A stretch of 64,000 nt of DNA from Batkoa obscura (Eukaryota). Positions within the stretch are counted from its first letter, which is position 1; each line of letters begins with the position of its first letter. The notes under the pieces were generated by a model. That model saw only the letters and a list, made by a program, of their open reading frames with translations, made no database searches and had not been told where the DNA came from. Of this stretch, positions 1 through 64,000 are shown piece by piece. Location of the stretch: the NCBI GenBank assembly GCA_030770535.1, contig JASVEC010000010.1, forward strand, positions 1,302,001 to 1,366,000. The letters run 5' to 3'. Both the position numbers and the translations under genes were made by a program.

Positions 1-440
1 CATGGTTAATTATAACATAACAATCGCCTAAGCTGTTGTGTTCTCGAGCTCAGAGAAAATCAATCCCATGTTCTTATTTTGATTTGTTATGAGAATTTCT
101 AGCTCCATCCAAAAGAATATTATCTTCTCATTTTGATATTTATACTTTTCAGAGTATAAAAGAGTTTACAGAGTATAATAGTTCAAGGCTTTTTAACTGA
201 ATTAATCCCTGATATCTCGAACATTTAATAAAGCCACTAAGTTTTCTTAATAGTATTTTACATAGGTTTTACATTAGTATCGTCTATTCTATTTGTCTTA
301 TATAGCTTGTAACCTATTACGTGCTATTCCTCATAATCCAAGTCTATCTTAGTTACATAAACTAAGGCCTTTCGACTTATAGTGTAGTCAACCCAGCAAT
401 AGCTGTTCTTGACTCCAAACCTTGAGTACCAGATTTCACA
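1..440 (+). mobile_element. Solo-LTR-like element (family L, about 464 bp), truncated by window start
   Basis: Ends in GATTTCACA at 440. Contains TATAAAA (about 155) followed by AATAAA (about 227). Closely similar to the copies at 26957 and 39499. Followed by CCCCCATAT, a Sola/MITE-type terminus. Confidence 0.8.
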
Positions 441-838
441 CCCCCATATTAAATTTTTTAATTAAAAAAAGCATGCTTTTTATTTTATATTTTTTATGCT
501 GAATTTATTTCTTTGCAATAAATCAAAGCCAGAAAAAGTTGGACTTCAAGTTAATCAATTCTAGATAAAAATTAAAAATAATGCAGATGTCTTAAACAAG
601 AATTAAATCAATTGATATCGAGTACATAACTGTTATAAATTATTGGATTAAAGCTTTTTATTAAGTCTTAGCCTGGATAGTTCCTTAAAATTAAGGAACT
701 AGCGTTTATAAAAAAAACTATTGTGTATCATTTGGCATTCTAGCATTTAACAAAGGCATGTGGCTATAAAATTTCTTATATAAAATTAACAATTTAAATG
801 AAGTAGCATTAATTTTTATTTAGTGATAAGGTAATTAA

Positions 839-2041
839 TTATAAAGAGCGAATCAACATTGAGAGAATACTTTCCACTTCATCAGAAAAAGACCATCTAT
901 TAGTTCTACTATTACTCATATAAGTTGTGTTAGACAGATCGTGACCATCCAAGTCATCTAAATAACCTTTAATTAGATAATTTAAAATTTGAAATCTATT
1001 ACCATTTTTCACAAAATGCTTAAGATATATTTTTTTAAAAGCTAAAAATATTGTTGGATCAAATATAAATGCTATGAAATTTAATGAGCCAGTCGTACAT
1101 AATAGCATTAATGAACATTCTACTAAATGGATGCTAGTTTCATTACGGATATTAGTTTTATCATTGAAGTCATAATAGATATGCGATATGATAAATCCCG
1201 AATGTGATATTAACATTATGAAGGGGTAGAGTAGTCTAAAATCATAAATATTAGGTTAGGGATTTAAACTGTACTTACAATCTATAGCCAAATTGTTTCA
1301 CATATCTAAGTGCGCTATTATAAGAACCAGAGTCGGCAACAAATAACATCTTTTTGGTTGTCAACACACCTTTACGCAATTTAAGTAAAACGAAACATAC
1401 AACTATTAATAGATAAACTATTGATATCATTAATGGCAGTTGAACAATGAAAAAATCAAGTTTTTTAGCAAAGTCAATATCATTTCCTGAGATATAACAC
1501 CTATCGTATTTCCCAAATCCGAAGTGTCCTAACGCTTAATAATATAAATAATTGTCAGTTGAACAATGTTTTTGTGTACCTAATAATGGAGCTGTAATTG
1601 TTAAGCCTATTACTATTGGAAGTATCCAATATAGAATTTCAATGTTTCTCGTTATATCGATTCTATGTAAAAAAGCAATTTGTAAATTAATCCCAATGAT
1701 AGCATTAATTAAGGTATAAACTAAAGGGAAAAAGGCTTGCTGCCATCCAAGGAAAGTACACATGATCCCAGCATCTTTAATTTCCCTACTCCAAAACGGC
1801 ATTGTATGAAGCCATATATCATAAAATGAGATAGCGATCTGTAAACGTAATGATACTCTATCCACAAGAGTCTTTTTATACAAGGCTTAAATAATTAGTA
1901 GCTAGTGACTATCATACTAATGGACTTACCTAAACTGGCCATAACAATTATGATAGATCCAGATAGACTAACAGAGATGAGTGAACTGATAGGATAGAAA
2001 TCCTTATATAAAAAGTTATAAAGTGGGGAGTCTTGCATCAT
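839..2041 (-). CDS. 7-TM GPCR-like receptor (Git3/cAMP-receptor-like), divergent paralog G1, multi-exon
   Basis: ATG at 2041 (MMQDSPLYNF...). Exons encode LVDRVSLRLQIAISFYDIW (TM2), the TM3 Cys, YP.IMLISH (TM6) and GSLNFIAFIFDPT (TM7). GT-AG introns lie at the same positions as in the paralogs; ends LIRSL*. Confidence 0.8.
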
Positions 2042-2554
2042 TAATTCACAACAAAGATATAATTTTAAAGTTGATTAAATTTTAAATTTTTTATAATTTG
2101 CTTCTAGGAACTTAAAGAATAACACATCAATATTTTGATCCTAATTTAGTCATGTTACTAACTATACTTTTTATATTATAGATCACATCGAGTTCTATAA
2201 ATCCAATTTAGGTCACTTTAATCATCTCATATTTAACCGAGATATTTCTATTTTGGATTATTAATTTGTAGTTCCAATTTCGCTATAATTAGCAAATTAA
2301 CTTGTTTTTAAGGGATGAAGCAGATGTGCAACTTTTCGAATTTCAAAGCCATTTACATTTTAAGCCAAAAACAAGTTTTTTAAAATAAAACTTGAATTCA
2401 AAATCACATTTTGCAGTCATGAGCTTTTAATAAATCAAGAAATATGAAAAAGTTTTGGAATGAACCGTATTTATAAAATACTATAAAGTATCCCTTTAAC
2501 GTTTTTTTATAGAATAGTTAATAATTTAAGGTGAAATAAAATTGAAGTGCATAT

Positions 2555-5019
2555 GGGGTTGTCTGAATTAGTTTCATTATTTTATCCAATTTTTGAAAAA
2601 TTTTGTATTTTAAAAACTTCGCTTAAAATTCTATAAAATCACATCTTTTATTAAAACAAAAGTACCCAAACACAGTTCTAAATCATTCTATTATAGCTCA
2701 TACTGTAAGTTAGTTGAATTTCTACTAGATCTTAAATACATGTTCTTATAAAGCTTAATTGAGAAATATTTACTATCAACTGCTTTATAACCAACATTGT
2801 AGATTTATTATCAAATAAATAAACTATTTTAATGTTATAATTACATTATTAATATACTGCCAAGTTAATAAATAGCTGCATGGGAGGGAGTGGTTAGCCC
2901 CAAAACTATAATTAACCATCCCTATATAGTATAAGTAATAATAGTTTTTACATATTATTACAGTTACTTGTTCTTTGACTATTTATTAACTTAGCTATTA
3001 ATAACTTAAGTAATCCTAACATTTAACAATCTATTTCTATCATTTAACAAAGTACTTACTTGCTTAGTAAATATCGAAATTTTTAAATTCTCTGTTATCT
3101 TCGTAAGGTAAGCTGGGATCGATCTTTTAATTTTTCTGTTTTCTATAGACTCTATAACTTTAATTGGGACTATATCGCTTTTTTTTGATGTATCAGATAC
3201 TGGATAACAATGTAGTTTATTGTTATGTTTAATAAAATGTAAATACTTCTTAATGCCCTGCATCTCTATTATTCTTTTTGTATTTTTGTTTCTTTTATAC
3301 TTCTTAAAAATTATATCTGTTTTCCCATTATTAACAGTCGAGTTATTAATTTTATTATGCTCACAAATAAAAGCCTCAAATCTTGAAATTAATTGATCGA
3401 TATCTTCTATTTTACCTAACGCTTCAAAACTACTTTTCCATTTTGAAAGGTTTCCAAAATGTCCATCAACTATACTTTTTCCATGATGCTCAGCAAAAAA
3501 ATTAAGATTGACATTCAAACTACTATTTATTTTATGAATTTCTTTAAACATATAGTGTAGAAACTCTTGGGATCTAAAATGATTTCCTGTATCTGCCCAT
3601 ATATTAATTTTTGTAAACTTTTTAAATAGAAGCTCTGTAGAGATTAAATCGATTAAACAATCTCCTGCATATGCTGAATCATGATTCAATATTTCAGATA
3701 AATAATCAAAGTAAACTTTGCCTATCGTTTTATCATCTTTTAAATATAATACACCAAAGCCTAATACTGATATAGCTTGTTTATTATAATGATCTAGATT
3801 TATTGAATCTGGTCTTGTTCCTATTTCCATATTTTGTTTAAAATCTAAAACTATTATACAACTTTTGTTATTTAATTTTTTGATAGTTTCATTAAATGTG
3901 TTTTTTTGAGTATCAACACAGAATTTATGTAATTTGTATAATTTTTCTTCTTCGTTGAAAATTTCTTGTATCTCTGCTTTGTTTTTTGCTGTATTTATTT
4001 TATTTTCAAATAACTTTTTTCTAACTGTATACTGGGTACATATATTACATAGATCCGTTTTTCTTGCTGGATTTTTGAAATTAGTTGGTATATATTTAAA
4101 GAACGTTGACCTAGCTACTGCTTTATCTCTTAGATCATTCAAATATTTACTATATATCATTCTTCTACTTTTATTTAATATATATATATTATCTGATGAA
4201 TATTTACTATCGTTATTTTTTTTATTAAATCTTGATGAAATAGTTGAATCATTTAGTAAATATTGTATGATAGTTTCAATTTGGTCATCTTTAATTTTTT
4301 TTGTATTTTTAATAATAGGTTTTAATGTTGATATTTTATTATTATTACTTGTTTTTGAATAATCATATTGATTTCTATTTATATTAAACCCAAAACTCTT
4401 ACATTCATCAAAAGAATATACTGAAGCTATAGTTGATAATAACGCTACTTGCTGACTTTTGTTTCCTGTTTCCCTTAAAGCACTAATTTTATACATTACT
4501 TGATTAAGTTTATTATTATCGATAGTAAACTTTGATAATATATCTTTTCTTTGTTTTGTTTTATTATAAAATTCCATAAACCTTGGGTTGTTATAAGTAG
4601 CTCTTAAAATTGATGTAAATGAATTACAATGTTTATATTGTGTACTCCTCCCTATTGTATTGAAGTTTTCAAAAATTCCATTTCGAAGTTTAGTTATGAA
4701 AGTTTGCATTTTATTTTTATTTCAACAAAAAATAAAGTCAAATAAAGTCAAATAATTGTGTTTATATAATTATGTATTTATATAATTATATAATCATATA
4801 GTTATATATTATATATCTGTTAAATATCTAACAGAACTAACATAAAATACATAGTTAGGAAAATTAGCTATTTAAGAAAAGGAAACAATTAAAATAAGTT
4901 TTAAATAGAGACATTTAATTTTAGGCTTTTTAGATTTAACCGTTATATTGAACACAAACTTGAAATTTTAAATTTGGATTAATTTCTAAGTAGATTCTGA
5001 AACCAATTAGGACAGCCCC
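2555..5019 (-). mobile_element. Sola2-like DNA transposon, copy 1 (intact)
   Basis: Imperfect TIRs GGGGTTGTCTGAATTAGTTTCA / GGGGCTGTCCTAATTGGTTTCA. 4-bp TSD ATAT (2551-2554, 5020-5023). Single transposase ORF. Confidence 0.85.
3006..4709 (-). CDS. DDD transposase, Sola2-like (567 aa)
   Basis: Motifs DLCNIC...H (Zn-binding-like), IIVLDFKQN, IWADTGNHF and FFAEHHGKSIVDGHFG resemble the Sola2 catalytic motifs (DF..N / SD....F / HGK...DG). Lies inside TIRs. Confidence 0.85.
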   Translation of the reverse strand: MQTFITKLRNGIFENFNTIGRSTQYKHCNSFTSILRATYNNPRFMEFYNKTKQRKDILSKFTIDNNKLNQVMYKISALRETGNKSQQVALLSTIASVYSFDECKSFGFNINRNQYDYSKTSNNNKISTLKPIIKNTKKIKDDQIETIIQYLLNDSTISSRFNKKNNDSKYSSDNIYILNKSRRMIYSKYLNDLRDKAVARSTFFKYIPTNFKNPARKTDLCNICTQYTVRKKLFENKINTAKNKAEIQEIFNEEEKLYKLHKFCVDTQKNTFNETIKKLNNKSCIIVLDFKQNMEIGTRPDSINLDHYNKQAISVLGFGVLYLKDDKTIGKVYFDYLSEILNHDSAYAGDCLIDLISTELLFKKFTKINIWADTGNHFRSQEFLHYMFKEIHKINSSLNVNLNFFAEHHGKSIVDGHFGNLSKWKSSFEALGKIEDIDQLISRFEAFICEHNKINNSTVNNGKTDIIFKKYKRNKNTKRIIEMQGIKKYLHFIKHNNKLHCYPVSDTSKKSDIVPIKVIESIENRKIKRSIPAYLTKITENLKISIFTKQVSTLLNDRNRLLNVRIT

Positions 5020-6344
5020 ATATATTACTTTTTTCGAAATTTTAATTTCTAAACAACTGGTTTATTTTACTACCTTGGAATCTGAAAAATACATTAGGAA
5101 TTAAATATATATATCATTTTCAACATAGCTTTACTTTTTTATCAGTGTTAGCAAGTTGCTTTTGGTTGTAATGAAATCAAAATTACTGTTTTTTATTTTA
5201 GAGTGAATATTCTAATTGCTATAAAATGATATTTTTTATAGTGGAAAAGTGATTATAAAAACAACACATCAAAAAGATAATCACTCTTATAACTAACCTT
5301 GATTAGTTAAAATGTTAGCAGAATTTTTAGAACTTATTTTTTCATATCATGTAACAAATTTTGGGTTTTGAGTTATCATATCATAGTTTTGATGGAGTGT
5401 TAAATAATAAATGTTTTTTATATTCTTGAAAGAGCCACAAGCTCTTGAGTATTTTATTAAATAGAAAGTAGCTAAAATGTTGTGAAAGAGAGATGGCCCA
5501 TTTTCTTAGAGCTTTGGACCACTTTTATTACGAGAAAGACAAAATTTTTGGGATTTTAAGCTTTCACCGACGCTATTTTCTATTCTTTAAATAAAGTGCT
5601 ACATATTAGTACTGAAATCTGAATTTAAAAATGAAAGTTTATAAGTATGATAAATTTGTCATAGAACAGAAGTGTAAAAATTCCCAACCAACATTTTTGG
5701 CAGTACATTTAATAAATTGATGTAGTCCTGAAGAGAAATACCTATATAGTATGAGCCTGATAATATAATAAACACGTTCAATTCAATTTAACAAAGTAAA
5801 TAGCTAAAGTTATAGTAAGTTTTGTTTTAACATTACAATTATAATTCTTGTTGAAAATGAGTTAGAAAAATGATGTAAAACACGAATTTAGATTACTTAT
5901 AGCAGTTATTTTGTTAATCATACTTTACAACTTTTTTTCAATAGCTCAAATATCTAAAAACGAAATTTGGTAATAGTGAAAGTTTTATTACTAAAATTTA
6001 AAAACATTGTTTATATCAGTAAATAAATCAAATTTAGATGGGTAGCATCGGTGTTTCAAAATATTGATGATATCTGATAAAGGTATATAATTATTATTAT
6101 TGTGCCCACCTTTATTGTAGTTGTTTCAATATCATAATTTAGAGTTTCACGAAATAATCTTAGAACTTGAATCAATTTAGTTTATATTGAGATGTCATAT
6201 TTCGAATTTTTTAGTAAGATAAATAAGATGTGATAGAAAATTCAATATGATATGAAGATTAGTATTAAAAGAATCGAAGTAATTTATTATAAAATATCAA
6301 TTTATAAAAAGCATGTCTTTCAAGAAGAAAATTAAAAAAGATAA

Positions 6345-7783
6345 ATGAGCATCGGTTGCTTTAGTTCCAATTTTAAAATTATAAAAATTTAATAGTTTTA
6401 AAGATTTGAGGGTGTTTTTTTGGCTTCATCACTTTTTCCATCTTTCAAGTGTTATTTGAGTGAAGGAATTATTAGTAAAAATTTTAAACACAAAAATACA
6501 TCACCATTTGGTTATCTTGGCATTTACCTTTATATTTTCACTCATTAATGGTGCTCGTCAACCATTGATTTCTTTACTACATTCTGGGGTTGTAGGTGCT
6601 TTTACAAATTATATCATAGATTCTTAAAATAACCCAATGCTGGCTATCCAAGCTTTTAAACTTACGATTACAACATTATGCCTTCAATTTTTTGAAGTTG
6701 GTATTACTGTTTTAGTTGCTGCACACGGAAAAATCAGTTTACGGGTGGTAGTAGGCAAAAACTAAGCATTATATATAAGACAAAATTACTATAAAGCAAT
6801 TTTATCACAAGAAATCGGTTAATTCGATACAATTTATTCAGAGGGTATAGCTTCCTATGTATTTGGAGATATGCACTTAGTGCAAAGTGGTATATCTGAA
6901 AAATTAGGTTTTATGATTCAAAACTTTTTCAGCTTTCTTTCGGACTATATTGTAGCTTCTGCCCAATGTTGTGGATTTAGTTTAGTTTTAATGGTTATAA
7001 CCCCCTTAGTTACTGTTGTTGTTGTTTTTTATCAAAAGAGTTGCTCATTATCTACTAGCGATCAAAACGCTTATGGAAAAGCTAGATCAATGGCTGGGGA
7101 AGTGTTATCATTTGTTTGAATCATTTATGCTTTTGGATCTCCGAGAAGAGAAATCTTAAGGTATGAGTAGAAACTTTTTCAAACAAACAAATATGATCAC
7201 AAAAGTTCAGTTATTTTTGTAGTTAATATTGTTCGAGTTGAGTTTATTGCGTTTTTGACTTATTCACTAAAAATGTGTTATGGCAACAACTTTATTGCAA
7301 AGCAAGAGCATAAACCAGAAAATTTAACTTCAGTGCTTTTTCAATTATTTGAAGAGCTCTATCGATTAGGTATAGTTCACTTTTTTTGACTGCTTTAGCC
7401 ACTGGACAAGAAGCGGCAGCTAAACTATCTTAGGTGATCAAAAGATAATCTAAAATAGATACATTTACATATATCGCATTAATGAAGCAAAAGGAGGATA
7501 AAGTAAGTAAACTTCAAGGTGAAATTTTATTTAATAATATCGTTTTTTCCTATCCAACGCGTTTTGATATTATTAGATTAAATGTGTTAAATTCAAGAGT
7601 TGATATCAGTACTATTATGGTTTTAGTTAGACCTTTAGGATCCAGTAAAAGTAGTGTAATTGGACTAATTGAAGGGTTTTATGATGAAAATTCGGGTTCA
7701 ATCACTATTGGTAATATAAATATAAGTGAAGTTAGTATTGAGTTTTTAAGAAGTTAAATTGTCATTGTTAGACAAAAGCCTAT
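6345..7783 (+). pseudogene. ABCB/MDR-type ABC transporter pseudogene, copy 1 (TMD1 and start of NBD1)
   Basis: Remnant motifs INGARQPL, SQEIG.FD, D..LVQSGISEKLG, FSYPTRFD and a degenerate Walker A (RPLGSSKS). Many stops and frameshifts, a MITE inside, and truncation by Sola copy 2 near the Q-loop. Confidence 0.85.
6408..6505 (+). mobile_element. About 100-bp Sola-type MITE
   Basis: Family consensus GGGGATGT...ACATCCCC (degenerate here); TSD ATTT on both sides. Confidence 0.8.
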
Positions 7784-10245
7784 GGGGTTGTCTGAATTAG
7801 TTTCATTATTTTATCCAATTTTTGAAAAATTTTGTATTTTAAAAACTTCGCTTAAAATTCTATAAAATCACATCTTTTATTAAAACAAAAGTACCCAAAC
7901 ACAGTTCTAAATCATTCTATTATAGCTCATACTGTAAGTTAGTTGAATTTCTACTAGATCTTAAATACATGTTCTTATAAAGCTTAATTGAGAAATATTT
8001 ATTATCAACTGCTTTATAGCCAACATCGTAGATTTATTATCAAATAAATAAACTATTTTAATGTTGTAATTACATTATTAATATATTGCCAAGTTAATAA
8101 ATAGCTGCATGGGAGGGAGTGGTCAGCCCCAAAACTATAATTAACCATCCCTATATAGTACAAGTAATAATAGTTTTTACATATTATTACAGTTACTTGT
8201 TCTTTGACTATTTATTAACTTAGCTATTAATAACTTAAGTAATCCTAACATTTAACAATCTATTTCTATCATTTAACAAAGTACTTACTTGCTTAGTAAA
8301 TATCGAAATTTTTAAATTCTCTGTTATCTTCGTAAGGTAAGCTGGGATCGATCTTTTAATTTTTCTGTTTTCTATAGACTCTATAACTTTAATTGGGACT
8401 ATATCGCTTTTTTTTGATGTATCAGATACTGGATAACAATGTAGTTTATTGTTATGTTTAATAAAATGTAAATACTTCTTAATGCCCTGCATCTCTATTA
8501 TTCTTTTTGTATTTTTGTTTCTTTTATACTTTTTAAAAATTATATCTGTTTTCCCATTATTAACAGTTGAGTTATTAATTTTATTATGCTCACAAATAAA
8601 AGCCTCAAATCTTGAAATTAATTGATCGATATCTTCTATTTTACCTAACGCTTCAAAACTACTTTTCCATTTTGAAAGGTTTCCAAAATGCCCATCAACT
8701 ATACTTTTTCCATGATGCTCAGCAAAAAAATTAAGATTAACATTCAAACTACTATTTATTTTATGAATTTCTTTAAACATATAGTGTAGAAACTCTTGGG
8801 ATCTAAAATGATTTCCTGTATCTGCCCATATATTAATTTTTGTAAACTTTTTAAATAGAAGCTCTGTAGAGATTAAATCGATTAAACAATCTCCTGCATA
8901 TGCTGAATCATGATTCAATATTTCAGATAAATAATCAAAGTAAACTTTGCCTATTGTTTTATCATCTTTTAAATATAATACACCAAAACCCAATACTGAT
9001 ATAGCTTGTTTATTATAATGATCTAGATTTATTGAATCTGGTCTTGTTCCTATTTCCATATTTTGTTTAAAATCTAAAACTATTATACAACTTTTGTTAT
9101 TTAATTTTTTAATAGTTTCATTAAATGTGTTTTTTTGAGTATCAACACAGAATTTATGTAATTTGTATAATTTTTCTTCTTCGTTGAAAATTTCTTGTAT
9201 CTCTGCTTTGTTTTTTGCTGTATTTATTTTATTTTCAAATAACTTTTTTCTAACTGTATACTGGGTACATATATTACATAGATCCGTTTTTCTTGCTGGA
9301 TTTTTGAAATTACTTGGTATATATTTAAAGAACGTTGACCTAGCTACTGCTTTATCTCTTAGATCATTCAAATATTTACTATATATCATTCTTCTACTTT
9401 TATTTAATATATATATATTATCTGATGAATATTTACTATCGTTATTTTTTTTATTAAATCTTGATGAAATAGTTGAATCATTTAGTAAATATTGTATGAT
9501 AGTTTCAATTTGGTCATTAATTTTTTTTGTATTTTTAATAATAGGTTTTAATGTTGATATTTTATTATTATTACTTGTTTTTGAATAATCATATTGATTT
9601 CTATTTATATTAAACCCAAAACTCTTACATTCATCAAAAGAATATACTGAAGCTATAGTTGATAATAACGCTACTTGCTGGTTTTTGTTTCCTGTTTCCC
9701 TTAAAGCACTAATTTTATACATTACTTGATTAAGTTTATTATTATCGATAGTAAACTTTGATAATATATCTTTTCTTTGTTTTGTTTTATTATAAAATTC
9801 CATAAACCTTGGGTTGTTATAAGTAGCTCTTAAGATTGATGTAAATAAATTACAATGTTTATATTGTGTACTCCTCCCTATTGTATTGAAGTTTTCAAAA
9901 ATTCCATTTCGAAGTTTAGTTATGAAAGTTTGCATTTTATTTTTATTTCAACAAAAAATAAAGTCAAATAAAGTCAAATAACTGTGTTTATATAATTATG
10001 TATTTATATAATTATATAATCATATAGTTATATATTATATATCTGTTAAATATCTAACAGAACTAACATAAAATACATAGTTAGGAAAATTAGCTATTTA
10101 AGAAAAGGAAACAATTAAAATAAGTTTTAAATAGAGACATTTAATTTTAGGCTTTTTAGATTTAACCGTTATATTGAACACAAACTTGAAATTTTAAATT
10201 TGGATTAATTTCTAAGTAGATTCTGAAACCAATTAGGACAGCCCC
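7784..10245 (-). mobile_element. Sola2-like DNA transposon, copy 2 (intact ORF, non-matching flanks)
   Basis: Same TIRs as copy 1 and nearly identical sequence. Flanks CTAT / AAAT do not form a TSD. Confidence 0.85.
8235..9935 (-). CDS. DDD transposase, Sola2-like (566 aa)
   Basis: Near-identical to 3006-4709, with a one-codon deletion (KIKDDQ to KINDQ) and a few substitutions. Confidence 0.85.
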   Translation of the reverse strand: MQTFITKLRNGIFENFNTIGRSTQYKHCNLFTSILRATYNNPRFMEFYNKTKQRKDILSKFTIDNNKLNQVMYKISALRETGNKNQQVALLSTIASVYSFDECKSFGFNINRNQYDYSKTSNNNKISTLKPIIKNTKKINDQIETIIQYLLNDSTISSRFNKKNNDSKYSSDNIYILNKSRRMIYSKYLNDLRDKAVARSTFFKYIPSNFKNPARKTDLCNICTQYTVRKKLFENKINTAKNKAEIQEIFNEEEKLYKLHKFCVDTQKNTFNETIKKLNNKSCIIVLDFKQNMEIGTRPDSINLDHYNKQAISVLGFGVLYLKDDKTIGKVYFDYLSEILNHDSAYAGDCLIDLISTELLFKKFTKINIWADTGNHFRSQEFLHYMFKEIHKINSSLNVNLNFFAEHHGKSIVDGHFGNLSKWKSSFEALGKIEDIDQLISRFEAFICEHNKINNSTVNNGKTDIIFKKYKRNKNTKRIIEMQGIKKYLHFIKHNNKLHCYPVSDTSKKSDIVPIKVIESIENRKIKRSIPAYLTKITENLKISIFTKQVSTLLNDRNRLLNVRIT

Positions 10246-10815
10246 AAATGTTAAGATTACTTAAGTTATTAATAGCTAAGTTAATGAATAGTCAAAGAAC
10301 AAGTAACTATAATAATATGTAAAAACTATTATTACTTGTACTATATAGAGATGGTTAATTATAGTTTTGGGACTAACCACTCCCTCCCATGCAGCTATTT
10401 ATTGACTTATCAATATGTGAGTGTTTTTTTGACTTCATTACTTTTTCCATTTTTTAAGCGCTATTTGAGTGGAAAAACTATTAATAAAATTCCTAAACAC
10501 AAAAAAACATCTCCATATATTAATAATGTAATTATAACATTAAAATAGTTTATTTATTTGATAACAAATCTGCAATGTTGGTTATAAAGCGGTCAATAAT
10601 GAATGTCTCTCAATAAAGTTTTATAAGAATATGTATTTAAGATCTATTAAAAATTCAGCTAACTTACGGTATAAACTATAATAGAATGATTTAGAACTGT
10701 GTCCAGGTACTTTTGTTTTAATAAAAAATTTGATTTTATAGAATTTTAAGCAAAGTTTTTTTAAATACAAAATATGTGAAAATTGGATAAAATAATGAAA
10801 CTAATTGATAACCTC
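10246..10815 (+). mobile_element. Older Sola 3'-end fragment in opposite orientation, containing a MITE (about 10417-10514)
   Basis: Starts at AATGTTAAGATTACTTAA (transposase end NVKIT*), follows the Sola 3' UTR and ends in a degenerate TIR ...GAAACTAATTGATAACCTC. Confidence 0.8.
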
Positions 10816-10819
10816 ATAC

Positions 10820-11697
10820 TCTGAAATTATAGAAGCATTTATAAGTTATGCTGTGAATTTTTCAAATGACCCAATGCTAACTATTCAAGCTTTTAAATCT
10901 ATAATTACACGTTATATCTTCAATTTCTTGAAGTTATTATTATAGCCTTACCTGCTGAAATCGAAAAATGAGTTTATAGGTAGTAATAGGTAAAAATCAA
11001 ACATTGCGTATGAGGTGGAATTACTATAAACCAGTTTTATCATAAGAAATTGGTTGATTTGATATAATTCCTTCAGAGGTACATTTTCTCGTATATCCAG
11101 AGACATTTCCCTAATTTAAGATGATATATCTAAAAATTTAGGTTTTATGATATGAAACTTTTCCAGTTTTTTTCCGGGTTATATTGTAGCTTTCACTTAA
11201 GGTAGGAGACTCAGTTTGGTTTTATTAGTTATAACTCCTTTAGTTACTCTAGCTGGCATTTTTTTTCAGTTACTTTAGGAGCTCTGTCGATTAGACATAG
11301 TCTACTCTTTTTAACTGCTTTAGCTGTTACACAAGGAGCAGTAACTAAATATTTCAGTGCATTGAAAGAGAACCTAAAATAGATCCATTTGTATATACCG
11401 GACTAATGAAACAGAAGGAGAAAAAGGCAGGTAAACTTGAAGATAGTATTCATTTTAGAAGTATAGTTTTTTCTTATCCAGCGCGTTTTGATATTGTTAC
11501 ATTAAATGACTTAAAGTTGAAAGTTGGTGCTGATACTACTATAGCTTTAATTGAGCCTCCAGGGTTTAGTAAAAGTACTGCAATAGGATCGATCGAAAGG
11601 TTTTGTAGTGTAAACTCGGGCTCGATCACTATTAATAGTGTATATAAGTGAAGTTGGTATCGAGTTTTTAAGAAGCCATATTGGTATTATTGTATAC
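10820..11697 (+). pseudogene. ABCB/MDR-type ABC transporter pseudogene, copy 2
   Basis: Homologous to 6630-7780 (EIG.FD, ISKNLGF, FSYPARFD, EPPGFSKS) with stops and an internal deletion; ends at a partial MITE. Confidence 0.8.
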
Positions 11698-12693
11698 CAA
11701 TAGCGCTTAAAAGATAGGAAAAGTGATGAAGCGAAAAAAAAACTCGCGTATGTTAGTTTAATATAAGTAAAGCTAGGAGTCAAATGTAGCTTTGTAAAAT
11801 TTTAAATAAAATACCCATATAGACTACTTAAATCATTTTGTGAGGCACTTATCTTAATCTTATTTTATAAATCAAAATTTATTTTTAGTAGTGACGGATT
11901 TTTTCCTAATTAATACATTAATTGAATTGGTTTCTTTATAATGGAAGTTGCTTAAGGTGGTTTTATGGTTATCTAACTTTAGCTAAATATTATACAATAC
12001 AAAAACACCTACATTAATTTGAAACTTTTTTACATGAAAAAGTCATTTTAATAGCACAGATTGGTATATCAGTATTTTAGCAGTGACATTTAGATAAAAT
12101 AATAGTAGTTGTTAATTAATTTTTCCTTTGATCTTATTTTTGATATCAGAAAAATAATTTGTTTAATGAAAACGTAATTTTATATTTAGTTATAAATACA
12201 GCACTATTATTCAAAATGTGTATGAAAAAGATACTAATTTATAAAACAGATGTGCTTATTAAACTTCATAAATTAAAACAAATTGATCTTAAAAATACCA
12301 TATGTGGGTGTTTTTTTTGGCTTCATTTTCTTAATCTCTTAAACGCTATTTGAGCGGAAAATTTGTTAGTAAAATTCTTAAACATAAAATGTATCCCCAT
12401 ACCTTTTACAAAAACTAGCACAGATTTATTTTTTCGTTAAATCTAAGGATTTACTTAGGAATTAATAATTTATGATATTAATTGACAATAAAAAACTAAA
12501 TTGTGGCGCGAACTCTCAAAAGTAATAAACCGGTTATTATCACCAGAGCTAATTGGAACATTTGAAAAGTAGCTAAATAAACAAGACTATCCTTTATGGG
12601 ATATTCATTGCAACAAACTATAAAGTATATAAGTAAACAGAAAATGTAGAATATAAAGTATAAAATAAAACAAAGTTTATCTCGTTAATCAAC

Positions 12694-13915
12694 ATGGCTA
12701 CTAAAGAGTATGTAACTTATATAGCCAAAGTGGTATATCCAGCAATGTATAAAACATCATTAGCGTTAGCTTCATTGCTAGTTTTAACAATGATAGCAAT
12801 ATGTAACTTATATTATGATTTCAAATATAGACTAAAACTTTATAGCAATATATGACCGTAAACTAGTTGACAGGGTGACACTTAGAATACAAACTGTCAT
12901 TTCATGTTACGATATATGGTTGCATTCTTTACCACTATGGAGTTCCAAGTATAACCATCAAGGGTCACCTTTATGTACTTTTATTGGCTACCAACTATTA
13001 GCTTTACCTTTATTCTATAGTTTTCTTAATGTCTGCATTGGAATTAATATGCAATTAATTTTTATACATGGAATCAATGTGACATGGAAGATTGAAGCAG
13101 CCTACTGGATTGGATCAGCTTTGCTTACTTTCTTAATTACCATCCCACCTCTCGGTATAAAATTTTCATTATCTATGTTGACATTAAGATTAACCTTGTT
13201 TTGTTTAGCAATGGGGATGTTTGGGTACAGTGAATTCAACGGATGTTTTATTGCAACAGATGATGAAAATTATCTAAAAATGTTCCATTTCTATTCTAAT
13301 ATGTTGATTATGATAGTTTGTATGATTTATTTATTCATAGTTGTGGTTTTCGTTGTAGCTAAAATATATCGAGGATTGAATTTGATAAAAGAGCAAAAAC
13401 TGGCTATAGATGCTAGTCAATCACCCGAAGCTGTTAGAAATATCAGATTATTTGCTTCAAGAATGTAAGATCTCATATTGATATATTTTGTTGTACTAAA
13501 AATATTTCAGCGTATTATATCCTATAATTATGATTATCTCTCATTCCGGATTAATAGTAAATCAAACAGCTTATGACCTTGCTAACATCACGTCTGATGA
13601 TTTGGACGTTTTTTCACTTATTACTGGTGGAATGTTAGGAACTCTTAATTTTGTTGCTTTTTTACTTGACCCAACTGTACACCATGCGTTTATAGTTATC
13701 TATTATAGGGTAGTAAAAAAACAAGAGATTAAAGAATTAGGATCCAATGAACCAAGTAGTTTAGTTTACTCTATTAGTTAATATACTAAATTTTATTAGA
13801 CTATAATGACGTTTTTGAGTTGAAAAGATCTAAAGATGCTGCTAGGGAAGACATCAATAATGAAACTGGAGAGCGAGCATCTATTCAATATTCAAAGTTT
13901 ATTAAAAGTTTGTAA
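12694..13915 (+). CDS. 7-TM GPCR-like receptor G2, type-A cytoplasmic face (344 aa predicted); member of pair 1
   Basis: Predicted exons 12694-12802, 12846-13154, 13209-13464, 13511-13755 and 13800-13915 join to an open 1035-nt frame ending YSKFIKSL*. Seven hydrophobic segments and a TM3/ECL2 Cys pair. Intron 2 is an in-frame 54 nt. Confidence 0.85.
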
Positions 13916-14475
13916 CGATATATTTGATATATATGCTGTATGCTTTTGAAATTATAATCAACAGCCGTATTTTCATATTTAGTCCTTTTAAAAATTGTTC
14001 TAGAAATTGAGCTCTCAGTTTTGAACATACATTTCTCAATAACTGATAATTGAACGCTACTCTCTTTTTCATTTGAATTAACATTATTGTATATATATGA
14101 AGCATTAGTTTTGCAAATTTCATATTAAATCACATATAATGAAATAGTTAAATTTTATACAGCTTGGAAAAATTGTATAACTTATAAAATTATTATAAAC
14201 GTTTTTTTTCAAAATTTAAGCAAATTTTATATTCTAATAGGTTATAAAAATACATTAAATAACATACCAATATTGATATTTTAATTAAATATATCAGAGT
14301 GTTTTTTTGATTTCATCACTTTTTCAATTTTTAAACAATATTTAAGCAAAAAAATCGCTAATGGAATTCTTAAACATAAAAATACATCCCCATATGTTGC
14401 CCAGTATATAGTTAGAAAAAAAATAGCAATAAAAAATAGAACAGAGATAAAAGAGTTTTTCAATAGTAATGAGTT

Positions 14476-14939
14476 CCAAGATATCACCTTGTCAGTTCTA
14501 TGATTGATTATGACATGATAATCGTTTAGGCTGTTGTGTTCTCGAGTTCAGAGACAATCAATCCCAAAATTTTATTTTGATTTGCTATGAGAATTTCTAT
14601 CTTCATTCTGAAGGACATTGTTATCTTCTCATTTTGATATTTGTACTTGTCAGAATATAAAAGAGATTTTAGAGTATAGTAACTCCAGGCTTTTTAACTG
14701 AATTATCCGTTAACATCCTATCTTTAATAAAGCCACTAAATCTTTCTGATAGTGTTTTATGCACATTCCACACTATTATTATTTATAATATTTGTCTTAC
14801 ATAGTCTGTAGTATATTACTTGCTATCCTTCATAATCCAAGTCTATCTTAGTCACATAAACTAATAACTTTCGACTTATAATATAGTCAACCAAGCAATA
14901 GCTATTCTTGACTCTAATTACTGAGTACCAGATTTCACA
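14476..14939 (+). mobile_element. Solo-LTR-like element (family L), left arm of an inverted pair
   Basis: Homologous to family L, with a degenerate 5' end and a 3' end GATTTCACA; flanked by Sola transposase fragments. Confidence 0.8.
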
Positions 14940-15074
14940 ACCTAATATTTGGTAGATTAAAAAAAAGTGATATAGTTCCAATTAAAGTTATAAAGTTTAT
15001 AGAAAGTAAAAAAATCAATCTTATCTTATCTTACAAAAATAGCAGAAAATTTAAAAGTTTTAACATTTAACAAG

Positions 15075-15539
15075 TATAAAATCTGGTACTCAGTAATTAG
15101 AGTCAAGAATAGCTATTGCTTGGTTGACTATATTATAAGTCGAAAGGTATTAGTTTATGTGACTAAGATAGACTTGGATTATGAAGGATAGCAAGTAATA
15201 TACTACAGACTATGTAAGACAAATATTATAAATAATAATAGTGTGGAATGTGCATAAAACACTATCAGAAAGATTTAGTGGCTTTATTAAAGATAGGATG
15301 TTAACGGATAATTCAGTTAAAAAGCCTGGAGTTACTATACTCTAAAATCTCTTTTATATTCTGACAAGTACAAATATCAAAATGAGAAGATAACAATGTC
15401 CTTCAGAATGAAGATAGAAATTCTCATAGCAAATCAAAATAAAATTTTGGGATTGATTGTCTCTGAACTCGAGAACACAACAGCCTAAGCGATTATTATG
15501 CTATAGTTAGCCATAGAGCTGACAAAGCGATATTTCACA
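15075..15539 (-). mobile_element. Solo-LTR-like element (family L), right arm of an inverted pair
   Basis: Reverse complement of about 14520-14934, near-identical; terminus ATATTTCACA at 15539. Confidence 0.8.
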
Positions 15540-16368
15540 ATAGGTTTTTAGTAGACTTTTTAATCTTTTTAGTATTTGTTTTGATTCAATATTTCAAATA
15601 TAAGGAATTTTTAATTGTGTTACTCTTAAAAACGAATCAACCATATTAATAGTCAGTTAATTCATACTTAATCGAGTTTTTGCTATATGGGGATATATTT
15701 TTGTGTTTAAGAATTTTATTAACAATTTTTCCGCTCAAATAACGCTTAAAAATGGAAAAAGTGATGAAACCAAAGAACATCCCTATATAGTTCTTAGTTT
15801 TGTTTAAAGTAGATGCATTTATACCAAATTGAAAATTATATAGAAAGGAGTTTCTGGTATATACTTTTTTACTTTAAAAAGAAGTTACTATACTACCAAT
15901 GCTTTTAATAGCCAAGTAAACCTAACATATAGTATTTTAACATATGTTTTATAGGTTCTTAATACTTGTTAACAATTAATAACTATTATAGAAATTTAAT
16001 AAAAAAACCCAAAATGCGAATTTTCATTACATAATCTAATGTTTCAAAATCACACAATATAAAATAATTTTAGCATCCATTGAAGATGCTCGTTTTTTAA
16101 TAAATATACCCTTTAATAACCTACCTCCAACGCTTTATTTATATTGTCTCATTCTTTAACAACTTTATTAGTGTTTATGGGGAAAAAACCAAAAACCTAT
16201 ACAAACCACTACATTTTAAGAATTTTTTTATTCAAAAACAAGTCTTACGATGTTTTATTCGAGAAAAAATAGGAAAGGTTCATTTTAAAAAATTTAAACA
16301 AATATTTAACAAAGTCAAATTTGATAAAAAAGCTTTAAGCGCCTCACTTTGTTTAATTTTGTTAAAAG

Positions 16369-17548
16369 TTATAGAGTTCGAACAAATGCATTAAAGCTTT
16401 TATCAAAAGCTTCCTGAGGTGTAAGATGTTCTAAAGAATCCGGACTAGCATAGTTATTTAAATCGATATTAATAGTAAAAAACTTAGTTCTATTGGTAGT
16501 TTCTGATTCATCGCGAAACGTGTTCCTGGTAATAAATCTTAAATATATTTTTCTAAATGCCGAATGAATAGTAGGATCACAACAAAAAGCAATAAAGTTA
16601 AGAGTTCCTAACATTCCACCAGTAATAAGTGAAAAAATGTCCAAATCATCAGACGTGATGTTAGCAAGGTCATAAGCTGTTTGATTTACTACCAACCCAG
16701 AATGAGAGATAATCATAATTGTAGGATACAATAATCTAAAAAATATGTTAGTACAAATCTAATTTATATATACATACATTCTAAAACCCATAAGCTTCAC
16801 GCTTTTAACTGCCTCTACAGAAGCTGCTGATCCTCGAAATAACCGGAACTTTTTAACTAGCTCTGCCTCCTCGTTCAACTTAATTACAACGAAAACCACA
16901 ACTATGAATAAATAAATCATACAAACTATCATAATCAACATATTAGAATAGAAATGGAACATTTTTAGATAATTTTCATCATCTGTTGCAATAAAACATC
17001 CGTTGAATTCACTGTACCCAAACATCCCCATTGCTAAACAAAACAAGGTTAATCTTAATGTCAACATAGATAATGAAAATTTTATACCGAGAGGTGGGAT
17101 GGTAATTAAGAAAGTAAGCAAAGCTGATCCAATCCAGTAGGCTGCTTCAATCTTCCATGTCACATTGATTCCATGTATAAAAATTAATTGCATATTAATT
17201 CCAATGCAGACATTAAGAAAACTATAGAATAAAGGTAAAGCTAATAGTTGGTAGCCAATAAAAGTACATAAAGGTGACCCTTGATGGTTATACTTGGAAC
17301 TCCATAGTGGTAAAGAATGCAACCATATATCGTAACATGAAATGACAGTTTGTATTCTAAGTGTCACCCTGTCAACTAGTTTACGGTCATATATTGCTAT
17401 AAAGTTTTAGTCTATATTTGAAATCATAATATAAGTTACATATTGCTATCATTGTTAAAACTAGCAATGAAGCTAACGCTAATGATGTTTTATACATTGC
17501 TGGATATACCACTTTGGCTATATAAGTTACATACTCTTTAGTAGCCAT
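16369..17548 (-). CDS. 7-TM GPCR-like receptor G3, type-B cytoplasmic face; member of pair 1
   Basis: ATG at 17548. The 5' ~665 nt match G2. ICL3 KLNEEAELVKKFRLFRGSAASVEAVKSVKLMGFR; tail FCCDPTIHSAFRKIYLR...AFVRTL*; no fourth intron. Confidence 0.85.
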
Positions 17549-20002
17549 GTTATATAAAAATTTGAAGCTCAATATTTGCTATGCTTTCTCTAATTTTCGC
17601 CACCTTTTATACTTTTTAAAAGGTATGAAATTTTAAACCTGTTATAAATACATTTCTAAAAGTGCTTGTTCTGTTTTGAGTTTTTTTAGTAGAGATTTAA
17701 AACTAGAGATTTTTCATAAAATGATTCATTTTTAATAGAAATTTATCCCTGCTTCTATCCACTTTGCTGTTCCATAAATTTTCAAAAACTAACAATGATG
17801 GAATGAATAATATTACGATTTCATTATTAAGTATAGAGTTTATTAAAAAATTATCAAAATTCCCTTATCTAATATTTAAATATAGCTGAGATGTAGGTAA
17901 TATATAACATATATAGCCACTAAATAATGGCATCGAAATACCATAACTAAAGCTACTATATAAACTTTAATTTTTGAATCCTTGAAGTGGACTTTTGTAT
18001 AGGCATTACTTTGTAATTCAACCAATCATTAAAATTAATAAAGCAATTTCAACTTTTTGTGGCATCACTCACATTTGCATAAACAAGATTTGATTTTGGA
18101 ATATTTGTTTAGAGCATTTGGTCTTTGAAATCAAAAATGAATATTTGTTTAGTCATTTTATTCTTAAATATACATATAAACCTTGTACATCTATAAGTAT
18201 CCTTAAATCACTTTATTTGAAAATATAGTGAGTATCATAAAGTATAATGATTCTGTATATTTCCACATATTATTATATAAATTAATTAACTTTAATATTA
18301 TTTTTACCATTTACGGTTACAGTTTAAGTCTATACACTTTTTGAAATATAATTATGTGATTATCCAGCTTTACATATTTCAAAAGCATGACTATTGTTAC
18401 TTTTTTCGGATCATTTTTGATTCGCAGACTCAAAACCTTAAATCTTCATTATATAACTTTCAAGTTAAAATAATGTAGAGATATTTTTTTGGTTTCATTA
18501 CTTTTTCTGCTTCTAAAGCGCTATTTGAGTGGAAAGACTATCAGTAAAATTGTCCAGCCTTGTTGCATAAAAGACAGGCAAAAAATAAAACTAGAAAAGA
18601 TATCACTATAATTTTAATATCATGCGTTAGTTTTGAAAGGTGAAATAAAAAATTTATTTATTGTAATTGATAACTCAAAAATAAATACGGTTCATAGAAT
18701 ACTATTACATTAGTTTACTACCTAAACTATACATTGGCTTATGAAGTCTGTAGGATAAATTCCAAAAATAGCTTAATTATTTAATCTATACAACTTAATG
18801 ATAAAAAATACATGCTTAAAATCTATTCATTAAATTATAATTTGATTTTTTAATAAATATGAATATAAATCCCTCAAACATAGTCATATTAAGAACGTTG
18901 ATGTTAAAAAAGGTATTGCATCATGTATGCTAGATATTAGGCTTCAAGCTAAACAAAATAGCCATATTAGAAAGTAAATAAGCAACCAAAATAAAGTATA
19001 GTTATCCAAAATTTAAAAATTCTGAAAAAACATGGAAGTGTTTTTTTTGGCTTCATTATTTTTTCCATTTTTTAAGTGTCATTTAGGCGGAAAATTTGTT
19101 AGTAAATTCTTAAACACAAAAACACATCCTCATATTGTAGATGTTCTCTATCAAATACGATATTTTTCATAAATCTACTTATATCAATTTTATATCGATC
19201 CACATACAAAAAACAACTTTGTTTTGGGAGAGGCCAGTATTTAACTAATTTACAATGACTTAGATGGTTTTGACTTTATTTTTTGGAACATCTAAACTAA
19301 TTTTATACAAATTCTTTGCATATTTGCGAAATTAAGCTATAAATGTTTAAAGTCCGAGGTGCTGGTATCTGGAATTAAAAATAGTGCATGCTGCGTAAAC
19401 ATATGGAATAATAAATTGAAAATAAAAATGTGGCAAAATTACATCTAAAATCCAAATAAACGTGATCAAATATAACTCACAAGTGAATTGTTGATAAGAA
19501 CATTTCTGAATTTATTTGTTTATTTATAGAATCAATAATTATGAAGGTTGATTTTTGATGTAGATAATATTGTATCCATGTAATTTTTCTTTTCTTTATT
19601 ATTAGTCCTTATATTAATACTTTCAGTGATGAACTTATTAAAATTAATATTTAATGCCCTTTGACTTTAAAAAAAATTAACTCTATAATTCGACTAAAAC
19701 TTTGTATTAATTTCACTATCACTATTTTATTCCAATCCTCCATGTAACTTATAATCAAATAATTTAGTGTAAATAGAGATATAGCTAAAAGTGTTATAAT
19801 GGCATTTAATATGATCAAGTTTAAAGTTTGATAAAATTTTAATCATAAATAAATATGGAGGTGTATTTTTGTGCTTAAGAATTTTACTAATTTTTTCACT
19901 TAAATAGCACTTAAAAGATGTAAAAAGTGATGAAACCAAAAAAGACATCCCTATATACTGTTTGATCTAATAATTGAAATTCTGCTGTTTGTGTGATACA
20001 AT

Positions 20003-20200
20003 GGGGATATCCGAATTGGTTTCAGAATTTAGTTAAATTAATCCAATTTCAAGTTTTTAAATTTGCAAGTCCTTAATATGTGATTAATTGAGTTTAAAAA
20101 GCTTAAAATTGAATAGAAAAATTTGATTTAAGCTTGTTTTAGTTTTATTTTTATTTTAGTAAAAGGTAAAGTCAAGTAAATTTTAATTAAATTTTTCGAA
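20003..20200 (+). mobile_element. Degenerate Sola end fragment
   Basis: GGGGATATCCGAATTGGTTTCAGAATTTAG...ATCCAAT resembles the long-spacer Sola terminus; right boundary approximate. Confidence 0.55.
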
Positions 20201-21134
20201 CATTAAAAATAAAGGGTTCACTTATATATAGGGTTTTTTTTGGTTTCATCACTTTTTCCATTTTTCAAGCACTATTTGAGTGGAAAAATTGTTAGTAAAA
20301 TTCTTAAACATAAAAACATATCCTCAGTTAGTACACATCCAAGTTTAAACAGTTTCCTGATTGATTAACTTCAAAATTCTAAAGATGCCAAAGAGGACAA
20401 TTAGTAAAAAATATCCCTTCATATGAATAATATACAAATGTACTATATTGACTGAAGCTGCGTCTACTCTGTAATAATATTATATAGTTAAAAACTGAAC
20501 TTAAATTCGTTGTTTTAAATAAACAATATTAGATGATCACAAATATTTGGACACCTTTTCCTATGAAAACGGACAAGATCGAATTTGTGATGGAAGAAAA
20601 GTTACATATGTGATTCAATATTTGCTTTGTTGCTGTTTGAAAAAATTTAGTTGAAAGGAAATAAAGTATTAAAATTACACTAACTTGATCAATAATATAT
20701 TTTAAAATTTGCATTAAACTTTGTGCTTAAATTCAGATATAATCTTCAAAATTGAAGTGATCTATTTCTCGTACTTGGAAAAGCGTTTTGGAAGATGCGA
20801 CAACATTTACAACTTTAACTGTATACTTTTTTTAATAAATTTAAAAAGTTAGTATTTTATATAGCGATGCATTTTTTTATTTAAAAGTTTTATTGATATC
20901 CTTTCTACTTAAATAGTACTTACAAAACGGGAAAAGTGATGAAGCCAAAAAAATGCCTTCATATGTTACTTTATATTAGGTTAAGTAAAATAAATACAAT
21001 AATTCCTGACTTAGTATTTAATCTAAAATTCATCAATATAAGGAAAAAACAAAACATAAGTATACTTGATTATTTATATCAGGAAAAAAGAGTGAGATTT
21101 AAGTATTTTTTAAAGATTAATAAAAGGTCGCGAG

Positions 21135-22360
21135 TTATAAGCTTTTGATCAAGTTAGAACTAATAATGCTACATTGATCCTCTCTTTCATTATCAATGTT
21201 TTCTCTTATGCCACTTTCTAATATATTCAATTCGAAATCGACATTTATACCTAAAAAAAATAAATAATTGATTAATCCGAACATATAAATTTACTCAGGT
21301 TAGTAGATTGAACCTCTTCAATCTCTTGATTCTTTATAGTTCTCGAATAAATAACTTTGAGCGCATGATGTACAGTTGGGTCGAGAAAGAATGCAATAAA
21401 ATTAAGAGTCCCTAACATCCCACCAGTAATAAACAACAAAATATCTAACATGGGTGATTGGGTATCAGCAAGATCAAGAGCTGAGTTATTTATTACTAAC
21501 CCAATGTGAGAAATAATCATAATTATAGGATATAATGTACTGAACGATATTTAACTTTAGATATTAATAAGTATAAAATCTTACACCCTTGAAATAAGTA
21601 ATTTGGTTTTTTTAATTGCTTCTGAGGATAATTCATTGTCTACCGCTTCTCTTTGACCATTTATTAAATCAAGCCCTCGATAGAGTTTTATAGCAACTAA
21701 TGCTACAACAGTTAATAAATAAGCCATGCAAATAATCAAAACTAAGGTGTTGGAGTAAAAATGTAACATCTTAGAGTAATCTAGATTCCTGCCTGCAATG
21801 AAGCACTTATTATAGCTACCAAATCCAATCAATCCCGTTGCTAAATAAAATAAGATTATAATGCTTCAACGAGTATATTAATAATTGTACCAAGCGGTGG
21901 GATAGTAATTAACATTATGAGTACAAAAGTTCCAATCCAATAACCTGCTTCTACTTTCCATGTTACGCTAATGTTATGCAGAAAGACTAATTGTAAATTA
22001 ATCCCAATAGCAGCATTGAGAAAGCTATAATATAAAGGAAAGAACAGTAGTTGGTAAGCAATAAATGTACATAAAGGTGATCCATCTTTATTATATGGAC
22101 GATTCCATAGTGGTAAAGAATGCAACCAAATATCATATAATATAACACCAGTTTGTAGCCTAAGAGTTACTCTATCAACCAATTTAAAATCATATATTGC
22201 TATTGCTAAATTAGAATATTATATTAATTGATAGATAGTTCTAGTACTTACTTAACAATACCATTGTAAGTACTACTATGATGGCCAATACTAAGGATAC
22301 TCGCGATATTGTTGGATAAACCACTGAGTGTACATATTTACTATATTCTTCGAGATTCAT
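21135..22360 (-). CDS. 7-TM GPCR-like receptor G4
   Basis: ATG at 22360 (MNLEEYSKYV...). Five exons in the family pattern; last exon ends SSNLIKSL* at 21135. Confidence 0.85.
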
Positions 22361-23289
22361 TATGATAAAAATTGATTTTTATTGGAATCAAATGCTCGTA
22401 TTTATATTCCATTTTAAGTACATTGTTTTCTATCCCTTAGAATTTTCGATTTCCTAATATATCCCATACAATGTTCTATCTTAAAATACATAGACATTGG
22501 GTCAATATTAATATTGCATTTTCAACTCCAATACTAATTTATTTTTAGTTTGTTTTTTTGGAAAGTCTATTTGCAAGTCTAAATAACTACCAATTTTTAA
22601 CGTTATAAAATTTAAAAAATATAGGGTTGTTTGGATCAAACCCATTTTTGGTCTATTATATTTGCACATTATTAATAGATAGTTTGATTGATTAGATAGA
22701 TTTGAAAGCTTAGTTGAAATTAAAGATGAAGTTTCTCATTTCACTCTTTTATCGATTTTTTATGTAGTGTAAATTTTTGAAAAAACCTTAAATAATAATA
22801 AAAAACGTTCCCATACAATTTTAAAACCAAGTAAAAAGCCAACTAATTTCATAGCACTTTGTGCTTAATTTACATTTTTGCTAAAATCTAAATTGAACAA
22901 AAATTAAACTAAGCTCCTAAACTAACTCATATAGAGATGTGTTTTTTAGGAACTTTACTGGTAACCTTTCTACTTAAATAGCATTTAAAAAATAAAAAAG
23001 CGATGAAATTATAAAAACATCCGCATTATAGGAAATTCAATTTTAACCATACTAAAATGAATTCTGCCAATTAAAGTGGCTTTTTAAATATGCTTTTTGC
23101 CCTTTTTTGACATTGTATAAATTCACTTTAATCAAAATAAAGTATGTATTGGCACTGGATCTACTAACAATGTGTCAATAATTTTTTCGTTTGTACATTT
23201 GGTTCGAAAAATAATACTTTAATAAGAACATTGAAAACAAAGCAAAAGAATGAAAGTTTTAAAATAAATTATAATTTTTTGATTAAGCT

Positions 23290-23765
23290 AGAGTAAGTAC
23301 TAGTACCCTGATTTTTGACATTAATATCCACATTTCCTGAAGTATTGGTTTCTAAAACGACTAATTCAAATTTAGCTTCAAAATCTAATTGAAAAAGATT
23401 AGTATATAAAAAGCAATAAAAAACATACTTCTTATCTCATCCTTTATCTGTTGATTAATCTCTTGTTTTTTGACAGTTCTATAATAAATAATTTGAGTGC
23501 ACTTTGTGTTGATGGACATAAAGATCCAAAAATTTAATAATCCTAGCATACCACCTGGGGATATATTTTTTTGTTTAAGAATTTTGCTAACAATCTTTCT
23601 ACTCAAATAGTGCTTAAAAAACGAAAAAGTAATGAAACCAAAAAAAACATCTCCACCTGTTAAATAAGCAAAATATCTAGCTCTAATGAATCAATTTCGA
23701 TAAATTCAGATATCATTTGATTAATTGCTAAGTCAGAATGAGTAACAATTATAACTATTGAATAT
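23290..23765 (-). pseudogene. GPCR relic G5 (TM6 to tail), MITE-interrupted and LTR-truncated
   Basis: GGMLGLLNF and YYRTVKKQEI remnants. MITE at 23557-23654 with ACCT TSD. Homologous to 30264-30460. Confidence 0.75.
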
Positions 23766-24219
23766 TGCGAAATATCGCTTTGTTAGCTCCATGATTGATT
23801 ATAGTATAATAACCACTTAAGTTGGTATGTCCTCAAATTCGGGCACAGTCAATCCTGAGCTTCTATTTTGATTTGATATGAAAATTTTTAACTTCACCAC
23901 AAAGGATATTATCCTCGCGTTTTGATATACATACTTATCAGAGTATAAAAGAGATTTTAAAACATGATAGCTCGAGGCTTTTTACCTGAATTATTCCCTG
24001 ATAGCTCATACATTTAATAAAGCTATTAAGTTTACTTAATAGTATTTTACGTACATTTTACATTAGTACTATCTATCCTATTTGTCTTACATAGTCCGTA
24101 GCCTATTGCGTGCTATTCTTCATAACTCAAGTCTATCTTAGCCATATAAACTAAGACCTTTCGACTTAGAATATGGGAGTGTCTTTTTTGACTCAAATGA
24201 CTGAGTACTAGATTTCACA
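23766..24219 (+). mobile_element. Solo-LTR-like element (family L), diverged, no TSD
   Basis: TGCGAAATATCGC...GATTTCACA. The left flank is a GPCR relic and the right flank a Sola transposase fragment (24221-24385). Confidence 0.8.
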
Positions 24220-26182
24220 ACTTTGTAACCTTAATTGGAACTATATCGCTTTTTTTTATGTATTGGATACTGGGTAACAGTGTAGTTTATTATTATATTT
24301 AATAAAACGTGAATATTTCTTAATACCTTGCATCCGTATTATTCTTTTGTATTTTTGTTTCTTTTATACTTTTTAAAAATTATATGGGGTTGTCTGAATT
24401 AGTTTCATTATTTTATCCAATTTTTGAAAAATTTTGTATTTTAAAAACTTCGCTTAAAATTCTATAAAATCACATCTTTTATTAAAACAAAAGTACCCAA
24501 ACACAGTTCTAAATCATTCTATTATAGCTCATACTGTAAGTTAGTTGAATTTCTACTAGTTCTTAAATACATGTTCTTATAAAGCTTAATTGAGAAATAT
24601 TTATTATCAACTGCTTTATAACCAACATTGTAGATTTATTATCAAATAAATAAACTATTTTAATGTTGTAATTACATTATTAATATATTGCCAAGTTAAT
24701 AAATAGCTGCATGGGAGGGAGTGGTCAGCCCCAAAACTATAATTAACCATCCCTATATAGTACAAGTAATAATAGTTTTTACATATTATTACAGTTACTT
24801 GTTCTTTGACTATTTATTAACTTAGCTATTAATAACTTAAGTAATCCTAACATTTAACAATCTATTTCTATCATTTAACAAACTACTTACTTGCTTAGTA
24901 AATATCGAAATTTTCAAATTCTCTGTTGTCTTCGTAAGGTAAGCTGGGATCGATCTTTTAATTTTTCTGTTTTCTATAGACTCTATAACTTTAATTGGGA
25001 CTATATCGCTTTTTTTTGATGTATCAGATACTGGATAACAATGTAGTTTATTGTTATGTTTAATAAAGTGTAAATACTTCTTAATGCCCTGCATCTCTAT
25101 TATTCTTTTTGTATTTTTGTTTCTTTTATACTTTTTAAAAATTATATCTGTTTTCCCATTATTAACAGTCGAGTTATTAATTTTATTATGCTCACAAATA
25201 AAAGCCTCAAATCTTGAAATTAATTGATCGATATCTTCTATTTTACCTAACGCTTCAAAACTACTTTTCCATTTTGAAAGGTTTCCAAAATGTCCATCAA
25301 CTATACTTTTTCCATGATGCTCAGCAAAAAAATTAAGATTAACATTCAAACTACTATTTATTTTATGAATTTCTTTAAACATATAGTGTAGAAACTCTTG
25401 GGATCTAAAATGATTTCCTGTATCTGCCCATATATTAATTTTTGTAAACTTTTTAAATAGAAGCTCTGTAGAGATTAAATCGATTAAACAATCTCCTGCA
25501 TATGCTGAATCATGATTCAATATTTCAGATAAATAATCAAAGTAAACTTTGCCTATTGTTTTATCGTCTTTTAAATATAAAATACCAAAACCCAATACTG
25601 ATATAGCTTGTTTATTATAATGATCTAGATTTATTGAATCTGGTCTTGTTCCTATTTCCATATTTTGTTTAAAATCTAAAACTATTATACAACTTTTGTT
25701 ATTTAATTTTTTAATAGTTTCATTAAATGTGTTTTTTTGAGTATCAACACAGAATTTATATAATTTGTATAATTTTTCTTCTTCGTTGAAAATTTCTTCT
25801 ATCTCTGTTTTATTTTTTATTGCTGTATTTATTTTATTTTCAAATAACTTTTTTCTAACTGTATACTGGGTACATATATTACATAGATCCGTTTTTCTTG
25901 CTGGATTTTTGAAATTACTTGGTATATATTTAAAAAACGTTGACCTAGCTACTGCTTTATCCCTTAGATCATTCAAATATTTACTATATATCATTCTTCT
26001 ATTTTTATTTAATATACATATATTATCTGATGAATATTTACTATCATTATTTCTTTTATTAAATCTTGATGAAATAGTTGAATCATTTAGTAAATATTGT
26101 ATAATACTTTCAGTTTGCTCATCTAATTTTTTTTGTATTTTTAATAATAGACTATAACGTTAATATTTTATTACTATTATTA

Positions 26183-26281
26183 GGGAGTGTTTTTTTTGAC
26201 TTCATTATTTTTTCCATTTTTTAAGCGCTATTTGCGTAGAAAATTTGTTAGTAAAACTCTTAAACACAAAAACACATCCTC
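26183..26281 (+). mobile_element. About 100-bp Sola-type MITE inserted in the transposase
   Basis: TSD ATTA; the empty site is visible in copies 1 and 2. Confidence 0.85.
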
Positions 26282-26593
26282 ATTACTTATTTTTGAATAA
26301 TCATATTGATTTTTATTTATATCAAACTCAAAACTTTTACATTCATCAAAGGAATATATTGAAGCTATAGTTGATAATAACACTAATTGTTGGTTGTTAT
26401 TTCCTGTTTTTCTTAAAGCACTAATTTTATATATTGGTTGATTAAGTTTATTATTATCAATAGTAAACTTTGATAATATATCTTTTATTTGTTTCGTTTT
26501 ATTATAAAATTCCATAAATCGTGGGTTGTTATAAGTGACTGTTAAAATTGATGTAAATGAATTACAATGTTTATATTTCGTACTTCTCCCTAT

Positions 26594-26691
26594 GGGGATG
26601 TTTTTTTTAACTTTATTACTTTTTCTATCTTTTAAGTGCTATTTGAGTGGAAAATTCTTAGTAAAATTCTTAAACACAAAAATACATCCCC
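26594..26691 (+). mobile_element. About 100-bp Sola-type MITE inserted in the transposase
   Basis: GGGGATGT...ACATCCCC with TSD CTAT; the empty site CTCCCTATTG is in copies 1 and 2. Confidence 0.9.
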
Positions 26692-26956
26692 CTATTGTAT
26701 TAAATTTTTCAAAAGTTCCATTTTAAAGCTTAGTTATGAAAGTATGGATTTTATTTTTATTTCAACAAAAAACAAAGTCAAATAAGTGTATTTATATAAT
26801 TATATAATCATATAGTTATATATTATATATCTGTTAAATATCTAATATAAATAACACAAAACATATAGTTAGGAAAATTAGCTATTTAAGAAAAGGAAAC
26901 AATTAAAACAAGTTTTGAATAAAGAAATTTAATTTAGGCTTTTTAGATTTGGCCGT

Positions 26957-27356
26957 TGTGAAATATCGCTTCGTCAGTCCCATGGTTAATTATTTTGATT
27001 TGTTATGAGAATTTCTAGTTCCGCCCAAAAGAATATTATCTTCTCATTTTGATACTTATACTTTTCAGAGTATAAAAGAGTTTACAGAGTATAATAGTTC
27101 GAGGCTTTTTAACTGAATTAATCCCTGATATCTCGAACATTTAATAAAGCCACTAAGTTTTCTTAATATTATTTTACATAGATTTTACATTAGTATTGTC
27201 TATTCTATTTGTCTTATATAGCTTGTAACCTATTACGTGCTATTCCTCATAATCCAAGTCTATCTTAGTTACATAAACTAAGACCTTTCGACTTATAGTG
27301 TAGTCAACCCAGCAATAGCTGTTCTTGACTCCAAACCCTGAGTACCAGATTTCACA
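26957..27356 (+). mobile_element. Solo-LTR-like element (family L, internally deleted, 400 bp)
   Basis: TGTGAAAT...ATTTCACA with perfect 4-bp TSD CCGT, inside the Sola 5' UTR. Confidence 0.9.
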
Positions 27357-27779
27357 CCGTCACATTAGACACAAATTTAAAAATTTAAAAATTGGATTAA
27401 CTTTTAAGTAAATTCTGAAATCAATTCAGACAACCCCATATATTAAACTTTTTTTGTATTTCAAAATTAAACAACTTATTGAGTTCTAGAAAATGAAACA
27501 AACAATATCAAGATAGGGCTTTTATAGCATTTAAAAAATACAGTTTTATTTCTTTTTTAGTTTGATTGAAAAGTGTTGACTTCAAGTGTTTTATTTGCAA
27601 CATAAAATTTTAATACTTAAGTGGCTATAAAGGGCATACAGGAGTATTTTTTTGGCCTCATTACTTTTTCTATTTTTAAGTGCTATTTGAGCGGAAAATT
27701 TGTTAGTAAAGTTCTTAAGCGCAAAAAACATCCCCATATGCTTATTAATAAATAACTTTTGAAATGGAAATAATTGTAT

Positions 27780-28110
27780 CCAGAGATTTCCTACTATTAG
27801 AACTAGAAAGATGTAATGTACCCCATTGTTCTTCTACTCTCCAAAGAGCCATTGGTTTGTAGTGATAATGAGATTCAAGGAGTAAACATATTTAGGCTTA
27901 GGGCCAAAGCCCAATAAAAAAAGTTTTCGTGAATTGAGCATAATCCTATTCGGAGGATTAAAGCTCTGTTAAACCAAGTAGGATTGTGAATTGGAAAGGG
28001 AATAGTATAGAGCTCTATGGGGGTTAATATTGATATGGGTTTAAAGCTTAAGCGTTTTATAATAAAAACTAGAGTTGGAGTGCCATCGTACAAGTGACAA
28101 AGCAATGTAG
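27780..28110 (-). pseudogene. Possible decayed retroelement integrase fragment
   Basis: The minus strand reads ...TCTCATTATCACTACAAACCAATGGC...GAGAG, resembling the rve YHPQTNG..ER motif with a frameshift; weak. Confidence 0.35.
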
Positions 28111-28620
28111 TGAGTTACTATTGGATAAGTTATAGCGAAGATAACTAAATAGCATTTGTATGATTTAGAAATTATAAAAAAAAGTAAAAGTTGAGTACTC
28201 AAACTTGCATTTTTTGGTTACACTTAAAAATAGCAATTTTTTAAAGTGATAGAAATGAAAGTTAGTTTTTAGTAAAACCTTTTAAATAAAATTCCCAAAT
28301 GTTATTCCTTTCATATCAAAAATATTGCATATTGTATATTGTTGGATATATTAAATAAAAATATCAAATGACATAAAATGTGATGACTTATTTTTTAAGC
28401 TACACAATGTGATCAATCATAGTAGGTACTTTAATATACTTTTTAACAAAACTAATAAAAAAAGCGAAAAATTTATGCTATACTATATTAGAGTAGATAA
28501 ATATATTTAGATTCTGATATAAAATATACAAATAGAAAAAAATAAATGTTAAATATAATTAGTTATCTATATTGTGATAAAAGAATAAAGTTTGACTATT
28601 TTTCAAGTTAGTAGATTTAA

Positions 28621-29849
28621 TTATAAACTTTTGATTAAATTAGAGCTAATAATGCTACGTTGATCTTCTCTTTCATTATTAATATTTTCTGTTATACCAC
28701 TTTCTAATACAGTCAATTCAAAATCGTGATTAGTATCTAATAAAATTAATTAATCAACCAATTAAAATAATAGAATTACTCAAGTTAATAGATTGCACTT
28801 CTTCGACCTCTTGATTTTTTATAGTTCTCGAATAAATAACTTTGAGCGCATGATGTACAGTTGGGTCGAGAAAGAATGCAATAAAATTAAGAGTCCCTAA
28901 CATCCCACCAGTAATACATAATAAAATATCTAGTACAGGTGATTCAAAATTGGCAAGGTCATAAGCTGATTCATTTATTACCAGGCCAATATGGGAAACA
29001 ATCATAATTATAGGGTACAATGTACTAAATGATATTTAGTTTTATACATTAATGAGTATAAAATCTTACACCCTTGAAATAAGTAATTTGGTTTTTTTGA
29101 TTGCTTCTGAGGATAATTCATTGTCTACCGTTTCTCTGTGGTCACTTATTAAATCAAGTCCACGACGCAATTTTATAGCAACCAAAACCACAACAATTAG
29201 CAAATAAGACATGCAAACAATCAAAACTAAAATATTAGAATAGAAGTCCAACACCTTATAATAACTTTCATCATTAGTTGCAAGATAACATCCTTTGATC
29301 TCACTGAACCCGAGCATTCCTTTTGCTATTCAAGATTATGTTAACATAAAGCTATCTTTATATTAAAATAGTATTATACCAAGTGGCGGGATAGTAATTA
29401 AGAGCGTGAGTAGAATTGTTCCAATCCAATAACCTGCTTCTACTTTCCATGTTACGCTAATGTTATGCAGAAAGACTAATTGTAAATTAATCCCAATAGC
29501 AGCATTGAGAAAGCTATAATATAAAGGAAAGAACAGTAGTTGGTAAGCAATAAATGTACATAAAGGTGATCCATCTTTATTATATGGACGATTCCATAGT
29601 GGTAAAGAATGCAACCAAATATCATATAATATAACACCAGTTTGTAGCCTAAGAGTTACTCTATCAACCAATTTAAAATCATATATTGCTATTGCTAAAT
29701 TAGAATATTATATTAATTGATAGATAGTTCTAGTACTTACTTAACAATACCATTGTAAGTACTACTATGACGGCCAATACTAAGGATACCTTTGACATTG
29801 TTGGATAAACTACTTTATTTACATATTCACTATATTCTTCGAGATTCAT
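28621..29849 (-). CDS. 7-TM GPCR-like receptor G6 (tandem duplicate of G4)
   Basis: ATG at 29849 (MNLEEYSEYV...), five exons, ends SSNLIKSL*. Large identical blocks shared with G4. Confidence 0.85.
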
Positions 29850-30263
29850 TATAATAAAAATTGATTTTTATTGGAATCAAATGCTCGTATTTATATTCCA
29901 TTTTAAGTACATTGTTTTCTATCCCTTAGAATTTTCGATTTCCTAATATATTATAAATAATGTTCTACTTTGAGCATATATGTATCAAGTCAATATTAAT
30001 ATAACATTTTCAATTCCACTTTACCAGTTTGATTTAAAGTTTATTTTTTCGAAAAACCTGTTTGCAAGTTTGAATAAATTAAGCTTAGCACTTTAATAAA
30101 AGTTTTCATACTATTACAAACCAATAAGATGTGAACTATGTCTGAATTGAACCCATTTTTGATTCAATATGAGGATGTATTTTTTAAGAATTTTACTAGC
30201 AACTTTTCCACTTAAATAGCGTTTTAAGAATGGAAAAGTGAGGAAACCAAAAAAAACATCTCC

Positions 30264-31299
30264 ACCTGTTAAATAAGCAAGATATGGGGATGTGTTTTTA
30301 TGTTTAAGAATTCGACTAATAATTTTTCCGCTCAAATAGCACTTAAAAATGAAAAAAACACCCTCATATCTAGCTCTAATGAATCAATTTCGATAAATTC
30401 AGATATTGTTTGGTTAATTACTAAATCAGGATGAGTGATAATCATAACTATTGAATATAAAGAACTATTAAAAACGTGTCAATATTACAAACTATAGACT
30501 ATTTATATAAGCAACACTTACATTCTAGAAATCAACAATATAATTTTTTTCATTGCTTTTTTTGATAATCCACTGTCAACATTTTCTCCTTGATCATAAA
30601 TTAAACGCATACAACGATATAATTTAATAGTAAGTAATACAACTATAGTGACCAAGTAAAATATACATATTATTATTAAATTTGTAAAAAAATGGATCAA
30701 TTTAGTCGAATTTAGATCGTTACTAACTATATAACATTTATTAAACTCACCATAACCTACTACCTAGATAGCTAAACAATAAGCGAATCCATAAAAATTC
30801 AACATTATAAACCTCAAAACTTACTCAATGGGGGTAATGTAATTAATAAAGCCAATCTCACAGCGCCTAACTAATATGCTACCTCCATTCTTTTTATCAC
30901 ATTAACATTATGTAAAAATATCAATTATAAATTCAATCCAATAGCAGTATTCAAAAAACAATAAAACAACGGGAATGAAAATAATTAATAAACAATAAAA
31001 GCACACGAGAGAGATCCTTCATAACTATAGAGTCGATTCCATAAAAGTAGTCAATGGAACCATATATCATAGCATGAGATACCAGTTTATAATTATAAGG
31101 TGAATTCTATCTACTAGCTTTCGATTATAAATAGCTATATTTTGAGAGTTAATATTTGACAATGATAAAGTGGTAGTATGCAATAAATTACTTAATATTA
31201 CCACTGTTAATATAACTACTATCGTTAATACTAAAGAAGATTTTGATATTACTGATAAGCCACTTCTGTAACATAATCGTGATAAGATTTGATGGACAT
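30264..31299 (-). pseudogene. GPCR pseudogene G7
   Basis: ATG at 31299 followed by an early stop or frameshift. Remnants of RKLVDR, CYDIWFH and KIILLISR. MITEs at 30171-30263 and 30286-30365. Confidence 0.8.
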
Positions 31300-31612
31300 T
31301 GTTTTCTATTGTTTCTTAATTAATTAATAAAAATATAAAAGATTAGATTTTGGTTTTGAGATTATTTATGTATATGTCAAACAAAAACAAAAATCTCAAA
31401 TTTATGTTCAAACCATAGCAGAGTAGTAGTGAATGAAATTTCTTATCAAGATTTAAAAAAATGAAACACCTATATGCCCAGATTTTAAGTCGAAAAAATT
31501 TAATTTCAAAATCCCAAATTTCTTGAAAAATTGAAATCCAGAGTTTTTATCTTAACAGAAAACTCAAAATCTCAAAAAATAACATAGTTATATATAATCC
31601 TCAATCATAACC

Positions 31613-33364
31613 ATGAAACCTATCAAATACCCAAAAAACGTAATGGTCAAACTGATCGAACTGTGCAAGCGTAGTGGCTACTTATTCCCAAGCAGTGAGA
31701 TCTATGGCGGTTTACGAGGAGGGTATGACTATGGTCCTCTAGGTTTAGAGTTAAAAAAAAACATCAGTTCGCATTGGTGGTATCGGATGGTAACTACAGA
31801 TCCCCAGGTCATGGGCTTAGATACTAGTATATTAAATAGCTCTCAAGTATTTTCAGCATCAGGACATTTGAAGAATTTTACGGATGAGTTGGTAGATGAT
31901 ATATTATCAAAGGAGAGATTCAGACCAGATAAGGCAGGGGAATTAAGGATTAGCGGGGATAAGGAAGGAGAAAAGTATATTAAAGTTATTGCGGAGAATG
32001 AAAATGACGTAGAAGGCTTTTTAAAGATTATTGAAAGCAATATTGGGTTAAAAGGGATTAAATATCAAATTAAAAATAAACAAATCAAATTATTTATTAA
32101 ACAAGTAATAAAACCAGAAGATAGTAATGATTATAAAGGTAGGATTGAATTTTTAAATAATAAAGAAGAAGTTATAGAGTATCCATATAATGGTTATGTA
32201 TCTAAAATCAATTCTCCTTTTTTGACAGAAAGCCGAAAGTTTAATTGTATGTTTAAAACATTTTTGGATCCTATAGATCCTTTACAACGATTAATAGAAT
32301 CTCCAAACCCAAAAGAAACATTAGAGCAGATCAATAATACCTCTGTCGTTTATCTACGCCCAGAAACGGCACAAGGCGTATTTATCAATTACCTTTATTG
32401 TTTGAGATTTGCAGGTAATAAAATACCTTTTGGTGTAGCTCAATTAGGTAAAAGTTTCCGAAATGAATTAAGAGTAGAACATATGATCTTTAGAACTTTA
32501 GAATTTGAACAAATGGAGTTACAATTTTTTACTTTACCTAAGAAAGCTAATGAATGGTTTGATGTTTATGTCCAAAAAAGAATGGATTGGTGGTTTGAGT
32601 TAGTTAACAATAAAGAGTTATTTCGTAAAAGAAATCATGAAGATAAAGAACTAGCTCATTATGCAAAGGCTTGTACAGATGTGGAGTTCATGTTTCCTTG
32701 GGGCTGGGGCGAGTTAGAAGGTATTGCTAATAGAGGCGACTTTGATTTGAAATCCCATATGAATGCTAGTGGTAGAAATTTTAGAATTACAGATAATGAA
32801 AATATCAATAATAATAGTAATAAAAGTAGTAATAATGAGTTAGTAAATAATAATGAGAATAATGAAAATGACAATCAAGTAATACCTTATGTAATCGAAT
32901 CCTCTTCTGGATTAAATCGAGCATGTTTAGCTATACTATTAGATGCATTCACCATCCAACAAGATCGTATTATATTGAAATTAAACCCCAAAATAGCACC
33001 CATCAAGGTGGGAATATGTCCCTTAATCAACAAAGAAGAATTCAATAATATAGCAGAACAATTAAATAGTCAATTTTTAATTAGAAATATCTCAACTAGA
33101 TTATTAAATCAACAATTAAAAATTGGTAAAAAATACTATCGTATGGATGAAATTGGCACTCCTTATTGTATTACTATTGATTATCAAACATTAGAAGATG
33201 AAACGGTGACTATTCGTTTTAGAGATACTCAAAAACAAATTAGAGTTAATATTAACCAAGTAGTTAATCATATTCATGAGGCATTAAATGCAGATATATT
33301 AATGAAGCCTATTACTATTAATAAGATAAATGGCAATAATAATGATAATACTATAGAACAATAA
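31613..33364 (+). CDS. Glycyl-tRNA synthetase, homodimeric (alpha2) class IIa, bacterial-like, intronless
   Basis: SSEIYGG..GGYDYGPLG, LRPETAQGVF, GKSFRNE...EFEQME (motif 2), LAHYAKACTDVEF.FPWGWGELEGIANRGDFDL, VIESSSGLNR (motif 3), and anticodon domain IGKKYYRMDEIGTPYCITID. Confidence 0.92.
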   Translation: MKPIKYPKNVMVKLIELCKRSGYLFPSSEIYGGLRGGYDYGPLGLELKKNISSHWWYRMVTTDPQVMGLDTSILNSSQVFSASGHLKNFTDELVDDILSKERFRPDKAGELRISGDKEGEKYIKVIAENENDVEGFLKIIESNIGLKGIKYQIKNKQIKLFIKQVIKPEDSNDYKGRIEFLNNKEEVIEYPYNGYVSKINSPFLTESRKFNCMFKTFLDPIDPLQRLIESPNPKETLEQINNTSVVYLRPETAQGVFINYLYCLRFAGNKIPFGVAQLGKSFRNELRVEHMIFRTLEFEQMELQFFTLPKKANEWFDVYVQKRMDWWFELVNNKELFRKRNHEDKELAHYAKACTDVEFMFPWGWGELEGIANRGDFDLKSHMNASGRNFRITDNENINNNSNKSSNNELVNNNENNENDNQVIPYVIESSSGLNRACLAILLDAFTIQQDRIILKLNPKIAPIKVGICPLINKEEFNNIAEQLNSQFLIRNISTRLLNQQLKIGKKYYRMDEIGTPYCITIDYQTLEDETVTIRFRDTQKQIRVNINQVVNHIHEALNADILMKPITINKINGNNNDNTIEQ

Positions 33365-33482
33365 ATTATATATAACTGAATTATATAAAATAAATATATT
33401 CTATAAAGTTAATAAATTATTTATAAATTATTTACAAATATATACATTTTTTACTTTGAGTTTTATATTATTATAACAATTA

Positions 33483-34492
33483 TTAAGGTAAAGCATCTTT
33501 AAATCCAATGTAAGCTTTATCAATATCAAATTTAAAATTATGAATTTCATCTTCAGTTAATTCTTGATTGGCTTTCATGGAATTTATAACTCTCAACCTA
33601 AAATAATACAAATTAATATAGGGCATATAAGATAATAATATGTATTATCATTATTATCCTATTTATGGTATTATTAATAACATTAAATATCTTACCAATC
33701 AAATATTTTATCTTTTCCATCAAAATTTTGAATACCGTTAGACTCTAAAGCTAACGAATTGATCGTTTGTGCTAAGGCTGATAGTTCAGGAAATAATTGA
33801 CTTGGTTGATTATAACCCAACTCTAAAGAATCAATAACTGTAATAAATTTCTACAATTATAAGATTAATAAAACCAATTATTTTATGTATTATTAACATT
33901 AAGGAGTAATATTATATTATGATTAACTTACTTCCCCAGCAAATAGTGTTTTCTTAACAACAGAATTATTATTTTCATTTTTAGCTAATAGCAGCGTCGC
34001 TGGGTAACCTTCTTGAAATCGAAATTTAGCTAAGGGAGCTTCAAACTAAATTAATAATAAAACCATAAACTACAACATCCTCAATCCTAAAATAAATCCT
34101 ATCCTTACCTGATAAGTTTTTAGAAATGTGTCTAAGTTTGGCATCTTTTTACTAACTGAAGTTAAAGCCACTTTATATTGAGCTATTAACAAATTGCACT
34201 CTTCCGTATACCTATAAAGTAATTGAATATTTTGTTAACTGAATATATTTGATGGGTTGGTGAATTAATGGGGATATATTGATACTTACTCTTCAGGTTC
34301 AATAATACCAGAAGAATAGCCTTTTTCTAATAATTCCATAGCTATTATTATCGAATGTAAATTGGCTAAATTTAATATCTCCCCTCTTTCTTTACTATTA
34401 TTATATAACTTTATTCCATCTTACACAAATAAAATTAGTCGAATTGATTATTTAATTTTATTTAATTTTATTTAATTACCTTCTTCCTCCAT
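33483..34492 (-). CDS. VPS28: ESCRT-I subunit Vps28 (multi-exon, absent from the ORF track)
   Basis: Manual splicing gives MEEEDGIKLYNNSKERGEILNLANLHSIIIAMELLEKGY...EEYTEECNLLIAQYK...GYPAT...KFITVIDSLEL...LRVINSMKANQELTEDEIHNFKFDIDKAYIGF, matching Vps28 N- and C-domain motifs; GT-AG introns. Confidence 0.85.
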
Positions 34493-34685
34493 AACTAAAA
34501 TTAATAAACTTTAAAATAGTACAAGATTTTAAATGAATTATATTTTTTATTGAAATTACGAAATTCATTTTGCCAATAAACTATACTATTTAATTGGTTA
34601 ATTTTTATTTCAGTTCATTACACCAAGACTAAGCCTCCGAATTAACTGAATTTTTTATCCTAATTTTGTTCTATTTGAAAAAAGT

Positions 34686-35153
34686 ATGCGAGCAACAAGA
34701 CTATATCAACGCTTACACTTATCCTTATTAACCGAATTCAAAAAGCAAATATGTAAAACCGCCTACACTCAAAATATAAATTTACACTCTCGCAGTTTCA
34801 TCACGAGCCATCGCCCAAAAGAACAATTACCCACCACCAATGCTCCTCCCCCACCTTCTCCAAATACTAAAGAAGCAAAACTGAGTTTAACCTTTAAATG
34901 TAAAGTATGTAATGTCTATAATAGTAATGAAATCTCTAAAGTAGCATACACACAAGGAGTAGTCTTAATTCAGTGTACTGGATGTGATAACCGACATTTA
35001 ATTGCAGATAATTTGAATTGGTTTGAGGATTATAAATCGAATTTGGATACTATTGCCAAAAGTAATGATGAAATGGTGATGAAGTTTGATAATAGGAAAG
35101 AGATGGAAGAATATATGAAGCAAAAGGGAATTGGAAAAAAAAAGGAAGAATAG
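34686..35153 (+). CDS. ZIM17: DNL-type zinc finger protein (mitochondrial Hsp70 escort, Zim17/Hep1-like)
   Basis: FKCKVC...AYTQGVVLIQCTGCDNRHLIADNLNWF; Arg-rich N-terminal presequence-like region. Confidence 0.9.
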   Translation: MRATRLYQRLHLSLLTEFKKQICKTAYTQNINLHSRSFITSHRPKEQLPTTNAPPPPSPNTKEAKLSLTFKCKVCNVYNSNEISKVAYTQGVVLIQCTGCDNRHLIADNLNWFEDYKSNLDTIAKSNDEMVMKFDNRKEMEEYMKQKGIGKKKEE

Positions 35154-35291
35154 ATAGTAGGGGATGGGACTGCGTTTTTTAAGATTATAGATTAATTTAG
35201 TTAGAAATAAAAAACGATCGTAATTAAAATGATTTTTTATACTTTAATAGAAGTTGAGAATAGTTTTTATAATCGAGCTTGTTTATTTTAT

Positions 35292-37075
35292 TTAGACAGT
35301 AAAAGATTTTACATCTTTAGTATGAGTAGAAGCAGTACGAATTTCAGGACTAATAAATTCCACAGTAACAGACCAAGAACCAGAAGATGGATTTAAAATT
35401 TCTAATTGATCTTTAAATTGAGTTTGAACTTGATTATTTAAAGTCCAAGTAATGCTTAATTTTTCACCGGGTACAGGAGTAGGTGTACGGAATTGACCAA
35501 TTTTAAGAGTAGATAAAGAAATTTTAGTTTTATCTGCCTTCACCCCATCAATCAACGAAATACGTTTTAAAAATTGGAACCACATACCTTCTTTGCAAAC
35601 ATTACAGAAAGAATTATGAGTCATGTTTCTCATTAAACAACCTGCGTTGGTTGGACGATATGTTTTTCTACGATTAACATCCCAAGTAGGGTAAGCGGAG
35701 TAATTATCATTAGCTATTTTAAATTCATTTTCATCTCCAAACTCATGTAATGTAACTGAAGCAATCATACGTGGTATATCTTGATTTGTTGAAGCTGTCT
35801 TAGATCTTACAGTCAAAGTATGAGTGCCAGCTGTAAATCCTTGTTCTCCACGCCAGTCGTAGAATTCACGATCATCACTACCTCTTGCTTGCCAAGGTAG
35901 TACTTTACCATCAAGAACAAATTCTAAAGAATTAGCTTCACCAGCAGCAGTAACCGAAGTCAATAAATACCACCTTTTAAATTTACCATCAGATGTAAAA
36001 GTAAAAGATTTTTGGCCATTAGCAAGATTATGCCAAGGATATTCCAATAATCTATAAATGGCTTTTTCTTCTCTTACAGGTCCAGATACCCAATTTTTCC
36101 ATCCAGTATTAATTGAAGTAGCTGCATTAACACCTGAATAAACCTGCCCATTATCATATTCTTCACCAACAGATACAAAATTATGACCCATTTCATGACG
36201 TAACACAACGGTACCGGTTCTTGCTGATTTAGTAGAAATTACGAATTCTCCGCCTAAACCTCCATAATAATCGTCATTAGCAATTAAGCTTGGATAATCA
36301 CAAGCATTACTACCAGTCAACTGGCAAATCTGACGAGCATAGTTAGAATTTCCAGTAAATATAGCTCTCAATTGACCAGCTTCACGATATAATTTAAATG
36401 GTGTGTTTTTAGCACCATTGTAACCGATACCAGAATCAACAGACTCCACATGAATAGCCCAAATATTAAATAGGGGTAACCATGATTTAAAAGTAGGACC
36501 CTCAAACATATCTGTAGTTAATCTCGAAATATCAGAAAAGAACTTGGTTTTCTCTGAAGCCGTATAACCATCTCCCATAAATACAACATCAATACGATTA
36601 GCTGCGTCTCCATTATCTACAATTTTACGTACATCGGGAGCATTAATAGCGACGTCATCGTTGCTATTCTTAGCCGAGGAAGATAATGGTTTCAAATTTT
36701 CTACTTTACTACATATGGATTGAATATGAGCATTAATAATGGATTTACTATAAGAATAGAGCTCAATGATATTGGAATTTACAGGTTCTTTAGTTAAATT
36801 ATCGTTGGCGGAAGAGATTGCTGGCTTACTAAGGATAGAAAGAGCATTAACATCATTGGAGTTTAAGTCTTTATAAGTGACGTTCTCGCTTTCAGAGATA
36901 ATGAGACAAGCTTTAGAGCGATCACCTTCTTGATGGAGTCTTACATGATGAATACCAGAAGAGCTAATGAAAAAGATGAGGGTTAGTATATGGTGGTTAG
37001 GAAGTTATATGAGAAAACTTACAAAATGGTATTGATGTTTAAAGACAAAACTAAAATTGAAATTAAAGAATTCAT
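35292..37075 (-). CDS. Secreted M64-family (IgA-peptidase-like) zinc metallopeptidase
   Basis: Exon 1 (37075-37023) encodes the signal-like MNSLISILVLSLNINTIF; one intron to 36964. NRIDVVFMGDGYT, HEMGHNF..VGEEY (HExxH), CLMR...FCNVC. Confidence 0.9.
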
Positions 37076-38699
37076 TTTTTCTTTATAGCAAAAAAAATTT
37101 ACATAGTTTTTTGAAATTCTTTTCTATTTATCCTTTTTTTATCTATGCTTTATTTTCTTTTTTTATTCGAATACTAAGGATAGGAATTTTGTGATAAATT
37201 TATATTTTAAATTCTATTGTGATTTAGTATATTTGTAATAAAAGTTATCAAGTGATAGTCATTCACTTAAATGTCGTTGCTACTTTAGTAAAGCCCATGA
37301 CCTTCGTATTATTAGTTATTAAAATCTAAAGCGAAATCTCATAATTACAGTCTATCCTTTTTGGATTAGGTATACTTTCTATTTTATATTATCTATTGAG
37401 AGTTTTATAATATCTTATTTTAATTCAAACCATTTATTTTTTTATTATATCTTAAATAAATGAAACTAAATAAAATAAAATAATCAATTGAATCCTTTTA
37501 AATTTAAAACTAAAATCCTCCCTTTCGTTGCCTCATATTATTCAAATGATCGATTTAATGCTTTATCATTCACTAACTATTTCCTAGCAAAATAAAATAT
37601 CATTGTTTTTCTAGCATCTCACATGAACAATGTAAGTTACTAAAATTAACTTGTTTTTTATAGTTCTAATTATTTCTATACTTATAATAAATCAGTTTCA
37701 ATGATTGTACTAAAAAATTGTTTTATAATGACATGAGAAACCATATCTATAAATATATAGTTTGTCTTTACCATTTTATTCCCTTGGTCTCAAACTTTTA
37801 TTATAAATATTAGGGTATGACTTGTTCACTTTATTTACAAAAATTTATCAGCTAATAAGCAAATCGCTATATCTACTACCTCCTTTGGCCTTTTGAACAT
37901 CTATTTTACTTTAACTAAAATGTATTTCTAAGCCATCAATTATAGACTTTTAGAATTAAAGCTGTTAAATGTCAAGTGAAATTTTCTACCACTTCTTCCT
38001 CCTTACCTTTATCGTTATTTTGATCAGTTAGTTTACTTCTGGTATGTTTTTTATCCTTGATAATATACGCTTAAGGAGTCTACTCTTTTGTGTTTTTTTA
38101 GTAAAAAATTCACTTTTTTTGTTTTATATTTATTTTTTTATTGTTGAAAAACAATTTTGTGTTGAACAAATTATAAATACAGATGGAATGATCAACTTGT
38201 TTTAAATTTTTTAAAAATAAAGTTTAAACCAAGTTAAATTATTAAGCAATATGTACAGTTTAATAATTTAATTATTGAAATTATTGAAATGTAAATAAGA
38301 TATTAAAATTGAAATCCATTCCCTTATACTTACTTTATGTATATATTATTTAATCAAAATATCATAGTGATAATATGGCATATATTAATCTTTCAAAATC
38401 TTATATCGTTATAATCAGTGGTATAAACTGTTAAAAGTTGTGAATCTACTATCATCCAATGAATCCATTAAAACTGAAAATAATAAATTAGTATAGTTAT
38501 TATATTGTTTAAATCAATCTTAAAAAGTAATCAGCTTAAGAAAAAAGTGAATTTCATGGTTTAGTTGAATAGGTCCTATTATTTTTAGACTATAGTTGAA
38601 AATCAAACTAAAGAACTAGAATGATGAGAACAAAAATTGTACAAATACGACGAAAAACTACTATTTGTGATGAAATTGATTTTTTAGTCAAATTGGGTG

Positions 38700-39240
38700 T
38701 TATTAAATATTCAAAGTAATATAAGTAAAGCGGTTTATTCAGCGGTGCGCAAAGTATTGTTGATGTTAGCAGTCATAGTTGTACTTACAATAGTTATATT
38801 GAGTAAGCTCTACTATATTAAATCGTCAACATAACAGTTCAATGAAAATTTAGTAGATAGGATAACCCTATGCTTATAAACTGGTATTATGGTGTATGAT
38901 ATTCAGTCAAATTTCTTACCACTGTGGAATCAAACTTAAAATTATAAAGAATCTCTATTGTTTGTTTTTATCAGTCCTCAACTGTTATTCTTTCCCTTAT
39001 ACTATAGTTTCTTCAAAGCTGGTATTGGAATTAATTTACAGTTAGTATTTAAGGATATATTTTTGTGTTTAAGAATTTCACTAATGATTTTTCCACTCAA
39101 ATAGCGCTTAAAACATAGAAAAAGTAATGAAGCCAAAAAACATCCCTATTTATACATAATACCAATATAGCTAAAAGATTGAAGTTGGCTACTGAATTGG
39201 TACTTCTGTGCTTCTATTGTTAGCTATAATTTATTTACTT
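38700..39240 (+). pseudogene. GPCR pseudogene G8 (5' half), truncated by Sola copy 4
   Basis: Remnants LAVIVVLTIVIL|gtaag, LVDRITL.L*TG, YYSFFKAGIGINLQL and EVGY*IG; MITE at about 39051-39146. Confidence 0.75.
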
Positions 39241-39498
39241 AATATTAATATAATACTATTTGAAATATTTACGAGTATATGGGGTTGTCCGAATTGGTTT
39301 CAGAATTTACCCAGAAGTTAATCCAATTCTTAAATTTGTGTCTAATGTGATGGTTAAATCTGAAAAGCCTAAATTAAATCTCTTTATTCAAAACTTATTT
39401 TAATTGTTTCCTTTTTTTTAATAGCTAATTTTCCTAATTATATATTTTATGTTCTTTATGTTAGATATTTAGTAGATATATAATATATAACTATATGG

Positions 39499-39962
39499 TG
39501 TGAAATCTAGTACTCTGGGTTTGGAGTCAAGAGCAGCTATTGCTGGGTTTACTACACTATAAGTCGAAAGGTCTTAGTTTATGTGACTAAGATAGACTTG
39601 GATTATGAGGAATAGCACGTAATAAGTTACAAGCTATATAAGACAAATAGAATAGACAATACTAATGTAAAATCTATATAAAATACTATTAAGTAAACTT
39701 AGTGGCTTTATTAAATGTTCGAGATATCAGGGAATAACTCAGTTAAAAAGCTTCGAACTACTATACTCTGTAAACTCTTTTATACTCTGAAAAGTATAAA
39801 TATCAAAATGAGGAGATAATATTCTTTGGGATGGAGCTAGAAATTCTCATAGCAAATCAAAATAAGAACGTGGGGCTGATTTTCTCTAAACTCGAGAACA
39901 CGACAGCTTAGGGGATTGTTATGCTATAACTAACCATGGGACTGACAAAGCGATATTTCACA
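39499..39962 (-). mobile_element. Solo-LTR-like element (family L, full length 464 bp)
   Basis: TGTGAAAT...ATTTCACA with perfect 4-bp TSD ATGG; TATAAAA then AATAAA on the minus strand. Confidence 0.9.
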
Positions 39963-40024
39963 ATGGTTATATAATTATATAAATCCAGTTATTTGACTTT
40001 ATTTTTTTTTGAAATAAAAATAAA

Positions 40025-41728
40025 ATGCAAACTTTCATAACTAAACTTCGAAATGGAATTTTTGAAAATTTCAATACAATAGGGAGGAGTACACAATATA
40101 AACATTGTAATTCATTTACATCAATTTTAAGAGCTACTTATAACAACCCAAGGTTCATGGAATTTTATAATAAAACAAAACAAAGAAAAGATATATTATC
40201 AAAGTTTACTATCGATAACAATAAACTTAATCAACCAATGTATAAAATTAGTGCTTTAAGGGAAACAGGAAACAAAAATCAACAAGTAGCGTTATTATCA
40301 ACTATAGCTTCAGTATATTCTTTTGATGAATGTAAGAGTTTTGGGTTTAATATAAATAGAAATCAATATGATTATTCAAAAACAAGTAATAATAATGAAA
40401 TATCAACATTACAGCCTATTATTAAAAATACAAAAAAAATTAAAGATGACCAAATTGAAACTATCATACAATATTTACTAAATGATTCAACTATTTCATC
40501 AAGATTTAATAAAAAAAATAACGATAGTAAATATTCATCAGATAATATATATATATTAAATAAAAGTAGAAGAATGATATATAGTAAATATTTGAATGAT
40601 CTAAGAGATAAAGCAGTAGCCAGGTCAACGTTCTTTAAATATATACCAAGTAATTTCAAAAATCCAGCAAGAAAAACGGATCTATGTAATATATGTACCC
40701 AGTATACAGTTAGAAAAAAGTTATTTGAAAATAAAATAAATACAGCAAAAAACAAAGCAGAGATAGAAGAAATTTTCAACAAAGAAGAAAAATTATACAA
40801 ATTACATAAATTCTGTGTTGATACTCAAAAAAACACATTTAATGAAACTATTAAAAAATTAAATAACAAAAGTTGTATAATAGTTTTAGATTTTAAACAA
40901 AACATGGAAATAGGAACAAGACCAGATTCAATAAATCTAGATCATTATAATAAACAAGCTATATCAGTATTAGGCTTTGGTGTATTATATTTAAAAGATG
41001 ATAAAACAATAGGCAAAGTTTATTTTGATTATTTGTCTAAAATATTCAATCATGATTCAGCATATGCAGGAGATTGTTTAATCAGTTTGATCTCTACAGA
41101 GCTTCTATTTAAAAAGTTTACAAAAATTAATATATGGGCAGATACAGGAAATCATTTTAGATCCCAGGAGTTTCTACACTATGTGTTTAAACAAATTCAT
41201 AAAATAAATAGTAGTTTGAATGTTAATCTTAATTTTTTTGCTGAGCATCATGGAAAAAGTATAGTTGATGGACATTTTGGAAACCTTTCAAAATGGAAAA
41301 GTAGTTTTGAAGGGTTAGGTAAAATAGAAGATATCGATCAATTAATCTCAAGATTTGAGGCTTTTATTTGCGAGCATAATAAAATTAATAACTCGACTAT
41401 TAATAATGGGAAAACAGATATAATTTTTAAAAAGTATAAAAGAAACAAAAATACAAAAAGAATAATAGAGATGCAGGGCATTAAGAAGTATTTACATTTT
41501 ATTAAACATAACAATAAACTACATTGTTATCCAGTATCTGATACATCAAAAAAAAGCGATATAGTTCCAATTAGAGTTATAGAGTCTATAGAAAACAGAA
41601 AAATTAAAAGATCGATCCCAGCTTACCTTACGAAGATAACAGAGAATTTCAAAATTTCGATATTTACTAAGCAAGTAAGTAGTTTGTTGAATGATAGAAA
41701 TAGATTGCTAAATGTTAAGATTACTTAA
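40025..41728 (+). CDS. DDD transposase, Sola2-like (567 aa)
   Basis: Intact ORF with all three catalytic-Asp motifs. Confidence 0.85.
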   Translation: MQTFITKLRNGIFENFNTIGRSTQYKHCNSFTSILRATYNNPRFMEFYNKTKQRKDILSKFTIDNNKLNQPMYKISALRETGNKNQQVALLSTIASVYSFDECKSFGFNINRNQYDYSKTSNNNEISTLQPIIKNTKKIKDDQIETIIQYLLNDSTISSRFNKKNNDSKYSSDNIYILNKSRRMIYSKYLNDLRDKAVARSTFFKYIPSNFKNPARKTDLCNICTQYTVRKKLFENKINTAKNKAEIEEIFNKEEKLYKLHKFCVDTQKNTFNETIKKLNNKSCIIVLDFKQNMEIGTRPDSINLDHYNKQAISVLGFGVLYLKDDKTIGKVYFDYLSKIFNHDSAYAGDCLISLISTELLFKKFTKINIWADTGNHFRSQEFLHYVFKQIHKINSSLNVNLNFFAEHHGKSIVDGHFGNLSKWKSSFEGLGKIEDIDQLISRFEAFICEHNKINNSTINNGKTDIIFKKYKRNKNTKRIIEMQGIKKYLHFIKHNNKLHCYPVSDTSKKSDIVPIRVIESIENRKIKRSIPAYLTKITENFKISIFTKQVSSLLNDRNRLLNVKIT

Positions 41729-42325
41729 GTTATTAATAGCTAAGTTAACAAATAGTCAAAGAACAAGTAACTGTAATAACGTGTAAAAACTATTATTACT
41801 TGTACTATATAGGGATGGTTAGTTATAGTTTTGGGGCTGAACACTCCCTCCCATACAGCTATTTACTAACTTGGCAATATATTAATAATGTACTTATAAC
41901 ATTAAAATAGTTTATTTATTTGATAACAAATCTACAATGTTGGTTATTAAGCAGTCAATGATAAATGTTTTTCAAAAAAGTTTTATAAGAGTATGTATTT
42001 AAGATCTAGTAGAAATTCAAGTAACTTACAGTATGAGCTATAATAGAATGATTTAGAACTGTGTTTGGGTACTTTTGTTTTAATAAAAGATGTGATTTTA
42101 TAGAATTTTAAGTGAAGTTTTTAAAATACAAAATTTTTGAAAAATTGGATAAAATAATGAAACTAATTCAGACAATCCCATTTAATAGTTTAAATCGCTT
42201 CATGTTTTCATTATTTATTCAAAGTTTTAAAAAAGTACAAATATTCCATCCAATTACTTAATAATGTAGTTAAGTTGTTGAAATTTATGTTACTTAGATA
42301 CTAAGGATGATAGTAAAAGTTCAAA

Positions 42326-43141
42326 CTAATAACTAGGTGGGATATCTTGGACATAGTTACTTGTCAAACCAAGTTTAAGTTGATTAGCTCGTCGATAAAG
42401 GAATGGTTGATTTCCAACATTATACTTAATTAGGGTACCTTTAGTACTATATATTGTAGGGTACATTGTATTGGCTTGGAATTGGTAATAACACAGATCA
42501 TTGCCATTGTAAGTAAATGTTACTTCATTTGACACTAAATCATAGAAACATCCTATAATATCACCCTTTTTAAGAGTATGAACGAAAGTGCTTGGATATT
42601 GTTTTTCATTTACATTTACACCATATATTTTATTATTTAACAAAATATGAGATTCTACAATGAATTAACAAATTTGTAAAACTAATACTAGAAATATTAA
42701 CTTACCATGAATTTCAGAAGTACTTTTATCTGCATACCCAAACAATAATTCAAAGTTACCAGTGAAATCAACTAGCTTGATCTCATAATAGAGGGACTCT
42801 GGATTTAATTTTTGATATTTTGCTTGCATAATGCAATCATTGTTAAAGAATACATGATACTTTTTTTCACTAATTTTATGCTGTTCTTCAGTACCAACGC
42901 TAAATTTATGGCCTTTTGTAATTGAAATATTCTCTAGTATTGCTGAAGTTGGATCGATTGAAACGTTATTTTCTCCAAGTTGTGCATTTCTATCCATGCT
43001 TATAGACCTATTTCCAACCTCGGTCCTGGCGCTTATTTTATTAGAATCATCATCAGAAGCAACATGATAGCGCTTATATATGTAAGGCAATAAGGCAAAT
43101 AATAAAAGGCAAAAGCCTCCGATTACAATGTAGGCAATCAT
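42326..43141 (-). CDS. Ssh4/Ear1-like single-TM SPRY-domain protein with a C-terminal PPxY motif
   Basis: N-terminal TM; LYYEIKL, GDIIGCFYD...VTFTYNG and MYPTI...YNVGNQPFLY SPRY motifs; ends IPPSY*. One intron at about 42655-42705. Confidence 0.75.
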
Positions 43142-43422
43142 TTTTTTTAGAGTTAATCTTATATCTTTTTATACCTTGTAATTCTACTTTAGTAAGTTAA
43201 TACTATATCTCATCACTTCTATCAATGATTGAAGACTTTAAAATAGCATTATAAATACTATCGTTCCTTAAGCTATTGTCTAATAAGTTATATAAATTTT
43301 GAAATTCTATTTATAGCTCTTTTTTTAAAATTAGATTTAATTACTATTTTTATAACTTTGAAGCCTCATGTGGATAAAGGAATCATTTCAATAGTTTACA
43401 TAGTGAGTGTAATTGAAAATAT

Positions 43423-43521
43423 GGAGATGTTTTTTTTTGGTTTTATTACTTTTTTCATCTTTTAAGCCCTATTTGAGTGGAAAAATTGTTAGTAAAATTC
43501 TTAAATCAAAAATACATCCCC
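43423..43521 (+). mobile_element. About 100-bp Sola-type MITE
   Basis: TSD ATAT; consensus termini. Confidence 0.85.
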
Positions 43522-44393
43522 ATATTCAAATTCAATTAAAGTAACATGTAAGCATATAACACAGATGAGTAATAATAAATATACTTTTATGTAAAATTTT
43601 ATAAAGATTTAATATTGGTTTAGTTGGGTTTTTATAGGATTTGTTGATAGGTTTCTTAATTACAAAGTTGATATAAAATAGAAGGGTTTAGTTACTTGTT
43701 TGGAAAAGTTAGACTAATAATACCATTTAACTTATAATTTGTGTATGGTCTTTTGTTCAATCGTACATTTGTAGCTGTATGAAGCATAAATATGTAGTCC
43801 ATTTTTTAAATTTAGTGTAAAACCATCATGTCAACGAAGTTCTTGACTATATACAAACTATTTTATTAAGCATAATTAGACAATTTATTTGAACTCTAAA
43901 ATGGCATTATAAGTACAATATGTAACAGTACAAACATAAAAGCAAAATGATTTATTGATGCGACATTAATATGCATAGTTACAATATATTAACTAATAAT
44001 TATTTAAAATATTGAAAAGGAATATTATAGCGTCCAGGCCATATGTTTCGCAGCACAAATATATAGTGATATATAAATTTTTTAGCAGCAGAGTTTCAAA
44101 GTTTACCTTACTATTTGAATTTGTCCATAGTGTTAACAGCTTATTTGAGAAAATCCTACTATCTAATACCAATTTGTGTGTTACTTGGTAGTGAGGTTCT
44201 AGAGTAGACAAACTTTGAATTTAGAATTATCATAGATCAAACAATAATTTCTTGTACTAATAACTTGGATTTATTAGAGCATTCCTATTCTATGAAAAAT
44301 GAAAAATGTGGTGAAGAATATTTACAACTTAGTAAGAAAAATATTGTTGATTATTCAAAATTGATTGCTTTATTTGAACATTTTTTAGAATAT

Positions 44394-44491
44394 GGGGATG
44401 TATTTTTGTGCCTAATGATTTTATTAATGATTTTTCCATCCAAATAGCACTTAAAAGATGGAAAAGTAATGAAACCAAAGAAAATATCCTC
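44394..44491 (-). mobile_element. About 100-bp Sola-type MITE
   Basis: TSD ATAT; consensus termini. Confidence 0.85.
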
Positions 44492-45391
44492 ATATAATAT
44501 ATTGTAATTAACACCTTGCAACAACCTTTATAAAAAGGACTCTCATATCCAAGTAAAGTCACTTTAAATCATTCTGATATTTAACAAAACAAATTTGTTG
44601 ATATTCTTAATACTTTTTAGCGATATTGAGCTATAAAAGCTATGAATCATAAATTCTGTTTTCCTATATTAAAAACATTGCATACTGAATGGATACATGG
44701 AACAAAGAATCAAAAATATATAAAGCATGATTATAGATTTACAAAAATTTGAAAAACGTGATCAAATATGATGTAGGTTTTAACTAAGTTATTTAATATT
44801 CTGTTCTTTAAAAACTTGAAATTAATAATCTTTCAAGTATTTCTAAAAATACTCCTTTATTTTTTACAGCGTTGACAGCCAAAAAAGCATGATTCTATAT
44901 ACATGATAACATGCTTATATTAGGAATGTTTTTTGGTTTCATTGTTTTTTCCATCTTTTGAGCACTATTTAGTGGAAAAATTGTTAGTAAATTCTTAAAC
45001 ACAAAAATACATCCCCATTATTAGATTTGTATATTATTGCTATTTAAATTTTGATTTGATTACAAAAATTTTAAGAGATTGATAAATGAAATATTCGATA
45101 GTTACATATCTTGATCGTACTCTAAAATTAACATGCTCCTGTTATACAAATACTTTATAAAACTTATAAACAATAATGTCTTAATATAATCGAAAACAAT
45201 CAAATAAATAGTGACCAATTTTTTGCTTTGATACATATTTTTTTAGTGAATAAAGCCGTTCATATATTTTATAGAGAAGCTTAGTTAATAATTTAAGTAC
45301 AAATAAATCAAAAAATAAGATTATCATTGTTATGAAATATAAAAATGATTAACCAAATGATTAATATTTGATTTAAACTTATAATATAAAA

Positions 45392-46622
45392 CTATAAACT
45401 TTTAATAAAATTGGAAAAATGAAATGAAATAGGTCTCTCAGCTTCATTCTTGGCATTTTCACTTACTACATTTGTAAATGTGGTCAATTCAAACTCATTA
45501 TTACAATCTATTTAAAGTCAATAAGTTATTTAGTTAAAACGGAACCAACTTACCTATTTCATTAGGTTGTTTTATAGTAATCTCTTGGTTTTTTATAATT
45601 TTGTTGTATATAACCTTAAGCGCATGGTGTACAGTTGGATCAAGAAAAAATGCAGTGCAATTAAGGCTTCCAAGTAGCCCAATAGTAATATATCCAAAAG
45701 CATCAGCCTCTAATGAGGCAAAGCCGGTGAGATCGTATATTGCTTTTGTCAACACAAGCCCAGAATGGCTAAATATCATGATTATAGGATATAATACACT
45801 AAAGTTTATTTAATAAATAATATAAATATATATAATATAAAATCTTACATCCTTGAGGCAAATAACTTGATATTTTTAATACTTTTTTTTGGTCGATTGT
45901 CATCCATCATTTCTCTTTGTTCACTCATCAAATTGACTCCACGATATAGTCTAAATCCAACTAGTATTACTATAATCAATAAATATATCATGCAAAAAAT
46001 CATAACCAAAACATTAGTATAAAAATGAAGCATTCTGGTATATTTTTCATCTTCCATTGCAATATAACATCTATTGAACTTATTATATCCAAACAGTCCC
46101 ATAGCTATATAGATTATATTAGTATAAATTTATAAGTACATAAGATATTAATATACCGAGTGGTGGAATAGTAATTATTAGAGTAAGTAAAATGGATCCA
46201 ATCCAGTAAGCTGCTTCAATTTTATTTGTCGTTTTAACTCCATGTATAAAAACTAATTGTAAATTGATTCCAATAGCAACATTAAGAAAGCAGTAGAATA
46301 AGGGAAAAGCTACACCTTGATAGCCAATAAAAGTACACAAAGGAGATCCTTCATAATTAAACTGACGAGACCAAAATGGAATACAATGCAACCAAATATC
46401 ATAAGATGAAATCGCAGTTTGCAACCTAAGAGTTACTCTATCAACTAACTTATAGTCAATTATTGCTAATTGTTTTAATATGCTTTAATCTAAATAATAA
46501 CAGGAATTACATATTACTATCATTGTTAACACTACTACTGAAGCCGAAGTAAGTGATATTTTTGACATTATTGGATAAACTTGGTATTTAATTATATAGT
46601 GTATGTCATCAATAGTCCCCAT
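45392..46622 (-). CDS. 7-TM GPCR-like receptor G9 (type-A-like)
   Basis: ATG at 46622 (MGTIDDIHY...), five exons, ends FSNFIKSL*. Confidence 0.85.
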
Positions 46623-47398
46623 ATTATCGAATAAATCAAAAGTAGATTGTCGAGTTGTGCTCTTTATATACTCTTATACACAAAGATTGATACCTTTTAA
46701 TATACTTGTTTATTTGATTACATTTTTTATTAAACTAGCTTATTAAAAGTTCCAGTTGTGTCACTTGACAAAATCCTGTTCCATTTAAATATACTTGTTC
46801 TGAGAGAATATTCGATGATTTAGAAAAAAGAAAAGATCAGGTTAAAGATATACATAAGATGAAGCTTTGCAAATAATACCTGAAAGATAAAAAGAACAGG
46901 CTGCTGATATCTAACTATTATAGAATCAAAACACTGAAGTAGAAGTATGTTTACCAAAATGTCATACTAAAACTGCTTATTCTAGGTACAGAGTATAGAC
47001 TGAAAATAGACTGCTAGTAGTTTTGAAATTAGGTTGATAGATTGCGTTTGTTTTTTAGATTTATTTAAACCTATGGCGCCATTTTTTTGGTTTTGATCCT
47101 TTTTAAAAAATCTCAAAATGTAAATAGATGAGAGATGGTATAGCAGTAAATACTACTCATCTTCATCCAAAGCCCAAAGCTCAAATCTTGAACAGGTCAA
47201 AGAAATGCGTACAATCTCCCAAAGGAGGAAGTATGCCTTCATAAAGTAGTGAAAAGTCCAACTTCCACATTACAGTATTTCTATATCTCATAAATCTTCA
47301 AGCAGAATCTAAGCTATTAAATAATCTAAGTTAATATTGACAGTAAAAAAGCTCAATCTTCTATTATCTAAAGTTAAGTAATTTGTTTATACTTATCC

Positions 47399-48465
47399 TT
47401 ATACAAAGCTATTCGTAATATCTGTGCTATCACAAGGTCTTGTATTAACGAACCTTAAATAGATTTCCTTAACTGCTGAATGTATAGTAGGATCACAACA
47501 AAAAGCGATAAAATTAAGTGTTCCTAGCATTCCTAAAGTAATATAAGTAAAAGCATCTAAACCGAGAAAGTCAGCACCACTTAGATCATAGATCGTTTTG
47601 CCTAATGCTAGACCAATATGAGTGAATATCATGATTATCGGGTATAATAAACTAAACTTCTTTTAGTAAGTTACGCATGATGTTATAAGACCTTACATTC
47701 TAGAAGCAAGCAGCTTAATGTGTTTGATACTTTCAAGTAATCGGCTATTATCCGTTGCCAGTTTTTGCTCTTCTGTTATAGTTAATCCACGATATAATTT
47801 TATCAATACTAAAATCACAACGATTAACAAATAAGCCATACAAACAAACATAACTAAAGGGTTGGTAAAGAAATGAAATGTTCTAGCAAAAGCTTCATCG
47901 TCTGTTTTAAGATAACATCCATTGAAATCACTATATCCAAACAGTCCCATAGCTATATAGATTATATTAGTATAAATTTATAAGTACATAAGAGATTAAT
48001 ATACCAAGTGGTGGAATAGTAATTATTAGAGTAAGTAAAATGGATCCAATCCAGTAAGCTGCTTCAATTTTATTTGTCGTTTTAACTCCATGTATAAAAA
48101 CTAATTGTAAATTGATTCCAATACAAAGGTTAAGAAAGCAATAAAGTAAAGGAAAAGCCACACCTTGGTAGCCAATAAAAGGGCATAATGTTGATTCGGG
48201 AGTAGCATATACGCGAGCCCAAAGTGGGACAGAATGTAACCAGATATCATAGCATGAAATAGCAGTTTGTAACCTAAGAATCACCCCATTGGCTAATTCA
48301 AAATCGTATATCACTATTTCTTCTAAACCTATTTTAAGTTAAATGGTGTTGTAGATCGCATAAAACTATCATTGCCAGTGCCACTATTGAAGCAAAAGTA
48401 ATTGAAATTTTCAATATTACTGAGTATACTTCTCTGATATATCCTGAAATGAGATCCTTATTCAT
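47399..48465 (-). CDS. 7-TM GPCR-like receptor G10, possibly defective
   Basis: ATG at 48465; seven TMs present. The intron 1 donor reads GC and the intron 4 donor appears lost, so the C-tail is uncertain. Confidence 0.6.
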
Positions 48466-49092
48466 GTTTTAAGCCAAATTGAATCTTAAGACTACTTTAT
48501 ATATATAGTTTCGATTTGTTTCATTATGTCCTTTATATACTTGTTTTCCAATTCAATTTTTTTAAATCCTGTTTAAACGATTATATTAACATTCATGTTA
48601 TATTTAAAAAACTTAATGGTATCATAAAAATAAATCAAATGTAGTTGAACACTTTTTAGCATTGACTAAATTCAATCATAACAATTTCTATTTTTGTGCT
48701 CAGCAAAAAATTGAAAATGCCCAATCTGCATTCAAACTAGACGACCAATAACAATATTTGAAGATGGATTTCTGTATTTAAGAATTTTACCAACAATTTT
48801 TCATTCAAGTAGTACTTAAAAGATGAAAAAAGTAATGAAAAAAAAACATCCCTATCTTCTTTACAACTCTAATAAATAAAATTATAGTTAAAATGTGATC
48901 CAAAATCTTAAAATGATAAACTGGTTATTATCAACTGAGCTAGTTGGAACAAAAATGATAAAAATTGAATATGGTTTATTAAATAAATATTGCTATTTTT
49001 GTGTTTATTACTAAAAAAACTGAAGGATAAAAAATGCAGATATAAGTATATAAATAGAATCAATATTATCTCAAAAGAATTTTTTAATTAAT

Positions 49093-50135
49093 ATGAATGT
49101 AACTGAATATGCAAAATATATAGCTAAAGAAGTTTTCCCAGTAATGTCAAAAGTATCTTTAGTATTGGCTGTCGTAGTTATGCTTACTATGGTTACATTA
49201 AGTAAGTTTTATAAACTATCTATTAATTAATATAATATTTCAATATAAAAATAGCAATATATGATTATAAGCTAGTCGATAGAGTAACTCTCAGGTTGCA
49301 AACTGGTGTCATAATATATGATATTTGGTTCCATTCTTTACCGTTATGGTTGGATCTATATAATTATAGAGGATCTCCATTATGCACATTCATAGGTTTT
49401 CAGCTATCATTCTTTCCTTTGTATTATAGCTTCCTTAACGCCGCTATTGGGATTAATTTTCAACTAATTTTTTTGCATGGTGTTACTATAACGAAAAAAA
49501 TTGAACTTGGGTATTGGATTGGTACTCTTTTACTCACTTTATTAATTACGCTTCCACCGCTTGGTATTACTTTAGCTTAATTTAATCCCAACTTTAGATT
49601 AATACGATATTATTTAGCAACAGGATTTTTTGGATATGGTAGCTACAAAAAATGTTTTGTTACGATCAATAATGAAAATTATGCTAAAATGTTTGATTTT
49701 TTCACAAATGCTTTTGTTATAATGATTTGTATGGCTTATTTATTATTAGTTGTGGTGTTCGTCGTTATGAAGCTGCTTAAAGGGCTAAATTTTAAAAAAG
49801 AGAGGAAAATAGCTATAGATGCCAATAGATCAACCAGAGGTATCAGGAGTATAAAGTTGCTTACTTCAAGAATGTAAGGTATTTTATAAATATATGTTAT
49901 CATATTAATGTGAGCTCTTAGCATATTATATCCTACTATTATGATCATTTCCCACATTGGATTAGTAATAAATCAAATAGTAATTTATTTTACCGATATT
50001 GATTCTCACGAATTAGAGGTTATATCGCATGCCGTAGGTGGATTGTTGGGAACTCTTAATTTTATTGCATTTTTCTGTGATCCAACCATTCACCATGCAC
50101 TCAAAGTAATATATTCTAGAGTTATAGAAAAGTAG
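49093..50135 (+). CDS. 7-TM GPCR-like receptor G11, C-tail truncated
   Basis: ATG at 49093 and all 7 TMs open. TAG at 50133-50135 directly after helix 8; a frameshifted relic last exon (...FTKSL*) extends to about 50328. Confidence 0.65.
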
Positions 50136-51409
50136 AGATTAATGGATCACAGTTCAATAAATTAAATTAAGTAATACTTTCTAGCTTTTTTTAAAGATAA
50201 TGTATTGACTTTGAATAGACCGTGATGATATCTTTAAATTGAATACAACTGAATATATTATAGTAAAGATTTTGATAGCGTGACTGAAAACCAAACACCA
50301 ATTAATATAAATTTACTAAAAGTTTATAATTGTCATCTAGTAGTCAATCGTTTATCATATTTATATTTGGGACTTACGCTGCTTCTTTGATCATTTTCAT
50401 GTAGGGACATCTTCTTTTGTTTACAAAATTATTTGCAATTATGTCTATATTACTTGATACATCTATGTTATTTAGAGCTATAGAAATTTATTCAAAAATA
50501 TAAATAATAAGTTGGTGTAATAAAATGATTCAAAACAATAAATTTAATATTAAATATATAGTGATGTTTTTTTTAGTTTGATCGCTTTTTCCGTTTTTTA
50601 AGCACTAGGTGAAGAAGCCGTTAATAAAATTCTTAATACATCCCTAAATATTAAAATCAAAAAAAGCTTCAAATACGTATTATTCTGAAATAATGTGTAT
50701 TTGGCCGTAAAGACGGAACCCAAAATTACTGTATGAGATTATGAATTTCAATTATTTTAATACTTCATTGAATTTGGGAAATAATATCAATACTTCTCAA
50801 GCGTATCAAATATAGGTTTAAATCTTGTATTTAGATAAAAATAAGGGTATAGTTCTCATTTTCCTAAAAGAAAATTAATTGGACAAAATTACTTAATTTG
50901 ATGAAATTTCTGGTTGAAATAAAATAAAAGTGATATCAAGAAAACATCTTCAAATGTTTTTTTGTTTAAGAAATTTACCATTTTTTCTATTTGGTAGCAT
51001 TTAAAAAATGTAAAAAATGATGTAACGAAAAAATACGCCCCCCGTTTGGAAAATTTAATTATAGCTCCTTTTATAAATAAGTATAACATCCCACCAACCA
51101 CTTATGCATAAACCCAATTGAAAGTATAAAATCACTTGATTCTAAACAAACACTTTATTGAATTGCTTGAATGCCTAAAATATATCTTTTAATGGCAATT
51201 TATGGGAAAGTAGAATACTGTGTGATACATTATTATCTAAGGAAAACCTGTTTTTATCAAGTAAGGTAACTCGAACATTGAATAACCTGTATTAGTAAAA
51301 CCCAACCAAATAGACAAACAAACATAAATTAGAGGTTGGTAAACAATGCATTTTATAAAGTATATAAGCAAAAAGATAAGATTAATTTTATTTTATTTTA
51401 TTCAACAGT

Positions 51410-52635
51410 ATGGGCACAGTTGAGTATATACATAGTGTAACAAGAAAAGAGATTTATCCAGTGTTAACAAAGATTTCACTTGTTGCAGCCTCATTACTTG
51501 TATTGATAATGATATTAATATGTAGGTATAGTATAAGTTTTATTGAAATATATTAAAAATAAATAGCAATATATGATCGTAAGCTGGTTGATCGAGTAAC
51601 TCTTAGACTACAGACTGCTATTTCATGTTATGATATTTGGCTTCATTCTATCCCATTATGGCTTAGTCGATTTAATTATAAAGAATCGCCCTTTTGTACA
51701 TTTGTTGGTTACCATGGTGTGGCTCTTCCATTATACTATTGCTTCCTAAATGTTTGTATTGGAATCAACTTGCAGTTAATTTTCATACATGGTATTAATG
51801 TAACATGGAAAATTGAAGCGTGCTATTGGATTGGGTCTATTTTACTTACTTTGTTAATTACTATTCCGCCACTTGGTATAATCATATCTTAATATCCATA
51901 TATTCATATTAATTCATTTTATTTAGGAATGGGATTGTTTGGATATAGTGAGATTAATAAGTGCTTTATTGCCACTAATGATGAACAATATGCTAGAATG
52001 TTTAACTTTTATGCAAACAACCTACTTATGATTATTTGTATGGTTTATTTACTGACAATTGTGATTTTAGTTACTGGTAAAATATACCAAGGATTAACTT
52101 TAATAAAAAAGCAAAAAGTGACGATAGACGCGACCCAATCGCCTGAAGCTATCAAAAATATCAAACTATTTGCTTCAAGAATGTAAATTTTACACTATTT
52201 TATTTAAGTACATTAAAATAGTATTTAGTTTGTTATATCCTATAATTATGATCTTCACTCATCTCGGGTTAGTATTGACCAAATCGATTTATGATTTTGG
52301 TGGTAAGATTTCTCTAGGTGCAGATACATTTGCATATATTTCTGGGGGGCTTCTAGGAACACTTAATTTTATTGCGTTTCTTCTTGATCCAAGTGTGCAT
52401 TTGGCATTTAAAACTATATATTACAGAATTGTTAAAAAACAGGAGATTAGTAAATCGGATTCAGATAAATCAAGTAAGATCAATCGATTTTGACTAATTA
52501 ATATATTAATTTTTATTAGATTATAACGATGCTTTTGAGCTAAATGCACTTGAAAATATCGAAAAGGAAGATTTTAACTTCAAAGCTGAAGGCCTCGGAT
52601 CTATTCATTACTCTAAATTTATTAAAAGCTTATAA
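51410..52635 (+). CDS. 7-TM GPCR-like receptor G12, type-A cytoplasmic face; member of pair 2
   Basis: ATG at 51410 (MGTVEYIHSV...), five exons. ICL3 KIYQGLTLIKKQKVTIDATQSPEAIKNIKLFASR; ends YSKFIKSL*. Confidence 0.85.
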
Positions 52636-53118
52636 CAAAACTTATGATAGATTTTTTAGCTCTATTTTGTATATCAAATTGAGTTACAATTTATTCCAAT
52701 ATTGTCCTTGTTAAAGGTGAGATACAATGCTGTACTCCAAGAAAATATTTTACCCAATGAGAACGCTCAAATACAAAGCAGTTGCTATTACCATTGGCCT
52801 TAGCTCTTAAATTGTAATCACTCAATTCCTTGGTATAGAATATTATATATCTAAACTTAGACATTGTATTTAAAACTGTATTCTATTTAAAATACTCTGA
52901 TTATAGAAAAATCAAAATTACAACACTTTGAATATTAATGTTAGATTAAATATAATGTTAATTTACAATATGATTATAATATTTAGTTCTATGTAGTCAC
53001 TTTATCTATAAAAACATAATAGACTACCTCATTAAATGTTTATCAAAATTTTTATCAAGATTTTCTACTCCAATATCTTATTGTTCTCTTAATCTACTTA
53101 TTAACAATTAAATACTAT

Positions 53119-53579
53119 TGTGAGATATCGCTTTGTCAGCCCCATGGTTAGTTATAGCATAACAATCGCCTAAGCTGTTGTGTTCTCGAGTTCAAAGAAA
53201 ATCAACCCCACGTTCTTAGTTTGATTTGATATGAGAATTTCTATCTTCGTCTCAAAGAATATTCTCCCCTCGTTTTGATACTTATACTTATCGGAGTATA
53301 AAAGAGATTCTAAAACATAATAGCTTGAGGCTTTTTAACTTAATTATTTCCTGATATCTCGTACATTTAATAAAGCCACTAAGTTTTCTTAATAATATCC
53401 TACGTAGATTTACATTAGTATTGTCTATTCTATCTGTCCTATATAGCTTGTAACCTATTACATGCTATTCTTCATAATCTAAGTCTATCTTAGTCACATA
53501 AACTAAGGCCTTTCGACTTACAATATAGTCAACCCAGCAATAGCTGTTCTTGACTCCAAACACTGAGTACCAGATTTCA
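53119..53579 (+). mobile_element. Solo-LTR-like element (family L)
   Basis: TGTGAGATATCGC...CAGATTTCA with CTAT on both flanks (terminal CA apparently lost). Confidence 0.85.
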
Positions 53580-53871
53580 CTATACACAAATAAATAATCG
53601 GTTTTTTAAATTCTCTTTTGTAGCTAATCCAACTCAATTCTAAAATAAATAATAGTGACTTTTAAAGCTAGTTATTTAAATAGTTGATTTTCATTTGAGT
53701 TTATAATTCTAAAGAAATAAAATCTAGCATGTCGTTATGTTGATTATTATTATTGCTGATATCTTATTTTTACATTAATAATGTCAAGTTATTATTTATT
53801 AAAAACATATTAGAATAAAAAATATTAGATGCATAATATTAAAATAAAAAAAGGTTAAAATGTTAAGAATT

Positions 53872-53970
53872 GGGGATATTTTTTTTGACTTCATTACTTT
53901 TTATATCTTTTAAGCATTATTTGAGTAGAAAAATTATTAGTAAAATTCTCAAACGCAAAAATACATCCCC
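53872..53970 (+). mobile_element. About 100-bp Sola-type MITE
   Basis: TSD AATT; GGGGAT...ACATCCCC. Confidence 0.85.
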
Positions 53971-54074
53971 AATTTTTAAAGTACAAATCTAATGGTATAA
54001 AAGCAATTTATCAGTTGGAATTATCATAAAAAGCTAGCTTTAGTTAATTTATAAATTACGTTCTATTAGAATAT

Positions 54075-54277
54075 GGAGATGTTTTTTTGTGATTAAGAAT
54101 TTTACTAACAATTTTTCTACTCAAATAGCGCTTAAAAAATGGAAAAAGAATGAAATCAAAAAAAACATCACCATATGGGGATGTATTTTTGTATTTAAGA
54201 ATTTTACTGATAATTTTTCCACATAAATAATAGCGCTTAAAAAATGGAAAAATAATGAAACTAAAAAAAACAGCCCC
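54075..54277 (-). mobile_element. Tandem pair of MITEs sharing an ATAT site
   Basis: ATAT-[54075-54172]-ATAT-[54177-54277]-ATAT. Confidence 0.85.
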
Positions 54278-54675
54278 ATATGGTAAAAAATTGTTGACTT
54301 TAAATTTTGCCAAAAAAATTTACTTTTAAATAAACCGTTATTTATTTTAGAATTGAGCTCGACTAGCTGGACTATAAATTGTTCATTTGCTTATAATTAA
54401 TTATTTATGTTATACTTAAACAAAGATCAAGCTTCAAAAAGATCAATCGATTCCACATATAATTTAACTATAATATTACCACTAAAAAAGCTGTAAAAAG
54501 AGTTATAACAGTTATAAAATAAAATAAAAGTGAAAACAAAAATCACAAAAGATATTGAGCTCTAGCTTATCTATTTCAATTTGTTTTTTATGCTATTGTA
54601 AAAAAAAAAATTTTAACATCTGAAAAAACCTTATCCTAAATATACCATTTACTATTTAAATATGTTATATCGGAG

Positions 54676-55912
54676 TTATAAAGTTCGAAGGAATGCCTCA
54701 AGCTTTTTATCAAAAGCTTCCTCAGGTGTAAGAGCTGCTGAGGAATCAGAGCTAGCAAAATTATCCAAATCAATATTGACAGAAAAGAACTTAGATTTCA
54801 TATTGACTAGAGTAAATTAGTTTAGGCTTTATTTATGTAAATATAAAAATATTCTTACTATCTGTAGGGTCTCGGAATTTATTCCTAGTACTTAATCTTA
54901 AATATATTTTCCTGAATGCAGAATGGATAGTAGGATCGCAACAGAAAGCAGTAAAGTTAAGAATACCTAACATCCCCCCAGAAATATATGCAAATGTATC
55001 TGCGCCTGGAGAAATCTTACCAGTAAAGTCATAAATTGATTTCGTAAGTACCAGTCCAAGGTGTGTAAAGATCATAATTGATGGATAAAGCAAGCTGAAT
55101 CATGAATTAGTAAACACATTATTTAAAAGATTAAAATACATTCTAAAGCCCATAAGTTTCACACTTTTTGTTGCTTCTATGGAAGATCTTGATCCACGAA
55201 ATAGTCTGAAATTTTTTACTATTCCCGTTTGTTTACGTAATTTGAAAACAACTAAAATCACAATTGTCAGTAAATAAACCATACAAATAATCATAAGTAG
55301 GTTGTTTGCATAAAAGTTAAACATTCTAGCATATTGTTCATCATTAGTGGCAATAAAGCACTTATTAATCTCACTATATCCAAACAATCCCATTCCTAAA
55401 TAAAATGAATTAATATGAATATATGGATATTAAGATATGATTATACCAAGTGGCGGAATAGTAATTAACAAAGTAAGTAAAATAGACCCAATCCAATAGC
55501 ACGCTTCAATTTTCCATGTTACATTAATACCATGTATGAAAATTAACTGCAAGTTGATTCCAATACAAACATTTAGGAAGCAATAGTATAATGGAAGAGC
55601 CACACCATGGTAACCAACAAATGTACAAAAGGGCGATTCTTTATAATTAAATCGACTAAGCCATAATGGGATAGAATGAAGCCAAATATCATAACATGAA
55701 ATAGCAGTCTGTAGTCTAAGAGTTACTCGATCAACCAGCTTACGATCATATATTGCTATTTATTTTTAATATATTTCAATAAAACTTATACTATACCTAC
55801 ATATTAATATCATTATCAATACAAGTAATGAGGCTGCAACAAGTGAAATCTTTGTTAACACTGGATAAATCTCTTTTCTTGTTACACTATGTATATACTC
55901 AACTGTACCCAT
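54676..55912 (-). CDS. 7-TM GPCR-like receptor G13, type-B cytoplasmic face; member of pair 2
   Basis: ATG at 55912; the 5' ~663 nt match G12. ICL3 KLRKQTGIVKNFRLFRGSRSSIEATKSVKLMGFR; tail FCCDPTIHSAFRKIYLR...EAFLRTL*. Confidence 0.85.
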
Positions 55913-57671
55913 ACCGTCCAATCAATTTAAAATTTATTACACTAAACTGAATTTTGGAAATTTAATTGCACTACTGATATATTTATACTTTTTTTGTTAA
56001 GCCACTTTTTCATATATTCTTGCTTCAAACAGGTATATGAAATATTAATTTTATGTTAAACAGTTTAACAGCTCTAAATGAAATATGCAGTTTCCTTTAT
56101 GATGATATATTTTAGCAGAAATTGTATCCCTTATACTCACATTCTTATCTTATAGGCTCATAAAATTATAGAAGTCCGATTTATTTTATTGTATGTATTT
56201 AATAAAAGCTTGTTATCATTTTATTTTACTTTAAACTACTAGTAAAATATAAATATTAACATATATCTGTATTCACTAGAATCTATATCAAAATAACCTT
56301 TAAACCAATAACATAGTACTATATGAAAACAGTTTCTCGGACCTATACCTAAGTAGTTAAATCCTGATGATATGAATAATATTCGATAAACTTGTTTATG
56401 AAATTAGAACATTATAAAAGTCATGTTTTGAATTCCCAAGTTTTGTTTTTATCACCTGTTTCTCTATTTATTAAACATACGTCTAATACCTATGCTATAA
56501 TGTTTTTGAATATACCACAATATTTGTAAGATTGTGACCTAAAATATATGACCTAAAATATATGACTCTTTCAATAACATGATAAAAAACTTTAGATATA
56601 TAACTCTATTAAAAATAAATGAGACTGATTTGTTAGGCAGCTTTTAGTAAATCAATCTCATTTATTTTGAGTATAGTTATAATGCTGTATAAAATTAAGA
56701 AAAATTTATCTGTATACAGTTCTAAATATGGCTTTAATACGACGATGTTTTTTTTGGTTTCATTACTTTTTCATTTTTTTTAAGCGCTATTTGAATGGAA
56801 ATATTGTCAGCAAAATTCTTAAACAAGAAAATACATCCCCACAGAGTGAAAAAAATTGGTGACTTCATACTTATAAATTCTTATGCTTGAATGCTTTATA
56901 TGAGTCTTCAAATCGTAAACCTTAAGTTTTTAAAGATTCTAGCTTATAACATTATTCAGAAAGTGATTGAGCTGTGCTATAAACACAAAACTTGTATATA
57001 AATTTATGAAGTTGGCAAATGTTTTAAATCAGGTTTAAGATGTGGCAATTAAATTTATACATAATGTGATTCTAAGTAAGCAGGATCTATCTATATATGG
57101 ACTTAAAGATTAAAAAACATCGTTAATTAAATTTCAAAAAATATGTCCACCTATGAAATTTTTGGATTGAGCTCCTGACTATTCTATAGCAATGGTTTTT
57201 TATTCCGATATAACAACTTATATTTCTAATTCTGTTACATAAATCAAAATTATAAAACAAAAAATATTTTATACATATTTAAAAAAATTGTATATTACCT
57301 TTAAATTTCTTAGTTTTATATGCTAAAAATTAGTTTAATAGAAATGGTTTTTATTTTAATAAAAAGCAATCTGTTTTTTCGCTTTAATAAATAAAGATAA
57401 GAACTTTATCTTCTACACTATTTAGGTTAGAGCATAAAGTGGAAATCATTGTAGAACTGGTTGCATTTAGATATCATTCGTTGTTTTAATTTATCAATTT
57501 CTTTTATATAAATTTAGGCTTTTAGTTTACTTGTAGCTCTTATATTACATAAAAAATTAAAAATAAAACAAACAATAACAAGCATCCAAATGTAACTAGT
57601 TTTTTCAGCGTTTTCCCATTAACTTTATAAATTCATTCTAAAATGGTACTTAAATTGCTTTTTTTACAAAT

Positions 57672-57767
57672 GGGAATGTTTTTTTTGACTTCATTATTTT
57701 TCCATCTTTAAGCGCTATTTGGGTGGAAAATTGTTAGTAAAATTCTTAAATATAAAAATACATCCCC
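57672..57767 (+). mobile_element. About 100-bp Sola-type MITE
   Basis: TSD AAAT. Confidence 0.8.
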
Positions 57768-58444
57768 AAATAATATTTGAAAATTGCCCCATTAGGGAAT
57801 ATATTAAATCAAATCATGTTTCTATAATTTTTTAATACATCACTAGAAAAACGAAGTATATTTACTGTATTTTAGCGAAAACTAGTTACAAAACTTTGAA
57901 ACTCAAAGCAATGAAGTTAAATGGAAAATATCGTATTATATAAATATGTTGGAAAAAAATAAAAAAATAAATGCGGCAATATAATATTTGAAAAATAAAA
58001 AAAAAGATTAAGCATGATATATTATTTTAATATACATCAAATTCTTTAAAAACACTAAATTGATTACTTATTTAAATGTTTCTAAAAGGCACGTTTAGCT
58101 TAAATTAATAGCAAGAAAAACTACTTACATTGCAGATATAACAAGCAGATTGTTATATTGATGAAGCGTGCTACCTTATATTGATTTGTTATGTTGCTTA
58201 CTAAATTCCATTAGCTCTTCATTAATTTCATATAAAGAGTTAGATTTACAATAACACTCGTTCTTCTATAAAACTGCATCATATTAATTTATTCTTGAAT
58301 CATAGCTCTCATTCGCATCCTGACCTATTCTCATGAGTATAAACCAAATGCAGTATTAATACAATGGCTAAAAATAAAATATTCTCTAAAACTTAAAAAA
58401 GTGACTACACTAAGAAGGATTAATTGAAATAGAGTAGAATATAT

Positions 58445-59800
58445 GGGGATGTCTAGATTTTTTTGATTTTTTATCCAATTTTTAAATATCGTGAAATCTG
58501 GTACTCAATGTTTGGAGCCAAGAACAGCTATTGCTGGGTTGACCAGACTATAAGCTGAAAGGTCTTAGTTTGTGTGACTAAGATAGACTTGGATTATGAA
58601 AAATAGTACGTAATAGGCTAAAGACTATGCAGAACAAATAAAATAGACAATACTAATGTAAAATCTAGGTAAAATACTATTAAGAAAACTTGGTGGCTTT
58701 ATTAAATGTTCGAGATATCAGGAAATAATTCAGTTAAAAAGCTTCGAACTACTATACTCTGTAAACTCTTTTATACTCCGGTAAGTATAAGTATCAAAAC
58801 GAGGGGAGAATATTCTTTGAGACGAAGATAGAAATTCTCATATCAAATCAAACTAAGAACGTGGGGTTGATTTTCTCTGAACTCGAGAACACAACAGCTT
58901 AGGCGATTGTTATGCTATAACTAACCATGGGACTGACAAAGCGATATTTCACACAATCAATGTAAACTTTGTCTATTGTTTTATCATCTTTTAAATATAA
59001 TACACCAAAACCTAATACTGATATAGCTTGTTTATTATGATGATCTAGATTTATTGAATCTGATCTTGTTCCTATTTCCATATTTTTTTTAAAATCTAAA
59101 ATCATTATACAACTTTTATTATTTAATTTTTTAATAGTTTCTTTAAATGTGTTTTTTTGAGTATTAATATAAAATTTATGTGGGGGTACTTTTTGGTTTT
59201 CTCACTTTTTCCATTTTTAAAGTGCTATTCTATTCAAGTGGAAAAGTTGCTAGTAAAATTCATAAACAAAAAAACACATCCTCAAACCTTGATAAAATAG
59301 TTGAATTATTTAATAAATATTGTATAACTTCAATTTGCCCATTTTTGATTTTTTTACATTTTTAATAATAGGTTGTAGTGTTAGTATTTTATCATTATCA
59401 GATATTTTTAAATAGTCATATTGATTTCTACTTATATTGAATCCAAGACTTTTACATTTGTCAAAAGAATATACTGAGGCTATAGTTACTAATAATGCTG
59501 CTTACTGGTTTTTACTTCATATTTCTTCTAATATATGGGGATATATTTTTGTATTTAAGAATTTTGCTAACAATATTTCCACTCAAATAGTGCTTAAAAA
59601 ATGGAAAGGTAATGAAACCAAAAAAACATCCACATAATTAAAAAAATCAGCTATTTAAATAGAATAATTAAACCTTTTAAATAAAAAGATTCAACTTCAA
59701 GCTTTTTTAAATTTAACCAATCACACACTAAGAACTTATTAATTTAAACTTAAAGTTTGAATTAATTTTTAAGAAATTTTGAAATAATTTGGGTATCCTC
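58445..59800 (-). mobile_element. Decayed Sola element with a nested solo LTR and two MITEs
   Basis: Degenerate termini GGGGATGTCTAG... and ...GGGTATCCTC; transposase remnant LDFKKNMEIGTR at 58955-59520. Confidence 0.75.
58490..58953 (-). mobile_element. Solo-LTR-like element (family L), no TSD
   Basis: CGTGAAATCTGG...ATATTTCACA; joins a Sola terminus directly to mid-transposase sequence. Confidence 0.85.
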
Positions 59801-60504
59801 GTATACTATTAATGCTTAATAATAAAATAAAACCTAAAAATAATATTTTAGCACTTATTTTATACATTTTTATTATTATTAGCTTGTGACTGAGATAAAA
59901 ACTACACAAAAAAAGTGCGAATTCTTATTTCATAACCTAGTATAAGAGATGAGGAATTATAAGTAGTATTCAAAGGGTAAAAAAGGCCAACTGCCCATCT
60001 ACAACCATTACAATATTAAAATACCGATTTGATAACATGCTTACCAGCATTTTTATTAAAACTACTTATTCTAGGAACAAAAAATAGATTGGAAATAGAT
60101 TACTTATAGTTTTAACGTTAAGTTTGTATAATGTCCCTATTTTTTTAGAATAAAAGCATAAGCAGATGAGAGACGTTCTAGTGCTAAATATTGTCCTTCC
60201 TTATTCAAGATCTAAAGTTCAAACCTTGACGAGCCAAAAAAGTGTCAATAACCCTTTAAGGGAGTGGAGTTTACATCGCCTATCAAAGTAACAAAAAGCC
60301 TACACTCTCCGCTATAGTCCTCTCATAATCTCTAGATCTTCAGTCTTTCTTTAGATACTATACAAATTGATTTTTTTAAAATCCTTATACTGCCTTCAAT
60401 AAACCAGAACATCCAATGTGAATAAATAAGAATAAAATCTGGTATTTTCAATGGGACGCATCAATAATCAGCCTGATTTTTGTTATTGGAATAAATTATA
60501 ATAT

Positions 60505-60603
60505 GGGGATGATTTTTTTAGTTTCATTGCTTTTTCCATTTTTTAAGCCCTATTTGAGCGGAAAAATTGTTAGCAAAATTCTTAAACATAAAAATACATC
60601 CTC
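60505..60603 (+). mobile_element. About 100-bp Sola-type MITE
   Basis: TSD ATAT. Confidence 0.85.
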
Positions 60604-60842
60604 ATATAGTATCTATATTCAATCAATAGAACCAATATTTATACATAAATTAATAGATACGTAACAAATACATATGTAAAAAAATCTTTAACTACCAGCT
60701 CCTAATTTAGAAGGATTTTTTTATAAACTACTTCAAGCTTGAGTGATAAGAAACTTGAGGTATCAAAATTATTTAAGTTAATATTGACAAAAGCTTCGGC
60801 CTTTTATTATCTAAATTCAAGTTAGTTTATTTATACTTATCC

Positions 60843-61915
60843 TTACACGAAGCTACTCATAGTATCTATGTCATTACAAGACCTTTTCCTATTAACAAAT
60901 CTTAAATAGATTTCCTTAACTGCTGAATGTATAGTAGGATCACAACAAAAAGCGATAAAATTAAGTGTTCCTAGCATTCCTAAAGTAATATAAGTAAAAG
61001 CATCTAAACCGAGAAAGTCAGCACCACTTAGATCATAGATCGTTTTGCCTAATGCTAGACCAATATGAGTGAATATCATGATTATCGGGTATAATAAACT
61101 AAACTTCTTTTAGTAAGTTACGCATGATGTTATAAGACCTTACATTCTAGAAGCAAGCAGCTTAATGTGTTTGATACTTTCAAGTAATCGGCTATTATCC
61201 GTTGCCAGTTTTTGCTCTTCTGTTATAGTTAATCCACGATATAATTTTATCAATACTAAAATCACAACGATTAACAAATAAGCCATACAAACAAACATAA
61301 CTAAAGGGTTGGTAAAGAAATGAAATGTTCTAGCAAAAGCTTCATCGTCTGTTTTAAGATAACATCCATTGAAATCACTATATCCAAACAGTCCCATAGC
61401 TATATAGATTATATTAGTATAAATTTATAAGTACATAAGAGATTAATATACCAAGTGGTGGAATAGTAATTATTAGAGTAAGTAAAATGGATCCAATCCA
61501 GTAAGCTGCTTCAATTTTATTTGTCGTTTTAACTCCATGTATAAAAACTAATTGTAAATTGATTCCAATACAAAGGTTAAGAAAGCAATAAAGTAAAGGA
61601 AAAGCCACACCTTGATAGCCAATAAAAGGGCATAATGTTGATTCGGGAGTAGCATATACGCGAGCCCAAAGTGGGACAGAATGTAACCAGATATCATAGC
61701 ATGAAATAGCAGTTTGTAACCTAAGAGTCACCCTATTAACTAATTTAAAATCATGCATTGCTATTCATTTTTAATCTATCTTAAGTTAAATGATATTATA
61801 AATTACATAATGCTATCATTGTCAGCACCACTAGCGAAGCAAAGGTAAGTGAAATTTTTGAAATTACTGGGTATATTTGTTTATTTATATAATCTGCATA
61901 TTCTTCTTCATTCAT
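60843..61915 (-). CDS. 7-TM GPCR-like receptor G14 (last exon uncertain)
   Basis: ATG at 61915 (MNEEEYADYI...); the central ~830 nt are essentially identical to G10. The tail exon near 60700-60810 appears frameshifted. Confidence 0.7.
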
Positions 61916-63074
61916 ATTTCGGTGTAATTTGAACTTCAAAAGTTTTTTTTTATACAATCTCAATTTAAGCTATTCTACTGTATATATACTTATTTTTCGA
62001 ACTTTTTTTTCAATCTTGTTTAAACAAGTATAGTATTCATTTGGAGATGTATTTTTTTAAGAATTTTGCTAACAATCTTTCTGCTTAAATAGCGCCTAAA
62101 ATGGAAAAAGTAGTGAAGTTAAAAAAAACATCCACATTTTCTAATTAAAACTTTAATACATCTGAATTTTATTAAAGGTCGAAGTGGATGTCTTAAACTT
62201 GAATTTGATGAGTAGAAAATAGGAAAAATTAATATGATTAAAGCTCAGTAAATACAGGTTAAAAACGCCCAATCTACGTTTAGATTATGGCATAGTAAAC
62301 GTGATTTTTATGAGTTTTAAAATGATTAAATAAAGAATCAAAACTATTTTTAACAAAACGTGATATAGTAAAAATGAATAAAAATGATATTTTGTTCTAC
62401 TTATTAATTTCGTGATGAAATTTTTAATTTTTAAGGGATGAGTTAAATTTTCAACAAACAGCAGTTGTAACTCTATTGCAACCTAATTTGTGGTAATCTT
62501 TAAAGCAGGATGTTTACTCATTTGTTTTTATAAACCATAATGGTTTTTTAAACTGATTTTAGTAAAATTTATCCTTAAATAAATAGTTAACTAAGTCCTA
62601 AAAGAGCTGCAACATCTGTAAGGATGTTTTTAAAACTATCTCTTTTTCCAATGGAGTTTCATTGGCAAAAGTGATTGATTACAACCATAAAATTAACTAT
62701 TTCAATATCAAGTCATATTTTTTAAAATAATTTTATATAGTAAAACAAATGCTTGAGTAAAAATATACTGTACATTATATTGCAATATATATATTATCCC
62801 CAGTAACTTCTCTATTAAACATTGCTCTTTTTGTTGAAGAAAATCTCACTATATAAATCTGATAAAAAAATAAAGAAATAACAGTGAGTTTGAAAAATTC
62901 ATTTAAAAAATATAAACTATTGACTTACTTATTGTACTAAAATTTAATAACCTATGGCTCTGTTTTTCTATACTATAATCAAATGCTATTTATTATTTAA
63001 AGCTATCAATAGCTCAATTAGTTTTTATAAATAGTGATATTGTTTATGTATAATTATTTAATTTTACAACTTAC

Positions 63075-63180
63075 TAAAGATGTTCTAAGGACGCTTAGCT
63101 TTATAAAATTTCTCGTTGATCCAATTGTACGCTATGAATTTAAAATCCTATACTATATAATTGTAAAAAATCAAGAGATT
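63075..63180 (+). pseudogene. GPCR relic G15 (TM7 to helix 8)
   Basis: VLRTLSFIKFLVDPIVRYEFKILYYIIVKNQEI matches family GTLNF.AF..DPTVHHA..IYYR..K.QEI. Confidence 0.7.
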
Positions 63181-64000
63181 CCTTTTACTTTCGATCCCTT
63201 CTGCCATCAAATTGGATGAACATACGAAAATTTAATACTCCTTTTCCTCTGTTCCTTAGCTTCCTCTTCTTACATTTACTTCTTTTGTTTTCTTACCAGT
63301 TATATCCATCCATTCTTATAAATATTTCTATTGTGATGCTCATATGCCTATCTCCTTTTTTCTTCCTTGACGACAACTCATTTACAACAGATTCTCCCAT
63401 CTTGTTCAATGAAAAACTTTAATGTAATCTAAAACTATCTCTAAGTTCTGTAACCCAACTCTACCTCCCTTACTTATTCCATCTATTTCTCATCCCATAT
63501 CTTTAATTATAGACTACCCTGTTACTCCTTTTACTCCTCCTTAGCCTTTTAATGTTCTTGAAATAAAACACTAAAATGATACTACTACTAAATTTTAAAA
63601 AAATTAAGAGGTGAAAAGCATTGTAAGCTAATGAATCAAATAGTTTTACTAAAGTTAGTCACGAATGTATGGAGGAAAGTCAAAGAATGTAAATATAAAT
63701 CTATTAAGAATTTTAATGACGAGATTAATGTCATTTATGAATATATGAAATTTAAAATTTATTGAATGATTGTTTTTTGAGATGGAAAGAAAATACAATG
63801 TAAAATTGCCATCAATTCTATTATTAGTAGTTTTTCTTTATAATTATATATCAAATATAATTAATCTAATTGATACGGAGTCTTTTGCACATTATATTTA
63901 AAATAAAAAAATATACCAATGTAAAAAAGGGATTTTTATCTTCCCTTTAAACCATTTTTATCAAACTTTTTGATTTACCATCATATGGGGATGTATTTAT

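Follow-up and report, generated by a model that had tools for sequence, protein, structure and literature searches.

The convergent genes G2 and G3 of Batkoa obscura, found in the window analysed here (64,000 nt of contig JASVEC010000010.1), raise the question of how two receptor genes came to be identical in some segments and strongly different in others, and what this means for the receptors they encode. Both are intact genes of GPCR fold. In run X6, contig 25 lacks introns 1, 3 and 4 of G2, and its exon pieces stop at the edges of intron 2; runs X3 and X6 are presumed to be RNA from such exact intron skips, no run being on record as RNA. Since the fourth intron, which G3 does not have, exists in G2, the G2 protein has the 344 residues and the end (13915) given in Table 1. 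The second half of G3 is matched at 99% by P0006, a protein of Neoconidiobolus thromboides FSU 785.

Table 1. Coordinates of the receptor genes, of their shared and divergent segments and of further loci in the window
Feature	Position	Strand	Details
G2, type A receptor gene, 344 aa	12694..13915	+	introns 12803-12845, 13155-13208, 13465-13510, 13756-13799
G3, type B receptor gene, 346 aa	16369..17548	-	introns 17439-17397, 17087-17034, 16777-16736; run X3 contigs 21, 22, 23
Spacer between G2 and G3 stop codons	13916..16368	.	a dispersed 455-nt repeat occurs here twice, as inverted copies (14481-14935, 15079-15533)
Shared tract 1, G2 copy (ATG-3 to TM5 end)	12691..13357	+	identical to 16885-17551
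Shared tract 1, G3 copy	16885..17551	-	about double depth in DNA runs X1, X2
Shared tract 2, G2 copy (outer TM6, ECL3, outer TM7)	13555..13648	+	93/94 nt vs 16691-16598
Shared tract 2, G3 copy	16598..16691	-	in X2, contigs of both genes end precisely at the borders of this 94-nt piece
Type A cytoplasmic TM5 end, ICL3, TM6 start, intron 3 of G2	13358..13510	+	80% nt to G11, 39% to G3
Type B cytoplasmic TM5 end, ICL3 (FRLFRG motif), TM6 start, intron 3 of G3	16736..16884	-	68% nt to G12, 39% to G2
Type A TM7 end, helix 8, tail with intron 4 (G2)	13649..13915	+	66% nt to G11, 47% to G3
Type B TM7 end, helix 8, Ser/Thr-richer tail (G3)	16369..16597	-	75% nt to G12, 47% to G2
G11 (345 aa), type A member of pair 2	51410..52635	+	tract 1 at 51416-52072
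G12 (347 aa), type B member of pair 2	54676..55912	-	tract 1 at 55906-55250, matching G11 at all 657 nt
G4 (22360-21135) with G5 (29849-28621), control pair of two type A genes	21135..29849	-	promoter to TM4, ICL3, helix 8 common; ECL2, ECL3 differ most
G13 (3' end approximate)	60700..61915	-	G12-like promoter, B-type helix 8, A-type ICL3; tail frame broken after intron 4

The sequence-only reading had proposed that G2 and G3 match at the nucleotide level from 3 nt before the ATG to TM5, introns 1 and 2 included. This holds without exception: the G2 copy of tract 1 is the exact reverse complement of the G3 copy (667/667 nt, zero mismatches), and it comprises intron 1 (43 nt), intron 2 (54 nt), ICL1 and ICL2. 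The second match, claimed over TM6-ECL3-TM7 with one mismatch, could be refined to 94 nt of which 93 are equal, the sole mismatch lying at 13608; at its edge, patchy similarity reaches back to 13518. The identity of the tracts is not due to chance, because N-TM5 coding sequences of different window loci share only 52-77% of their nucleotides (87% for the converting pair G4/G5). The differences described between the two genes were found as well, with 39% nt identity for ICL3 and 47% for the TM7 end, helix 8 and tail, while intron 3 and the upstream DNA are unlike.

Collapse or polishing as the source of this identity, a concern raised together with the original proposal, was ruled out by read depth and junction contigs. 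In DNA run X1, tract 1 forms a single contig with a depth of 42.9, compared to 21-26 in the unique flanks of both genes, and in DNA run X2 a single contig with a depth of 853, compared to 428-461. Tract 1 thus stands at about twice the flank depth in independent runs, as expected for two copies. In X2, the tract 1 contig (1.9x flank depth) differs from the window in 10 places, in keeping with a joint change of the two copies, bearing in mind that contigs may hide copy-specific variants; two differences in X1 are uninformative as to whether they are common or private to one copy. A silent partner was also ruled out, since run X3, a bulk run without single-cell resolution, includes spliced, gene-specific pieces of both G2 and G3. 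In X6, G3-specific bins are nearly without cover, and missing cover in contigs was not counted as evidence.

Two further pairs show the same partition. G11 and G12 are convergent neighbours like G2 and G3, and P0007/P0009 of N. thromboides FSU 785, which carry the same two tracts, correspond to KAI9294734.1 and KAI9294733.1, two accessions that follow each other and lie on a single 90,842-nt contig. Among the 13 candidate loci of the window, G6, G7 and G9 have no intact model and were kept out of the trees. When segments were analysed separately, those of the ligand side clustered by pair, i.e. by locus, whereas ICL3 and helix 8/tail clustered by type, A or B, in all three pairs. This is the pattern that the proposed domain-restricted conversion called for. 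For the ligand-side segments, approximately unbiased (AU) tests rejected a clade of B genes (p 1.8e-7 and 3.7e-173); for ICL3 and tail, they rejected a grouping into locus pairs (p 1.4e-9 and 5.7e-5). Within the three pairs, amino acid identity was 100, 100 and 97% for N-TM5 and 95, 90 and 98% for TM6c-ECL3-TM7n, and ICL3 identity was 32, 27 and 14%. Of 87 extracellular positions, 2, 2 and 3 differ within A/B pairs as against 42-43 between loci, and 26-35 of 41 ICL3 positions differ within pairs. Converting pairs of the same type (A/A) showed the reverse, with 28 and 25 of 87 extracellular and 6 and 11 of 41 ICL3 positions differing. The three pairs probably descend from a single ancestral pair, and their matching boundaries should therefore not be counted as three independent trials.

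The tract-wise likeness within pairs most likely results from repeated gene conversion. Since introns 1 and 2 were copied along, conversion would operate at the DNA level, and a cDNA-mediated conversion of tract 1 was ruled out for the same reason. Judging from GPCR topology, the shared parts should be those that bind ligand. We consider it fairly probable that G2/G3 represent one of three A/B pairs in which repeated conversion keeps the ligand side near-identical and ICL3, helix 8, tail and promoter (the latter for the two window pairs) remain distinct, connecting one ligand to different intracellular partners; that each pair serves one ligand and two different inner pathways appears likely. 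Mechanistically, conversion between adjacent inverted copies would move new ligand-pocket variants from gene to gene, and selection would likely purge tracts overwriting ICL3, helix 8, tail or promoter. The initial description of a 'different signalling face' was overstated in one respect: it applies to ICL3 and helix 8/tail, distinct by type, but ICL1 and ICL2 are common to partners (0/15 and 0-1/19 differences), so that the signalling face differs only in part.

All 14 B-diagnostic columns are located in ICL3/TM6 start or helix 8, ten of them in the G3 segment 16736..16884. Between G3 and G12, ICL3 shows pN 0.19 vs pS 0.78 (pN/pS about 0.24). A and B are not distinguished by the net charge of their ICL3, and the distal tails of P0009 and G3/G12 are only 30-31% alike. 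Promoters differ between partners in both window pairs; those of A genes are related (z 5-13 for G2-G10, G2-G11 and G8-G11), while those of G3 and G12 are not. In muscarinic receptor chimeras, coupling is reported to be set mainly by the cytoplasmic ends of TM5 and TM6, ICL3 and parts of the tail (PMC13083859). Our single best guess, held tentatively, is that the A and B faces differ in G-alpha preference; a difference in phosphorylation, shut-off and uptake seems unlikely. A broader scheme is possible, though rather doubtful, in which fungal GPCRs would have given rise to a paired-receptor system: each new ligand specificity would be copied by two-tract conversion onto two conserved chassis, each under its own promoter and with G-protein outputs that are opposite or stage-specific, and rare inversion between the arms could swap promoters too.

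The same partition could in principle arise without function. An old inverted duplicate may have diverged early in ICL3 and tail, conversion persisting where sequences stayed similar and the pair being later copied as a unit, in which case A and B would signal alike and the boundaries would be functionless. An ICL3 identity of 39% nt between partners is by itself a strong obstacle to conversion, the split of the inner faces is older than all three pairs, and conversion is common throughout the cluster, where it has likewise involved genes of like type and a pseudogene (G4/G5, G9/G13 and G8/G13). Nevertheless, ICL3 and intron 3 form a stretch of about 155 nt between two homologous tracts. In G9/G13, long tracts between like genes run across ICL3 and intron 3, and G13, which looks like a former B gene that acquired an A-type loop before its tail frame broke, carries this loop in a B frame (a single event, G9 and G13 being copies). 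Furthermore, when A genes from different loci are compared, the ECL3 segment has diverged no more slowly than ICL3 (48 and 50% identity, respectively), so speed alone does not set the boundary. The B motif is conserved, as judged by the pN/pS given above. In tract 2 of pair 2, silent sites are half-saturated and yet the protein was kept (pS 0.52 and pN 0.07, vs pN 0.31-0.33 between loci at similar pS; Fisher p 0.01), as if the protein match had outlived the DNA match. Finally, A/A pairs differ outside and A/B pairs inside. Taken together, these points make a purely neutral barrier improbable.

Another possibility is that one partner, either B or A, does not signal or is rapidly internalised and serves as a sink or decoy for the ligand of the other, shaping the local ligand level as atypical chemokine receptors do. 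This would agree with the separate promoters, with the small number of B genes (3 of the 4 known ones have an A twin) and with their tails, which hold 11-12 Ser/Thr in 53-56 residues compared to 5-9 in 54-55 for six A tails. However, the ICL3 of the three B genes is the more conserved loop (62% identity vs 50% for A), as expected for a retained coupling surface, and it is closer than that of A to several basal relatives (e.g. P0102, 41% vs 29%). We regard such a decoy role as quite doubtful.

Matching of the membrane core (1-3 of 110 TM core positions differ within pairs) and the presence of both genes in one presumed RNA run would also be compatible with an obligate A-B heterodimer, whose transmembrane interface would be kept alike by conversion, as proposed for CCR2/CCR5 in work quoted in PMC2720389. 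Such a dimer would not need the N-terminus, ECL2 and ECL3 to match, yet all of them do; promoters differ and many A genes have no B twin, which makes this explanation very unlikely. Still less credible is a flip switch, in which crossing over between the 667-nt inverted arms would invert the 3.5-kb middle and swap the pairing of promoter and inner face: both window pairs are convergent with perfect inverted arms (667 and 657 nt) beginning at the start codon, and inversion would yield two intact genes with exchanged promoters, but an A tail lies behind an A-related promoter in both window pairs, X6 contig 25 links the leader of G2 to its own tail, and contigs show one orientation only, though short-read contigs cannot span the arms.

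Outside the window, a profile search of 50% representatives gave 1199 matches at E<=0.001, of which 150 were listed. Among 161 proteins, the full B motif was found only in P0006, P0009 and P0155, all of N. thromboides FSU 785; as clustering at 50% would merge partners, this result says nothing on absence in other species. A B-specific search with P0009 196-353 returned only P0009 and P0007 from 119 candidates, and a metagenome scan with P0009 gave 114 pattern matches of which none was confirmed. The evidence, made up of the window genes and the N. thromboides FSU 785 proteins, was taken as that of one species only. P0155, a fourth B gene with the motif kept, lacks a known A partner, and no B partner is known for at least seven A genes. 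P0003 stops exactly where tract 1 ends and P0006 is half a gene; genes of this kind are broken in short-read assemblies, and the number of such pairs is therefore probably underestimated.

One ligand pocket combined with alternative inner parts is known from splice variants that alter ICL3 or the tail of a single GPCR, such as D2 long/short and EP3. Here, in contrast, two genes with separate promoters are involved, and conversion rather than a common exon would keep the pocket equal. Comparable, too, are the paired immune receptors SIGLEC5/SIGLEC14 and SIGLEC11/16 (PMC4042635) and the CEACAM pairs (PMC5112662, PMC2832619), which are likewise adjacent genes with partial conversion, a matched ligand part and an unlike signalling part, and in which promoter-swapped or fused alleles may similarly arise. 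These proteins cross the membrane once, have a single 5' tract and show experimentally established ITIM/ITAM outputs, whereas the fungal pairs are seven-pass, have two separate tracts skipping ICL3 and have predicted outputs. Clustered GPCR paralogs with conversion mosaics and lasting boundaries include CCR2/CCR5, CCR1/CCR3, CXCR1/CXCR2 and EMR2 with CD97 and EMR3 (PMC2880985, PMC2684142, PMC2720389). CCR conversion is described as concerning mainly transmembrane regions and extracellular loops just sometimes, with proposals of common structural parts and diverging ligand domains; in the fungal pairs, all extracellular parts are common and the inner loop and tail stand apart. No fungal report of such paired GPCRs was found in the literature searched, although supplementary gene tables could list these receptors, and 'paired' and gene 'conversion' in this sense are absent from two fungal GPCR overviews. 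If our reading is true, the conversion-matched paired-receptor design known from animal immunity would have arisen in another kingdom and fold: the animal examples found are single-pass, and the converted GPCR pairs found have mostly transmembrane parts in common. Three such pairs, each made of neighbouring genes with near-identical outer parts and two fixed inner types, are described here from an insect-infecting fungus.

As for the protein class, AlphaFold2 models of the paralogs P0009 and P0007 showed 7TM and helix 8 (pLDDT 78.5 and 76.8), and all 47 Foldseek rows listed for P0009 were GPCRs, the top rows with a TM-score of about 0.5-0.6. Pfam Dicty_CAR (PF05462), Git3 and 7tm gave no match at threshold with 4 window pieces, 3 proteins and 7 further relatives. 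The ESM Atlas returned Dicty_CAR as a look-alike only, at 13% of the members of its top cluster. Language-model features and the predicted fold place the receptors nearest to the class V cAMP-receptor-like GPCRs (GprH, Gpr4, Ta.Gpr1; PMC13308352), which similarly have 7TM, helix 8 and conserved TM3/ECL2 cysteines; one class V fungal receptor appears there without a reported G-alpha partner. Unlike them, the window receptors lack a Pfam match and belong to a species-level expansion in an entomophthoralean fungus. We thus describe them as probably 'working like' class V receptors rather than as assigned members. Fungal class-V-like receptors are mostly orphans. In the three natural pairs the ligand side is fixed while the inner face comes in two forms; they would allow a test of what sets G-protein choice in this class, and, if the paired-receptor reading is true, would amount to natural ICL3/tail swaps for fungal G-alpha choice. 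In P0009, C90 at the top of TM3 and C162 in ECL2 are nearly invariant in 16 sequences and may form a disulfide.

The receptor genes G2 and G3 are convergent, tail to tail, and match over two tracts. The sequence-only reading had placed this match from just before the ATG to the end of TM5 and again over TM6-ECL3-TM7, and re-alignment of both copies bore out its coordinates. Tract 1, which starts three nucleotides before the ATG and includes ICL1, ICL2 and introns 1 and 2, is perfect; tract 2 covers outer TM6, ECL3 and outer TM7. Outside the tracts, identity is 39% in ICL3 and 47% over the TM7 end, helix 8 and tail. Intron 4 of G2 had been overlooked, and its removal gives the length listed below. 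This intron, also found in G12 and the type A genes, is absent from G3, which looks like precise intron loss since there is no gap in the alignment of the residues on either side. Midway along the spacer between G2 and G3, two copies of a dispersed ~460-nt repeat form a 97% hairpin, other copies being only ~80% similar; that the two are much closer to each other than to the rest suggests local conversion there as well.

Positions of receptor genes, shared tracts and other elements in the window
Feature	Positions	Strand	Remarks
G2	ATG 12694	+	344 aa
G3	ATG 17548	-	346 aa
Tract 1	12691-13357; 16885-17551		reverse complements, 667 nt, 0 mismatches
Tract 2	13555-13648; 16691-16598		93/94 nt identical
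Intron 4, G2	13756-13799		
Intron 4, G12	54858-54807		
G3, intron 4 absent	16369-16735	-	
G9	47300-48465	-	damaged 5′ end
G10	49093-50135	+	295 aa
G13	60700-61915	-	
~460-nt repeat	14481-14935, 15079-15533 (mid-spacer); 1-442, 23750-24220, 26990-27358, 39497-39976, 53102-53584, 58487-58953		
~110-nt repeat (examples)	12257-12399, 14298-14403, 15665-15808		
GPCR fragment	23418-23779		
~2.5-kb element	2549-5027, 7778-10253, 24382-26179, 39989-42181		four copies, 95-99% alike
Peptidase_M64 ORF	35292-36695	-	467 aa, intronless
Glycyl-tRNA synthetase-like gene	31613-33364		
zf-DNL gene	34686-35153		

G2 and G3 are two real, transcribed copies, as shown by contigs from four of the seven listed sequencing runs compared against the window. 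Tract 1 is a single contig of depth 42.9 in DNA run X1 and 853 in DNA run X2, against 21–26 and 428–461, respectively, for the unique pieces of both genes. At 1.9 times flank depth, the X2 tract-1 contig departs from the window sequence at 10 points. Most of these differences are probably common to both copies, because copy-private ones should lower mean word depth, although variants may stay hidden in contigs. The two differences in X1 fit shared and private variants alike. In X2, gene-specific contigs stop and restart at just the borders of the 94-nt tract 2, in G2 and G3 alike, which, from 31-letter contig overlaps, suggests that the window's single tract-2 mismatch is absent there. In X3, taken as RNA by guess, one contig skips intron 2 exactly, G2- and G3-specific pieces end at their respective intron 3 edges, and the G3 tail is also present. 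In X6, likewise taken as RNA by guess, one contig runs across all the G2 introns, joining the leader of G2 to the tail of the same gene.

Thirteen candidate receptor loci (10 with a gene model) and two fragments lie in the window. The closest proteins belong to Neoconidiobolus thromboides FSU 785, several at 99–100% (P0002 to G8, P0010 to G10, P0006 to the second half of G3, P0003 to tract 1 of G11/G12), which makes this species the very probable source of the window. A Pfam search of window genes and relatives matched no GPCR family. In the ESM Atlas, the family sits next to cAMP-receptor-like 7TM clusters; the paralogs P0009 and P0007, modelled with AlphaFold2, have seven helices plus helix 8, with ECL2 forming a hairpin and TM5 and TM6 much extended, and Foldseek with P0009 returned GPCRs in every row among the matches listed. 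In the public FSU 785 annotation, P0003, P0006, P0004, P0005, P0013 and P0014 are split, with the shared tract or introns 2 and 3 as break points, and the family is therefore fragmented in databases.

The mosaic recurs in two further pairs of a type A and a type B gene. G11/G12, also convergent, share a perfect 657-nt tract ending less than one codon from the tract end of pair 1; P0007/P0009 have consecutive accessions on a single FSU 785 contig. Within pairs 1, 2 and 3, protein identity is 100, 100 and 97% from the N-terminus to TM5 and 95, 90 and 98% over TM6c-ECL3-TM7n, versus 32, 27 and 14% in ICL3. In AU tests on 16 sequences, a B clade was rejected for the two ligand-side segments, and locus pairs were rejected for ICL3 and tail. 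With faces assigned by position on the structural model and boundaries set by us, partners differ at 2/87, 2/87 and 3/87 extracellular sites, 1–3/110 core, 0/15 ICL1 and 0–1/19 ICL2 sites, versus 26–35/41 in ICL3 and 17–20/31 in helix 8. Fourteen columns set B apart from A, being invariant in the three B genes and missing from eight A genes; each lies in the ICL3/TM6 start (FRLFRG, followed by SVKxMGFR) or in helix 8. P0155, the fourth known B gene, is partnerless among the sequences compared.

Since conversion is general across the cluster, the tracts alone prove little. Four results nevertheless lead us to favour selection over a plain homology barrier. Converting A/A pairs display the reverse pattern, with extracellular differences at 28/87 (G4/G5) and 25/87 (P0007/P0008) sites and only 6/41 and 11/41 in ICL3; G4/G5 also share ~100 nt of promoter, unlike A/B pairs. 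Between A loci, the ECL3 segment diverges as quickly as ICL3 (48% versus 50%), yet only ICL3 remains unconverted. In pair 2, tract 2 shows pS 0.52 and pN 0.07; comparisons across loci with a similar pS give pN 0.31–0.33 (Fisher p 0.01). Finally, G9 and G13 are near-identical over ~900 nt running through ICL3 and intron 3, G13 combining a G12-like promoter (z 4–5), B helix 8, an A loop and a broken tail frame. Against selection, the three pairs likely go back to a single ancestor, this A-loop/B-frame chimera is one event, the 39%-identity block is a real barrier to conversion, and at least seven of the A genes lack a known twin. A flip switch by inversion between the arms, possible in principle, is opposed by promoter type tracking tail type in both window pairs.

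Conversion between inverted neighbours likely transfers ligand-pocket changes so that both genes follow one ligand, while separate promoters and distinct inner faces would give two response modes. Muscarinic receptor chimeras indicate that the TM5/TM6 cytoplasmic ends, ICL3 and tail, in combination, are main determinants of G-protein choice (PMC13083859), and a helix 8 swap in dopamine receptors altered desensitisation, not coupling (PMC6824627). Because of these results, our first guess is that A and B might differ in G-alpha preference, and our second in shut-off or uptake. B tails carry 11–12 Ser/Thr versus 5–9 in A.

Partial conversion also keeps the ligand domains of SIGLEC5/14 matched with opposite signalling (PMC4042635). 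For G2/G3-type pairs we infer one ligand and two outputs that might also oppose each other. Gene conversion is reported for the GPCRs CCR2/5, CCR1/3, CXCR1/2 and EMR2, in the CCRs chiefly in transmembrane regions (PMC2880985, PMC2684142, PMC2720389). The available sections of an account of 125 putative C. coronatus GPCRs make no mention of it (PMC12387763), nor did term look-up find converted receptor pairs discussed in those of two fungal GPCR overviews (PMC13308352, PMC12842992). A literature search of mostly open-access main texts found no fungal or ICL3-sparing converted GPCR pair. The G2/G3 pattern itself is real; a paired-receptor role is its probable meaning.

G9 and G13 lie 13.4 kb apart, both with broken B-type tails; the truncated FSU 785 proteins P0050 and P0162 match them. 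G10 ends directly past helix 8 with a decayed tail downstream, identically in P0010, making it a tail-less receptor that could still be functional. The ~2.5-kb element carries short inverted termini and an ORF of 566–567 aa that has no Pfam match; it is likely a recently active DNA transposon; we take the ORF to be DDE-type, by motif. The ~110-nt repeat, very abundant (at least 14 window copies, very high run depth), is also inserted in the GPCR pseudogenes G6 and G7 and in the listed fragment. Amid the receptor cluster, the ORF carrying a domain of the IgA peptidase family, Peptidase_M64, adjoins the glycyl-tRNA synthetase-like and zf-DNL genes.

Follow-up and report, generated by a model that had tools for sequence, protein, structure and literature searches.

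Partial homogenisation of neighbouring receptor genes, or 'merohomogenization', has been reported for the vertebrate paired immune receptors NKG2/KLRC, Ly49, PIR and NKR-P1 (sections of PMC3210942 on these receptors), and in the literature covered here the only paired receptors for which it is described are single-pass and belong to the vertebrate immune system. Among GPCRs, CCR2/CCR5 and CXCR1/CXCR2 resemble the genes described below in that gene conversion has homogenised adjacent paralogs, in several lineages; unlike our case, the portions of these papers drawn on here describe neither sparing of the third intracellular loop (ICL3) and tail nor repeated pairs (PMC6168169, PMC2684142). GPCR expansions in Entomophthoromycotina are reported in papers on fungal and Conidiobolus GPCRs, the main texts of which do not contain the term "gene conversion" (PMC12842992, PMC12387763). 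Our literature search, which covered the main texts of mostly open-access papers, returned no description of the gene family analysed here, nor of a paired design in GPCRs or fungi. Within CCR2/CCR5 and CXCR1/CXCR2, the receptors differ in part of their ligands and largely share Gi coupling, which is the reverse of the design proposed below.

A convergent pair of predicted GPCR genes

The window, that is the whole stretch of 64,000 nucleotides analysed, is AT-rich eukaryotic DNA (GC 23-30%) and holds one seven-transmembrane (7TM) gene family in about 15 copies, 11 of which were modelled with an open frame. Every named close homologue was a hypothetical protein from Neoconidiobolus thromboides FSU 785 (8 of 8 in one search and 7 of 7 in another), and three FSU 785 proteins are 99-100% identical to window genes, which places the window in this species or one very closely related to it. 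None of 72 pattern matches in metagenome contigs encoded a relative, and a PDB sequence search gave no hits at E <= 10. An AlphaFold model of the FSU 785 type-B protein P0007 (97-row alignment; pLDDT 90.4, pTM 0.86) has the seven-helix bundle with GPCR topology, the ECL2 hairpin and the helix 8 that characterise the GPCR superfamily. Its best match among solved GPCRs reached Z 22.4 with an rmsd of 3.4 over 257 aligned residues, and the Foldseek matches listed were all GPCRs; a type-A model of lower confidence has the same fold. In the model, ICL3 takes the form of long extensions of TM5 and TM6 into the cytoplasm that meet in a tight turn, and FRLFRG sits at its tip. The products of G12 and G13, the two genes at the centre of this work, are thus predicted GPCRs. 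Pfam placed no GPCR family on any of six homologous proteins or three G12 exon pieces, and none of these reached the cut-off of PF05462 (Dicty_CAR), which 4 of 36 distant relatives did reach; faint Pfam hits were set aside as chance matches. The nearest Atlas clusters were Zoopagomycota GPCR, Dicty_CAR and GPR157-like. The family shares the 7TM GPCR fold with the cAMP-receptor-like, Git3-Gpr1 and GPR157-like GPCRs of early-diverging fungi (PF05462, PF11970), a group for which the literature searched gave no description of a paired arrangement; it is related to the cAMP-receptor-like GPCRs (PF05462) but, given the Pfam result, is not filed as a member.

G12, the type-A gene of pair 2 (A2, 345 aa), lies at 51410..52635 (+), with exons at 51410-51521, 51567-51875, 51927-52182, 52229-52473 and 52520-52635 in the spliced model. 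Its type-B partner G13 (B2, 347 aa) lies at 54676..55912 (-) and was modelled with exons at 55912-55801, 55755-55447, 55395-55140, 55094-54859 and 54806-54676. The start codons stand at 51410 (+) and 55912 (-), the genes are convergent, and their stop codons are separated by a spacer of 2040 nt (52636..54675). Within this spacer lie one repeat of ~460 nt (53119-53584) and three of ~100 nt that look like transposon ends; apart from these repeats it has little in common with the pair 1 spacer. Both genes are spliced. Joints at introns 3 and 4 of G12 were seen in runs X5 and X6, and joints of G13 at introns 1-4 in X5 and at three of the four in X6 and X7, with the reservation that intron 1-2 joints are not assignable to one copy. 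These runs are presumed to be RNA; X5 and X6, in which both genes are spliced, are bulk samples whose contigs carry no level or cell type.

The original prediction held that the partners match from the start codon to the end of TM5 with a single synonymous mismatch, and this was borne out to the nucleotide: the G12 arm at 51408..52072 (+) equals the G13 arm at 55250..55914 (-) over 665 nt, with the sole mismatch at 51415/55907, silent, in codon 2. Introns 1 and 2, inside this tract 1, are 100% identical between the genes, compared with 59% for intron 3 outside it. At a paralog background identity of ~75%, the chance of a 657-nt identical run is about 1e-82. Tract 1 begins no more than 3 nt from the start codon, where homology begins, and ends in the middle of exon 3, where TM5 reaches the cytoplasm, rather than at an intron. 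In three close DNA runs, one of them possibly the source of the window, tract 1 forms one 657-nt contig with depths of 43.7 (X1), 889 (X3) and 77.7 (X2), against flank depths of 21-24, 438-448 and 44-47, respectively. This approximately double depth in all three runs, next to single-depth flanks, indicates two real copies of tract 1, and an assembly artefact was rejected. Exon shuffling and alternative splicing were also rejected, as the boundary lies within exon 3 and the genes are on opposite strands. Short-read assemblies break at shared tracts and hide such pairs; the partial FSU 785 model P0001 ends precisely where tract 1 does, which would be expected from a break in that assembly at this point.

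Homogenisation apparently continued after lineages had split. Silent sites in the N-TM5 segment are near saturation between pair 1 and pair 2 (pS 0.65), and partners differ at 0 and 1 sites; a simple recent inverted duplication was rejected, since the loop and tail are near-saturated at silent sites and group across pairs. In X9, a lineage about 7% diverged, one 641-nt contig covers 55272-55912 with 47 differences from the window, its ends being the start codon and a point 22 nt inside the TM5 boundary. Its depth is 65.8, compared with 36.4 for the adjoining G13 upstream contig, and the 36 differences listed comprise 14 intronic, 12 third-position, 7 first-position and 3 second-position changes. 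The X9 contigs do not cover the type-B 3' half, its two copies are thus not assigned as A and B, and contig assembly can merge isolated differences; with these caveats, the double-depth tract points to two copies re-homogenised after the lineage split, that is, to continuing conversion. X6 and X7 contain a second allele with one diverged tract version and diverged B-specific pieces, with a fork near codon 184; its depth sums agree only loosely with a diverged tract shared by both copies and were not counted as evidence.

Two shared tracts and two type-specific segments

Pair 1 consists of a type-A gene (A1, 344 aa; 12694..13915, +) and a type-B gene (B1, 346 aa; 16369..17548, -; modelled without intron 4), whose tract 1 (12691-13357 / 17551-16885) runs for 667 nt with zero mismatches. 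A third pair was recognised among FSU 785 proteins, P0006 (A) and P0007 (B), encoded under consecutive locus tags on one contig; it is counted as a pair by locus tags and sequence, convergence being established for the window pairs. A common breakpoint had been proposed for both window pairs, and in G12 numbering tract 1 indeed ends at codon 189 in pair 2 and at codon 190 in pair 1. In all cases seen, over three pairs and three lineages, the ends fall within codons 182-190. The match had been described as stopping at TM5, which is correct for tract 1 and overlooked a second homogenised tract, TM6-ECL3-TM7, located at 52236..52370 (+) in G12 and 54953..55087 (-) in G13. Partners are identical in this tract 2 at 128/135 nt and 42/45 aa in pair 1, and at 109/135 nt and 40/45 aa in pair 2. 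Between the tracts lies the TM5/TM6 cytoplasmic hairpin, ICL3, in a type-A form in G12 (52073..52180, +) and a type-B form with the FRLFRG motif in G13 (55142..55249, -), with 9 of 36 aa in common. Judged from these sequences, the pair architecture is wider than first claimed, with at least three pairs and two shared tracts.

In all three pairs, two shared tracts alternate with two type-specific segments, namely ICL3 and helix 8 plus tail. N-TM5 identity is 96-100% within pairs versus 59-70% between them, and TM6-ECL3-TM7 amino acid identity is 88-94% versus 39-61%. In contrast, identity within pairs is only 14-31% in ICL3 (B-B 56-67%; A-A 50-69%) and 22-36% in helix 8 and the tail. The greatest differences between pairs are in the extracellular loops and ECL3 (40-50% of nucleotides in those blocks), and partners have identical ICL1 and ICL2, which also belong to the G-protein face. 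As in paired receptors, therefore, the putative ligand-facing parts are highly similar between partners and the putative signalling parts divergent. Trees agree with this mosaic: shared segments group by pair, and the loop groups by type, with six B loops in one clade (support 96/96) and 13 A loops in another. Type grouping is weaker in the tail (78/81), and in its distal part the P0007 tail resembles other B tails at only about 30%. AU tests rejected all five alternatives, namely B as one clade in TM6-TM7 (p 1e-13) and A+B partners as clades in ICL3 and the tail (4 of 4, p <= 1.4e-4); N-TM5, where partners are identical, was left out. The predicted resemblance of the ICL3 and tail of G12 and G13 to the same-type genes of pair 1 is thus recovered. 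Furthermore, upstream similarity is absent between partners (z 0.0 and -0.9) and present between the two A genes (z 4.5), so partners may be expressed at different times. B tails of pairs 1-3 have 13-14 Ser/Thr, compared with 7-9 in A tails.

A six-frame scan for FRLFRG/KLMGFR gave two occurrences, in G3 (the pair 1 type-B gene) and G13 only, as expected if these are the only full type-B genes in the window. Beyond the pairs, further type-B genes were P0011, P0012 and P0067, and P0021 is an allele of B1. A matched type-A partner, which was expected for every type-B gene, was present for 3 of 6; the best TM6-TM7 match of the other three was 63-71% among retrieved proteins. These three are 5'-truncated models, and protein retrieval was incomplete, so the partner count covers retrieved proteins only. 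The truncation of FSU 785 type-B models was itself dropped as pairing evidence, other FSU 785 models being truncated too. Two window genes depart from the pairs: those at 47399..48465 (-) and 60843..61915 (-), near-identical over codons 49-292, have open frames, an A-type loop, a B-type helix 8 and a short, decayed B tail, and lack a convergent partner. Their helix 8 resembles B1 at 60 and 54 of 72 nt, respectively, and A1 at 43. We read these chimeras as products of a crossing event with loss of partner and tail, the direction of which we infer. The original prediction of a 2x2 matrix of two specificities by two outputs therefore stands as a sequence architecture and not as a clean 2x2, given the two A-loop/B-tail chimeras; specificities and outputs themselves are what we infer from it. 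Four other gene pairs in the window have identical runs of at least 100 nt. Because these are ordinary same-strand paralogs, homogenisation by itself is not special, and conversion is common across the cluster.

Selection, conversion and rival explanations

In ICL3, B1 and B2 differ at 20 of 25 silent sites versus 15 of 83 replacement sites (Fisher p 2e-8), and likewise in the tail. In the loop core, B genes are 73% identical to one another and A genes 45%; in helix 8, the figures are 89% and 62%. These patterns indicate that type-B ICL3 and helix 8 are under purifying selection. At codons 232-249 of G12 and G13, 10 of 18 codons differ silently with zero residue changes. Tract 2 of pair 2 is old, its silent divergence of 0.55 being like the between-pair level, and the excess of constraint on it reaches significance when set against A1/A2 (p 0.006) but not when set against the comparison of G12 with the 46.6 kb gene (p 0.17). 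The loop is convertible per se: between the same-type genes at 48.4 and 61.9 kb, identity is unbroken across codons 87-292. Homogenised tracts border the loop (108 nt plus a 45-nt intron) on both sides in A/B pairs. Gap repair can overwrite a heterologous insert between homologous flanks, as in yeast mating-type switching. The persistence of the loop between two homogenised tracts therefore speaks for selection and against a passive barrier.

Our preferred explanation, which we consider likely, is that in these convergent pairs of predicted GPCR genes conversion keeps the pocket matched and selection keeps two cytoplasmic faces, with one ligand giving two outputs. An old A/B paralog pair would have been duplicated as a pair, after which intrachromosomal conversion between inverted partners would copy new pocket changes to the partner, and events overwriting the loop or tail would be removed by selection. 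Each pair would then read one ligand, the same for both partners to judge from the shared pocket, into two outputs. In muscarinic chimeras, coupling was most determined by the cytoplasmic ends of TM5 and TM6, ICL3 and the C-tail (the chimera results in PMC13083859), and these are the segments spared in the pairs. A and B may differ in which G-alpha they choose, in how strongly they couple or in their desensitisation. We favour B as the receptor whose coupling surface is conserved and distinct and whose tail is more open to phosphorylation; outputs of opposite sign are possible. A crossover between inverted repeats inverts the intervening DNA and does not delete it, and this may be why the pairs persist, as the spacer would be inverted rather than lost.

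Passive conversion could leave the same picture if inverted neighbours were homogenised wherever they are alike, the loop and tail being too diverged, so that the matched pocket is an unselected by-product. Homogenisation may well be the default where unopposed (as discussed for paired receptors in PMC3210942). It would fit that tract 1 starts where homology does, at most 3 nt from the start codon, and that conversion is frequent across the cluster. However, the loop and its intron sit between two homogenised tracts in a layout open to overwriting by gap repair, the chimeras suggest that crossings through the loop do occur, and the B loop and helix 8 bear the mark of purifying selection. We therefore regard purely passive conversion as unlikely, and even under it the partners are left with a single pocket and two inner faces. 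Another reading gives A and B the same output and different deployment, through promoter, trafficking or turnover, so that one specificity serves two stages or places. The upstream comparison, in which partners lack the similarity seen between the two A genes (z 4.5), the Ser/Thr-rich B tails and the ICL1 and ICL2 identical within pairs would suit it. The B-specific residues that are most conserved, however, map to the TM5/TM6 hairpin tip and to helix 8, which form the G-protein contact surface in solved GPCRs, and the same runs, albeit from bulk samples, show splicing of both genes; we think this reading improbable.

Matched helices could also serve an obligate A-B heterodimer, with one subunit signalling and the other regulating. 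The converted parts include the membrane helices, and dimerisation has been proposed as a reason for CCR2/CCR5 conversion (a title cited in PMC6168169), but conversion also spans the extracellular loops and ECL3, the parts most variable between pairs, which pocket matching fits better, and a heterodimer seems to us very improbable. Finally, identical inverted arms with unlike promoters outside and unlike 3' halves inside are what an invertible switch would need, a crossover in the 665-nt inverted repeats flipping the inner 3.2 kb and swapping the pairing of promoter and inner face. The A-type upstream region is nevertheless still joined to an A-type 3' half in both window pairs, and we give such a switch the slimmest chance of all.

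Comparison with known paired receptors

The three pairs are natural chimeras, with the same pocket and different inner faces within a pair and the same inner face with different pockets across pairs. They open both G-protein selectivity and the search for ligands to direct test in a family of orphan receptors. More tentatively, the pairs might form a GPCR counterpart of paired receptors: a unit of two genes that can be duplicated, in which conversion over two tracts matches a fast-changing pocket and the A and B inner faces drive opposing G-protein pathways, so that each new ligand has an activating and a damping channel at once; we hold this to be possible rather than probable.

SIGLEC11/SIGLEC16 resembles the fungal pairs in being inverted neighbours a few kb apart, with repeated conversion of the 5' ligand-binding part including introns (PMC5701461, as far as that account goes). 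It differs in being a single head-to-head pair, 9 kb apart, with similar upstream DNA; the fungal pairs are tail-to-tail, about 2 kb apart, have unconverted promoters and number at least three. Vertebrate paired receptors, as treated in the sections of PMC3210942 named above, are alike in that ligand-binding parts are homogenised after lineage splits, as the N-TM5 silent sites and the X9 contig indicate here, in that signalling parts are type-specific and group across pairs, and in that different pairs hold different ligand faces. Unlike the fungal genes, they are single-pass with separate ligand and signalling exons; in the fungal 7TM domain these parts are interleaved, two tracts are needed, and the main boundary lies within an exon. 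The G12/G13 family is fungal; as a common ligand and opposite outputs are putative in it, it is not filed as a member. The design seems to have appeared independently in fungal GPCRs, with conversion stopping at coupling-linked segments, and if so, the vertebrate and fungal pairs would represent a general solution.

Repeated and probably mobile DNA in the receptor cluster

An ORF of ~567 aa was found in four near-identical copies in the window (3006-4709, 8235-9935, 24837-25994, and 40025-41728), one of which is shortened. The ORF is enclosed by ~2.5-kb elements bearing terminal inverted repeats, and these elements are likely a DNA transposon; a Pfam search with the ORF returned no match. Two shorter repeats also reach the spacers of the convergent receptor pairs. 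Of the eight copies of a ~460-nt repeat in the window, one stands alone between the genes of pair 2 (53119-53584), and the spacer of pair 1 holds a ~1-kb palindrome built from this repeat (14481-15533); the two spacers likely acquired their copies through independent insertions. A ~100-nt repeat gave 28 matches across the window (e.g., 53871-54281); it is MITE-like, with an end similar to the terminus of the putative transposon described above, and its depth was very high in the DNA runs. Furthermore, the cluster is broken at 31613-36578 by ordinary genes, namely a class II tRNA synthetase (presumably glycyl), a DNL zinc finger protein, and a peptidase M64.

Receptor remnants, a probable intron loss and coexisting alleles

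Fragments of receptor pseudogenes, interrupted by stops or a frameshift, lie at 23269-23779, 30332-31297, 38709-39104, and 63046-63219, and those at 23.5 kb and 31.2 kb have a similar TM6-ECL3 stretch. P0008 and P0048, two more distant paralogs, have adjacent accessions on a single contig; their TM5 is 77% alike, their loops are different, and one of them has an aromatic-basic, B-like loop. They are possibly an older, decayed pair. Over 16369-16735, the model of B1, the type-B gene of pair 1, does not contain intron 4, which is present in A1, G12, and G13, likely reflecting intron loss. Over 54500-56100, sequencing runs X6 and X7 contain two alleles ~6-7% apart within one run, which represent mixed strains or a heterokaryon, as well as a contig whose loop matches P0007, the type-B member of a third pair.

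Identical runs between other receptor genes

The gene at 45392-46622 shares an identical 117-nt run (codons 101-140) with the unpaired A-loop/B-tail chimeras at 48.4 and 61.9 kb. Within these codons, P0002, the allele of this gene in Neoconidiobolus thromboides FSU 785, has one different residue, which suggests that the run was produced by recent conversion. Two type-A genes on the same strand (21135-22360 and 28621-29849) have ~100 nt of upstream DNA in common and are identical at codons 28-128 and 262-295, whereas their ECL2 and ECL3 differ, a pattern distinct from that of the A/B pairs.
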